Positions 1 to 64,000 of a stretch of 64,000 nt of DNA are shown one piece after another. Position 1 is the first letter of the stretch, and every line of letters starts with the position of its first letter. The notes under the pieces are model-generated. The model had not been told where the DNA came from, made no database searches, and worked only from the letters and a program-made list of their open reading frames with translations. The stretch lies in NCBI GenBank assembly GCA_965235115.1, contig OZ249436.1:25980001-26044000 (forward strand), written 5' to 3'. Source of the stretch: Laetmonice hystrix (Eukaryota). Position numbers and translations under genes: made by a program.

Positions 1-1339
1 TCCCTTCAACACAGAACGAACAGGTGCAAAGCATTCCGGCTATTTTCAACTAGTTGAGTGATGAATCCACAAAATATAATGCCCTAAAATGGCCCTAAAA
101 GGCGGAAAATCGTTTTATAAGAGCTTTTAATTTTTTAAGATTTCCCGAGACCCCTCTGCTGAAAATCCTGGACCCGTGGCTAGCCTAACAATAATTTTTT
201 GTCAATTCTTCAAAAAGAAAGAGTGGGGGTATAGAGGGATGTGCCCACGCCGGGCGGCGCCACCCGGCACCGATTTTAGCCGCCTGGCACAAAACTAAAA
301 TGGTTTAAGTGCTGCCCGGCAGGAATTTTTATCAGGCCTATCATCTGAAAAAATATCTTCCCATCTGCACCCCTTGCCAACTGAAAACCTTGCGCCTTCG
401 CTGCTAGCGCAAAACTACCGCCCGGCATTCATTTTTTTCTGGGCGCATCTGCCCATGGCAAGTTGACATGTGCACTGACAAGTGCTTTCCTATATATTTT
501 AGTATTATACAAAAATGATAGCCTCATAACATAACAGTTCAATGTGTCTAATTACAGTGCTAATTTTCTCTTCACACTTGTTAACATTTCTTTTTGGTAG
601 TAGAGTCGTCGCTTGAGTTTTGAAGTTTTTATTCCTGAGGCACACGGTTGTCCCGCTTCGACCAATATGTCACTAGGCAGTCAGTGTCTATATGTTCCTC
701 ATAGTCAAATCTATATCTCTGTCCTTTCTCTGCTCCTTCTCCCCTAGTCTCTCTCTCTCTCTTGGTGCTCTCATATATCCCCTCGTTCACGTTTTTGCCC
801 CAGTCCCAGTTTAAAGGATGGTCACTGGTCATTGGCCGGTAGCCCACGTCCAATTAACTGACCGCCCCCTGACCGGCTCCTTTGATTGAGAGCTGCCGCC
901 CGATGGCTGGCATGTTATATGACTGAGAAGGTACCTCTTCTATAAACAGTCCTTAAGTATTTTTCACAGAGCGTTCCCCTTCTCCCTTCCGCAGACCCGC
1001 TCAAGTGATTGCTGCATCTATTGTGTGTGCTGCTCGCCAGGACGACTGCATACCTGTCTACTGTGCACACCGTTCGTTCACTTCTATCTCTCGCCATTTA
1101 GCCAACACGTAGTCATACATCATGAAACTTTACCAATAGGTGCGAATGTCATCCATACCAGACTGTTGGCTCAGGCTAAACCAAGTGCAGCTGACCAAAA
1201 GCTTGTCGTGTCACTTGAACTCCACAACCAACAATCAGTAGTATTGTTTTATTCAGCTCTGCTACATAAGATTCAAAAACAAATGCATTAGGCAGTTACA
1301 CCTACAGTTCAAAGGCACAGCTAAGTCAGTTCTGAATAC

Positions 1340-1544
1340 AGGTATATCGCCCATGATAACTTAAACTCCACGAAATTTGGTGGAAAGGAAAGATCCATGG
1401 CCCTGACCTTATCCCTAACCCCTAACCCCTAACCCCAGTTCCTACACCTCCCCAAAACATATCCCTACCCTACCCCTATCCCTGATATTAACCCTAACCC
1501 CTGCCCAAACATTTCGTGGAAAGTTATCATGGGGGATAGAACCT
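1340..1544. mobile_element. MITE with ~23-bp TIRs and internal telomere-like (TAACCC)n repeats
   Basis: TIRs AGGTATATCGCCCATGATAACTT / AAGTTATCATGGGGGATAGAACCT. Absent from the other two array units, whose empty site is TTCTGAATACACAATC. TSD is GAATAC, or AATA if the TIR is read as CAGGT..ACCTG. Confidence 0.85.
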
Positions 1545-4500
1545 GAATACACAATCATATTCCTCCCTCACTGGGAGAGAGGGGGGAGTAGGCCGGCCGG
1601 CCAGCACTTATCACCAGCACTTACGTAACTCTCTCCCGGCCTGGCCAGGGACCGGCGGCCGCATCACAGTGGGAGATCTGTGTATTCAGAGATGCCAACT
1701 GTCAGACGGCAAAAATATTATTGTGAAGACTATACCCATTAAAACTTACAATTCTGGCCATGTTACCTTTCCAAAACAAGAACTAAACAGCCAGTGGTAT
1801 ACCTGAATCTATACACTTTGTAATTGTTGTATTTGTATATGGCTATCTTAAACAGGTTTAAGGTAGAGCCTGTCAACGTCAGATTACATTATTTCATCAT
1901 AAATAAAAAATATATTGGTAAATTTATGAAAAGAAATATGCAAAGTGATCAATCGTCAATAGCAGCACATATCTATTGACCAAATACACGATTCCTATAT
2001 GACTAAAGCAGTTTTAGAAAAAAATGTCAAAAGTGACAAACTTCAAAGTCACGTGGTTCGGTAAAAATAGGTCAAATCGCTAATCCTTGGAATCGTATTG
2101 TGAACCTTTCGTTAGAGAGTGTTTCTGCCGAATATTGTCGAATTTTACCAAAAAATAGAAAAGGAGAAGCAATTTAACCGATTTGTGACCAATGACCCAG
2201 TTCACCCTAAGGTCAAAGGTCAAAGGTCAAATCAAGACTCAAATTGAGGTAGCACCTATGGCCGATTATGAGGCCATGACAGGTTTTAAAAAAAATTCCC
2301 AGTATGAGCTTAAAAATGGCTTCAATTTTCAAAAACGTTTGACGTCATCACGTTATGACGTGACGTCACATGACGTCAGGATTCGATGCCTGACCATACT
2401 TCGTCATTGTCAAGATGTGTGCCAAATTTCATTTCGATATTTTGAAAATTGACTGAGATAGACGTACAAGTTTACTACTACTACTACTACTACTACAACT
2501 ACGACGCCAAAAATAATACAGAAGACGAAACCACACAATTTCTAAATCCCATCCCCTCCGTAGGGGATGGGATAACTAGACACGTTGTGGCGATACCACA
2601 ATTGATCCCATCCCCGGGGAGTCACGTGATATATGACATGTTCTGAGTAGGATAAACTATGGCTCAAACTTGCACAGTTAATGACTTATAAGCTTTAGAA
2701 GATGCCAATGACGTAATTATGAGGTGACACGTCATACTACGTAATAAATCTTGGTCTCAAATGAAAGAGCATGTATATGACTTCCTATTACTGTTTAATA
2801 GTAACTATGTCTAACTTGTACCATTTACAAGTTATAGCCCTGAAAAAAATACCTATGACACCTTATGATGTCAGTCAAATCACGTAAAAAATGTCAAGTG
2901 AAAGATCATATATGACTGTCTATGAGTTTTTAATAGTAACTATGTCTCTAACGCCAACCATTTACAAGTTTTAGCCAAACTAAAATATCGACTTCCTTCT
3001 GACGTCATAGGTCACGTCGTCACCTAAAAATAATGGTGTCGAAGGAAAGAGAATATGTCACTTCCTAGTAGGGTTAAATGGTAACCATTGCTCTATCTTG
3101 AATGGTTTAGGATTTAGAAACCTTCGAAGATGTCAATGGCATCATTATGACATCATATGATACATTACATCATAAATCTTGGTGTCAATTGAAAGAGCAT
3201 ACAATGTATATGACTTCCTATTCCTGTTCAATAGTAACCATGGCTCCATCTTGCACCGTTTACAAGTTATAGGCTGAAGAAATAATGATAACATCATAAC
3301 GTCATGCTCCTCCTGCAGGCATGCACAGATCCAGCACTGCACGAAAGGAGGGGCACCAAAGGTGCGAGGTGAACATGTGTGCGGGGACTTGAATCAAAGA
3401 ACCTCGATATGGTATCGAGGTTCTTTGCTGGAATTTAGAAGGTAAAAAAACGCTATTTCTGGAGATAGATGTGACGTTTCTCAAAGTATTTAAGGCGCGT
3501 GTCGGCAGACCCCATTCTCCGCCAGAACATAGATTCTTTTTCCCTTCAACACCGAACTAACAGTTGCAAAGCATTCCGGCTATTTTGAACTGGTTGAGTG
3601 ATGAATCCACAAAATATAATGCCCTAAAATGTCCCTAAAAGGCCGGAAATCGCTTCTAAGAGCTTTTAATTTTTAAAGATTTCCCGAGACCCCTCTGCTG
3701 AAAATGCTGGACCCGTGGCTAGCCTAACAATATTGTTTTGTCAATTCTTCAAAAGGAAAGAGTGGGGATATAGAGGGATGTGCCCACGCCGGGCGGCGCC
3801 GGGCGGGGCCACCCGGCACCGATTTTAGCCGCCTGGCACAAAACTAAAATGGTTCAAGTGCTGCCCGGCAGGAATTTTTATCAGGCCTATCATCTGAAAA
3901 AATATCCCCCCATCTGCACCCCTTGCCAACTGAAAACCCTGTGCCTAAATAGCCCCCCCCCCCTTGCCAACTGAAAACCTTGCGCCTTCGCTGCTAGCGC
4001 AAAACTACCGCCCGACATTCATTTTTTTCTAGGCACATCTGCCCATGGTAAGTTGACACTGACAAGTGCTTTCCTATATAATTTAGTATTACAGGTCGTA
4101 TACAAAAATGATAGCATCATAACATAACAGTTCAATGTGTCTAATTACAGTGCTAATTTGTCTTCTTCATCCCGGGGAAATGTTTTATAACAAATTAATG
4201 TATTCACCCTTCTTAACATTTCTTTTTGGTAGTAGAGTCGTCGCTTGAGTTTTGAAGTTTTAATTCCTGAGGCACACGGTTGTCCCGCTTCGACCAATAT
4301 GTCACTATATATAGGCAGTCAGTGTCTATATGTTCCTCATAATCAAATCTATATATCTCTGTCCTTTCTCTGCTCCTTCTCCCCTAGTCTCTCTCTCTCT
4401 CTTGGTGCTCTTATATATCCCCTCGTTCACGTTTTTGCCCCAGTCCCAGTTTAAAGGATGGTCACTGGTCATTGGCCGGTGGCCCACGTCCAATTAACTG

Positions 4501-6062
4501 ACCGCCCCCTGACCGGCTCCTTTGATTGAGAGCTGCCGCCCGATGGCTGGCATGTTATATGACTGAGAAGGTGCCTCTTCTATAAACAGTCCTTATAAGT
4601 ATTTCTCACAGAGCGTTCCCCATCTCCCTTCCGCAGACCCGCTCAAGTGATGGCTGCATATATTGTGTGTGCTGCTCGCCAGGACGAATGCATACCTGTC
4701 TACTGTGCATACCGTTCGTTCACTTCGCTATTTAGCCAACACGTAGTCATACATCACGAAACTTTACCAAGCTGAAACCAAGTGCAGCTGACCAAAAGTT
4801 TGTCGTGTCACTTGAACTCCACAACCAACAATCAATAGTATTGTTTTATTCAGCTCTCCTATATAAGATTCAAAAACAAATGCATTAGGCAGTTACACCT
4901 ACAGTTCAAAGGCACAGCTAAGTCAGTTATGTCAGTTCTGAATACACAATCACATTCCTCCAACCCCAGCCTGACTGCGAGGGAGGGGGGAGTAGTCACA
5001 ACACACCACCGCCGGCCGGCCGACCCTTATCACCAGCACTTACGTAACCCTCTGCCGACGCTGGCCCTGTCCTAACAGCGGGTGATTAGTGTATTCAGAG
5101 ATGCCACCTCTCAGAGTGTAAAAATATTATAGTGAAGACTATACCCATTAAAACTTACAATTCTGACCATATTACCTTTCCAAAACCAGAAGTAAACAGT
5201 CAGTGGTATACCTGAATCTATACACTTTGTAATTGTTGTATTTGTATATGGCTATCTTAAACAGGTTTAAGGTAGAGCCTGTCAACGTTAGATTACATTA
5301 TTTCATCATAAATAAAAAAAATATTGGTAAATTTATTAAAAGAAATATGCAAAGTGATCAATCGTCAATAGCAGCACATATCTAGTGACCAAATACACAA
5401 GTCTTATATGACTGAAGCAGTTTTAGAAAAAAAAGTCAAAATTGACAAACTTCAAAGTCACGTGGTTCCGCGAAAATAGGTCAAATCGCTTATCCCAGGA
5501 TGTTTCTTGTGGAACTTTCTTTTGAGAGTGTTTCTGCCCAATATTGACATATTTGACCAAAGAATGAGGAAAGAGAAGGGATTTTACTGATTTGTGACTT
5601 TGGACCCAATTCTCCCTTAGGTCAAAGGTCAAAGGTCAAATCAAGGCTCAGAGGTAGGCAGCACCCTTGGCCAATTACGAAGCCATAATGTGTTTTGTTT
5701 TTAAATGTCAACATAAGCTTTAAAAATGACCTCAAAGTTCAAAATACGTTTGATGTCATGACGTCATGACGTGACGTCACATGACTCACTGCCTGATTAT
5801 ACTTTGTCATTATGAAGATGTGTGCCAAATTTCATTGAGATATCTTGAAAAATGACTGAGATAGACATACATGTTAACTACAACTACAACTACACCCGCC
5901 AAAAATAATAATACAGAAGACGAAACCACACAATTTCTAAATCCCACCCCCTCCGTAGGGGATGGGATAATAATAATAGGGAAGACGAAACCAGACAATT
6001 TCTAAATCCCATCCCCTGGATAGGGGATGGGATAACTAGACACGTTGTGGCGATACCACAAT

Positions 6063-6425
6063 GAGGGACTTCACACTCCTTGAGACGCATGCGCAACGGC
6101 GCATTTCCAGTCATATCCGCGTGGCGGCAGCACTGTCGCCCGGTCCTCTTGGCTACACATTAGTATGACGTTAGATAGGACGACGAAATGCTAATCTGTG
6201 ACAGGATGTGTTTAGACTATTTGTTATGAAAAATAATAACTTGATAGGCTTCACCATGTTGTAGAACTCCTAGACGTACCATAATATTTCATAGCAAATA
6301 GCACTACGGCACCCAGCGATAGATTAGCATTTCGTCGACCTATCTAACGTCATAATAATGTGGCCCAAGGGGACCGGGTTGATCGTGCTGCCGCCACGCG
6401 GAAAAGACGGTAACAAAGTCCCTCA
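6063..6425. mobile_element. MITE with GAGGGACTT..AAGTCCCTC ends and 2-bp AT TSD (ISL2EU/PHIS-like signature)
   Basis: The empty site CCACAATTGATCCC at ~2596 shows an AT duplication. Long internal inverted arms (~6118-6200 vs ~6320-6400). Confidence 0.85.
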
Positions 6426-7502
6426 TTGATCCCATCCCCGGGGAGTCACGTGATATATGACATGTTCTGAGTAGGATAAACTATGGCTCGATCTTGCACA
6501 GTTAATGACTTATAAGCTTTAGAAGATGCTAATGACGTAATTATGAGGTGACACGTCATGCTACGTAATAAATCTTGGTCTCAAATGAAAGAGCATGTAT
6601 ATGACTTCCTATTACTGTTTAATAGTAACTATAGCTCTAACTTGTACCATTTACAAGTTATAGCCCTGAGAAAAATACCTATGACACCTTATGATGTCAG
6701 TCAAATCACGTAAAAAAATGTCAAGTGAAAGATCATATATGACTGTCTATGAGTTTTTAATAGTAACTATGTCTCTAACGCCAACCATTTACAAGTTTTA
6801 GCCAAACTAAAATATCGACTTCCATCTGACGTCATAGGTCACGTCGTCACCTAAAAATAATGGTGTCGAAGGAAAGAGAATATGTGACTTCCTAGTAGGG
6901 TTAAATGGTAACCATTGCTCTATCTTGAATGGTTTAGGATTTAGAAACCTTCGAAGATGTCAATGGCATCATTATGACATCATATGATACATTACATCAT
7001 AAATCTTGGTGTCAATTGAAAGAGCATACAATGTATATGACTTCCTATTCCTGTTCAATAGTAACCATGGCTCCATCTTGCACCGTTTACAAGTTATAGG
7101 CTGAAGAAATAATGATAACATCATAACGTCATGCTCCTCCTGCAGGCATGCACAGATCCAGCACTGCACGAAAGGAGGGGCACCAAAGGTGCGAGGTGAA
7201 CATGTGTCCGGGGACTTGAATCAAAGAACCTCGATATGGTATCGAGGTTCTTTGCTGGAATTTAGAAGGTAAAAAACGCTATTTCTGGAGATAGATGTGA
7301 CGTTTCTCAAAGTATTTAAGGCGCGTGTCGCCAGACCCCATTCTCCGCCAGAACATAGATTCTTTTTCCCTTCAACACCGAACTAACAGTTGCAAAGTAT
7401 TCCGGCTATTTTGAACTGGTTGAGTGATGAATCCACAAAATATAATGCCCTAAAATGTCCCTAAAAGGCCGGAAATCGCTTCTAAGAGCTTTTAATTTTT
7501 AA

Positions 7503-8558
7503 AGCGATCCGAAACCGCCACTAGCAATAGGGCCCATGGATAACCATGGTATAGTGCCTTTTACCTTTTGCTCACGGCGTCCATCTTGCCGAAATTCACT
7601 GCCGTGAGACCTTAAAAAATGGCGTCCCTAGAGCCTACCCCATTCCCCCATCACTGTGTTGGTCAACCATCTTCACGGACACTATGTACAATAATGGTTA
7701 CTGGTGAACTCGGACCATGGTTATCTCGGCCCATGTCGATTACATGACTTCATGTCCCCTTCATGCGTGCCCTGTCCCAGGCTCCATGCCTCACCCGACA
7801 CCTGAGTCAGGTGGTCAAGTCAACAACGGGGCAGCACGGTGCTCCCGACGGGCGTGCACTGGTGGTTGGACGGGGCCAGACATGCCAATTTGGTCGATCG
7901 ACAACGTAGTGAAAAATCTCTTACCGGGCGCTTAAACGAACAGAAATTCGTCACAATACCCTCCAACGCATGAAATGGTGGCTGAAAGCTATTATTTATA
8001 CGGAGAATTGTCAACTAGAGAATGAAATGTACACTGGTTGGGTCATGGATCGAGTCTGACAGTAGTGACAGACTACGGCAGTCTACGGCCGGGGACATGG
8101 CGTGCACTGCCACTGTCAAAGCGTCGGGCTACCGTTCAGCTAGCACACCCAGGCATATCTTCACGAAGGATCAGCACCAAGTCAGTGGTGTGGTTAGACC
8201 TGCTGATCGGTCTCCTAGTACTATGACACGGATAATCTTACTCGCAGCTCCCAGTCTAGACTCTCTGACTACCTTGTATCCTCACCCGATCTGACAGCTG
8301 GTCGAAACTCGCGGCTCTGGCGACGTCACACTTCCGGGTGACCTGACTGTTTTTGATTGGCTGAATCAATCTCCCATGTGATAATGTGATGTAAAATGGC
8401 GCCGAGTTCATTTCTCGGCTAGAGGTACGGTACTCGTAGTTTAAGGTTGGCATTCTCGTTTATGTAAAACCTATTGACCTGCATTTATTGCTGATGTTAT
8501 TCTTTATTGTATAAGGCATATGGGAAGGTATAAGGTAGCTGGATTGTTGCATTTGGCT
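7503..8558. mobile_element. Non-autonomous TTAA-targeting element with AG..CT termini (Kolobok-like)
   Basis: Compared with the empty site TTTTTAAAGATTTCCC at ~3670, TTAA is duplicated at 7499-7502 and 8559-8562. Termini are AGC..GCT with only weak further inverted similarity. No recognisable coding sequence. Confidence 0.7.
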
Positions 8559-11058
8559 TTAAAGATTTCCCGAGACCCCTCTGCTGAAAATGCTGGACCC
8601 GTGGCTAGCCTAACAATATTGTTTTGTCAATTCTTCAAAAGGAAAGAGTGGGGATATAGAGGGATGTGCCCACGCCGGGCGGCGCCGGGCGGCGCCGGGC
8701 GGCGCCGGGCGGGGCCACCCGGCACCGATTTTAGCCGCCTGGCACAAAACTAAAATGGTTCAAGTGCTGCCCGGCAGGAATTTTTATCAGGCCTATCATC
8801 TGAAAAAATATCCCCCCATCTGCACCCCTTGCCAACTGAAAACCCTGTGCCTAAAATAGCCCCCCGCCCCTTGCCAACTGAAAACCTTGCGCCTTCGCTG
8901 CTAGCGCAAAACTACCGCCCCGCGGCATTCATTTTTTTCTAGGCACATCTGCCAATGGCAAGTTGACACTGACAAGTGCTTTCCTATATAATTTAGTATT
9001 ACAGGTCGTATACAAAAATGATAGCATCATAACATAACAGTTCAATGTGTCTAATTACAGTGTTAATTTTGTCTTCTTCATCCCGGGGAAATGTTTTATA
9101 ACAAATGTATTCACCCTTGTTAACATTTCTTTTTGGTAGTAGAGTCGTCGCTTGATGTTTGAAGTTTTAATTCCTGAGGCACACGGTTGTCCCGCTTCGA
9201 CCAATATGTCACTATATATAGGCAGTCAGTGTCTATATGTTCCTCATAATCAAATCTATATATCTCTGTCCTTTCTCTGCTCCTTCTCCCCTAGTCTCTC
9301 TCTCTCTCTCTTGGTGCTCTTATATATCCCCTCGTTCACGTTTTTGCCCCAGTCCCAGTTTAAAGGATGGTCATTGGCCGTTGGCCCACGTCCAATTAAC
9401 TGACCGCCCCCTGACCGGCTCCTTTAAATGAGAGCTGCCGCCCGATGGCTGGCATGTTATATGACTGAGAAGGTGCCTCTTCTATAAACAGTCCTTAAGT
9501 ATTTCTCACAGAGCGTTCCCCATCTCCCTTCCGCAGACCCGCTCAAGTGATGGCTGCATATATTGTGTGTGCTGCTCGCCAGGACGAATGCATACCTGTC
9601 TACTGTGCATACCGTTAATCGTTCACTTCGCTATTTAGCCAACACGTAGTCATACATCACGAAACTTTACCAATAGGTGCGAATGTCATCCACACCAGAC
9701 TATTGGCTCAGGCTGAAACCAAGTGCAGCTGACCAAAAGTTTGTCGTGTCACTTGAACTCCACAACCAACAATCAATAGTATTGTTTTATTCAGCTCTCC
9801 TATATAAGATTCAAAAACAAATGCATTAGGCAGTTACACCTACAGTTCAAAGGCACAGCTAATTCAGTTATGTCAGTTCTGAATACACAATCACATTCCT
9901 CCAACCCCAGCCTGACTGCGAGGGAGGGGGGAGTAGTCACAACAGACCACCGCCGGCCGGCCGACCCTTATCACCAGCACAAGTTTACGTAACCCTCTGC
10001 CGACGCTGGCCCTGTCCTAACAGCGGGTGATTAGTGTATTCAGAGATGCCACCTCTCAGAGTGTAAAAATATTATAGTAAAGACTATACCCATTAAAACT
10101 TACAATTCTGGCCATATTACCTTTCCAAAACAAGAAGTAAATGTTCAGTCAGTGGTATACCTGAATCTATACACTTTGTAATTGTTGTATTTGTATATGG
10201 CTATCTTAAACAGGTTTAAGGTAGAGCCTGTCAACGTTAGATTACATTATTTCATCATAAATAAAAAAAATATTGGTAAATTTATTAAAAGAAATATGCA
10301 AAGTGATCAATCGTCAATAGCAGCACATATCTAGTGACCAAATACACAAGTCTTATATGACTGAAGCAGTTTTAGAAAAAAAGTCAAAATTGACAAACTT
10401 CAAAGTCACGTGGTTCAGCGAAAAGAGGTCAAATCGCTTATCCCAGGATGTTTCTTGTGGAACTTTCTTTTGAGAGTGTTTCTGCCCAATATTGACATAT
10501 TTGACCCAAGAATGAGGAAAGAGAAGGGATTTTACTGATTTGTGACCTTGGACCCAATTCTCCCTTAGGTCAAAGGTCAAAGGTCGAATCAAGGCTCAGA
10601 GGTAGGCAGCACCCTTGGCCAATTACGAAGCCATAATGTGTTTTGTTTTTAAATGTCAACATAAGCTTTAAAAATGACCTCAAAGTTCAAAATACGTTTG
10701 ATGTCATGACGTCATGACGTGACGTCACATGACGTCATGACTCACTGCCTGATTATACTTTGTCATTATTAAGATGTGTGCCAAATTTCATTGAGATATC
10801 TTGAAAAATGACTGAGATAGACATACATGTTAACTACAACTACAACTACACCCGTCAAAAATAATAATACAGAAGACGAAACCACACAATTTCTAAATCC
10901 CATCCCCTCCATAGGGGATGGGATAATAATAATAGGGAAGACGAAACCAGACAATTTCTAAATCCCATCCCCTGGATAGGGGATGGGATAATAATAATAG
11001 GGAAGACGAAACCACACAATTTCTAGATCCCATCCCCTGGATAGGGGATGGGATAATT

Positions 11059-13063
11059 ATGAAAAAACATATTGAAAGTTATCTTGACAAGGCATGTCCA
11101 CTCCAGTTGCGAAGAGCTAAGAAGCATACTGACGAATGGATAACTAACGATATGCTGGAGCTAATAGCGGATAGGAAGGACCATATTGAACATTATCGAT
11201 TAACCAATAATAGGAATGAATGGAATATAGCTAAAGAATTACGGCGAAAAATCCAACGTATGATGCGCACTGCGAAGTCGGATTGGGTCAAAAACAAGTT
11301 GGACAAGGCACGTTCTGAGCCGAAAAAATTTTGGAGGGAGGCTAATAAGCTACTGAACCCGGGGAAAACTAACATCTCTATTAGCTTAGTTGATGAAACT
11401 ACCGGCGCTGAAATCTCACCGTGTGAAACACCCAACTACCTCAATGACTTCTTCGCATCGATTGGTAAAAATCTGTATCAAAATCTTAGGGAATCCAACC
11501 CGCATGTATCTCCCAATACTTGCAACGTGTCTGATATTAAACCAAAAATCAGTCCCACCAAACTTGTAACCGCTAAAGATGTCGAAAAACTAATTAAAGG
11601 CCGGACCCAAGCAAGTCGTCCGGCATTGAAGGTATAAATACCAAAGTTCTAAAAGACGCTTTCGAATTGCTAACTCATAGGCTTGTGAGTATTTATAAGA
11701 ATTCCCTAGAGCTGGGCATATTTCCAGACACATGGCGCACAGGCACGGTGATACCGATACCGAAACAGGGTGATCTCAGAAAAGTGACGAACTGGCGCCC
11801 AATTACTCTCTTACCACTGCCAGGTAAAATAATGGAGAAAATCGTACATAGTTATTTAACTACATTACTCGAGGAGAAGAACTTCTTTCCAAAACAACAG
11901 TATGGATTTCGCAGAGGGCGTAGTACGAGTGATGCCGTGTTTAAAGTTACCAATGACCTTTACACTGCAAGAGACCAGGGCCTGATAACGGCTGCAGCAT
12001 TTGTGGATTTCCAAAAGGCCTTTGATAGTGTTCTATCACATTACTTTCACGCAAACTGTCACAAATTGGTATTCCCGAAAACGTGTTGGAATGGTTAATT
12101 AGCTATATAAGTGATCGAAAACAGTGTGCACTAGTTAATAATGAGAGATCAGCGGTAAGAGACGTCAAATTCGGTGTACCGCAAGGGTCAACCCTGGGGC
12201 CGCTTCTGTTTATCCTGTTTATAAACGAGATAACGCAGGTACTTATACACTGTCAAGGTCCCATGTTTGCAGACGATTTAATGTTATATGTAAGTGCTGA
12301 CACTCCTGCGATAGCAGAAGCCATGTTACAGGAAGACATTAACCGCCTACACTACTGGACGGTCAAAAATGGCCTCACCGTTAATAAGAAGAAAACCATG
12401 GTCATGTGGTTCGGGTCATTAAATAAGTTCCATAACCCAGATGAACTAGAAATTACTATGGGTAATACGTTATTACCTACCACAACGACATATTGCTATT
12501 TAGGGGTTGAACTTGATTGCGAACTCACGTTCAAGTGCAATATAAACAAAGTTGCTAAACAGGCAAACTGTAGAATCTTTAAATTGAGTAAACTAGGGAA
12601 TTCTTTAACAAAAGGAGCGTGTCAAGCAGTGTACAAGCAAACTATTCTCCCAATCTTTGACTATTGTTCTTTCGTTCATGAAGGTGCCAACCGTGTGGAG
12701 TATGAACGATTACAAAAATTACAAAATCGAGCACTTCGCATTTGCCTGCGAGTGCGAACGTGCGAGCTCTCTGTCTCTGACCTACATACATGTAATAGAG
12801 TTGATTACCTATCAGTCCGAAGAGAACGACAAATGTTAATGATTATGCACAAAAAAGCCATATTGGGGGAGGCAGTTGTTAACCCCAGACTACGAACACG
12901 TGGAGACCGAAAATTACATTTTGTACACCGGCGAGCCACTAATGCCTTCTATAACAGAAGCCCCATGCACCGAGGCCTAAAGCTGTGGGACAGGCTCCAC
13001 ACTGATGTACAGAGTATTCGTTGCTCACAAACGTTTAAAAGAGCAATAGCCCAATTCCTGTAA
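11059..13063 (+). pseudogene. LINE ORF2 remnant (reverse transcriptase), split by two frameshifts, endonuclease domain missing
   Basis: Three consecutive ORFs (11059-11637, 11667-12098, 12083-13063) with motifs WRPITLLP, QYGFRRGRST, FVDFQKAFD, GVPQGSTLGPLLF, MFADD, YLGV and LQNRALR. Confidence 0.9.
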
Positions 13064-13510
13064 TCCCTTGATTAACTATTAATACCTGAGACATTATTTA
13101 AGCGCAACCGCACACCCGAAACCCAACTAATCATCTGTGTTATATCCATTATGTTGATCATTTCGACTTATGTTTGTTTCGTGATTTGTTTGTATTTTGA
13201 TTATATTTTGATTGGACTTGTTTGATTAGATTTGATTTTGATTTGTTTAATGGGAGTTCATTACAATAGTAGCATCTGTATGAATAGTAGTGATCATGTA
13301 TGAGTCCTCTCACATTTTGAGTTCTGCTTTGATTAGATTTGTTTGATTTGATTTGATTTGATTTGTTTATTGGGAGTTGTTTAATGTTTGTCACATGTAT
13401 GAACGGTAATCCTGTAATCATGTATGACTCCTTTGACCACCCGCACACAAGGAAGAACGCCGACTAGGCGATTGTTGTGGAAATAAAAAAAAAAAAAAAA
13501 AAAAAAAAAA
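11059..13510 (+). mobile_element. 5'-truncated non-LTR retrotransposon (CR1/L2 group) with 3' UTR and poly(A) tail
   Basis: RT-containing ORF2 remnant; 3' UTR with (ATTTG)n repeats and a duplicated block; small hairpin, AATAAA and an A-run ending at 13510. Confidence 0.9.
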
Positions 13511-15078
13511 TTGACGCCAAGTTTGATGACGTAGCATGGCCATGACGTTATAATGACGTCATCAATATTTTCTCAGGCCTATAACTCCTCAACGTTGGGA
13601 GATAAAGCCTTGGTTACTATCGAACATGAATAGGAAGTCATACATGCTCTTTCAATTGACACCAACATTTATTAGGTAGCGTGACGTATGACGTTATAAT
13701 GACGTCATTGGTATCTTCTATGGCCTATAACTCGGAAACGGTGCAGCATAGGACCATAGTTACTATTGAACACGAATAGGAAGTCATATGTGCTCTTTCA
13801 ATTGAGACCAAGTTGTATGACGTCATAATGACGTCATCAATATTTTCTAAGGCCTATAACTGGTGGGAGATAAAGCCATGGTTACTACTGAACATGACTA
13901 GGAAGTTATAGATCCTCTTTTAAATGACATCAAGATTCCTGACGTAGCATGACGTATGTCATAATGACGTCATCAATATTTTCTAAGGTTTATGTCTCCT
14001 AAACGGTGGGAGATAAAGCCATGGTTACTTTTGAACATGAATAGAAAGTCGTACATGCTATTTCAAATGACACCAACATTTATTAGGTAGCGTGACATAT
14101 GACGTCATTATGACGTCATTGGTATCTTCTATGGCCTATAACTCATAAACGGCGCCATATAGGCCCATAGTTACTATTGAACACGAATAGGAAGTCATAT
14201 ATGCTCTTTCCATTGTGGCCAGTTTGATGACGTAGCGTGAAGTATGACGTCATAATGATGTCATCAATATGTTCTAAGGCCTCTAACTCGGAAATGGAGG
14301 GCGATAAAGCCATGGTTACTACTGAACATGAATAGAAGTCATAGATCCTCTTTTAAATGACATCACGATTCATGACGTAGCATGGCGTATAATGACATCA
14401 TCAATATATTCTAAGGCTTATGACTCCTAAACGGTGGGCGATAAAGCCATGGTTACTATTGAACTTGAATAGGAAGTCATACATGCTCTTTCAATTAACA
14501 CTAACATTTATTAGGTACCGTGACGTATGACGTTATAATGATGTCTTTGGTATCTTCTATGGCCTATAACTCGAGAACGGTGCAAGATATGACCATATTT
14601 ACTACTGAAGACGAATAGGAAGTCATATATATGCTCTTTCAATTGACACCAAGATTAATGATGTAGCATCACATATGACGTCATAATGACATCATCAATA
14701 TTTTCTAAGGAATATAACTCCTAAACGGTGGCAGATAAAGCCATGGTTACTATTGAACATGAATAGGAAGTCATATGCTCTTTGAATTGACACCAACATT
14801 TATTAGGTAGCGTGACGTATGACATCGTAATTACGCCATTGCCATCTTCTAAGGATTTTCAGAGGCCTGTAACTACCAAACGGTGCTAGATAGCCCCATA
14901 GTTACTATTGAACATGAATAGTAATAGTCATTGATCATAATGACGAAATTTGCATCTTCTAAGGCTTATCATCACGGGTGCAAGATAGCACCATACCTAG
15001 TTATCCCTACTCAGAACATGTTGGACGGGACACCCCGGGGATGGGATCCATTGTGTTATCGCCATAACGAATCTAGTT
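13511..15078 (+). repeat. 3' part of a HINE of the same family as the left array (opposite orientation), containing ~10 copies of a ~145-bp satellite monomer
   Basis: Monomer starts at about 13511, 13656, 13802, 13925, 14067, 14213, 14357, 14496, 14643 and 14787. The monomer is the reverse complement of repeats at ~2650-3300. Ends with CCCCGGGGATGGGAT, a hairpin and CTAGT. Confidence 0.8.
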
Positions 15079-15148
15079 ATCCCGTTCCTCCGACTGAGGA
15101 ACGGGATTCTGAAATTGTACGGTTTGGGTGTACACTATTATTATTGTC

Positions 15149-15193
<45 letters not shown>

Positions 15194-15836
15194 CTAGTAG
15201 TTGTAGTTAAGGTCTGGTGAATATCTCTCTCAGTTTTCAAGATATCTGGATGAAACTTTCAGGCTAGATACATCATGACATGGAGACCTCAACATATGAT
15301 GGAATATGTCATATGACGTCATGACGTCATGTTATGACGTATTATATTCGGCAACTTTGAGATCACGTGGTACACTTCCAGTCAGAGACAGACAAAACTT
15401 ATTCATGTCATCTCACTTAGGACTTGTTCCTTTTTCATTAACCACATACATTTGACCTTTGACCTTTGACCTTTCTGACATACAGGTCAAGCCATAGAAA
15501 ACAGTCAAAATCTATCTACTCTTTCATTTTTTGCAGAATCTTCTCCAAATTTAATTTATAGCTTCGTGATAGTGGGGCTGATCGATTGATGTCAGATGGC
15601 AGCTTTTTAAAAATATGACGTCATAACGCTGAGTCACGTGACTTTGAAATTTGTCTATTTTGCATGTAATGAGGAAGTTCGTGGAATTTCGTTGATATCT
15701 AATGATAATGGCATAATTCTCTTCCACTAGGCGTCCTTTATAAGCCTGCTATGACGTAACGATGGTATGACGTAACACACAGTTATCTACCACTATGGTG
15801 ATTCATTTACAGCAACACTCAACAAATTGAGTGTGT

Positions 15837-15908
15837 GCCCGGATGGCTCAGTGGTACAGTGTATGATCTTCATGCCAGAGGTCTGGGGTTCGAATCCCAC
15901 CTGTGACA
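15837..15908 (+). pseudogene. tRNA-derived Pol III cassette (tRNA-like pseudogene or SINE head)
   Basis: A box TGGCTCAGTGG and B box GGTTCGAATCC at tRNA spacing, followed by a T-run. Acceptor and anticodon stems are not canonical. Confidence 0.6.
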
Positions 15909-16089
15909 AAAGATTTTTTCATTTATTTATATATTTTCTATCTCCCGTAATCTTGATAAATAGCTCTCTTCCAATAGGGGACCTTTATAAGCCTTCTATG
16001 GCGTCTCCCTGGTATGATGTAATTAATCTTTGTTTACTTCTATGCCAATGGTCATTCATTTATTGCAGGACTGTACTAATTGTGTGCGT

Positions 16090-16161
16090 GCACGGATGGT
16101 GTAGTGGTAGAGTGTAGGACTTTCTTGCCAAGGGTCGTGGATTCGAATCCTACCCATGGCA
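16090..16161 (+). pseudogene. Second tRNA-derived Pol III cassette
   Basis: A box TGGTGTAGTGG and B box GATTCGAATCC, followed by T-runs; diverged paralogue of 15837-15908. Confidence 0.55.
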
Positions 16162-19057
16162 TGATTTTTATTTTTTTTTAAATATTTTCTACTTAGTTCT
16201 TAATTACTGTGGTCATGAATTTACAGAAACAGTCTACAAAATATGTGTGTGAACAGATGTGTGGGAATTTCATGACAAGGGTATTGCCCTCAAATCCCAC
16301 CTATGTCAACCCTATTTTTTTGGTATTCATTTTTATATTTTTTATTTTGAAGAAATTTTTGTGTACACAGGTGTCTAAGTCAGTAAGTGGTCTGTCGGTA
16401 CCCTATACTCATTACTGGTCAAAATGTATCTACTCCCTCATTTTTTGAAGAATCTTCTCCAGATTTGGAATATACCTTCTCCACAGTCTTTCTCTTGTAA
16501 CCCTTTGCTCATTATTGGTATGATTGACTTGCTTTCATGCTATACAGAACCTTTCTTGAGACATCCATAGAGGAACGGGATACCTGATTGCCTGCAATCT
16601 GCATGTCTAGTTAAATATTATTATCCCGTTTCCGCTAGAAAGCGGAAATGGGATTTTGTTATTGTGGGGATTCGTCATCCCTATTTTTATTATTATCCCG
16701 TTTCCCCGGAGGTCATATTTCAGTAAAGTTCTATGAAAGAAATCCAAATGAAATTTGGTGGGGACATTTGGCATGAGCCTTAAAGCAGCAGTCTCGTCCG
16801 TTAGACCATGCTCGAAACCACCTCGGCCTAGTGACCTATTTCACGTCCATCCTATGCTGTAGCATAGGAACTGACATCTATAAATAGCACATCGACCGTT
16901 AGGGTGGACCCCTTATCGCACAATGCTGAAGGACGAGACCGTCGCTTTAAGTCTAATAACCATAGCCATGACGTCACATGACGTAACGTCATGATGTTAT
17001 TTTTTTGTGTTCTGGCTATTAGGACGGTTTTCAAGCTGACTTGAAGTCAAGTTCATTAACTAGCTTGAGACTTTGCTTGTGAACCGCAATCCCGCGTAAT
17101 TGACTTGAAACTTGAGTTCAAGCTCATTTTATTTGACTTGACTTTCCTTGTGAACCGGGCCCTGATGATACGGTCAGAATTGGTCAAGGACCTAATTCAT
17201 ATATTGGAAATATTTTGACCTTTGACATGTCTGAAAGCTGGGTCAAAGGTCAGAAAATGCTTAAATCCCTACTCCTTCCTCAATTTTCAGTAAAATTTGT
17301 TGAAATTGTACAGGAGCTTCAAAGAGGAACGCCTTGCCGGAATTGATTTGACCATTGACTTGCACGACATCAGTGCTTGCCGTTTGACAGGAGCGATCAC
17401 TCCCGCGCCCGTCCGCTCCCGTAAAATCAGATTTACGAGCGCTATCCATGGCTCCCGCCGGCCAAAAGAAGGTTAACTACAGACAAGCACGATTCCTTCC
17501 AGCAGACGACTTTTAAGTTTCAGTTTTGCATCAAAAATGCATAGATAAAGTATAATGCAGCGCTGCCAGTTGCCAGGCCTCCACCTGTACTAGTTTTGTT
17601 GAGCTCATACCATTTCAGATTGAAGTGACTGTTTCCATTTTCCAGGAGAGCTAATATTAATATTACGATATTGCTAGACGATGAAACAAGTGATTTAGCT
17701 TGTGTAGTAGGCCTAACTCCACACCTTGAATAGGCGGGCTACTGCCCCTCATCTCATCCCCATTAGGGCTAGACCCCTAATTACAATTAATAAATACCTG
17801 CATCAAAGTGTATGATGATAACAGTAGTCCAGTTCAAATGTATTATCTTGCAAGATGTTATTATTTTAAAATAATTATCATCATGTCATGGCTGAGTTTG
17901 ATCCCGCTGGTCATATGGACATAGCATAGCCAGGCATAGCAGAGTCAGATTCCGCAGTGATAGCAGCAGACACGTGACGTTTGTACAGAAACTGGACATC
18001 TGCTATGGTTCTAATCTAACTTATAAAGCAGCTTTACCATCATCTTAGGTAGAGGGACAGAAAGATTTAACCCAATCGCACAGTTCCCTATAGATTGAGA
18101 AAACATCACGTTTTCAGGCGACTTTTTGTGATAAGTTTTGACAGCTGTGACCCAGATGATAAACATCTTGGCAGTGACGTTGTTATTTTCTGACAGTTCT
18201 GTGACAAGTGACAAATGCGCCTATGACGTTTTGACCCAGAAACATACAAAAACAGCAAATTTCGATCTCGCACTCTGCTGGTGCTGCCCCTAAAGATGAT
18301 TGCAGTACCAATCTATCGGGAATTTAGTTTTGAAACCTGTGTTAATACGTGTCAAGTGGAATACCATGACTGCAGTGACGCATTTAGGGTAGGCTATAGA
18401 TCTACTGAGGCAGCGTCGAGGGGAATGAAGAATTTCGGCAAGTTTCTCCCTTCACACGCTGCAGCTTTGCTAACTCTTATAGAATGTCTAGATTTACAGA
18501 ATAGACATGCGACAGATGGTAAATTACGTAAGTCTAACGTGTTACGGTTTACAATGGTGTTTGTTTAAATATTAAGTCGCTGGAATATTCACACGGGCAC
18601 AAAAAAAAAGTCAGGGCAACATGTTTTGGTTCCCCATTTGGGGGGACACGGTGAGAAGGCTTGGACTTGCCACTTGAAGATGGAGGGATATTGCAATCTT
18701 GGATGTGGGAGCAGTCTTCATCCGCTGACAGATTTTCCAACTAGTTTTGGAGATTGATCAACTATTTTTCGACTCTAGACCAAGGCCAACATTTTTGCCG
18801 TCCACCGACCCCCAAAACACGCTGGAGAAGCCTGTCAGCACACAGTTATTCTGCCATTTAGCTGAATCTTAAATTCTCTAAATTTTCTAAGTGTCCTCCT
18901 TCCCAGTCTTAGAAAATTTGGTAAATCTTAAGACTCAGTCTTAAGATTTGAGTGTCATTTGGAAACTAAAAACCGGACTAGTCTTAATCTTATCCCAATC
19001 TTAAGATCTCAGTCTTAAGATCGTTCGGTAAAATGACGAACTAAAAACCGGGGCCAG

Positions 19058-19718
19058 GGGCCAGTTTTTAAATCACAGTCTTAGGCCTAAGCCAGCATAA
19101 GACTGAGCCTAGTCTTACGTTTCTGTTTTTAAATCAGCTGACAGAGGCTTAGACTTTAAGCCTAGACTCAGCTTTGTAAGACAAGTGCCGAGCTGGCTTA
19201 GCACGCTTCAAATGTCTTTTTCCGGATATTTAGACAAAATTGTTTCTTCCCATCATTATTCATCGAGTTATTCTATATAAAAATCTGATGAGATCAACTT
19301 TTACACAAAATAGATCCATTTTAGTCGAAATATGCAACTTGACTACGCACTCGTTTCGCTGCGTCATCATTGTTGTTGTGGTTGGCTTGGGCGGAAGTGC
19401 AACCTTTGACCTAAGACATGACCTCTGACCCACCTATGACCGATGACCCAGCAATTTTGACGTACTCCTTTTTGTTACGTAAATCTTCCATGGACTTTTT
19501 TACATGTTGCCATCACTGGGGCAAAATAATAGCTTTCAAAGTGCATTCTACATTTTAACGTGGCATTTCCATCATAGTGGGATCCGTGTTTTGTCGCCAC
19601 CAGGCTTAGACTTACCTAAGACAGGCAAGCATGCTGATTTAAAAACAGGAATTCAGGCTTAGACTTGGGTAAGTCTAGTCTTAGTCTTACCGAACCCATT
19701 TGATTTAAAAACTGGCCC
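19058..19718. mobile_element. PIF/Harbinger-type MITE (661 bp), uninterrupted copy
   Basis: TIRs GGGCCAGTTTTTAAATCA / TGATTTAAAAACTGGCCC, CAG TSD (19055-19057, 19719-19721), multiple subterminal TAAGNC motifs. A second, interrupted copy spans 30183-48827. Confidence 0.9.
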
Positions 19719-19755
19719 CAGGACTCATGACATGTTCGCCACGTCCAAGTGGAAC

Positions 19756-22355
19756 CAGGCCTGTAAAAATCGCGTGTCCGCGTGTCCCAGACGCCCATGT
19801 CAGCCGTGCGGACAACCAAAAATAAATATCTGGGTGTACACGCGGACAACCACCTTTTAAATCCCGAAAACGACGCTTATTTTATCGTTTAATGGCAGTT
19901 AAATAAAGACAAATCGAACAAAATTCGTCAGGTACTCGTGTATCGGCGCCATCTTGTCGGCATGTTATGTTGTTTCGACGGGTCCCCTAGCCGTTGAAAT
20001 GGCTATGGCTCTTTATAATGAAGCATGGTACAAGCAGGGGACACGTCCAGTCAACTCATAATATGCACCGGCGTGTTGTAAACGGAACGGCACTCTGTAT
20101 ACCTATTGGATTGGCGCCATTCCAGCAAAAGGTTGACAGTGAATTACTATTTTCCGATTGTGTTAAAAAGCAGACGATCATAGGTAATTCACCGTCGCTC
20201 ATTTGGCGAAGTCGCGCCAATGAACCACACCAATGAGTAGGCCTACACTGGAGCAGGACTGTCTCAATTAGCTGATGCAGATTAAGATTAATGGACCCTC
20301 CCTTGCATAGTTCAATTCAGATGAGGCCATTCTGTCCTGGCTTGATGACTGCAAGGGTTCCAGACACATAAAAGGACATTCAAAAAAATACAATTAGTGA
20401 AAATGCACCCAGTCATGTTTTGTATTATACATGTATAAAACTTTATGTGACCCATATAGATCTACATTTGTATAGATTTACCTCATTCAGCTGATGTAAT
20501 GAGATTATTGTATATATATTGTAAGTTTTCTGTATCTGTATTATGGTCATAATGCTTCATACATACATTTAGCCTCTAACATAGGCCGTGTGTATACACG
20601 GCCTATCCTCTAGCGAACGGGCTACGAGACCAAACGTTCAACCCGCAAAATGAATGTGCGCCCCATCACTTCAAATAAAAGATTGCCTTTACCTTCAGCT
20701 ACTGAGCCCAATGAACTTACTTGGTGTTCCTCTAAGCAACAGATTCGGTCAATTTTCCAAACCAAGTGACCACTTTCCATAGTCTTACAACCGGCGCCAT
20801 TTCTGTAAACCCACATCCGGGGTCAAGCTCACGAAGGGAGCAGTCATTTCAGACGTTGGCTATTAGTTTGGCGCCATAATGGAGGAATTGCTGTTTGGTC
20901 TAGAATAATAAATGCTCCCCTGCTGGTCGCCAGTGTGCACGTTTTGAACATGCGCAGTAGGACAAACAGTATGGCGGCTAACGGCAGTGAACCAGCGCGA
21001 TTCGGAATTTCAAAAGTCTGATTTATTAAAACTTTGGGCAAAAATCCTCGGAAAAGTGTGCAGCAGAGGAACAGAAGATGGGCTGCATTAGAATTGACAC
21101 CTCAACTGGCAGTAGTTACGATGGATTTTGCACAGCGAGTGATTGACATAGGAGGTAGGGTTTTTCGCGTTAACGCTGTCCGTCCCTACACTGGGACGAC
21201 ACTCCGTCTAACATACATTGTGCAGTCATAGGCACTACAAAATAGGAGATTTCATGTTTACAAACATGGGGGTGATTCGTGCATGCGCATGACTGGCGCC
21301 ATGACTCTGGCTGGCAGAAAGTACACACCAGCAGCTGTGTTTACTACCACTGACCACAGAGTCCGTCGGAAACTATGCTGCAATCATGGATAATAACTGG
21401 TCCGTGTACGTTCTAAACCTAGATAGGCTACAGACACTAAAGAGCGATGTAAAGCCAAACTTCAGTATGATGGCAGTTTGATTTTTAACTGACCCGTATT
21501 TCGTCAAAGAAGGGTGGACTCGGGCCAGTCGGGCCCAGTCAGCCCGCGAGCCGTCACAGCTTCTTGACCGCCCGGCCCCCAGTGTTAGTTGACCCGGTTG
21601 CACTCTACCGACGAGCCGTACTGAGAGCGCTGGTTGGCATGCTCTCTTTCACTTTCAGTTTATATGTAGTTTCTCATGTTTTTTTTAAATGAATCCCTAA
21701 CATTTTGTTGCATGGGACTGGAGAAACTTTTTTGACGAATGGACAGATGGAGGTAAAATACCCACCCCCCCCCCCCCCCCCCCACCCCCCGTCATCTAAA
21801 TTTGGGTAAAAAAGGGGAAGGTAACCACCAGAACACAAGCACGCGTGTCAGTGTACCCAGCTCCCGGCGTTCACGCAGCCACCCCCGGCACCGTGCATGC
21901 TTACACCCGTGGCCTGGGGCCCGTAGCATAAAAAAATCCCCGCCTGCTCCGGAAACCACCCAGACCTGATCTGTCCAACTTTCCTTGACCTCGCTAATAG
22001 TGCTTAGTATGTATACTGTGCAGGATACAACCATATTTGGTTGTTCTTTGAAAAACGTGCATAAACAGACAAAATATTAAATACGGAGAAGAATCTGTAT
22101 TGTTTACAGTGCATCACTGGCTCCATTGTTGACTTTCTGCCAGCCAGAGCGCTGTAGGTGGTTACGTAACTACCCCCGCTATCGGAAGTGACATAGTGCC
22201 TGAAACCTCCTATAGAGTAAACATTTAATAATATCCCTAGGAAGCCAACATTCTTTTTTGTGTGAGGACAACCAAATATTATGTGGGGACAACCATATTT
22301 TGAAAAGTGGTTGTCCTCAGGACAACCACTTTTTTATGCGATTCTTACAGGCCTG
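19756..22355. mobile_element. Non-autonomous TIR element with CAG..CTG ends and 5-bp TSD (hAT-like)
   Basis: TIRs CAGGCCTGTAAAAATCGCGT / ATGCGATTCTTACAGGCCTG; GGAAC duplicated at 19751-19755 and 22356-22360; subterminal GGACA/TGTCC repeats. Confidence 0.8.
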
Positions 22356-22388
22356 GGAACGAGGGGACGGTCGCTTGTGTGGTGTCTG

Positions 22389-22778
22389 GACGTTTCGAGC
22401 GCGAACCAGTTCGAGCGCCGACCACTTCGAGCGCCGACACCGACCACTTCGAGCGCGACTATTTCACAACTCGGCCTGTATTTCACAACTTCCGTTCTTA
22501 GAAGTCGGCAAGAATTGTATCCCTATCTTTCGTATGATAATACTAGGCTATTATTCATATTGCGACATTGACAGGGCCTCTATAAGCACGCTCGAACATG
22601 ACCGCGCTCAACTGTCTCGATGGAAATCTACCCCCGATCGAAATCGGCCGCGGACGACAGGGCGTAGCATGCGGGCGGCTCCACCGGCGGAGCCCCGCTC
22701 AACTCGTTGCCGCTCGAACTCAATCGCGCTCGAACTGGCAATGAAGCGGCGCTCGAACTGGTCCGCGCTCGAAACGTC
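22389..22778. mobile_element. MITE with TTCGAGCGC subterminal repeats
   Basis: TIRs GACGTTTCGAGCGCG..CGCGCTCGAAACGTC with repeated TTCGAGCGC units at both ends; flanked by CTG on both sides. Confidence 0.75.
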
Positions 22779-23615
22779 CTGGGACCGCTTGTGTTTGTGC
22801 TTGTGCCCAGCGAAGTGTGACGAAAGTGTGACTGATTTTGATAGTGATACTGATACTGATAGGCTAGGAACCATAGCCATAGCCTAGGCTAGCCTATCTT
22901 CGACTTCGGCAAACTTTAAAAACCAACTCACCTCGGGAATGCTCACAGTCAGCTTTTCATTTTCAGTTGCACCAAAAAACTCAAAACGCTTGGCACAAGT
23001 TTCCAGCTTAATATTTGTCCTCTTGCGAGGCATCTTCAGCAAAGATTGGTAACCCCGCCTAGACCTAGTCATCCTAGTGCCGGTAGTGGCACCAGTATCT
23101 GTCAGCGGCCAATTCACGAGGAGGGCAGTAAATGTTCACGAGCAGGACAGTGAATGTTCATCAGGAGGGCAGTTTTTAAAAATGCCCTAACAATTCATAT
23201 GTTTTTATACATCTCTTTCGTTTGTATTTCCTTTGTCATTCTTTATATATTATCAATGCGGAATAGCTTAATTATTCGTCATTTGCGCAATATTTCTACG
23301 TTTTTCGCAACCGCTGGGAACTGCGTGAAGCCGGGGATTCCCCAATCTCTCCCAGGGTTCACCGCGCCGGGGACGATGGCGCGGATTTCATTTCGTAAGC
23401 CGGAAGTAGATATGATAATGCATTCTCGTGTCGTGACGCGAGACCTAAGCCTTTCAAAACTTAAAACAACAACTCCCATGATGCCTCGGTGGTGCGTCCT
23501 TCTCGTTTTGGCTTTCGCCGAGCAAAGACGGAGTGTTTCAGTGAAGTGTATTTGGAGGAAGTTTTTGGTACCAGTGGTGAGTTTTTGTGTTTGACTTTCA
23601 ATCAGTGTTGCCATT

Positions 23616-26600
23616 ATGGCGTTGCGGGCATCTGGTGATGCTAACGAGGCCGTGCGTGGCCTAGACGAGGGAAGATTTCCCACTAACGGAGCCGGCAGGC
23701 TCGGTGACCTTGTGAGCGATGATGTGGAGGTCGAGCCGGTTAGCGTGCGGCCGACGTTGGGGTCACAGGCGCAGTTAGCTTTGTTGAGTGACAACAAGCG
23801 ACGGATTGAGTGGGATGATGATGAACCGGAGGCTTCGGAAGCTAGGTTCAAGTCGCCCAGACGTGGGGACAGCCGTTCGTCGTCTAGTTTAGGCGAGGTT
23901 GGTGTCACTGACGTCGGTGACACTGACAGTGAGTATGTCATGTTTGACCCATTCGAGAGCGCTAACAGGGGGGTGGTCTTGACAGAAGGTCAAACCACTT
24001 TTGTTGAAAAGAATTTTACCACCTACATCCCTAACGATGTTGTCATGGACAAAATCTTGGCAGATTGCCCGAAACCAACGGCAAAGATTTTGGAGCCGCC
24101 TAAGCTGGATGCAGCTATTGTTTCATTGCTTAATGCTGATTGTGTCAGGCCAGCTAGGTTTAATGACAAGGCCTATGCGCGACTTCAAACGAAGACGGCG
24201 GATATTCTCGGCCCTTTGGGAGCTCTATGGAGCAAGTTGGATGATGTCAGACGTGGTGGTGAGGAGGAGATTGATGTCTCTGATCTCCTTAGGTTTGCAG
24301 AGAAGTCTGTCATGCTGGTGGGTCAGGTGTATGTTTATGCCACCCACCAACGCAGACATGGGATCTTGTCACGCTGGTTAAAGGATCCCGCAACAGTGAC
24401 GGAGGTGTTAAAGGATGGCGAAGACGAGTTGTCGGCTGGTCTGCAGCAGGGATGTCTTTTTGGGGAAGATTTCCGGAAGTTTCTCCTGCATAAGGCCAAA
24501 GGAAGTAAGGAAAATAAGGAGATCAAGCAAGAACTGGGCAAGCCAGATTTCAAGCCCAGACCACAACAGCCCTTTCGTCAGAACGCCCCCCGGGGCAACA
24601 GAGGAGCGTCAAGGGGTTTTGTTGCCCGTGTGCGAGGGAGAGGTTCGGCTCACGGCTCAAGAGGTGGACGTGGAGCCACGCAGGCTAGGGGCTACGGCCA
24701 GCCTGGAGGCGGTAAGACCAGGTGGGTCCAAGCTTTCTTTTCCGCTAGAGGTAAATGCAGAGTTAAGTCCAGGAGAAGCAGAGGGCAGAGTCCTGGACTG
24801 GTGGGAGAGAAAATTGGAGGGGAGGGACCCTTCAGGATGGGTGGTTTTCCCCCCCTCAGAGAGGTTACACACCGAAGTGTGGAGTCTGGGGCTCAGAATG
24901 AGCAAGGAAGGGAAGGTGTCAGTAGGGCAGCGGATTGCCCGGTTCCAGGACAACTGGAAGAGGATCACGTCAGACCCACAAGTGTTGGGTTTGGTTTCCG
25001 GACTGAAGGTGGATTTTCTGGATGTTCCGGTCCAATGGACAGCTCCCCGTTGGCCAAGGTTCTCGGAGATAGAACAGCAGAGGTTACAGGAGGAGATCGG
25101 AAAGATGATTGTAAAGGAGGCAATCAAGCCAGTGGCATCAGAAAAGGGGCAGTTTTTGAGTCACCTTTTTCTCAGGCCAAAAAAGGATGGAAGTTTCAGG
25201 CCTGTCTTCAATCTGAAGAGGTTAAATGCATTCGTGAAATACGAACATTTCAAGATGGAGGGGATGTCCATGCTGGCAGACTTGCTGAGAAAGGACGACT
25301 GGATGATCAAGATAGATCTGAAAGATGCATACTATTGCGTACCGTTAGCAGGAGTGCACAAGAAATTTTTCCGGTTCGAGTGGGGAAAGACGCTGTACGA
25401 GTATCAGGTTCTGCCCTTCGGGCTGGCATCGGCTCCGAGAGCATTTACGAAACTCTTGAAACCGGTTATAGGAATGCTGAGGCGGATGGGCCTCAGGCTG
25501 ATAATCTTTTTGGACGACATGTTCCTGTGCAATCAGGAGGTCTCAGCACTCAGACGAGACAGAGACACGGTGATCTGGGTGTTACAAGCCTTGGGGTTTG
25601 TCATCAATTGGGAGAAGTCCCAGTTAAGGCCAACGAAGGCTATGGAGTTTCTGGGACTGCTGGTCGACTCGGGAAAGATGTCATTGATACTCCCATTGGA
25701 GAAGATAGAGGAGATCAGGAGGCACTGCAGCCAACTGCTGATCGACAGAGTGGTAACGGTGAGAGAGATTTCCCAGTTGGTGGGAAAAATGACCAGTACG
25801 ATGAAGGCCGTACTCCCAGCGCCATTACATTACAGATACCTTCAGATGGAGAAGACGAAGGCACTCCTCAGAGGGGGACAGAGCTACGAGACTCAAGTCT
25901 CACTTTCGAAGGAAGCTCGGGAGGAGTTGGCCTGGTGGGTGGAGTCTCTGAGCTCAGTGAATGGCAGGCGATTAATTGTCCCGAGCCCAGATCTAGTGGT
26001 GACGACCGATGCGTCGCAGAAAGGATGGGGAGCGGTGTGTCGGGGAGAAACCACGCAAGGAATTTGGAGCAAGGAGGAAGCTGGCAGACACATAAACCTC
26101 CTGGAGTTACGAGCAGCGAAATTTGCAATCATGTCCTTTGCAAAGGATCAGAGGGACATTCACATTCATGTGAAGTCCGACAACAGTACGACAGTGGCCC
26201 AGATAAACAAGATGGGGGGCACGAGGTCTGTCGACTTGTTAGAGGAGACAAAACAGCTGTGGTCCTTTTGCCTCAGGAAGGGGATCACAGTTACTGCCGA
26301 ACATCTGCCAGGAAAGCAGAATGTATTGGCAGACCAGTGCTCGAGAGTGTTTTTGGATTCCAGCAATTGGAAATTGGCAACGGAAGTGTTTCAAGAGTTG
26401 AACCGCAGATGGGGCCCATTTCAGGTGGACATGTTCGCCGACAGGCTGAACAGGCAGACAGAGATGTTTTACAGTTGGAGACCAGACCCACTGGCGGTAG
26501 CGACCGATGCATTTATGATGCCATGGAACAACCTGAGGGGTTACATGTTTCCCCCATTTTGCCTGATCGGCAGATGCCTTGCGAAGATAAGGAAGGAGGA

Positions 26601-27749
26601 GGCCCAAGTGGTCTTGATAGCACCGCCATGGCAGGCACAACCATGGTTCCCACAGCTCCTCTCAATGGTGGTAGCACCCCCAGTTTTGCTGCCTCCGCTG
26701 AAGAATCTTCTACAGTCACCAAAGGGCGACCCACACCCACTCTTAGAAACCAACAGCCTCTTTCTGGGGGCCTGGAAAGTGTCTGGAATAGAAGCAGAGA
26801 GCAGGGGTTTTCAACAGGGGCTGCCACTCTGGTCACTAAGGCCTGGAGGAGAGGCACAGCAAGTGCTTACGATGGCCCCTGGAAGAAGTGGGTTAGCTGG
26901 TGTGGTAAGAGGACGTACAATCCACTTCAGGCCACTGTGGGACAGTTAGGCAGCTTTTTAGCAGAGAGGTTTGAGGATGGCTTGGAGTATGCTACACTCA
27001 ATGTTTACAGGTCAGCCCTGTCAGCATTTCACCCTCCAATCGAGGGTTATAGGGTGGGTCAGCACCCTATGATAGTGAAAATGATGCATGGTGCCTTTAA
27101 TGAGAGGCCGTCAAAACCCAGGTACGCGGACACCTGGGAGGTGAGCAAAGTGTTAGATTGGATGAAGGGCCTGGCCTTGGACGAAGAGTTACCGATTAAG
27201 GTTTTGACTTGGAAGCTGGCTATGTTGCTGGCGTTAACAGGGGCTTGCAGAGGATCCGAGCTAAAAAGCCTGAAGTTGTCTCTGATGCAGGACAGAGGGT
27301 CTGAAATTTGGTTTCAGATAGATGGGTTGACAAAGACCAAGAGGCCTAGTAAGCCTCACATCACTCTCAAGTGGCCTCAGTTTGAGGGAGATGTCAGGCT
27401 AGATGTCACACAGTGCCTCAGAGTGTACATAGAGAGAACTAAACGAGTTAGGGGCCATGAGGATCAGCTGCTTATCAGCCACACTAAACCACACAGAGCA
27501 GTGCAGCCATGCACAGTGGCTCGCTGGCTGAAGGAGGTAATGCTTTGTGCAGGAATTGATGTGGCCAAGTACAAGGCACATTCCACAAGGGCGGCATCAA
27601 CCTCAAAAGCAGAGCAGTTAGGTTTGTCAGTAGAGCAGATTATTGAGAGAGCAAATTGGTCAAGGGCCACGACTTTCTTTAAGTTCTACAACAAGGAGGT
27701 TCGGGCTGCAACGGAGAAACAGTTTCAGGACTTAGTGTTGCAAGCCTGA
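23616..27749 (+). CDS. DIRS gag-like protein (N-terminal ~370 aa) continuous in frame with a pol-overlapping linker and a C-terminal tyrosine recombinase
   Basis: 1377-aa ORF. The N-terminal region ends in an RGG-rich tail. The C-terminal region has YR catalytic motifs TGACRGSEL (R), HSTRAAS (HxxR), RANWS (W) and FFKFY (Y), preceded by a core-binding region (YATLNVYRSALS). Confidence 0.85.
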   Translation: MALRASGDANEAVRGLDEGRFPTNGAGRLGDLVSDDVEVEPVSVRPTLGSQAQLALLSDNKRRIEWDDDEPEASEARFKSPRRGDSRSSSSLGEVGVTDVGDTDSEYVMFDPFESANRGVVLTEGQTTFVEKNFTTYIPNDVVMDKILADCPKPTAKILEPPKLDAAIVSLLNADCVRPARFNDKAYARLQTKTADILGPLGALWSKLDDVRRGGEEEIDVSDLLRFAEKSVMLVGQVYVYATHQRRHGILSRWLKDPATVTEVLKDGEDELSAGLQQGCLFGEDFRKFLLHKAKGSKENKEIKQELGKPDFKPRPQQPFRQNAPRGNRGASRGFVARVRGRGSAHGSRGGRGATQARGYGQPGGGKTRWVQAFFSARGKCRVKSRRSRGQSPGLVGEKIGGEGPFRMGGFPPLREVTHRSVESGAQNEQGREGVSRAADCPVPGQLEEDHVRPTSVGFGFRTEGGFSGCSGPMDSSPLAKVLGDRTAEVTGGDRKDDCKGGNQASGIRKGAVFESPFSQAKKGWKFQACLQSEEVKCIREIRTFQDGGDVHAGRLAEKGRLDDQDRSERCILLRTVSRSAQEIFPVRVGKDAVRVSGSALRAGIGSESIYETLETGYRNAEADGPQADNLFGRHVPVQSGGLSTQTRQRHGDLGVTSLGVCHQLGEVPVKANEGYGVSGTAGRLGKDVIDTPIGEDRGDQEALQPTADRQSGNGERDFPVGGKNDQYDEGRTPSAITLQIPSDGEDEGTPQRGTELRDSSLTFEGSSGGVGLVGGVSELSEWQAINCPEPRSSGDDRCVAERMGSGVSGRNHARNLEQGGSWQTHKPPGVTSSEICNHVLCKGSEGHSHSCEVRQQYDSGPDKQDGGHEVCRLVRGDKTAVVLLPQEGDHSYCRTSARKAECIGRPVLESVFGFQQLEIGNGSVSRVEPQMGPISGGHVRRQAEQADRDVLQLETRPTGGSDRCIYDAMEQPEGLHVSPILPDRQMPCEDKEGGGPSGLDSTAMAGTTMVPTAPLNGGSTPSFAASAEESSTVTKGRPTPTLRNQQPLSGGLESVWNRSREQGFSTGAATLVTKAWRRGTASAYDGPWKKWVSWCGKRTYNPLQATVGQLGSFLAERFEDGLEYATLNVYRSALSAFHPPIEGYRVGQHPMIVKMMHGAFNERPSKPRYADTWEVSKVLDWMKGLALDEELPIKVLTWKLAMLLALTGACRGSELKSLKLSLMQDRGSEIWFQIDGLTKTKRPSKPHITLKWPQFEGDVRLDVTQCLRVYIERTKRVRGHEDQLLISHTKPHRAVQPCTVARWLKEVMLCAGIDVAKYKAHSTRAASTSKAEQLGLSVEQIIERANWSRATTFFKFYNKEVRAATEKQFQDLVLQA
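24415..26949 (+). CDS. DIRS pol: reverse transcriptase, RNase H and DNA N6-adenine methyltransferase-like domain
   Basis: RT motifs FRPVFNLK, KIDLKDAYY, LPFGLASAP, IFLDD; RNase H motifs TTDAS..GWG, HINLLELRA, SDNST; MT-like VDMFA and YMFPPF. True start uncertain. Confidence 0.93.
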   Translation: MAKTSCRLVCSRDVFLGKISGSFSCIRPKEVRKIRRSSKNWASQISSPDHNSPFVRTPPGATEERQGVLLPVCEGEVRLTAQEVDVEPRRLGATASLEAVRPGGSKLSFPLEVNAELSPGEAEGRVLDWWERKLEGRDPSGWVVFPPSERLHTEVWSLGLRMSKEGKVSVGQRIARFQDNWKRITSDPQVLGLVSGLKVDFLDVPVQWTAPRWPRFSEIEQQRLQEEIGKMIVKEAIKPVASEKGQFLSHLFLRPKKDGSFRPVFNLKRLNAFVKYEHFKMEGMSMLADLLRKDDWMIKIDLKDAYYCVPLAGVHKKFFRFEWGKTLYEYQVLPFGLASAPRAFTKLLKPVIGMLRRMGLRLIIFLDDMFLCNQEVSALRRDRDTVIWVLQALGFVINWEKSQLRPTKAMEFLGLLVDSGKMSLILPLEKIEEIRRHCSQLLIDRVVTVREISQLVGKMTSTMKAVLPAPLHYRYLQMEKTKALLRGGQSYETQVSLSKEAREELAWWVESLSSVNGRRLIVPSPDLVVTTDASQKGWGAVCRGETTQGIWSKEEAGRHINLLELRAAKFAIMSFAKDQRDIHIHVKSDNSTTVAQINKMGGTRSVDLLEETKQLWSFCLRKGITVTAEHLPGKQNVLADQCSRVFLDSSNWKLATEVFQELNRRWGPFQVDMFADRLNRQTEMFYSWRPDPLAVATDAFMMPWNNLRGYMFPPFCLIGRCLAKIRKEEAQVVLIAPPWQAQPWFPQLLSMVVAPPVLLPPLKNLLQSPKGDPHPLLETNSLFLGAWKVSGIEAESRGFQQGLPLWSLRPGGEAQQVLTMAPGRSGLAGVVRGRTIHFRPLWDS

Positions 27750-27758
27750 GCTTTAAAC

Positions 27759-27874
27759 ATGCATTATCATATCTACTTCCGGCTTACGAAATGAAATTGG
27801 AAATTTTATAAGTGCTCCAGGGGAGCACGACATGAAATTAGAATTTCATGAGTAAGCCGGAAGTAGATATGATA
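27759..27874. repeat. DIRS internal complementary region (ICR)
   Basis: First half is the reverse complement of the left terminus, second half the reverse complement of the right extension, joined at TGAAAT. Confidence 0.9.
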
Positions 27875-30198
27875 CTCCCTCCCGATAGACATTGACCCAC
27901 CCTAACCATGGATTTGGTTTCTCATTGCAGTCGTTAGAAGACCCGAAGGGCGTTAGTCGAGGGAGGTGGCGGATGTGTACATACGTTCATTCAACGATTC
28001 GAGGTTCAAGGTTCAGCATTACCTGTTATGTTCAAGATGAAGGATTGGGAGTTTCCTTGCACGTTCGAGCGACACCAAGGGGCGGACGGGGTGGATGGAG
28101 TCGCTGCTTAAGTTGGGTAAGTTGGATTTTTGACTCCGCTTTGATTATTCAAAGGGCTCGGCTCAGCCAAATCTCAAAGGACGCACCACCGAGGCATCAT
28201 GGGAGTTGTTGTTTTAAGTTTTGAAAGGCTTAGGTCTCGCGTCACGACACGAGAATGCATTATCATATCTACTTCCGGCTTACTCATGAAATTCTAATTT
28301 CATGTCGTGCTCCCCTGGAGCACTTATAAAATTTCCAATTTCACCACTCTGACTACTTCCGGCGATACTGCGCTTGCGCGTCGCTTGCGCTTTGTATCTC
28401 TGACACCACCTCCCGCTTCATGTGCAGATTTTGCACATAGCCGGAAGTGAGCCTAAACACTCTGACATAAGATCAATGCGCTTGTTGTTTTCCGATATTG
28501 AACAAAAAAGACTTGTTAATGACTTCCTTGCATTCATCATTAGTTGTCCGATATTATTTGACAGTTTGTAGATGTTGGTAGCCTTATAGGTGGGAGAAGC
28601 GAATGTTTTCCGGAAGGAATTTAGTTCTACGCGTAATATTACAACCTGTGCATTTGTTGACAACGGGCACGCCACATTGTGACGTCACTAAGGGCGAACG
28701 TCACAATCGCGAGTCACATGGGGAGGTGGAGGCAGAGTCATTGAATGAAGAGAGATGGCGCTGCGGTAGGAGAATGGGATTTCACCTCTGTTGACATCTA
28801 ACCGGGACTATCTTTTTAGACAATAACCAGGGCAACAACGAGCACGTGTAGGACGTTGTCAATGTCAGCGACGTCAGGAACAATTCACAATAGCGCTACG
28901 TCACAATGGGTCACAATGGAATGTGATCATAACGGGCCCTAAATAATATGAAATGTCGGGGACATAGGGAGCGCGCAGCGTGTGGTAGCACTAGTGCTGT
29001 GGTAGGTGGATGTTAAACTCTAACGACTACGTCCAAAGATTGGTACTGCGGCCTAACGATCACAGGTAGACTAGTATGAATATCTATTCATCAGACATAA
29101 ATGATTAAGAGCTAACCCTAACCTTAACTAATCCTAACTCTATCTATAGCCCAATCGAGCCCGACGATCAAACTCGGAAACAAAGCGGCGGTGTGTCGTA
29201 CTGGATGTTGACACCGGAAGTCCCAGTCGGCGGAAGTGGGCTTTCAGCGCTGGCGGCGCATAGCGGGATTTGAGGGAACTAGTTTTGAGAATCGCACAAG
29301 CCAAAGTAGTTTACAGACAGCGATCGGCTGGTGAAAGTATAGATCCCATATTTCTCCTTCAGTCATTGGAGACATAATTTAATTAGGCTATAGCTGGAAT
29401 ATTTTTGCATTCTTTACGAGTTTCTCATTAATTGACATTTTTTTCGACCAATCACAATCGAGAAAATCCCGCAACTCGGACATTCAAGATGGCGCCGTGC
29501 ATGGACTGCGGTCCGGTTACCATCCGGTTTAAGTTGTTGGCTTGGTGGATCTGGCAGAGGTTGAGAAGATCTACGTACGTTGCCATAACAGCGCTTCGCG
29601 GCGCCGCCTTCGGCGGCGCGCGCTGCGCGCTATAATGGCGGACGGTGCTTCGCTTCGGCAGTTCAAATGCCCCATACTCCTAAAATACACAAGGACGGAT
29701 GTCGAAACGTGACATAAGGGGATAAAATATTGAACCAAACAATGTCACAGACTTAGAATTGTTTAGGAAGGTCCCTCCTTTCTTATTTCAAGCACTGTTA
29801 TCGCCGAAGATCGGCAAAGTTTGTGACGTTACAATTTCGTACCCTCGTAATCTTGACAACCGGCGAATGTATATTTATACGACTTGTTCACTGGCCTTAT
29901 TACACACCCCAGTAATACCCGTCCGAAGATAGAGTTCCTCAGTTATCAGTCAAAATTCCATGCAAAGAGTCCATGACATGACATGTGTGTCATTGCTCTG
30001 TAAAGTCGGGGACAAACAGAAAAATGACTGATACTAATTTCTAGATGATATTGGTGGGAACATCAAATGTTTAAATTTTGTGCATTTTGTTTAGATGTCC
30101 ACAGAGGTGAAATCCGCCCGCGCGGTGAACCCTGGGAGAGAATGGGGATTCCCTAGTTCAGTTTCTAAACGGAGTCTTCCAGGGGCCAGTTTTTAAAT

Positions 30199-33155
30199 AC
30201 ACGGAGACACGGTTCTAGCCTCGATCCCGTGACCCTTTGCGCGCAGAGCTTGCACATAGGGCCACGCAGTGGCCACCATTATGGATGGGGCTGGCCGAGT
30301 GTTGCCATGCAGATCGGCGGGGGGCGCGTGATGGGCCGACCTCTGACCATGGCAACTAGGCCTAGTTTTTTCCACTTTAGTTTTGAGGGTAGAAGCTCAG
30401 AAGATCCTATATATTTACATCTATTAACGCGTTATTATATTTAGAAATAATGACTTTAGATTTTAGGCCTAGTTTAGTCGTTAGGCTAGAGGACGCGCAT
30501 GCGCAAACCACCAGTCGCGCTTGCTGCCACCTAGCGACTAAAGAGAGTACTACTTGCTGTCTGTCAGCCCCTTGTGCATTCGGAACACCGAGCCCTTTAC
30601 GATGTAGAGAGACTCGGATACCAATCGGAGGTCGCCATATTGGGTCAGATGGGGTCAGCGCACTATTGTCGTAGCGTCCCATGTAAACAACGGCCAGTGT
30701 CTGGGCTGTGTAGGGCTGTGGTGCTGTCAATAGACGGCTTTCTTCGTTAATAGTTGGCAAAAAACTGAAACCGAATTTGTGGACTATTCCCTTATTTAGC
30801 ATGTAGACGGTCTATGATCCGTGTGATAAGAGGATCGAATCAAGGTAGCCTGTCAAACCGTTACACGCCACCGTTGAATTCATCGTAACACCCGTTTTTC
30901 TGTGACGGTTTGAACTTTGACTTCTTTCATTTTACGACGGTTCATTTTGACGACTTGACTCTCATGTTAAGCGTTATGTTGAACACCCTTGTGTTGAATC
31001 CAGTCAAATCAAGGCAAATAATACGGCAAATCCATACTCAAAGTGGTTCAATATTATGAGCCAGGGCGACTCGGAGCCCGCGGACCGCCGGGCCGTCCTA
31101 GCTATCCCCACCGGGAGCCAGCCGTGCGGCCCTGCAGAGCTGTCGCGAAGTTGCCGGGTCATTTTATTCGATTAATCTATGTTTGGTCAAAGTTGTTAAC
31201 GTAACAACAACATTATAATGATATCTGGTCTATATGAGTTTACTAACACCATTAATAGAGGCTCTACCCACTATATATATAAGGGACTCAATTTTTGCCG
31301 GCATCTCACTACCTGTGCCAGTCTGGTGTCATTGCGCACTGGGGCGATACATGGAATCCATGTATATCAATGCGTCGAGGGGTGTCCGAGCACAACTACA
31401 GCGAAGCGACCGGAAGTTGGGCCGAGGTTTTCCGAATGCCCCTTGTGATAACGGGGCGGGTGTTCGGCCTAACACGGTTCCGTCCGCCATCTTGAATAGA
31501 TAATGAGTTGCGAGTAAACAAACCCGCGCCAGTCGTGACGGGCCTTAGCTCTAGTGCTATTCATGCCTGGACAGGGGTTCATATTACCCTTGAGAGAACA
31601 ATAACTACTAACCCGATTCTCCTGAAACGTTTCACGATTACTAAAAACATGTGTCCCTTTAGATCTGCTGTAGTTTGGTGCATCTATATTAAATAGTTTT
31701 TAGTTACACGGCCGTGTTTCCGAGCGTTTTTATCGACCGCTCTGACGGGCCTCAGCCCTGCTGCGTGCCTGAACAGGGGTTTGTATTACCCTCGATAGAA
31801 TAATAACTACTGAACCGATTCTCTTGAATTTTTTCACCATTATTATAAACATGTGTCTTTTTTAGTCTGCTGAAGTTTGGTGCAGCTATATTAAATAGTT
31901 TTTTAGTTACGCGGTCGTGTTTGCGAGCGTTTCTATCGACCGCTCTGACGGACCTCAAGCATCTACCGGGCTTGGACGTTGGAGCTCGCGGGCCTTGGAC
32001 GTAGCAAGTGCCGTCAGCAAGCAGTCGACCTGTCGGCGTCCGGCCGCGATATAGCCGCGCACTGAACAAGGCTTTTTTAACTGGCATAAATCCAGCCAGT
32101 TTTGGCCGCAGTTTTCAATTTTGGACACAGAAAACGTAGGCCCTGGCTTAGGCCTACAAATATTTAGATCGGGTTTGATAAAATACAATTTAAATAGGTA
32201 GATCTATACAGAATAGTTAAAGTACGATTGCTCGGCGCTTGACAAGTTGAGTTTGAGAGCCCCGCTCCCCCGCGTCGAGGGACCGACGGCCGGGCAAGTG
32301 CTTGCCTCTGTAGCCCCCCCCCCCCCCCCCATCTTCCCCGCTCTCATTCCAGGTCCTAAAACGTTGACAGCCCTGTATCTCATCCCAAAAAATCGGGAGG
32401 GTTAACTCCAAATTGTCATAGGCCTGCCTGGGGGGGGGGGGGGGGGATAAGGCTCCCGCGGCCCTGGCCAGGGGTACACGGCACGGTCACCGGCTGCGGC
32501 GGCAGATGCCAGGGCAGTGCCCTGCCCTGACAGCGATATGAGGGCGGAGATGTCGGTGCTGGGGGCGAAGAAGCGAAGCCTGCGAAGGGGCATTTCCCGG
32601 GGCCTTGCCCTTTAATACCCTCCTTGCCCCGACACCCTTTAGCACATTCGCATCCTCTGAAATTTCACACAAATGTAGATCATTTCAAGCGAAACCTATG
32701 CCAGCACGTGCGTTTGACGGTGTGTTTACTCGCAACCTCGCTTTGACTTAAGTAATTCAAGATGGCGGACTTCCTTATATGGCAAACCCACTCTCCAACG
32801 GCAGAGGTCAGACGGCGGCCTACAAACTAGTGCCTACCGCGCATGCGCGACCTCATTTCTATCGGCCGGCTTATGGCGCTAGCACCAGCTGGCCTCATCA
32901 CTTGTCATCTGGCTGACATATAGTGCCACTTCATTTAACACCCATAAAAGAAAATTAAGTCAATTGAAAGAAAATTGAAATAAAAGATCTGCATTTACCA
33001 AAACTAGAAATGTAAGATTTCGGGCAAATAAATGTTGTAAACGATCAGAATTAGCAGCTTATTTGCCGCTGGTGCTAGCGCCATAAGCCGGCCGATACAA
33101 ATGAGGTCGCGCATGCGCGGTAGGAACTAGCTTGTGGCAAACCGTGTCTCCGTGT
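30199..33155. mobile_element. Non-autonomous TIR element with ACACGGAGACACGGTT TIRs and 2-bp AT TSD
   Basis: Perfect 16-bp TIRs. The empty site TTTTAAATCACAG in the 19-kb MITE copy shows an AT duplication. Internal tandem duplication at ~31530-31960; no transposase ORF seen. Confidence 0.85.
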
Positions 33156-33993
33156 ATCACAGTCTTAGGCCTAAGCCAGCGTAAGACTGAGCCTAGTCTT
33201 ACGTTTCTGTTTTTAAATCAGCTGACAGAGGCTTAGACTTTAAGCCTAGACTCAGCTTTGTAAGACAAGTGCCGAGCTGGCTTAGCATGCTTCAAATGTC
33301 TTTTTCCGAAGATTTAGACAAAATTGTTTCTTCCCATCACTATTCATCGGGTTATTTTATATAAAAATCTGATGAGATCAACATTTACACAGAATAGATT
33401 CGTATTAGTTGAAATATGCAACTTGACTACGGACTCGTTTCGCTGCGTCATCGTCGTTGTTGTGGTTGGCTTGGGCGGAGGTGCAACCTTTGACCTAAGA
33501 CATGACCTCTGACCCACCTATGACCGATGACCCAGCAATTTTGACGTACTCCTTTTTGTTACGTAAATCTAGATTAGCAGAGTCAAAGACAGCATCGCCT
33601 GACAGTTAGAGGTTGGCATTAACGAATTCTACGGACTTTTTCACATGTTGCCATCACTGGGGCAAAATAATAGCTTTCAAAGATCATTCTACATTCTAAT
33701 GTGACGTTTCCATCATGGTGGGATCCGTGTTTTGTCGCCACCAGGCTTAGACTTACCTAAGCCAGGCAAGCATGCTGGGTCCGGTTTTTAAAATAAGCCA
33801 AGGCTTACTGGTAAGACTCGGCTTACGGTAAGACTAGGCTTACGTTTCTGTTTTTAAAACAAGTTCTAAGCCTGGCTTACGCCAAGCCTAGGCTTAGCCG
33901 TTGTCATGGGCGGAAAATGACGTCACACTGGGGAATCCCTGGAACTCTCCTAACTAAGAGGCATGTAGACGTACTTCCGCCCAAATGTAAACA

Positions 33994-36900
33994 ATGGCGC
34001 GTCGTGCAGAAGATTGGGATTTTAGTCAGGCGATTTATTTAGTTGAGTTAGTCAGCGAGAAGGAGGAGAGATTATTTGGGGATAACAAATGTGGATCGGG
34101 AAGGGGGGCAGATGAGACTACGGCAGCGTGGGAGGAGATCCGCCAAGCGTTGGCCTCACGGTGAGTTAGTCAACACTACATTCAATAACGTCCTAGAAAA
34201 TGTCGTCTGCTATTTTACAATTTATTAGACAAATTAGGTTTCAATGTTTAGTTCGTAGGCCTTCTTGGAGATTTGGGCTAGACGTTCTTTACACTAGATC
34301 TAAGACTACATGATGATGAGACTCAGAGAGAACAATCAGCCGTATCAATTCAACGTTAGTCTTGCCTAAGCTAAGTTCCCACTGACTGACTCACCGACAC
34401 CATGCTCACGGCACGGGCAGTCAGTGCTGGCACACACCTCACCGGGACTGCCACTGACCAAGGATACCATTACACGATCCTTGCACTGACAATACCATTC
34501 ACAATCCTGAAATCCTGAGGGAGGCAACGGGAGGCACTGTCCCCCATATGGGTCCAAACTAAAGACTTAACCCTAGCACTGTCCCCAATTTCCTGGAAAA
34601 TTACATATAATTTGGGAAATGAACGTCTTGTTAGTGTGACAAACCTGAGTCATCGCTTAACTAGTCTATAGATCTATTTTGTATTACTGTATTATTGCAC
34701 TGTTTGACCTTTTGTTGCCATGACGTCAGCTGCCAGTGACCGCCAGTTCCCTTCTCCCAGCTACCAAGCCAGCCCGGATACCCCCTCCCCCCTCACAATG
34801 CCCAGTCAGCCCCACCCCACCCCCTCTGAGTCCAGGGAGGTGGCCAGCCCCGCTCCCCCCCCCCCACACCGCCCAGTCAGCCCCACCCCACCCCCTCTGA
34901 GTCCAGAGAAGTAGTCAACCTGAAGTCACCCGAGTGTGGGTTTTTCACGTTTTGTAAGCCTTATTATTTATTTATTTGTAAGGTATTCAGAAATGCCCCA
35001 TCTTATAAGAGTAATTATCGTCCCTTTATTCCCACCAGTATTCTGAACTTTCATAACTGCGCATCGTGCAGTTTCCCTGTTTGTAAATTCTCTCAACCCT
35101 CCTGTAGGTATAAATATAGGCCCGGTTTCCCCTGTCCAGACAGTCGGTCTCAGAGTCGGCATGACAGTCGATCTCAGAACCTGCATTGGTGTCGAACTCC
35201 GTGCCCGAGCTTAGCACTCCTCCCGGCTAAGGCTGCCTCTCGTAGGCCCGCCTGCCGAGAACCGACTCAACCCCCTCCCCTCCCCGGCAAGGCTGCCCTT
35301 GGGCCCGCCTGCCGAGAACCGACTCGCTCCCGTCGGCTGTGGCTGCCCGTGGGGCCCGCCACCCGACATGATGCTCCCGTGCCCGTCTACCCCGTTGCCC
35401 GCCCTTCCCTGCCCCCGTTGTCGGCCGTGACTGCCTCGTGCCCGTCACACGAACTTGACCGACTCCCTCCCCGGCAAGGCTGCCCTTGGGCCCGCCAGCC
35501 GAGCATCCCTAGCACCCGTCCGTTGTGTCTGCCCGTGCCCGCCACCCGACATGACATTCCCGTGCCCGTTTCCCGCCATTCCCTACCCCTTTTTGCCGCC
35601 GTGGCTGCCCTCGCGGGCCCGTCACCTGGCGTCTCTGGCCACTGACCACTGATATTGGAGCATGGCTCTACATAACACGTGTATCCATGTAAACATTCAG
35701 TCGGCCATTAAACTAGTCCACGTATTTTTCTATACGTCTGTTTTAGAGTTTTCACTTCACGTTACATAACTGCGTGCTAATACCATCCAGTGATACGTAT
35801 CTAGTTGTCTCGGTCAATATTTAATTGTGGGATATTTGAACACAACGAGGTCCCACGTTCAGAGTCCAATAACCCTAGTTAGTTATTGAGAACTCGTGTT
35901 AAAGTAGTTAAAACTATTCCACCCTTTCTCTACATGCGTGATCCCAGTCCAATAATCTTCTTTTAGTTAATTTTTGAGAAACTCGCGCTAAAGTAGTTTA
36001 ATCGAATCCACCATTTCCCTACACGAATTACCCCCTTTGGAACCCCTTATAAGACCCCTAAAGCGTATATATTGAAGGGTACACAAATGTATTCCTAAAT
36101 ATCGCCTATATATGATCCGCACCAGGGGGCTGAGGGGTACCGCTACATTAGCATTGATTGTAAATGTTAGGTCCACATAAATAACGCAGAAATCCCCCCT
36201 GACCCTAGTCCAGAGAAAGTGAATGTAGTTAAATATGTTGTACGCCTCGTGGCATCCCTAGATTCTAACTATCACGTGAGAAAGAAAGAAAAAAAAGTGG
36301 TGAGCAGGTAAGCAGAAAACTGAAGATTTCGGTCTATACCCCCGTGACATATTTCCTTTATTAATAATGACTTTGTTATGTAATGCCAGTGGGTAGCAAT
36401 AGATTCTAATCTAAGGTATCAACTCTTTCATTATTGACAAGTAGCTATTTTTAAATTTTTGTGACAGTTCCCCATAGTATCATTAGTATGCATTGACTTG
36501 TTTTTTTATAAATCTGTTTAGATGGCTGTCTAGGCCTGACTTGTTCATGCGATTATATTTCCCAGAAAGTTAATCTGCTCTACTTGGAAAGTAACTAATA
36601 TTATTAATAACTAAATTTACCAAATTCTCATTACAGCGGAGTTGTCCAGGATGTTGGCCAAATAAAAAAGAAATACCAAAATATCAAAACACAAGGTACG
36701 TACATTTCCTATCGCAGTGTAAGAAATTAAGTTATTCACCAGTCTATTTTATGACATTTTTATAGGTTTGGGTTTCTTTTTGTTTTTTGGGGGGGGGGGG
36801 GTTAATCCGTCGAAAATCTTAAGAAGTTGATTGTGATTTCAGCCAAAAAGAAACTACGGTTACTTGGGGCTCCCCGAGAGTCGGGAGGCGGCCAGCCCCC

Positions 36901-39900
36901 AAAATTTACCCCTGTTGAGGCCTTGTTTCTACAACTCCATCGTGGATCCCCAGAGCTTGTTGGCCTCACAGGGGGGCACGACCTGACGGATGGTCAGTAT
37001 CATGTGTACTCCAGTGGTTTATATAGTAGGCTCTATTCCATAAATAATTCTGTTTGAGAAATCTGAAAAACTCTGAAAATCTAAGCATTCTATTTTCATG
37101 AAATTCCCGTGCTCACATTTCATGTCATAACCAGGACATATCACAAGCCAATCAAATTGTTTAAATTTACTCAGAGCTGCATAAAAAGAAACAGAACAAA
37201 TTTGAGGAACTGAAGTCCTTTCTTGCCATGACAGAATGACACAAATGTATATTTTTGTGTTTTATATAGATTAAGAATTGGAAGGATTGTTATCAAATTA
37301 ATGGCTTAATCTAAAATACTTATTGCAGAGTACCTGCAGAAACCACACTATTTCAATGTTCTGCAGGAGGTGGATGTTATTAGTCTGTGTGGTGCGTACC
37401 AGTTACTGTGATCTATAAAGCCTTTAACATGTAATGGTGGGTGCATGTAAAAATCTAAGAAAAAATGAAACTTTTACTTCTTAGCTTATTTTGAGAACAT
37501 GTACTGTTACCGAATTTAGTAATTATTGAGACCATGTGTCTTACATATGAGAGACTGTATTTCAGATGAAAGTGGCACCGTGCTATCATATGTTGTTCCA
37601 GAAGGCACAATTGTCAACGCTCAGACCGGTAGGTTGAAACCTTATACATGTATACCAGAAATTTATAGGTTGCTAAATTGAAATCCAGATTACAGTATAA
37701 ACATGACAAAATAATCAATGAAATGACAACATGGAGAACAAATACACTTTACAATTTTATTCCTCATACTTACCACCAGATTCAAACTCGCTTGGTGTTG
37801 ATGGTAAGTAAAGTTCTGTTTATCGTCATAAGACAGCTTCCCAAAAGTTGAAAATCCTTCACAGAAAATATACCAGGAACTTGACAAAATTATCGACTGG
37901 TTTAATGCCAGTAAACTGTCCCTAAATCAGGATAAATCACATTTCATTTTATTTGGTAATCAAAAGAATACGGCACCCCTTAGTCTTAAAATAAATGGCA
38001 AAAATACGAAACAGAATGAATCGACCAAATTTCTTGGATATGTAAATGGAAGAGGACATGTCATGACGCATGCAAATTGAATTCCTGTGTAATAAACTAT
38101 CAAAATGAATTGATCGGGTTATTAAGAAAGGCTAGGCAAACCTTATAATACTAGAACTCCGATTTAACTTTATTATTCCCTCCTATACCCTTATCTTAGT
38201 CCAGGAATATTAATATGGGGAAAGGCGAACTGCAAAATTCTGAATCCTCTTATCTAAATTAAAAAAAAAAACCAGCAATCAGTCTTACCTATAGTGAAAA
38301 AGCCCAAGCCCACACCAAACCGTTTTTCTTCAAATCCAAGACACTTCCCCTTGGTTATATCGACCTACATTACCCTTTATATTTACAAATTACAGTTTAT
38401 GTTTACACACACTTTCTAAACATACTACAAGGCAATCCAAGACGTTTCAAGTACCGGTACCAAAAACCACATCATCACTAGCACAGCGGTAAATTACATG
38501 TCAATACTTGTACCATCTGAATTTAACAAAATCATAAATAATTCCAACACTACACTTCACACCTCAATTCATTCATTCAACTAAAAAACAGATGAAAAAA
38601 CAATTCCGAAAAGAATTTGAACTTTTTTAGATAGTAGACTGTGCTTCAATGGCTGGATCGAACTCTCACATGCTCGGGAGCTTATACTTCCATCACTTTC
38701 TCCAAATCTGATTGTACTGCAATTTTTTGATGTTTGTTTCTGTTTGACTAATCCAACTTGTGTTATAACATACATCATATTATCTTTCACTACCTAATAT
38801 CTACTGTTGTAAGCGACCATTAGTATTGTTATGTAAAGTACTGTAAATGTCCCCCTAATGGACCCCCGACTGTCCCCCATGACGGCCCCGAGCTGACCCC
38901 TGTGACTGACCCCCATGACTGACCCCTAGGAGTTATGTTTTTACAGATGTGAACCAGCAATCAGTCACCGCCACCACGCCGATGCCTTCAACTTCGTCGT
39001 CGTCGGTAGCCTGCTCATCTTGGACGCCTTGCAGAAAAGGAAAAACAAGTTAGTGTAACAACGCATACGTCTCACAGTAAATTCCGGTTATAACAACAGA
39101 AAATCCGGTTATATCAAGTTTATTTACCTTGATACTTTATGCAAAAGGTACCAATTGGAAATTCAAACTTGTAGATATCTCTACTATACATGTATACCGT
39201 GTTTGACCGAGAATAAAGGCCCAGATCCACAGACCGATTTACGGCCAATTTTGCGATACGGCCGATTGTTCTTCATAGGAAAATTATGGAGAAAATCGGC
39301 CGTATCTCAAAATCGGCCGTAAATCAGTCCGTGGATGTGGGCCTTAAGGTGGCTGCCTGGTTTTAATCAAAGTCATGAAAAATCCTCCAAACTGACTTTT
39401 CTATATAGAAAAAGTGGTGTACATTTCAAAAATCAAAGAAAAAATGGGGGTCCCGAACTACTTTTTGAGATAAACGCATTAGACTCTTTTACCTAGCTGA
39501 AAAAAATGAAAAAAAAATAAGCATTTTTCCTAGCGAATAATATGGTCAGAAGTTGTATTCCTACATATATGCCAAACTTTCAAGAATGGTACTAAGGAAC
39601 TTGGTCCAGAATATTATAGCACCATAAAACTAATTTGTAAGGGAAAAAACAAGAAAAAAAATAAATAAAAGATACAATTTTTTTTTAAATAATAATTTTT
39701 TTCACGTTTTTTGCAAAAAGCGAAAAAGTCATGACAAATCCACTAATCTGATATTCCTAGATAGGTAAAGTTGTACTGAATCCAATTATGTAATAAAAAT
39801 GGGGGGGGGGGTCCCGAACTACTTTTTGAGATCCAGCCTCTAGACGGTGTTTAGTGTTAATGCTACAACTCAATAGCTTGGATAATATTTCCGTAGCGCT

Positions 39901-41230
39901 AAAAACAAAAATCATAGTAGCACAAAAGCGAAATGCCGGGCATAAGCGAGTTGTAGTCGCACCCAGAGTCCATGGCTTCACACTGGAGTAGGTGGTCAAT
40001 CGGTCGCGGTGCTCAGTGGGGCGGGGGGGGGGGGGGTCAGGGGGGTCTGGGACGGGGAGTCAGGAGACCTGGGACGGGTAGTCGGGGGGCCTGGGAGGGG
40101 AGTCGGGGTGCTGGATGGGGCAGGGAGTCGGGGGCCTGGGACAATGAGTTGGGGGGCTACTTGGGGCGGGAAGTCAGACCCTGAAGGTGCATGAGATAGG
40201 GAGTTGGGGCCCTCCTCAGGCCTTTAATACCACTGGCAACATTTTGGTCGGTGGGGCGCACCGACGGTTGAAACCCATATCGTCATGGATAGTCCATGAG
40301 GAGAAAAGTCCCTGGGGACCATTCATTAGTCCCCCTGCCCCGTAGGGGACCCTCAGTGGACCGAGACGTGACATTTTCCGGGAAATTCTCATATATCTAA
40401 GTTTGGTGACCCAGCGTGACCCCTGAAAACAATTGTAGGAGAACTTCCTCATATAGTCATGGATAGTCCATAAGAAGAAGAGTCCATGGGGACCAGCCAT
40501 TAGTCCCCCTGCCCCGTAGGGGACCCTCAGTGGACCGAAACGTGACATTTTCCGGAAAATTCTCATATATCTAAGTTTGGTGACCCAGCGTGACCCCTGA
40601 AAACAATTGTAGAGGAACTTCCTCCTAGTCATGGATAGTCCATGGGCAGAAGAGTCCATGGGGACCATTCATTAGTCCCCCTGTCCCGTAGGTTCGAATC
40701 GGATCCTATTTTCTGAATAAGATCCTGACTTGGCGAATCGTGTACCGTGTACCGTGTACCAGATCCTAACTTCACACTGCTCGCAGAGCAACCATTTTCA
40801 TAATCAGGCAGCCACCTTAAAGCCAAGCCTGAATACATTTGTAGGTCAGGGTAGACAGTAAAGCTGGTGCTACACTAGTACTCCTGCACATTATAGCATT
40901 TACCTGATTTATGTATTATGTTAAATGTTTCAAAAGGATTCTACAAAGATGATTACATGTTAAAATTAAATAAGCTCTGTCTGACTAAGTTACTACGGTG
41001 ACTTTACTATAATCAGCGGAGCTAAAAATTGAGATGCAATAATGATATTAGTTGTTACAACAGGCAACAAACGCAAGGTGCCAGAAGAAACGGAAGATTT
41101 ATACCAACAAGCCTTAAGAGAAGACATCAAACTGAAACAAATGCAGCAGGAATACATCAAATACAACACAATGTTGAAAAAAATACAAATTAAACAAATA
41201 TGCCAACAGATGGGGATTGATGAGGAATAA
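33994..41230 (+). CDS. Harbinger Myb/SANT-like DNA-binding protein, 7 exons, ~256 aa
   Basis: Exons 33994-34160, 36637-36695, 36843-36992, 37329-37391, 37566-37628, 38947-39048 and 41064-41230, all GT-AG and phase-compatible. MARRAEDWDFSQAIYLVELV..AAWEEI..QIKKKYQNIKTQAKKK..SGGG resembles the Harbinger Myb-like domain; coiled-coil-like C-terminus. Exons 4-6 are less certain. Confidence 0.8.
34977..35766 (+). mobile_element. Probable solo LTR in intron 1 of the Myb-like gene
   Basis: TGTAA..TTACA termini, TATAAATA at ~35109, ATTAAA at ~35708 and internal GC-rich duplicated blocks; no clean TSD. Confidence 0.45.
37790..38600 (+). pseudogene. Old degenerate CR1/L2-group LINE 3' fragment in an intron
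   Basis: Translates in part as KIYQELDKIIDWFNASKLSLNQDKSHFILFG..TKFLG, a C-terminal RT region, with many stops and frameshifts. Boundaries approximate. Confidence 0.6.
39217..39344. mobile_element. Small palindromic Tourist/Harbinger-like MITE
   Basis: ~50-bp inverted arms AGGCCCAGATCCAC..GTGGATGTGGGCCT flanked by TAA on both sides. Confidence 0.8.
39348..40816. mobile_element. Non-autonomous TTAA element with GG..CC termini (Kolobok-like)
   Basis: TIRs GGTGGCTGCCTG / CAGGCAGCCACC; TTAA at 39344-39347 and 40817-40820; internal ~184-bp tandem repeat at ~40280-40690. Confidence 0.8.
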
Positions 41231-41234
41231 TAGA

Positions 41235-41510
41235 GATGGTAATATTGGACCTAATATCAATTGTTACAGGAAATGTTGTATGACGGGGATGGTAATATTG
41301 GACCTAATGTTAATTGTTAAAGGAAGTGTGTGACGGGGTGGGGGGTTTAATATTGGACCTAATAATATCAATTGTTAAAGGAATTGTTGTATGACGGGGA
41401 TGCTAATATTGGACCTAATGTTAATTGTTAAAGGAAGTGTGTGACGGGGGGGTGTTAATATTAGACCTGAAGTTAATTGTTAACAAGGAAGTGTTGATTG
41501 AGGGGAGTAA
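41235..41510. repeat. ~55-60-bp minisatellite between the convergent Harbinger genes
   Basis: About five copies of TAATATTGGACCTAAT..AATTGTTAAAGGAA..TGACGGGG. Confidence 0.85.
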
Positions 41511-41677
41511 TAAAATATATTCGAGTGACATATTGTTACAGCAGGTGTTGTGTTCTATATCCATAGGGCCTATCGCTTTATCAAGGGAGAGCTATGTCAA
41601 AGACAGTAGATATTTTAAACATTTAAGTTGGCTGAAAAGCGGTCTCATAACCTGGAAAATTTGAGGGTTGGCTTACC

Positions 41678-44600
41678 TCAGTTTAGAAAGTGCCGCCTTG
41701 CCAGCTCCTCCCGATACATGCGGCCAACAATGTCGGCAGCTGCGTCCCGCACTGGTTCAGGTTGTTGGTCCATGTCATCTGGATCTGCGGCAAGCACGTG
41801 GATGTCGCCTCTTCTCGCGCCTAATGTCAAAGTAAAATATATTAGTACATGCATCACCCATCATAACTCCAATCTCCAATAACATAAATTAACTTTACTT
41901 TGTAGTCTACTAAAAGAGAAGGGAACTCGATTAGTTGCTTACTTACCGATGTTGTGCAATACTGCGCACGCTATAACTATTTGTGGCACCCGTTCGGTGG
42001 TCTTCAGCCGCAAGGTTCCACTCAACACTTGGAACCTCCTCTGCATAAAAATAATTAAATCAAGGTGATCTTGGTTTTGTAACGTTGAAAGGCTAATGTA
42101 ATTAATAAGAAATTATAAAATCGGGCATATTCACATTACTTTGTGCAATTTCCATTCTGAAATGATCAACAGTCAGTCTACCTTGAGGATGCCAAACGCC
42201 TGCTCAATGACCACGCGCGTTCTTGCCTGCGCTTGATTATAGCGTGTTTGGTGGTCTTCACGTGGTGTAAGATAAGGTGTCAGCATGTAGCGGCTGGCCG
42301 GGTAGGCTGCGTCACCAACTAAGTGGCCATTAACGATGCCTGTAGATCACAACATTTAATGAGATGGTAACAAATACTGGTGAAAGAGAGACCAGCAGAT
42401 TGTGTGAAACCAATCATTTAGACCTCCAAATAGGCCTATATTATTTTGGTATAAGGTCTTTATTGCACTTCATATCAATAAGTCGCACACATGTGGTTTA
42501 CCACAGGAGTCTGACACATGGCGGCGGCTGTGTTGTTATATTACTATAGCTACCGCCCGCCCAATGTGTCAGCTTCCTGTGGGTTTACATGTATAATTCT
42601 TGGCGTTCATTCCCATCTTACATTATGCCAGAAATCCTCCATTTCTCGATCTGATGCATAGCCTGATTGGTTTAGCTGATAGCCTGATTCCAATATCTAA
42701 AGTTAAAATATTCATGAGGCTAATACAGGTCCGTGAAATAAAATGTTCAGGATACCTTCTTCAAAGAGCCGCCTTAGGCCTGACGCTTCAAACACACGGG
42801 CGTCATGAGTCGAACCTGGCCAGCTTGCCACGACATCAACGAAGAGGAAATCAGATGTGCAGGCCATCTGAAATATCCAGTTCTGTAGTTCAGTTCACAC
42901 TTAGGGACCGTAAAAATCTTGACGTGAACAGTGGGAATACTTGTAGTACCGGTAATTGCAATCCTTTTTGGCTAGTGATTTCTGAACCTCAAATATTTTA
43001 ATTTAATGCATATTTTCACCTAGAATTCTTTAGGTATGCCTATATCCTAATATTATATTTTAATTTAATGTGTATGCATATATCATTTGGCTAGCCAAAG
43101 AATTCGGCTCTGTGCTCTGTACAGAGCCGAAGATCGCTGTTCAGAATTTCCGAGCGTACCCGGACAAATCTTCTGTCTGCCATGAAAAGCCCTCCCTTGT
43201 CTCTATATGTTGATGAAAAAGTGATGAATAAACTCAAAATAACTTATCTCTCATATCTGCAAGCTGGAAAAGCACGATGCGACAAAATAAAGACAGTCAC
43301 ATCTCTTGAACCGAGAAATTTCAATGCTCGTTGAGTGCCGCCATTACCGTCGGAGACACTCTCCAACGCAGAGCTACTTCCGCTTCGCTTTCGCTTCACA
43401 CAGTAGGTTATGATCCACTATTTATTTTCTTCTATAATTTAATGTAATGTTTTGGCCATTTTCAATGTTTAAAATAATTTCTGCGAATGTCTGCTTGGCA
43501 TGGCAGGTTAGATATACATGTTTCCGACAATAAAAACTCAATTTACGTATAGGTTGAATGATTAGATTTTATTTTATCGGAGCTTCTGTTACATGACCCC
43601 AGGTGGCACCACCAAATCGACCAGAATACAGGCCTGTGATACATAACATATTGGCTAAGATTTTCCAAGGAAAGTTAAGCAGATATTCTCTAATAACACA
43701 CTGATATTATTGATCATATAGTGAACTTTTTCTCTGTGGTATTTGATGAGCACATTCAGGGGGGTTATATCCATTCTTGGCCCTAGATACATTCACTCCA
43801 TACCATTTTGAGGGACAACCAGCAGCCCATTGGCTAAATAGGGGGTCATGACCTACAGATCAAGACCCATCACCCCGAATCTGTTCAAAATTGGACCCCT
43901 TTAATGGTTATATGTTTGCAACAACCACACAAAATATAAATGGTGTAGACTAAATGAAGACTGAGTTATCGATCATATACAATATGGACACTCGGAGATA
44001 AAAAAAACCCTATTTTGCCCTGCACTCATAGCAGTATTCTGACTTTGTGCACAAATTAGACAATGAATAAATTCATCTATGAACTTCTCATTTTAGTTAT
44101 GTATTAAGCCAACATGTTAAGTGTTCAAAAGTTGAAATTAATAAATATAAAGTGAGAATCTTCATTCCCTATGAAGCATGTGAGTACCCCCTGTCATATT
44201 TTCAGTAAAAAAAAGGTCCACTTTATTATATTTATCCCCATATCTCCCTATGTTGGATTTCAAAAGTGTCAAATTCAGTTGAGGGAATATGGGAAGGATG
44301 TTAACTTCAAAGAAACATCAAAAGAGATGTACTCCAAGTGTCTGTCTGGATGTATGGACCCCTCAAAGGTGGTCACCCACCCCAGGCAGGAAGCCTAGGT
44401 TAATAGGGGGAGGGGTTCAAAGGTGCCACTTGAGAGTCTGAGCTGCCTGGGAAGAGGGTGGGAGTGGGTATATATGAAGCCAACAGGCAGATCAAACTCA
44501 GTATCATTTTTCTGTTTGATTAGAACAGGATTTTAAAAAAAATTCGCCTAAATTATAGAGAATTTCTTAGAAAACTACCATGACATCACGTAGCAGAAAG

Positions 44601-47600
44601 AAGCACAGCTGGAGACATGGCTTTCAACCTGGTAACTGCGCCTACAAGTTGAGAAAGCAGGCCGGTAGGCCTGAACCAGACGTAGGTGTCTATGTAAGAC
44701 CCACCAAAGAAGAATTCGAATTACTCCGCTCACCTACACACAGTGGAAGAGGAGATCAGGCTGCAGCCACCATCACCGACAGTGAGGGCCGGCTGTGCAA
44801 GGCAAGGCCTTGCAAACAAAAAAAAAGAAAAACTGGCTGTCACACAGTGCATTCCTGCCTGAGGGCTTTGGCCTTACATGCACGGATGGTGACAAGGAGA
44901 AACTGGTCAGACTGATTGAATACAGGCTGGGCCAGAAAGTCCTGGAAAAGACCAAACACCTGTTAACCACCCAGAAATGTGAAGCTGTCAACAGGGCCAT
45001 AAGCAGTACAACACCCAAGAACAAAACATTTTCAAGGAACTTTGCTGCCAGAGTGCACTGTGCTGTGAATGCTGTGAATCGAGGGATTGGTGATTCAATC
45101 CTGAGTCAAACAGAGTTTGTGGGAGCCCCAGTCACTCCTGGTACACGGGTGACACGTGGCCTGCTGCGACGTCAGCAGCAGGACATGGCCAGAAAACTTG
45201 CCAGGGGGTCAACAAAGAAAAAGAATGCACGAATCAACAAAAGAAGGACACTTTTTAAGCTTAAGGACACCTGCGAACCACAGGATTCTAAAACTTATTA
45301 CCAGAAAATTCTTGCCTTGAAACAGACTCAGCACAGTGACCATACCTACACAAAAATGTGAACATAAATTATGGCCGTGAGAGAGCTCGGGGTTAGACCT
45401 AAACTAAAGCTACACCTACCAGGAAAAAAACAGTTAGGGGGGCCTAGGGGTGTGTTCCCGGGTGCAAACTTGCTGTGCATTACAAACACGTCTTGCAGCA
45501 TTCACTGGACGTGGCTCAAGGGTCAGGTGGGAGGGATTCACACACAGGGTTTGGTGGCACAAATGGCTAATTTCAACCCTATCTCCCTGAAGATTGATGT
45601 TGGGGGGGCATTAAAATCTGAACCGAAATGTGGTTAATATTTGGTTGTTGAATAAGGTAGTGTAATTGATAGGCTAATCTATGGACACGAAAATAAATCT
45701 TTTTAGAGGAACCTGGCAAACGAAGACTTAGAACCCCATAGTGTGAATCTCCCCACCTGGCCTCTGTCCACAGGAGGCACCCTCCACAAACGAGTCTACT
45801 TTTACTCAGTAACCTGCCCTGTACTTCTGTGACAGCCTGCCGCGGCTCCATGATGCTTTGGTGGGTATGGGTGACACTCTCTGAATGTTGACTTTGGCAA
45901 CCAGAAGTAAAATTCCTTTGTATAGTGAGTTTCCCATCAGGCCCCTACAGGTTATGATCCACTATTTATTTTCTTCTATAATTTAATGTAATGTTTTGGC
46001 CATTTTCAATGTTTAAAATAATTTCTGCGAATGTCTGCTTGGCATGGCAGGTTAGATATACATGTTTCCGACAATAAAAACTCAATTTACGTATAGGTTG
46101 AATGATTAGATTTTATTTTATCGGAGCTTCTGTTACATGACCCCAGGTGGCACCACCAAATCGACCAGAATACAGGCCTGTGATACATAACATATTGGCT
46201 AAGATTTTCCAAGGAAAGTTAAGCAGATATTCTCTAATAACACACTGATATTATTGATCATATAGTGAACTTTTTCTCTGTGGTATTTGATGAGCACATT
46301 CAGGGGGGTTATATCCATTCTTGGCCCTAGATACATTCACTAGGGACAACCAGCAGCCCATTGGCTAAATAGGGGGTCATGACCAGTAGTAAGCGAGTCT
46401 CTGCGTAGGAGCTTCCGTCGGAGAGATGCATGCTGGGATCAAAGGCAACATGGCGGCCGGTAAAACGCCGTTAAACGGGTGATCTAGACATGAATTTGAC
46501 GTTGTACTATTAAAAACACTGCTTCATGACCCCACACACTTACTGTCGAGATAAATGGATGCCGGTGAGTTGATCAGTGCAAGCGGTGGTGGTCTGGCCT
46601 GGGTGTGGTCTGGCCCGCCAGGAATTTAAGCCATTGCCTGTAAGCCTTGTTGGCTCGGCACAAGGCTTACTACGTAGGCTATCATTTGGCATGATATCTT
46701 TACCTGCACATTGACGGCAAACCGCCCTTTGCGGTTTCGGTACAACCAGTACCTAGGCTCAGAGGGCCTCATGATGGGCACCTGTGTGCCATCCACAGCC
46801 GCCAAGACGTTCGGAAGTCCTGAAGAAAGGGGGGAAAAGCCAAACGTATTAGACCCATGGATATAGACTCAATGTATGAAAAGAATCTTCATACCGATGC
46901 CCAGGCGCGTGTCCAGAGACGGGGGGGGTCTAGACCCCCCCCTGCTCCCACAGAGCATAGCTTTTTCTAAGCATTCCCGCCGTTTTAAACCCATTCAGCG
47001 ATTTTTCTACTAAGCATTCCCGCCGTTTTGAACCTGTTGAGCGATGAATCCACAAAATATAATGCCCTAATATGGCCCCTAAATGGCAGGGAATCGCGTC
47101 TCAGAGCATCTAATTTTAAAAAAATTTCCGAGACCCCACCTCCCTGCTGAAAATCCTGGACACGCCCCTGATGCCACACTATAGACCTAGATCTATAGTT
47201 CGATTTTTTGAGTTTCTTTTATTATTATTTTATTATTTGTTTCCTCTTATTTTCCCCCTTAGCCTAAGCTTTTTTTCCACATGCCTGCATGTCCACAAAA
47301 TGTTGTTCACGATTATGCCTAGGCCTAGATGTAAACCCCCTTTTTTTACGCCATTACTTCTTTAGTCAGCAACACTCAATATTCCAGACAACCCACCAGA
47401 AGTAGGAATAATATCTAACGCCTACCCAGGGATGGGCCCCTTGATAACTCAACAGAGTAAGGGCGCTGTCTGACAGGGGCAGGCCATTCTTCAAAAGGCC
47501 ATGCGCTCTTCAAAAGCAGGGGTGTAGCCGGGGGGGGGGGGGGGCCGAAGGGGGCCTTGCCCCCTCCCCCCACAATCAAACCTACCCCAGTAAAGATTGA

Positions 47601-48566
47601 ACTTGCATTATACAAACACCAATATGTGTTTAAAATGTGTGTCGCAGATCCCCCCCCCCCCCCCCCGTGGCTACGCCCCTGAAAGGGCAGCGCGGGTAGT
47701 TGTAGGGCCTAACTGTCGCGCCCTGCTATTTTTCACTAGGGGAGGCACTCTCAATATTCTGCCTTCCACTGTGAGACAAGAATTTTACAGCCTCCTTTAG
47801 TTCTGTGTCTGGCCGACAGGGAATCCCCGGATCACATTATATATGCGGCGCCTTCTCAACAGACGGCTCTGCGAGCGTGTCCGTTTTAGCATAGCTAGGC
47901 CAAACGTTAGGCCTATAAGGTCAAGGCCGAGGGTACGTCACTGACATTGTTTGACAGTGAGTGCCAAGACGATAGGACAGGATGAGAGTCTTTATGATAT
48001 TATTGGCCGTTCATTATGGACTTTTCCAAGCACAAGGGAAGGAAAGTACTTAGGTATTTCATCAATTAGCCTACAATGACTTTGTAGAGGTGAAGATGTA
48101 GACAAGGATACTCACCAGCGATGGCCATAAACTTGCGCCGTACTGTGGCATGCTCTTCGAGATGGAGGCCGACATGGCGGTTGGCGATAGACATCACTGC
48201 TGCCGTAACGCGACCGACGACATTCCACACCGCAGATTTTGAAATGGTGGGGAAAATGTCACCCACAACTAAAAGTATTGAATTATTTGCAAGAAAACGC
48301 AGGCAAATAAGGACTTCTAGCAAAGGAGGGAATGGAGTACCTCGTAGCGACGGCCGACGGAGCAGGTCAGAAACCTCACTAACAATAAAAATTATTGAGT
48401 CTGTGCTGAACCTATATCTGGCAAATGTCTCTCGCTCACTCAAACTCTCTAAAGGGTTGAACGGGTCAAACAGTCTTCTTCGTATCTGTTGATTATTTTC
48501 ATTTCGGTGGTGAAATTGAAACAATCGCCGACGATGTATGGCATCCGCCATTTTCCTAACAACCAT
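41678..48566 (-). CDS. PIF/Harbinger DDE transposase (HARBI1-like family), 6 exons, ~357 aa, intact
   Basis: Exons 48566-48116, 46819-46704, 42867-42756, 42339-42182, 42040-41947 and 41820-41678 are GT-AG, phase-compatible and total 1074 nt. Motifs FARYRF, AAVDGTQV, YRNRKG, WPGSTHDARV, LVGDAAY, RVVIEQAFGILKRRF and CAVLHNI. Confidence 0.93.
44580..45361 (+). pseudogene. Internally deleted transposase (N-terminal and C-terminal parts in different frames)
   Basis: ORF 44580-44915 has a basic N-terminus with FQPGN. ORF 44795-45361 has TTQKCEAVNRAISSTTPKNKTFSRNFAARVH, resembling the last catalytic-E region of Kolobok/Mutator-like transposases, and ends in a DHTY motif. Far too short for a full enzyme. 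Confidence 0.65.
45435..45851 (-). pseudogene. His-Me finger (His-Cys box, I-PpoI-like) endonuclease with a homopolymer frameshift
   Basis: GCLLWT..YG..FRVHRLAY in ORF 45579-45851. Removing one base of the G7 run at ~45602 continues into EISHLCHQTLCVNPSHLTLEPRPVNAARRVC..C..H. Confidence 0.85.
46902..47170. mobile_element. Short MITE with CAGG..CCTG ends and 5-bp TSD
   Basis: CAGGCGCGTGTCCAG / CTGGACACGCCCCTG; ATGCC duplicated. The interior resembles a segment in each unit of the 1-11 kb array. Confidence 0.75.
47517..47681. mobile_element. Short MITE with CAGGGG(C/T)GTAGCC TIRs
   Basis: CAGGGGTGTAGCC / GGCTACGCCCCTG with G and C runs; TSD imperfect (AAAG). Confidence 0.6.
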
Positions 48567-50205
48567 GACAACGGGCTTACCGTCAGCCGTAAGACAGCTC
48601 CTACCCTGGCTTATAAGCCTGAGCCTGGCTTACGCTTACAAGCCTCATTTGCATGTTTTAAAAACACAACATGTAAGACTGGGCTTAATCTTACCCTAGT
48701 TTACGAGTAAGCCAGGCTCAATCTTATTTTAAAAACCGGACCCTGATTTAAAAACTGGAATTCAGGCTTAGACTTGGGTAAGTCTAGTCTTAGTCTTACC
48801 GAACCCATTTGATTTAAAAACTGGCCCCAGAACACCGTTTAGTTGTCGAGTGACGCTGGCCTAGCGACTCATGGACGCTCTGCGAAGAGGTCCGTTATCG
48901 CAACTTTGCGGCCTTCGTTTTGGTACTAAACTTCTTCCACGGAGTATGAAATCGATTTTTATAGAGAGCCACGGTATTGAAATTTCTATTCCGACTTTGA
49001 TTATAATTATTGGACAAATATAACGTCCACACGGTCCGGTTGTTTACGAGCATGTCGGGTCCGTAGGTCCGTCAGCCATCTGCGGTGCACCGAGTGACCG
49101 GGAACTGATAAAAGTTAGATCGCTACTGGTACCCGAAACGGGTAGCTTCACTCTGTGCCCATTCGAAAAACCTCGGCCCAACTTCCGGCCGCTTGGGCGT
49201 TTAAGTATGTCACGAGAATTCAAGAGATTTCGCGTTAGCGGGACAAGCAGCAAATAGCCTCGCTGGTTTAAAGGGACTCGACACCAATAAGCCAAAAATT
49301 TCTGACCCAGAGATTTTCAGGCTACTTTCACATAAAATAATTCTACATTTTTCGAGTATTTTGGTGCAAAGAAAATGGCGGGTCACCATATCGGATCCTG
49401 AGTTATGAGCATTTGAAGATAGGCCTTCAACTCGCACTACTACAGTCTACAGTAGAGAGAGATACGTGAAATTTTTGGTTCGAATTAGAAGAGAGAAGAT
49501 TTTTTTCTGACATTTCTAACCCAGAGATTCTGAAAATACTTCTCAGAATTGTTGCATGACTTGTTTTGAACACTTTAGATTAAAAAAAATCATATGTCAC
49601 TATGGAAATTCATGAGATATCGACATTTTCACTACCAAGGGTCTTATCGGTCCCATAGACTCCAATGTTAAAACACATAGTCAAGTACATTTTTCTGGCA
49701 TCGTGAAGCCTTTTGTCAAACTGTTTCTGGGATGCGAAGCGGCCAGACTTGACTCTGCCTCTGCATTGCCGTGTTGTTGACGGGCGCCGGCCGAGTCCAT
49801 GGCATGGAGCACTACCGACGCTCACTGGCGAAGACAACATCAGTTTGCTTTTGCCTCAACAGACAGTCAAGTAATTTATCACGCAGTTGAAATCTTTACA
49901 ATAGCTACTTACGGCGAATTTCAAAGTTAACAGTCGATTTACTTTTTCACCAAATCAATGTCACTGTCCAGTGACAATGATAGAAGTTCTAAATTTGGTA
50001 GAAGAAATCGTGTGAGCGGACAGCGCGGCCATCACAGAGGCACATCCTCAATGTATTTTTAGATAAGCCAATAATAAGTGAGCTATCAAAGACGGGAGTG
50101 TGACCAATACACCCATATCACGCCGACGTCATTACGTAACCAAAACGAGGCCAATGACGCAAACAACAAGGCCACTGTGCCACGTGACTGTGCTCAGCGG
50201 CGAAG

Positions 50206-52858
50206 ATGGACGGTCGTCACGATCACTGCTGTGTCCCTCTCTGTAAAAGCGACTCGCGATACCACAGACACAGTGAAGTTAGCTTTCATGCCATCCCAAA
50301 AGATGAACAAAGGAGGCGTGCGTGGATTCATGCAATCAGGAGGGACCCTGGATCGAACTTTAAGGTGAATATTTAACCCGAAAAAAGTCGCAATATCAAT
50401 CAATGTCAAGCCGACTGCTAGATGATAGATGTAGATTCTAGACCTTGCTTGTCTGGCCTAGCCTAGTTAAGTTGTAGTCTATACTGTTGAGTGTTGTAGC
50501 TAGCATGATTAAAGACTAGAGTATAGGATCGAGGGTATAGATCATGTAGAATTAAGTCTGGATTGACCACGACCTGCTCTGCTAGCGGGCCGCTGCTAGC
50601 ACTGGCGCCAGGCCGAACCCCAGCGTCAGCGTGCTTTACGTTTAGTTCTGACATTTATTTACCTGTCTTGAGTGATTGTCATTGTGACTGTGAGTGTAAC
50701 TGTCCGATCAGTCAAGTCGTTACCGAAACGAGTTGTAACTGAACCGATAGTGCAGTAGCCAAAACAAAATGGGGGTTAATTTTATTCGTGTCAAAATTCT
50801 TTCTGGTGTGGTAGGCTCTGCGCCGGGAAGGGGGGCGGGGGTGACGATCTTAGACTTTGGAGGTTCATGTCAACAATAAACAAAGCATGTGTAGACTAGT
50901 CTATGTCGGCCTCTATTCTTCAGTATCTAGATCTATATGCTAGGATTAGGAATAGGATTAGTTTTGATGGCAGTCTGTGACTTATGGCATGATACAATTT
51001 TACAAGACAGTATAGTCAACAATATACAACATTTGCAACAAATCAAGTGTTACTGCCAGGCCTAAGTAGCCTACTGCTTCCCTTATTGATTAAAAAACTT
51101 ATTAGACCTACTTTATTACTATTAGTCTAGTAGATGTAGTAGTAGTAGCAGATCTAGTACCCAAAATTCTGATTTAAATGAAAATTGAATCCACCCAGTG
51201 ACCCTCCCAAGGCTGCTATTTTAATGCTGATGGGTTTAATAGCCAGGATAATTCAGTATGACGTATTCAATCAGTGTATCTATAGTTTACATGTAATTGT
51301 ATATTAATTTGAATTTCTTTTCACACCCTAGATCACGTCTTCAACTAAGGTGTGCTCCATACATTTTGAGAAAGAAGAGATTGTGAGAAGCCTGTGTGGA
51401 AAGCGGGGTGTGATTAAGGGAGCAGTTCCTCACATATTTCCATGGACCAAGGAAGCAAAGAGCAGGAAGTCACCAAAAGAGCGAGTGTCATCTTCTAATG
51501 AACCAACTGACGATGGGTTCCAAATGGAATACACTGAAGAAAGGTAAATTCAAATGAATATCAAGGTTAGAAATTAGGCCAAAAAAAACTTTTTTGGAAG
51601 CACAGCAAAAGGCCATCCAGCCTCCCGCTAACATCGATACCTGAATATGAAAGACACTTTATGTATTTGATAAAATATCAACTGGTTGGTAATGAAAAAT
51701 TTCTTGGGTAATCTTTGGTAATCAACTTCGGTCAAAATGGCAGTGCTATTAGACTAATGACATTCCTTCTTTTTCAGTGAAGCAAGCAGAAGTGTACTCT
51801 GTCAACGGCCTCCGGACCACGACTACACAGCATGTTCAAAACTGACACTTGAAGAGCAATTGGAAGCTGCCTTGGAACACATCAGTCTGCTGGAGAAGGA
51901 AAATGAACACCTGAAATCGCTCCAGTTTGGTATCAATCGTTTCACCACAGATCCTGACATGATAGCTTTCTATACAGGCTTCAGATCATATGATATGTTC
52001 TTGACAACATATTTAGCCTTTCAACCAACCGCTGATAATCTTCTCACTTGGTCACAGCTTCAGAGACAGAGGTCCGGTACTGCCTTAAACACAAGAGACA
52101 TTCTCAAACATGAACATCTATCCACAATAGATCAATTTTTCTTATTTATGTGTCGCTGCAAGGCTGGCCTTTTTGAGAAGGATCTGGCCGAAAGGTTCCA
52201 TGTAAGCTTCTCAACAGTGAGCAGAATCATCATCACCTGGGCAAACTATCTGTACCACCTTTTAGGAGCTTTGCCAATTTGGCCATCTTGTCATCAGATT
52301 CGTAAACATATTCCTGAATGTTTCAAAGAGTGTTATTCTACCACCAGAGTAATATTAGATTGCACTGAGATTAAGTGTCAAACTCCATCAGCGTTGTACT
52401 TGAACAGCCAGCTGTACTCGCACTACAAGGGTAGCACAACATTCAAGGGTCTGATAGGCATTACACCCTCAGGAGCAGTGTCATTTGTCAGTCAGCTGTA
52501 CACGGGAAGCATTTCTGATGTGGACATCACAGCAAGATGTGGCATTGTTGACCTTTTAGACTCACTGGACTCGGTCATGGCTGACAAGGGATTCACCATC
52601 CAAGACCTTTTGGCTACAAAAGGTGCCACTCTGACAATTCCGCCTTTTTTAACTGACAAACGTAACCAATTTGAAAGGGGTGAGGTTCAGCAAACACAGA
52701 ATATTGCCAGGGTCAGGATCCACGTTGAACGCGCTATCAGGAGAGTAAAGGAGTATCACATATTTGATAGCATTGTACCACTAAGCCTGGCAGGTACCAT
52801 CAACCAAATGTGGACTGTTTGTGCTCTTCTGACAAACTTCAGAGGTCCCCTTTTCTGA
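50206..52858 (+). CDS. THAP-domain DDE transposase (DDE_Tnp_4/ISL2EU type), 3 exons, ~483 aa
   Basis: Exons 50206-50364, 51332-51543 and 51778-52858. THAP signature CCVPLC..FHAIP..W..AIRR..VCSIHF..AVP, DHDY motif, HTH (DLAERFHVSFSTVSRII), catalytic motifs ILDCTE, MADKGF and RIHVERAI. Confidence 0.92.
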
Positions 52859-53593
52859 CTGCATCATGAAGCATTTCTCAACAAATCGATCATCCCATCA
52901 CAGTGTTAGTTGCTGTATCTGACGTGATACAGTATTTGCTGCCATGTCTTGAAAAATTAAAAATTGGTTGTCGGGTTGAAATAAGTTCCTTTTAAAAAGA
53001 ATATGTACTTTGATGATAAAATGTTATTTACGGTACATGTGAATTCTTTTTAATAGAAAAATGGAAGTTTAAAAACTTGACAATTTTACTGTCAAGGAGG
53101 GGAACATGTATTTCTTTAGATTTACCCCAGTGTAGTAACGAAAATAAAGATGAAGAATAATGGAAGACTCAAAAAATTCTTCAGTATTTTTAATTCATCC
53201 TGCAATAATTGATCGATTTACAAATGGTTTACAGATGACATAAATACGGTTACATGATCTGGTCATGTAACATTTAAGTTACCTGTTATCTTACGGAGGG
53301 TTCTCCTTTTTTTTCTGTAATTAGTAAGTTTACCCATTTCATTCCACTCCGAGTTCCAGAACGTGAACATCGAACGTCTTCTTCCGTCTCCAACGCACCC
53401 AAGATCCTTATTTTAAAACATAATTTTACATTTCTATTGCCCTACCGTACCTACCTGACAACACAGTAGCATTAAGCAAGTTCTCACACTGTATATGACT
53501 GAAATCTTTTCCACATTAAATATTTTGCAAAGCATTACTATCATCATCATACAGTAATATTTGGTCATCATGTACAGTTTGTGTCGTCACATT

Positions 53594-56500
53594 TCATTTC
53601 TTGGTAGATAACAAACATGGCAAGAAATGCTCAAAATAAAAGGCATCAATATTTTCTTTCATATCTGCAAAGAAAGCTTCATCAACATTAATTTTTTCAA
53701 TTATGAAATCTTCTTCACAGTAAACCATAAAGTCACACCAAGTGAATCCTGTAATGCCTAACTGTCCCATTATTTGGTAGTAGTACTCATGAGTGTGTTT
53801 TAATGTGTACTCCCCATTCTGTCTTTGCTTCAAATATTTACAATCTTTATAGGTGTTGTTCCCAGGACACTTTATCTCAAGAAGCCCCCACTTTTGGTCA
53901 TCTGCAGCAGATGGATCATATACGAGACGATCAGGAGAGCATCCCAAATGACAAGCTGTGGGATTTATAACAAAGCCAATGCTGTACACATTCACTCCCT
54001 TGTTTCTGGCGTAAACTTCTGCAGCTGTAGGTTCAAGTTCTAGCCCTCTTCTCATCAAACTGGTTTGCACAGTTTTGCCTGTTATCAGTCTTTGAGCCAG
54101 AGATTTAAAGTCTCCACGTCTACAGCAAATCTGTTTGAATTTTGATGCAGTTAGACGTGACTCGCGAAGTTTTTTCCACTCAGGGCAAGCACTTTGTGTA
54201 CGGGTTGAAAGTTTGTAATCTGATGACTCGAGCAATGAGCATGAAAGCCCATCATACAATGACTGAAGTTCATCCGTGAGGGTAGACACATCGTAAATCA
54301 TAGGAAGAACAGGTCTCGGGCAAGGTGGTCGACTGGGGGCATCAGCTACCATTAGTATACGGTCTCCTGGGGTGGTTATCTGCTGCTGATGAGCAAGCGT
54401 AGAGCCAAATGGGACTGGACCAATCTCACTTGGAACAGCTACAGGCCAGTTATCCGGAAGTAGCTGCAAAATCTGGGGCTGTACAGCCTGTGTAGACATC
54501 ATGCGCGATATTTTACCAGCAAAGTTCCTCGAGACGTCATAAATCGGTTCTCTGATAGGGTTATACAGCGTAGATGTAATTCCTGAGATAAAAAGAAAAT
54601 ATTAAAAGACTATGAACAATTTTTACAACATACAATGTTACAATTGCAACAATATTTATCCACTTGGGTAAAAAAACAGAAATCAAGTTTCACATGTTTT
54701 TAGCCCCAACCCCCTCGGGTTGTGGGGTAACAAGAACTGTTAGAAGCTAGAGGATGTGGTTAACCAATATTCTGGGGCTCACCTGCGCTAGATAATACAT
54801 GATAAAATTCAATGAAAATATGATGTAAAACTTATTTCATATTTAATTCTTGAAAGGTTCTTGAATTAACAAAAAATTGTTAATCAAAACAGTTTAATCA
54901 AGTTAACCACAAAAAGGAATTTAAAATCAAATAATGCTTTAATTTATGTTTATTGTTTTGTATTTGAAAAACAATTCTCACCAGTGACAATTCTTTTCTT
55001 CTTGACTCTTGGTGCACTGCTTGAGGTAGGTGGCTTGACCTTAAGGACTGACATGTCTGATATTGGTACTGGCTTAATTCCATGAGTTCTTGGGGGAATG
55101 TGCCATTGCTGTGGAGCCGATGTTTTTGATGTGATGGGGGGAACAACTTTCAGTCCTAGGTTTTGGTAGTGCACCAGTTGATAAAGAAGAGCAAGAGCGT
55201 GATTGCACACTCCTTTACCTGCAGTGCAGGAGCAGTGACATGTGATGTCCATATCATCAATGAAGTGTAGCTGAAAGCAAAAGAAGATTATTTAGTTCTT
55301 ACTGTATGTGCATCAATATATTATCAATCATAACATCGTGCAAAATATGATAAATTCGTCTCTCACTAAAGTAAAGGGTTGAAGGCCTACATAGGTCTGT
55401 TTCTTTCATAAATGTAATGACTACACCTGTGATACCGATCTCAGGTTCCCGCTTCTGTCCCCCAGAGGATAATGCCAAGGCTGTGTTTAAAATCTGGTAT
55501 TTTTTTATTATTTAAATACGGTATACAACAAATGTTATCTTACCTCATAAACAGATTAACACCTCATAGTCATAGGAACTCCTTTCCTAAGGAAAAAGCA
55601 AAAACTTTAAAAAAACTGCAAGTTCAACATTCAGGAATTACTGAATTAGTAATATATATGCAAAACGCCAACGGTGAAAAAGAGTACTGTAACTAAAACA
55701 ATAATAACACAATGTTAAAGACAAACTTGAAAAATTACCTGCAGGTCCTTTGGTGGGTCATTTTTTTTCATTGAGGGGTAACACTGTGCTCTTACCTCCA
55801 CCTGACTGCCACTCTTTACTGCGCATAAAATGTAGAGAAATGTATTAGTTTTATTGCATACATTGTGTAGGCCCTATAGTACAGTTATTCCTTTCTTAGC
55901 ACATTATCATGTTATAATATCTAATTATCAAAAGACTTATATTATAATCTTTTTTTTATTTCCCACTGGCCCTGTACTATAGTATAGTATCGTATAGCTG
56001 ACCCAAGACAAATCTGTCAAAACTGACATAGGCTAGGGCCGACTTAGACAATGAAAATATTTGTTTATCATCAATTTAAGTTTATAGTCTACGAGTATGA
56101 TCTGGATTGATAACTATGAATGATTATGAATGGGTTCTTATGAATGACATTACAACACCACATATATGCCTGGGCCAGACTTGGTCTAGCCTAAGTTTGG
56201 TAGCCTAATTAAGTTCAGCCTTCAGGTGACTGTTGCAGGAGCCCGTTTCACTGACACCCTAAATTCCTAATCAAATGCCCTAATTTGTAAACGGTAACAT
56301 CCCGACTTGTTGACACCATGCACTCAAAACAAGTCAACTGTCAAGTGTTTCACTTTCACTAAAAAAAATGTCTCTCCTTGGAATTCAATGGCAATGTTAG
56401 GCCTAATTGCAAGGATCGACATTTTTTTTGAAACGGTATGTCTCAATCAGAATCTTGGATGTCCCCACTAGGCCTACTTGACTTGTTGGGATGTCCTTGC

Positions 56501-57024
56501 TTGGTGAAACCTAAACTAAAGCAGGCAAAGCTGGCGTAGGCCCTACGGTCATTCCGACCATCCCCCGGGCCCGGCGGCGCAACACTGCCGCCAACGCAAC
56601 AGTACGTCGAGCGGTAGCCTACTCTAGTCCTGGCCCCGGTCATGGCTAAACCTCTATGTCTACGAATAGGATTACCGAAAACAAATGTTGGAAAAAAAAC
56701 CAGTTTAGGCATAATCTTATTCTAACTCACTTTTAAAAACTCACTGGCACATCCACTAGCACACTAACGTAGATCTAGTCGTGACAGAGTCGTGGACGTA
56801 GGGGTCAGTGATCGTAATCTACTTCAACAGTTCAAGCATTGCTTACCTTCTACGTTGTGAACATATGATCCAGAAAAAAACGCATCTATATAGCCTCTTG
56901 TCTGCAACTTCTTTGGCACCTTGGCCTTTTCGTTGGCCCATTTCTCAATGAAGGAATGGGACAACGGAGGAACTTTTGACAAATTCCTTGTCCACACCGT
57001 CGGCACCGTCGCCTGCTTCGCCAT
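53594..57024 (-). CDS. SWIM zinc finger plus YqaJ/lambda-exonuclease-like (PD-D/ExK) nuclease, 4 exons, ~511 aa
   Basis: Exons 57024-56847, 55818-55739, 55270-54982 and 54582-53594 total 1536 nt in frame. SWIM CSCTAGKGVCNH; YqaJ motifs W..LR..RLTASKF, GLELE, LGCSPD, LEIKCP and YYYQIMGQL. The start could be 57030 or 57060. Confidence 0.9.
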
Positions 57025-57196
57025 TGACATGTTGATCCCGCCCCAGTTTGTTTGCGTCATTAGCCTCGTTTTCGATTTTAATGGCCACTCCGTGATACAC
57101 GACTCATATCACGCCGACGTCATTACGTAACCAAAACGAGGCCAATGACGCAAACAACAAGGCCACTGTGCCACGTGACTGTGCTCAGCGGCGAAG

Positions 57197-59852
57197 ATGG
57201 ACGGTCGTCACGATCACTGCTGTGTCCCTCTCTGTAAAAGCGACTCGCGATACCACAGACACAGTGAAGTTAGCTTTCATGCCATCCCAAAAGATGAACA
57301 AAGGAGGCGTGCGTGGATTCATGCAATCAGGAGGGACCCTGGATCGAACTTTAAGGCGAATATTTAACCCGAAAAAAGTCGCAATATCAATCAATGTCAA
57401 GCCGACTGCTAGATGATAGATGTAGATTCTAGACCTTGCTTGTCTGGCCTAGCCTAGTTAAGTTGTAGTCTATACTGTTGAGTGTTGTAGCTAGCATGAT
57501 TAAAGACTAGAGTATAGGATCGAGGGTATAGATCATGTAGAATTAAGTCTGGATTGACCACGACCTGCTCTGCTAGCGGGCCGCTGCTAGCACTGGCGCC
57601 AGGCCGAACCCCAGCGTCAGCGTGCTTTACGTTTAGTTCTGACATTTATTTACCTGTCTTGAGTGATTGTCATTGTGACTGTGAGTGTAACTGTCCGATC
57701 AGTCAAGTCGTTACCGAAACGAGTTGTAACTGAACCGATAGTGCAGTAGCCAAAACAAAATGGGGGTTAATTTTATTCATGTCAAAATTCTTTCTGGTGT
57801 GGTAGGCTCTGCGCCGGGAAGGGGGGCGGGGGTGACGATCTTAGACTTTGGAGGTTCATGTCAACAATAAACAAAGCATGTGTAGACTAGTCTATGTCGG
57901 CCTCTATTCTTCAGTATCTAGATCTATATGCTAGGATTAGGAATAGGATTAGTTTTGATGGCAGTCTGTGACTTATGGCATGATACAATTTTACAAGACA
58001 GTATAGTCAACAATATCAACATTTGCAACAAATCAAGTGTTACTGCCAGGCCTAAGTAGCCTACTGCTTCCCTTATTGAATAAAAAACTTATTAGACCTA
58101 CTTTATTACTATTAGTCTAGTAGATGTAGTAGTAGTAGCAGATCTAGTACCCAAAATTCTGATTTAAATGAAAATTGAATCCACCCAGTGACCCTCCCAA
58201 GGCTGCTATTTTAATGCTGATGGGTTTAATAGCCAGGATAATTCAGTATGACGTATTCAATCAGTGTATCTATAGTTTACATGTAATTGTATATTAATTT
58301 GAATTTCTTTTCACACCCTAGATCACGTCTTCAACTAAGGTGTGCTCCATACATTTTGAGAAAGAAGAGATTGTGAGAAGCCTGTGTGGAAAGCGGGGTG
58401 TGATTAAGGGAGCAGTTCCTCACATATTTCCATGGACCAAGGAAGCAAAGAGCAGGAAGTCACCAAAAGAGCGAGTGTCATCTTCTAATGAACCAACTGA
58501 CGATGGGTTCCAAATGGAATACACTGAAGAAAGGTAAATTCAAATGAATATCAAGGTTAGAAATTAGGCCAAAAAAAACTTTTTTGGAAGCACAGCAAAA
58601 GGCCATCCAGCCTCCCGCTAACATCGATACCTGAATATGAAAGACACTTTATGTATTTGATAAAATATCAACTGGTTGGTAATGAAAAATTTCTTGGGTA
58701 ATCTTTGGTAATCAACTTCGGTCAAAATGGCAGTGCTATTAGACTAATGACATTCCTTCTTTTTCAGTGAAGCAAGCAGAAGTGTACTCTGTCAACGGCC
58801 TCCGGACCACGACTACACAGCATGTTCAAAACTGACACTTGAAGAGCAATTGGAAGCTGCCTTGGAACACATCAGTCTGCTGGAGAAGGAAAATGAACAC
58901 CTGAAATCGCTCCAGTTTGGTATCAATCGTTTCACCACAGATCCTGACATGATAGCTTTCTATACAGGCTTCAGATCATATGATATGTTCTTGACAACAT
59001 ATTTAGCCTTTCAACCAACCGCTGATAATCTTCTCACTTAATTGGTCACAGCTTCAGAGACAGAGGTCCGGTACTGCCTTAAACACAAGAGACATTCTCA
59101 AACATGAACATCTATCCACAATAGATCAATTTTTCTTATTTATGTGTCGCTGCAAGGCTGGCCTTTTTGAGAAGGATCTGGCCGAAAGGTTCCATGTAAG
59201 CTTCTCAACAGTGAGCAGAATCATCATCACCTGGGCAAACTATCTGTACCACCTTTTAGGAGCTTTGCCAATTTGGCCATCTTGTCATCAGATTCGTAAA
59301 CATATTCCTGAATGTTTCAAAGAGTGTTATTCTACCACCAGAGTAATATTAGATTGCACTGAGATTAAGTGTCAAACTCCATCAGCGTTGTACTTGAACA
59401 GCCAGCTGTACTCGCACTACAAGGGTAGCACAACATTCAAGGGTCTGATAGGCATTACACCCTCAGGAGCAGTGTCATTTGTCAGTCAGCTGTACACGGG
59501 AAGCATTTCTGATGTGGACATCACAGCAAGATGTGGCATTGTTGACCTTTTAGACTCACTGGACTCGGTCATGGCTGACAAGGGATTCACCATCCAAGAC
59601 CTTTTGGCTACAAAAGGTGCCACTCTGACAATTCCGCCTTTTTTAACTGACAAACGTAACCAATTTGAAAGGGGTGAGGTTCAGCAAACACAGAATATTG
59701 CCAGGGTCAGGATCCACGTTGAACGCGCTATCAGGAGAGTAAAGGAGTATCACATATTTGATAGCATTGTACCACTAAGCCTGGCAGGTACCATCAACCA
59801 AATGTGGACTGTTTGTGCTCTTCTGACAAACTTCAGAGGTCCCCTTTTCTGA
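57197..59852 (+). pseudogene. Copy-2 THAP-DDE transposase, disrupted
   Basis: 4-bp insertion at ~59040 (CACTTAATTGG vs CACTTGG) creates TAA and a frameshift; intron 1 donor is GC at 57356 instead of GT. Confidence 0.85.
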
Positions 59853-60587
59853 CTGCATCATGAAGCATTTCTCAACAAATCGATCATCCCATCACAGTGT
59901 TAGTTGCTGTATCTGACGTGATACAGTATTTGCTGCCATGTCTTGAAAAATTAAAAATTGGTTGTCGGGTTGAAATAAGTTCCTTTTAAAAAGAATATGT
60001 ACTTTGATGATAAAATGTTATTTACGGTACATGTGAATTCTTTTTAATAGAAAAATGGAAGTTTAAAAACTTGACAATTTTACTGTCAAGGAGGGGAACA
60101 TGTATTTCTTTAGATTTACCCCAGTGTAGTAACGAAAATAAAGATGAAGAATAATGGAAGACTCAAAAAATTCTTCAGTATTTTTAATTCATCCTGCAAT
60201 AATTGATCGATTTACAAATGGTTTACAGATGACATAAATACGGTTACATGATCTGGTCATGTAACATTTAAGTTACCTGTTATCTTACGGAGGGTTCTCC
60301 TTTTTTTTCTGTAATTAGTAAGTTTACCCATTTCATTCCACTCCGAGTTCCAGAACGTGAACATCGAACGTCTTCTTCCGTCTCCAACGCACCCAAGATC
60401 CTTATTTTAAAACATAATTTTACATTTCTATTGCCCTACCGTACCTACCTGACAACACAGTAGCATTAAGCAAGTTCTCACACTGTATATGACTGAAATC
60501 TTTTCCACATTAAATATTTTGCAAAGCATTACTATCATCATCATACAGTAATATTTGGTCATCATGTACAGTTTGTGTCGTCACATT

Positions 60588-63500
60588 TCATTTCTTGGTA
60601 GATAACAAACATGGCAAGAAATGCTCAAAATAAAAGGCATCAATATTTTCTTTCATATCTGCAAAGAAAGCTTCATCAACATTAATTTTTTCAATTATGA
60701 AATCTTCTTCACAGTAAACCATAAAGTCACACCAAGTGAATCCTGTAATGCCTAACTGTCCCATTATTTGGTAGTAGTACTCATGAGTGTGTTTTAATGT
60801 GTACTCCCCATTCTGTCTTTGCTTCAAATATTTACAATCTTTATAGGTGTTGTTCCCAGGACACTTTATCTCAAGAAGCCCCCACTTTTGGTCATCTGCA
60901 GCAGATGGATCATATACGAGACGATCAGGAGAGCATCCCAAATGACAAGCTGTGGGATTTATAACAAAGCCAATGCTGTACACATTCACTCCCTTGTTTC
61001 TGGCGTAAACTTCTGCAGCTGTAGGTTCAAGTTCTAGCCCTCTTCTCATCAAACTGGTTTGCACAGTTTTGCCTGTTATCAGTCTTTGAGCCAGAGATTT
61101 AAAGTCTCCACGTCTACAGCAAATCTGTTTGAATTTTGATGCAGTTAGACGTGACTCGCGAAGTTTTTTCCACTCAGGGCAAGCACTCTGTGTACGGGTT
61201 GAAAGTTCGTAATCTGATGACTCGAGCAATGAGCATGAAAGCCCATCATACAATGACTGAAGTTCATCCGTGAGGGTAGACACATCGTAAATCATAGGAA
61301 GAACAGGTCTCGGGCAAGGTGGTCGACTGGGGGCATCAGCTACCATTAGTATACGGTCTCCTGGGGTGGTTATCTGCTGCTGATGAGCAAGCGTAGAGCC
61401 AAATGGGACTGGACCAATCTCACTTGGAACAGCTACAGGCCAGTTATCCGGAAGTAGCTGCAAAATCTGGGGCTGTACAGCCTGTGTAGACATCATGCGC
61501 GATATTTTACCAGCAAAGTTCCTCGAGACGTCATAAATCGGTTCTCTGATAGGGTTATACAGCGTAGATGTAATTCCTGAGATAAAAAGAAAATATTAAA
61601 AGACTATGAACAATTTTTACAACATACAATGTTACAATTGCAACAATATTTATCCACTTGGGTAAAAAAACAGAAATCAAGTTTCACATGTTTTTAGCCC
61701 CAACCCCCTCGGGTTGTGGGGTAACAAGAACTGTTAGAAGCTAGAGGATGTGGTTAACCAATATTCTGGGGCTCACCTGCGCTAGATAATACATGATAAA
61801 ATTCAATGAAAATATGATGTAAAACTTATTTCATATTTAATTCTTGAAAGGTTCTTGAATTAACAAAAAATTGTTAATCAAAACAGTTTAATCAAGTTAA
61901 CCACAAAAAGGAATTTAAAATCAAATAATGCTTTAATTTATGTTTATTGTTTTGTATTTGAAAAACAATTCTCACCAGTGACAATTCTTTTCTTCTTGAC
62001 TCTTGGTGCACTGCTTGAGGTAGGTGGCTTGACCTTAAGGACTGACATGTCTGATATTGGTACTGGCTTAATTCCATGAGTTCTTGGGGGAATGTGCCAT
62101 TGCTGTGGAGCCGATGTTTTTGATGTGATGGGGGGAACAACTTTCAGTCCTAGGTTTTGGTAGTGCACCAGTTGATAAAGAAGAGCAAGAGCGTGATTGC
62201 ACACTCCTTTACCTGCAGTGCAGGAGCAGTGACATGTGATGTCCATATCATCAATGAAGTGTAGCTGAAAGCAAAAGAAGATTATTTAGTTCTTACTGTA
62301 TGTGCATCAATATATTATCAATCATAACATCGTGCAAAATATGATAAATTCGTCTCTCACTAAAGTAAAGGGTTGAAGGCCTACATAGGTCTGTTTCTTT
62401 CATAAATGTAATGACTACACCTGTGATACCGATCTCAGGTTCCCGCTTCTGTCCCCCAGAGGATAATGCCAAGGCTGTGTTTAAAATCTGGTATTTTTTT
62501 ATTATTTAAATACGGTATACAACAAATGTTATCTTACCTCATAAACAGATTAACACCTCATAGTCATAGGAACTCCTTTCCTAAGGAAAAAGCAAAAACT
62601 TTAAAAAAACTGCAAGTTCAACATTCAGGAATTACTGAATTAGTAATATATATGCAAAACGCCAACGGTGAAAAAGAGTACTGTAACTAAAACAATAATA
62701 ACACAATGTTAAAGACAAACTTGAAAAATTACCTGCAGGTCCTTTGGTGGGTCATTTTTTTTCATTGAGGGGTAACACTGTGCTCTTACCTCCACCTGAC
62801 TGCCACTCTTTACTGCGCATAAAATGTAGAGAAATGTATTAGTTTTATTGCATACATTGTGTAGGCCCTATAGTACAGTTATTCCTTTCTTAGCACATTA
62901 TCATGTTATAATATCTAATTATCAAAAGACTTATATTATAATCTTTTTTTTATTTCCCACTGGCCCTGTACTATAGTATAGTATCGTATAGCTGACCCAA
63001 GACAAATCTGTCAAAACTGACATAGGCTAGGGCCGACTTAGACAATGAAAATATTTGTTTATCATCAATTTAAGTTTATAGTCTACGAGTATGATCTGGA
63101 TTGATAACTATGAATGATTATGAATGGGTTCTTATGAATGACATTACAACACCACATATATGCCTGGGCCAGACTTGGTCTAGCCTAAGTTTGGTAGCCT
63201 AATTAAGTTCAGCCTTCAGGTGACTGTTGCAGGAGCCCGTTTCACTGACACCCTAAATTCCTAATCAAATGCCCTAATTTGTAAACGGTAACATCCCGAC
63301 TTGTTGACACCATGCACTCAAAACAAGTCAACTGTCAAGTGTTTCACTTTCACTAAAAAAAATGTCTCTCCTTGGAATTCAATGGCAATGTTAGGCCTAA
63401 TTGCAAGGATCGACATTTTTTTTGAAACGGTATGTCTCAATCAGAATCTTGGATGTCCCCACTAGGCCTACTTGACTTGTTGGGATGTCCTTGCTTGGTG

Positions 63501-64000
63501 AAACCTAAACTAAAGCAGGCAAAGCTGGCGTAGGCCCTACGGTCATTCCGACCATCCCCCGGGCCCGGCGGCGCAACACTGCCGCCAACGCAACAGTACG
63601 TCGAGCGGTAGCCTACTCTAGTCCTGGCCCCGGTCATGGCTAAACCTCTATGTCTACGAATAGGATTACCGAAAACAAATGTTGGAAAAAAAACCAGTTT
63701 AGGCATAATCTTATTCTAACTCACTTTTAAAAACTCACTGGCACATCCACTAGCACACTAACGTAGATCTAGTCGTGACAGAGTCGTGGACGTAGGGGTC
63801 AGTGATCGTAATCTACTTCAACAGTTCAAGCATTGCTTACCTTCTACGTTGTGAACATATGATCCAGAAAAAAACGCATCTATATAGCCTCTTGTCTGCA
63901 ACTTCTTTGGCACCTTGGCCTTTTCGTTGGCCCATTTCTCAATGAAGGAATGGGACAACGGAGGAACTTTTGACAAATTCCTTGTCCACACCGTCGGCAC
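60588..64000 (-). CDS. Copy-2 SWIM-YqaJ exonuclease (start just beyond the window edge)
   Basis: Same exon structure as copy 1 at offset 6994; one visible amino-acid difference (SDYK vs SDYE); no disruption seen. Confidence 0.85.

Follow-up and report, generated by a model that had tools for sequence, protein, structure and literature searches.

A deleted KolobokP transposon with long terminal direct repeats and a broken His-Me nuclease gene

Anatomy of the element and its borders

The element spans 2979 bp of the window, the 64-kb stretch of DNA that was analyzed, and has the layout LTDR-INT-LTDR, in which a pair of long terminal direct repeats, or LTDRs, of 448 and 435 bp enclose a 2096-bp internal region (INT). 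A target-site duplication (TSD), AGTA, is read directly on its left (43402..43405, no strand assigned), followed on the plus strand by the left LTDR (43406..43853), INT (43854..45949) and the right LTDR (45950..46384), with the second AGTA, also unstranded, at 46385..46388. The right LTDR equals the left minus 13 bp: 435/435 aligned bases are identical, and the single gap is in the right copy. Both LTDRs begin with GG and end with CC, and their inverted ends match at 16/19 bases. TACA, which is non-palindromic, stands at both inner borders of the pair (43854-43857 and 45946-45949), the start and end of INT. The repeats with their own inverted ends, the outer AGTA and the inner TACA had been noted in a sequence-only reading of this DNA, and all are confirmed at these positions.

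Two random 4-mers from the neighborhood are identical by chance in 0.5% of cases, or 6.8% if both are of the form T..A. The AGTA duplication is known from one site, with a chance match of about 0.5% for one TSD. Neither a second copy of the element nor another copy of its flanks was found within the window. The best named match of a neighboring transposase was in Branchiostoma lanceolatum, at only 66%, and the atlas taxa, mostly Mollusca, do not point to the host. When joined at one AGTA, the flanks can form a hairpin of -20 kcal/mol (DNA parameters) with a 12/13 inverted match across the site. This is not counted as support, and an inverted-repeat test over the whole flanks was not significant (25/470 controls were equally good).

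The convergent gene pair

INT carries two pieces of a transposase gene on the plus strand. The N-terminal remnant (44571..44812) corresponds to about residues 2-77 of a full-length relative, P0002 (tblastn, 43% identity, E=6e-14), and the C-terminal remnant (44813..45361) to its residues 494-673 (71% identity, E=3e-74). Compared with P0002, the remnant lacks its middle, not an end, with about 416 codons deleted. According to the alignment and residue map, the catalytic Glu motif survives in the C-terminal piece, together with the HxY motif at its terminus, whereas the deletion has removed the first two catalytic Asp along with the DxxH motif and both zinc fingers. This copy cannot make a working transposase. 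Retention of only an N-terminus and a Glu-bearing C-terminus is expected for a non-autonomous KolobokP member.

The closest full-length transposases, P0001 and P0002, share 71-72% identity with the remnant. Their signature (D268, CCHC, D372, DxxH, a second zinc finger, E548) agrees with the KolobokP sub-lineage, where the direct-strand transposase combines a DDD/E catalytic triad and DxxH with two fingers, a CCHC one following the first Asp and another preceding the Glu (PMC9587614). A profile search with the transposase relatives returned six loci, four of them with a convergent His-Me gene. One of them, L002, is 33% identical to the transposase remnant, and by eye its end agrees with the published LTDR of KolobokP-8_MyEd; its sequence ends short, and none of the related loci provided an independent pair of inner tetramers. 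L001, L003 and L005 showed no clear LTDR, and the best candidates in L001 (655 bp lying over the nuclease gene, and 470 bp with 11/20 matches) were not convincing. An exact scan of the JGI metagenomes for the LTDR end gave 0 matches.

Convergent with the transposase, on the minus strand at 45434..45851, is a gene of about 138 codons for a His-Me finger nuclease of the His-Cys box, I-PpoI-like type (Pfam PF05551, E=6.5e-12), with SHLCH at 45568 and CVNPSHL at 45544. The opposing orientation read earlier from the sequence is borne out by tblastn on one strand and Pfam on the other. The catalytic-core motif aligns with the homing endonuclease I-PpoI (PDB 1EVW, 1A73; E=5.5e-4 over 39 residues). 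Unlike I-PpoI, this nuclease is transposon cargo and not intron-encoded, its reading frame is shifted and the final Cys ligand is missing. Equivalents of S97, H98, H110, E114 and N119, reported for the downstream, opposite-strand nuclease of KolobokP, are present and match the KolobokP rows of Data S4 (PMC9587614).

An extra G in the G7 run 45602-45608 breaks the nuclease gene into two frames; this base is missing from the contigs of 4/4 public runs. The loss of the last zinc-ligand Cys was seen by comparing the C-terminus with relatives taken from loci L001-L003 and L005, and among the table rows listed the four runs have no differing letter in this part. Searching by words for homologues of its N-terminal part gave no candidate. 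That selection has kept an intact nuclease was considered and rejected: the last Cys is missing, with no variation there among the rows listed for the four runs.

Near-identical long direct repeats and a short TSD would also suit a non-autonomous LTR retroelement (TRIM- or LARD-like) that captured transposon genes. LTR retrotransposons and TRIMs have TG..CA ends, whereas this element ends in GG..CC and has terminal inverted repeats (TIRs) on its repeats. The longest stop-to-stop frame within it is 191 aa, and Pfam scans of six of the 52 listed frames found no reverse transcriptase or integrase. The genes it carries are exactly those of the KolobokP pair. The termini and gene content lead us to reject this origin, which has almost no probability left; the sequence-only reading had reached the same view.

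Relationship to KolobokP

KolobokP is a marine-invertebrate transposon lineage with long direct end repeats, described by Kojima and Bao in 2022 and then comprising 228 families (PMC9587614). Its published LTDRs are about 450 or 660 bp and have RR..YY ends with TIRs of 11-18 bp in the text and up to 25 in Table S1; its TSDs are 3-5 bp with no strong target specificity, and Figs S2-S3 show many that are not TTAA, some starting with A. Non-autonomous members measure 1.7-3.3 kb, and solo LTDRs and multimers occur (PMC9587614). The repeat length, GG..CC ends, TIR length and 4-bp TSD of the present element all lie within the published ranges. Every feature tested supports the KolobokP assignment, which had been proposed earlier. 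The same proposal had regarded a TSD other than TTAA as a departure. It is not one, given the published KolobokP TSDs (PMC9587614), and we rejected a new TSD specificity.

The nearest counterparts in structure are KolobokP-4N1_CGi (2899 bp), KolobokP-N1_CGi (3053 bp) and the deleted form of KolobokP-1_MeMe, all LTDR-INT-LTDR elements with LTDRs of about 450 bp and RR..YY (GG..CC) ends. A 1.2-kb INT deletion is found in 39/50 KolobokP-1_MeMe monomers (PMC9587614). Like other non-autonomous KolobokP elements, ours combines short TIRs, a non-specific 4-bp TSD, a convergent transposase and His-Me pair and an internal deletion. It shares the transposase superfamily, RR..YY ends and a 4-bp TSD with classical Kolobok elements (Kol0, Kolobok-1_XT; PMC9587614). 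However, Kol0 elements duplicate TTAA, encode a KolX protein and are without long direct repeats (PMC9587614), whereas here the duplicated target is AGTA and a His-Me nuclease is encoded by the second gene, placing the element outside Kol0. We regard it as a further member of a type already known, not a new kind of element.

Judging from its sequence, it probably represents an unlisted KolobokP family. Nine DNA words (8-13 nt) had only isolated or unrelated matches in the published KolobokP consensus sequences, where line breaks can hide words, and the LTDR starts differ from those of the published families compared. TACA at both INT ends is a pair not seen in 39 published families. Directly repeated inner 4- or 5-mers, which had been offered as unusual, are ordinary, since 15 of the 39 families examined have them; KolobokP-1_MeMe has TATA at the start and end of INT, and the same paper proposes an LTDR-INT circle (PMC9587614). 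Because of these 15 families, a relic target duplication remains a plausible origin of the inner tetramer.

Sister copies and mode of movement

Thirteen public runs were listed; six contained next to none of the searched words and four of the remaining seven were compared. The contigs of 4/4 runs cross the transposase deletion without a joint. The LTDR-INT junctions and identical TACA ends of INT recur in contigs of X1, X2 and X3, and the sister copies differ from the element at about 0.2-0.5% of sites. Their LTDRs joined to the INT end have the undeleted form (X1 record 1, X2 record 6). An X3 contig joins 43394 to 46391, resembling an unoccupied site within a host repeat, though the letters between are not known.

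These contigs bear on whether a decayed Kolobok fragment lies by chance between two MITEs that inserted independently. Both repeats have inverted ends of their own, solo LTDRs are known in the KolobokP lineage, and in one X3 contig the right end of the repeat continues into other DNA. Yet the single repeats lack TSDs of their own (AGTA/TACA and TACA/AGTA) and the pair has one; gene order and orientation are as in KolobokP. The repeat-INT junctions common to three runs led us to reject a chance pair, an origin we consider very improbable.

At 43516/46060 both LTDRs carry A in place of the G seen in the LTDR contigs of X1, X2 and X3, and at 43697/46241 they carry C instead of the T of X1 and X3. 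As the pair shares variants relative to the sister contigs, its repeats have at some stage become alike. The first of these shared bases, which the sister contigs of three runs lack, hints at homogenization without reverse transcription. The words "homogen" and "concerted" are absent from the main text of PMC9587614.

The element is very probably a young LTDR-INT-LTDR monomer of a non-autonomous KolobokP family that was most likely mobilized in trans. The non-autonomous form goes back to an element of about 4.2 kb that lost about 1.25 kb internally. By analogy with the Kolobok DDD/E family and PMC9587614, the transposase of an autonomous KolobokP partner would recognize the short inverted repeats lying outermost on the two LTDRs, bind there and excise the whole unit by cut-and-paste chemistry; its insertion at a cut staggered by 4 bp would have produced the AGTA duplication. 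LTDR exchange, by unequal crossover or through an LTDR-INT circle, may keep the two repeats alike.

A different route, still within KolobokP, is possible but rather unlikely: an LTDR-INT circle, with TACA flanking its LTDR, recombined into a solo LTDR already present in the chromosome and flanked by AGTA, so that the monomer was restored on the spot, possibly following a His-Me cut (Fig. 5b1, PMC9587614). It would fit an X1 contig reading INT end, LTDR, INT start, locus L001, a single unit whose termini overlap by 163 bp, and the variants shared by the LTDR pair. However, short-read assembly of any two-LTDR element or tandem array is expected to yield such X1 and L001 contigs, and the X1 order may reflect assembly collapse, as may the contig depths in X3 (118.7 for the LTDR against 31-82 for INT contigs), observations that could otherwise point to solo LTDRs or multimers. 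Ancestral unequal crossover or gene conversion would homogenize the repeats as well, and the nuclease of this copy is damaged. TACA was inherited by the sister copies and is therefore uninformative on how this copy arose. Of the earlier suggestion that the inner 4-mers record insertion into a circle, the relic target duplication stays plausible, but TACA, fixed in the sister copies, is no proof that this copy was formed through such an insertion. Under trans mobilization, TACA is the inherited end of INT and probably marks a relic target-like site.

More speculatively, and with a low probability in our estimate, the family may spread partly without a transposase of its own, with His-Me cuts driving LTDR-LTDR exchange via circles or unequal crossover and the TACA pair left over from the insertion of an LTDR into a circular INT at the founding of the family. 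Transposase-free spread, if true, would account for the survival of the nuclease gene through the deletion and for LTDR variants that are shared within a copy but absent from other copies, a concerted evolution of LTR-like repeats without reverse transcription. In PMC13565253, the upkeep of the KolobokP composite form and the role of the nuclease are described as still untested. The element probably adds one unlisted, young non-autonomous family to the KolobokP lineage, and such a family would be good material for asking whether both LTDRs of one copy evolve together.

Structure, lineage and surroundings of the element

The element spans 43406-46384 (2979 bp) and is flanked by AGTA on either side. 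Its long terminal direct repeats (LTDRs; left, 43406-43853, 448 bp; right, 45950-46384, 435 bp) each start with GG and end with CC, and the 2096-bp internal region (INT) between them has TACA at its start and end. All 435 aligned bases of the two LTDRs are identical, the sole gap being a 13-bp deletion in the right one, and the terminal inverted match in each LTDR covers 16 of 19 bases. The direct repeats with inverted ends of their own and the inner and outer tetramers described in the sequence-only reading are thus borne out. Two random 4-mers from the neighborhood are identical by chance in 0.5% of cases, or 6.8% where both are T..A.

In the accessible part of the paper defining KolobokP (Kojima and Bao 2022, PMC9587614), the LTDRs of this Kolobok sub-lineage measure about 450 or 660 bp and have RR..YY ends and short terminal inverted repeats (TIRs), and a DDD/E transposase gene is paired with a convergent His-Me nuclease gene. 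Oyster non-autonomous families are 1738-3261 bp long. With its LTDRs, TIRs, GG..CC ends, target site duplication (TSD) and convergent nuclease gene as defined there, the element was correctly assigned to KolobokP and is very probably a new, non-autonomous member. AGTA is indeed unlike TTAA, as pointed out earlier, but this is no departure for the lineage; the TTAA TSD is a trait of classical Kolobok, while KolobokP TSDs are 3-5 bp without strong specificity (PMC9587614). Should the host belong to none of the seven phyla listed for KolobokP, the lineage's range would be slightly broader. An LTR retroelement and a chance pair of MITEs were both rejected.

No second copy of the element was found within the 64-kb window, which is a mosaic of transposons. 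A tyrosine-recombinase retrotransposon whose long frames overlap lies at 23385-28343 and looks intact. One frame (1384 aa) has the recombinase at its end (weak PF00589), and the other (845 aa) has a reverse transcriptase (RT) and a weak Dam methylase match. Its inverted repeats (23385-23523 and 28156-28292) and long palindrome (about 27790-28343) suggest a DIRS-type element. At 50111-64000 a unit of about 7.0 kb is duplicated head-to-tail with 99.84% identity, the second copy passing the window end; the array may be longer, or the duplication may stem from assembly. Each unit encodes a DDE_Tnp_4 transposase on the plus strand and a YqaJ-like exonuclease on the minus strand, an ISL2EU-like pairing. 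Two copies of a MITE-like element, each some 660 bp long and 93-96% alike, lie at 19057-19719 and 33156-33777; the termini of the first match perfectly as inverted repeats over 16 bp, and the element's end recurs in part at 48743-48833. The RT region of a non-LTR retrotransposon, frameshifted over three frames (10936-13063), adjoins nested 1-2.4-kb duplications (1-11060) and a degenerate tandem array (13509-14936).

The transposase remnant and the nuclease gene

The 191-aa transposase frame (44786-45361) had no Pfam match. It matches 12 longer proteins, the best two at 71-72% identity, and an HMMER scan with it returned 602 relatives. The two best relatives are full-length PF20700 (Mutator-like) transposases. 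One of them, P0002, matches the window in two parts that abut: residues 2-77 align to 44571-44792 (43% identity, E=6e-14) and residues 494-673 to 44819-45355 (71% identity, E=3e-74). Therefore about 416 codons were deleted, and the parent element would have been about 4240 bp. The lost part carries D268, a first zinc finger (CCHC), D372, DxxH and another zinc finger, leaving just E548 and, at the C terminus, the HxY motif. The full-length relatives share the arrangement from D268 to E548 with KolobokP, for which a 1.2-kb internal deletion is described in 39 of 50 KolobokP-1_MeMe monomers (LTDR-INT-LTDR units; PMC9587614, accessible part). The deletion point (44797-44816) contains a short inverted repeat with 7-bp arms, possibly templated fill-in from aborted gap repair, and the A-run just behind it varies among sister copies.

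Convergent with the transposase is a gene of about 138 codons on the minus strand (45434-45851). The C-terminal part of its product matches PF05551 (E=6.5e-12) and I-PpoI (E=5.5e-4). The product retains equivalents of S97, H98, H110, E114 and N119 and is similar to nucleases in the KolobokP rows of Data S4 seen in PMC9587614. A transposase remnant converging on a His-Cys box nuclease, as originally proposed, is therefore present. A G7 run (45602-45608) has one G too many, which splits the nuclease frame. Since none of the four sequencing runs compared has this G, it is either a homopolymer error or private to the window copy. In four related nucleases the C terminus is H-x-P-x-C; the window nuclease has Pro for the Cys, followed by a stop. 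Because this last Cys is replaced and no differing letter at that position is among the differences listed for the four runs, the family's nuclease may be defective even without the frameshift.

Six related loci were fetched from JGI metagenomes with a profile of six full-length relatives. Four encode a convergent His-Me gene downstream of the transposase on the opposite strand, and the remaining two, of 1.3 and 1.6 kb, are short contigs. One locus, L002, is 33% identical to the transposase remnant, and its end matches by eye the published KolobokP-8_MyEd LTDR, which links these transposases to a family already named. LTDRs could not be delimited in the related loci besides L002. Locus L001 (1-3879) is a full-length related element with a 670-aa transposase and a 137-aa His-Me nuclease; its assembly is a unit of 3716 bp whose ends overlap by 163 bp, and no clear TIR-bounded LTDR was found in it.

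Copies in public runs and possible exchange between the repeats

The stretch is present, whole or in part, in seven public runs from four studies, not all independent as one may be the window's own source; contigs of four runs were compared. Contigs that cross the deletion point without a joint occur in all four, which makes the deleted form a family rather than a one-off. The contigs differ little from the window; in run X1, for example, by six letters and one gap over 1747 bp. LTDR-INT junctions in contigs of runs X1, X2 and X3 are identical to the window's, indicating that TACA was inherited. In contigs that run from the INT end into an LTDR (X1, X2), the LTDR is undeleted, and thus the lack of 13 bp is probably peculiar to the window copy. 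The right end of an LTDR continues into other DNA in one X3 contig, and another connects 43394 to 46391 with undetermined letters between, resembling the empty site of a host repeat.

Judging from the family, the transposase of an autonomous partner would most likely have bound the outer TIRs and moved the whole unit, leaving the AGTA duplication. At 43516/46060 both LTDRs have A, against G in the LTDR contigs of X1, X2 and X3, and at 43697/46241 both have C, against T in those of X1 and X3. Since there is no reverse transcription, a change common to both LTDRs implies exchange between them at some time, be it as gene conversion, as unequal crossover or by way of a circle. Because each contig collapses sequences of other individuals into their majority, the shared bases only hint at such exchange. 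Circles of LTDR and INT, and unequal crossover induced by the nuclease, were proposed for the lineage (PMC9587614), a model awaiting experiment according to the accessible part of PMC13565253; no other studies of KolobokP were found in the literature searched. One X1 contig has the order INT end, LTDR, INT start, compatible with a circle, but also with a multimer or plain assembly collapse, and we consider it unlikely that the window copy itself arose by the circle route.

Tetramers at the INT ends

In KolobokP-1_MeMe, TATA is found at both INT ends and once at INT-INT junctions (PMC9587614, accessible part). To the extent that the supplements of that paper display them, both INT ends were compared by eye in 39 of the 228 families published; two incomplete ones were excluded, as were those with just one end displayed. 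Direct 4-mer repeats occur in 7/21, 3/6 and 0/12 families of three sets, and are non-palindromic in KolobokP-2_CGi and KolobokP-1_BF, both from the set of 21. Five of the 12 families without a direct 4-mer have a direct 5-mer, for a total of 15 of the 39 with either, though these counts are not independent as the families are related. The INT ends of several others (KolobokP-5_MyCo, 2_MyEd and 3_LiLo) are inverted-symmetric rather than direct, making the two LTDR-INT junctions appear symmetric, on which we found no remark in the accessible part of the paper.

TACA at both INT ends fits the known KolobokP pattern. The sequence-only reading saw in the identical inner 4-mers a sign of a repeat unit inserted into a circular internal segment, or of a composite-transposon-like pathway; TACA, being inherited, tells us nothing of the insertion in the window. 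Given the direct repeats in other families, it is reasonable to regard TACA as a relic target duplication that would bear on the origin of the family.
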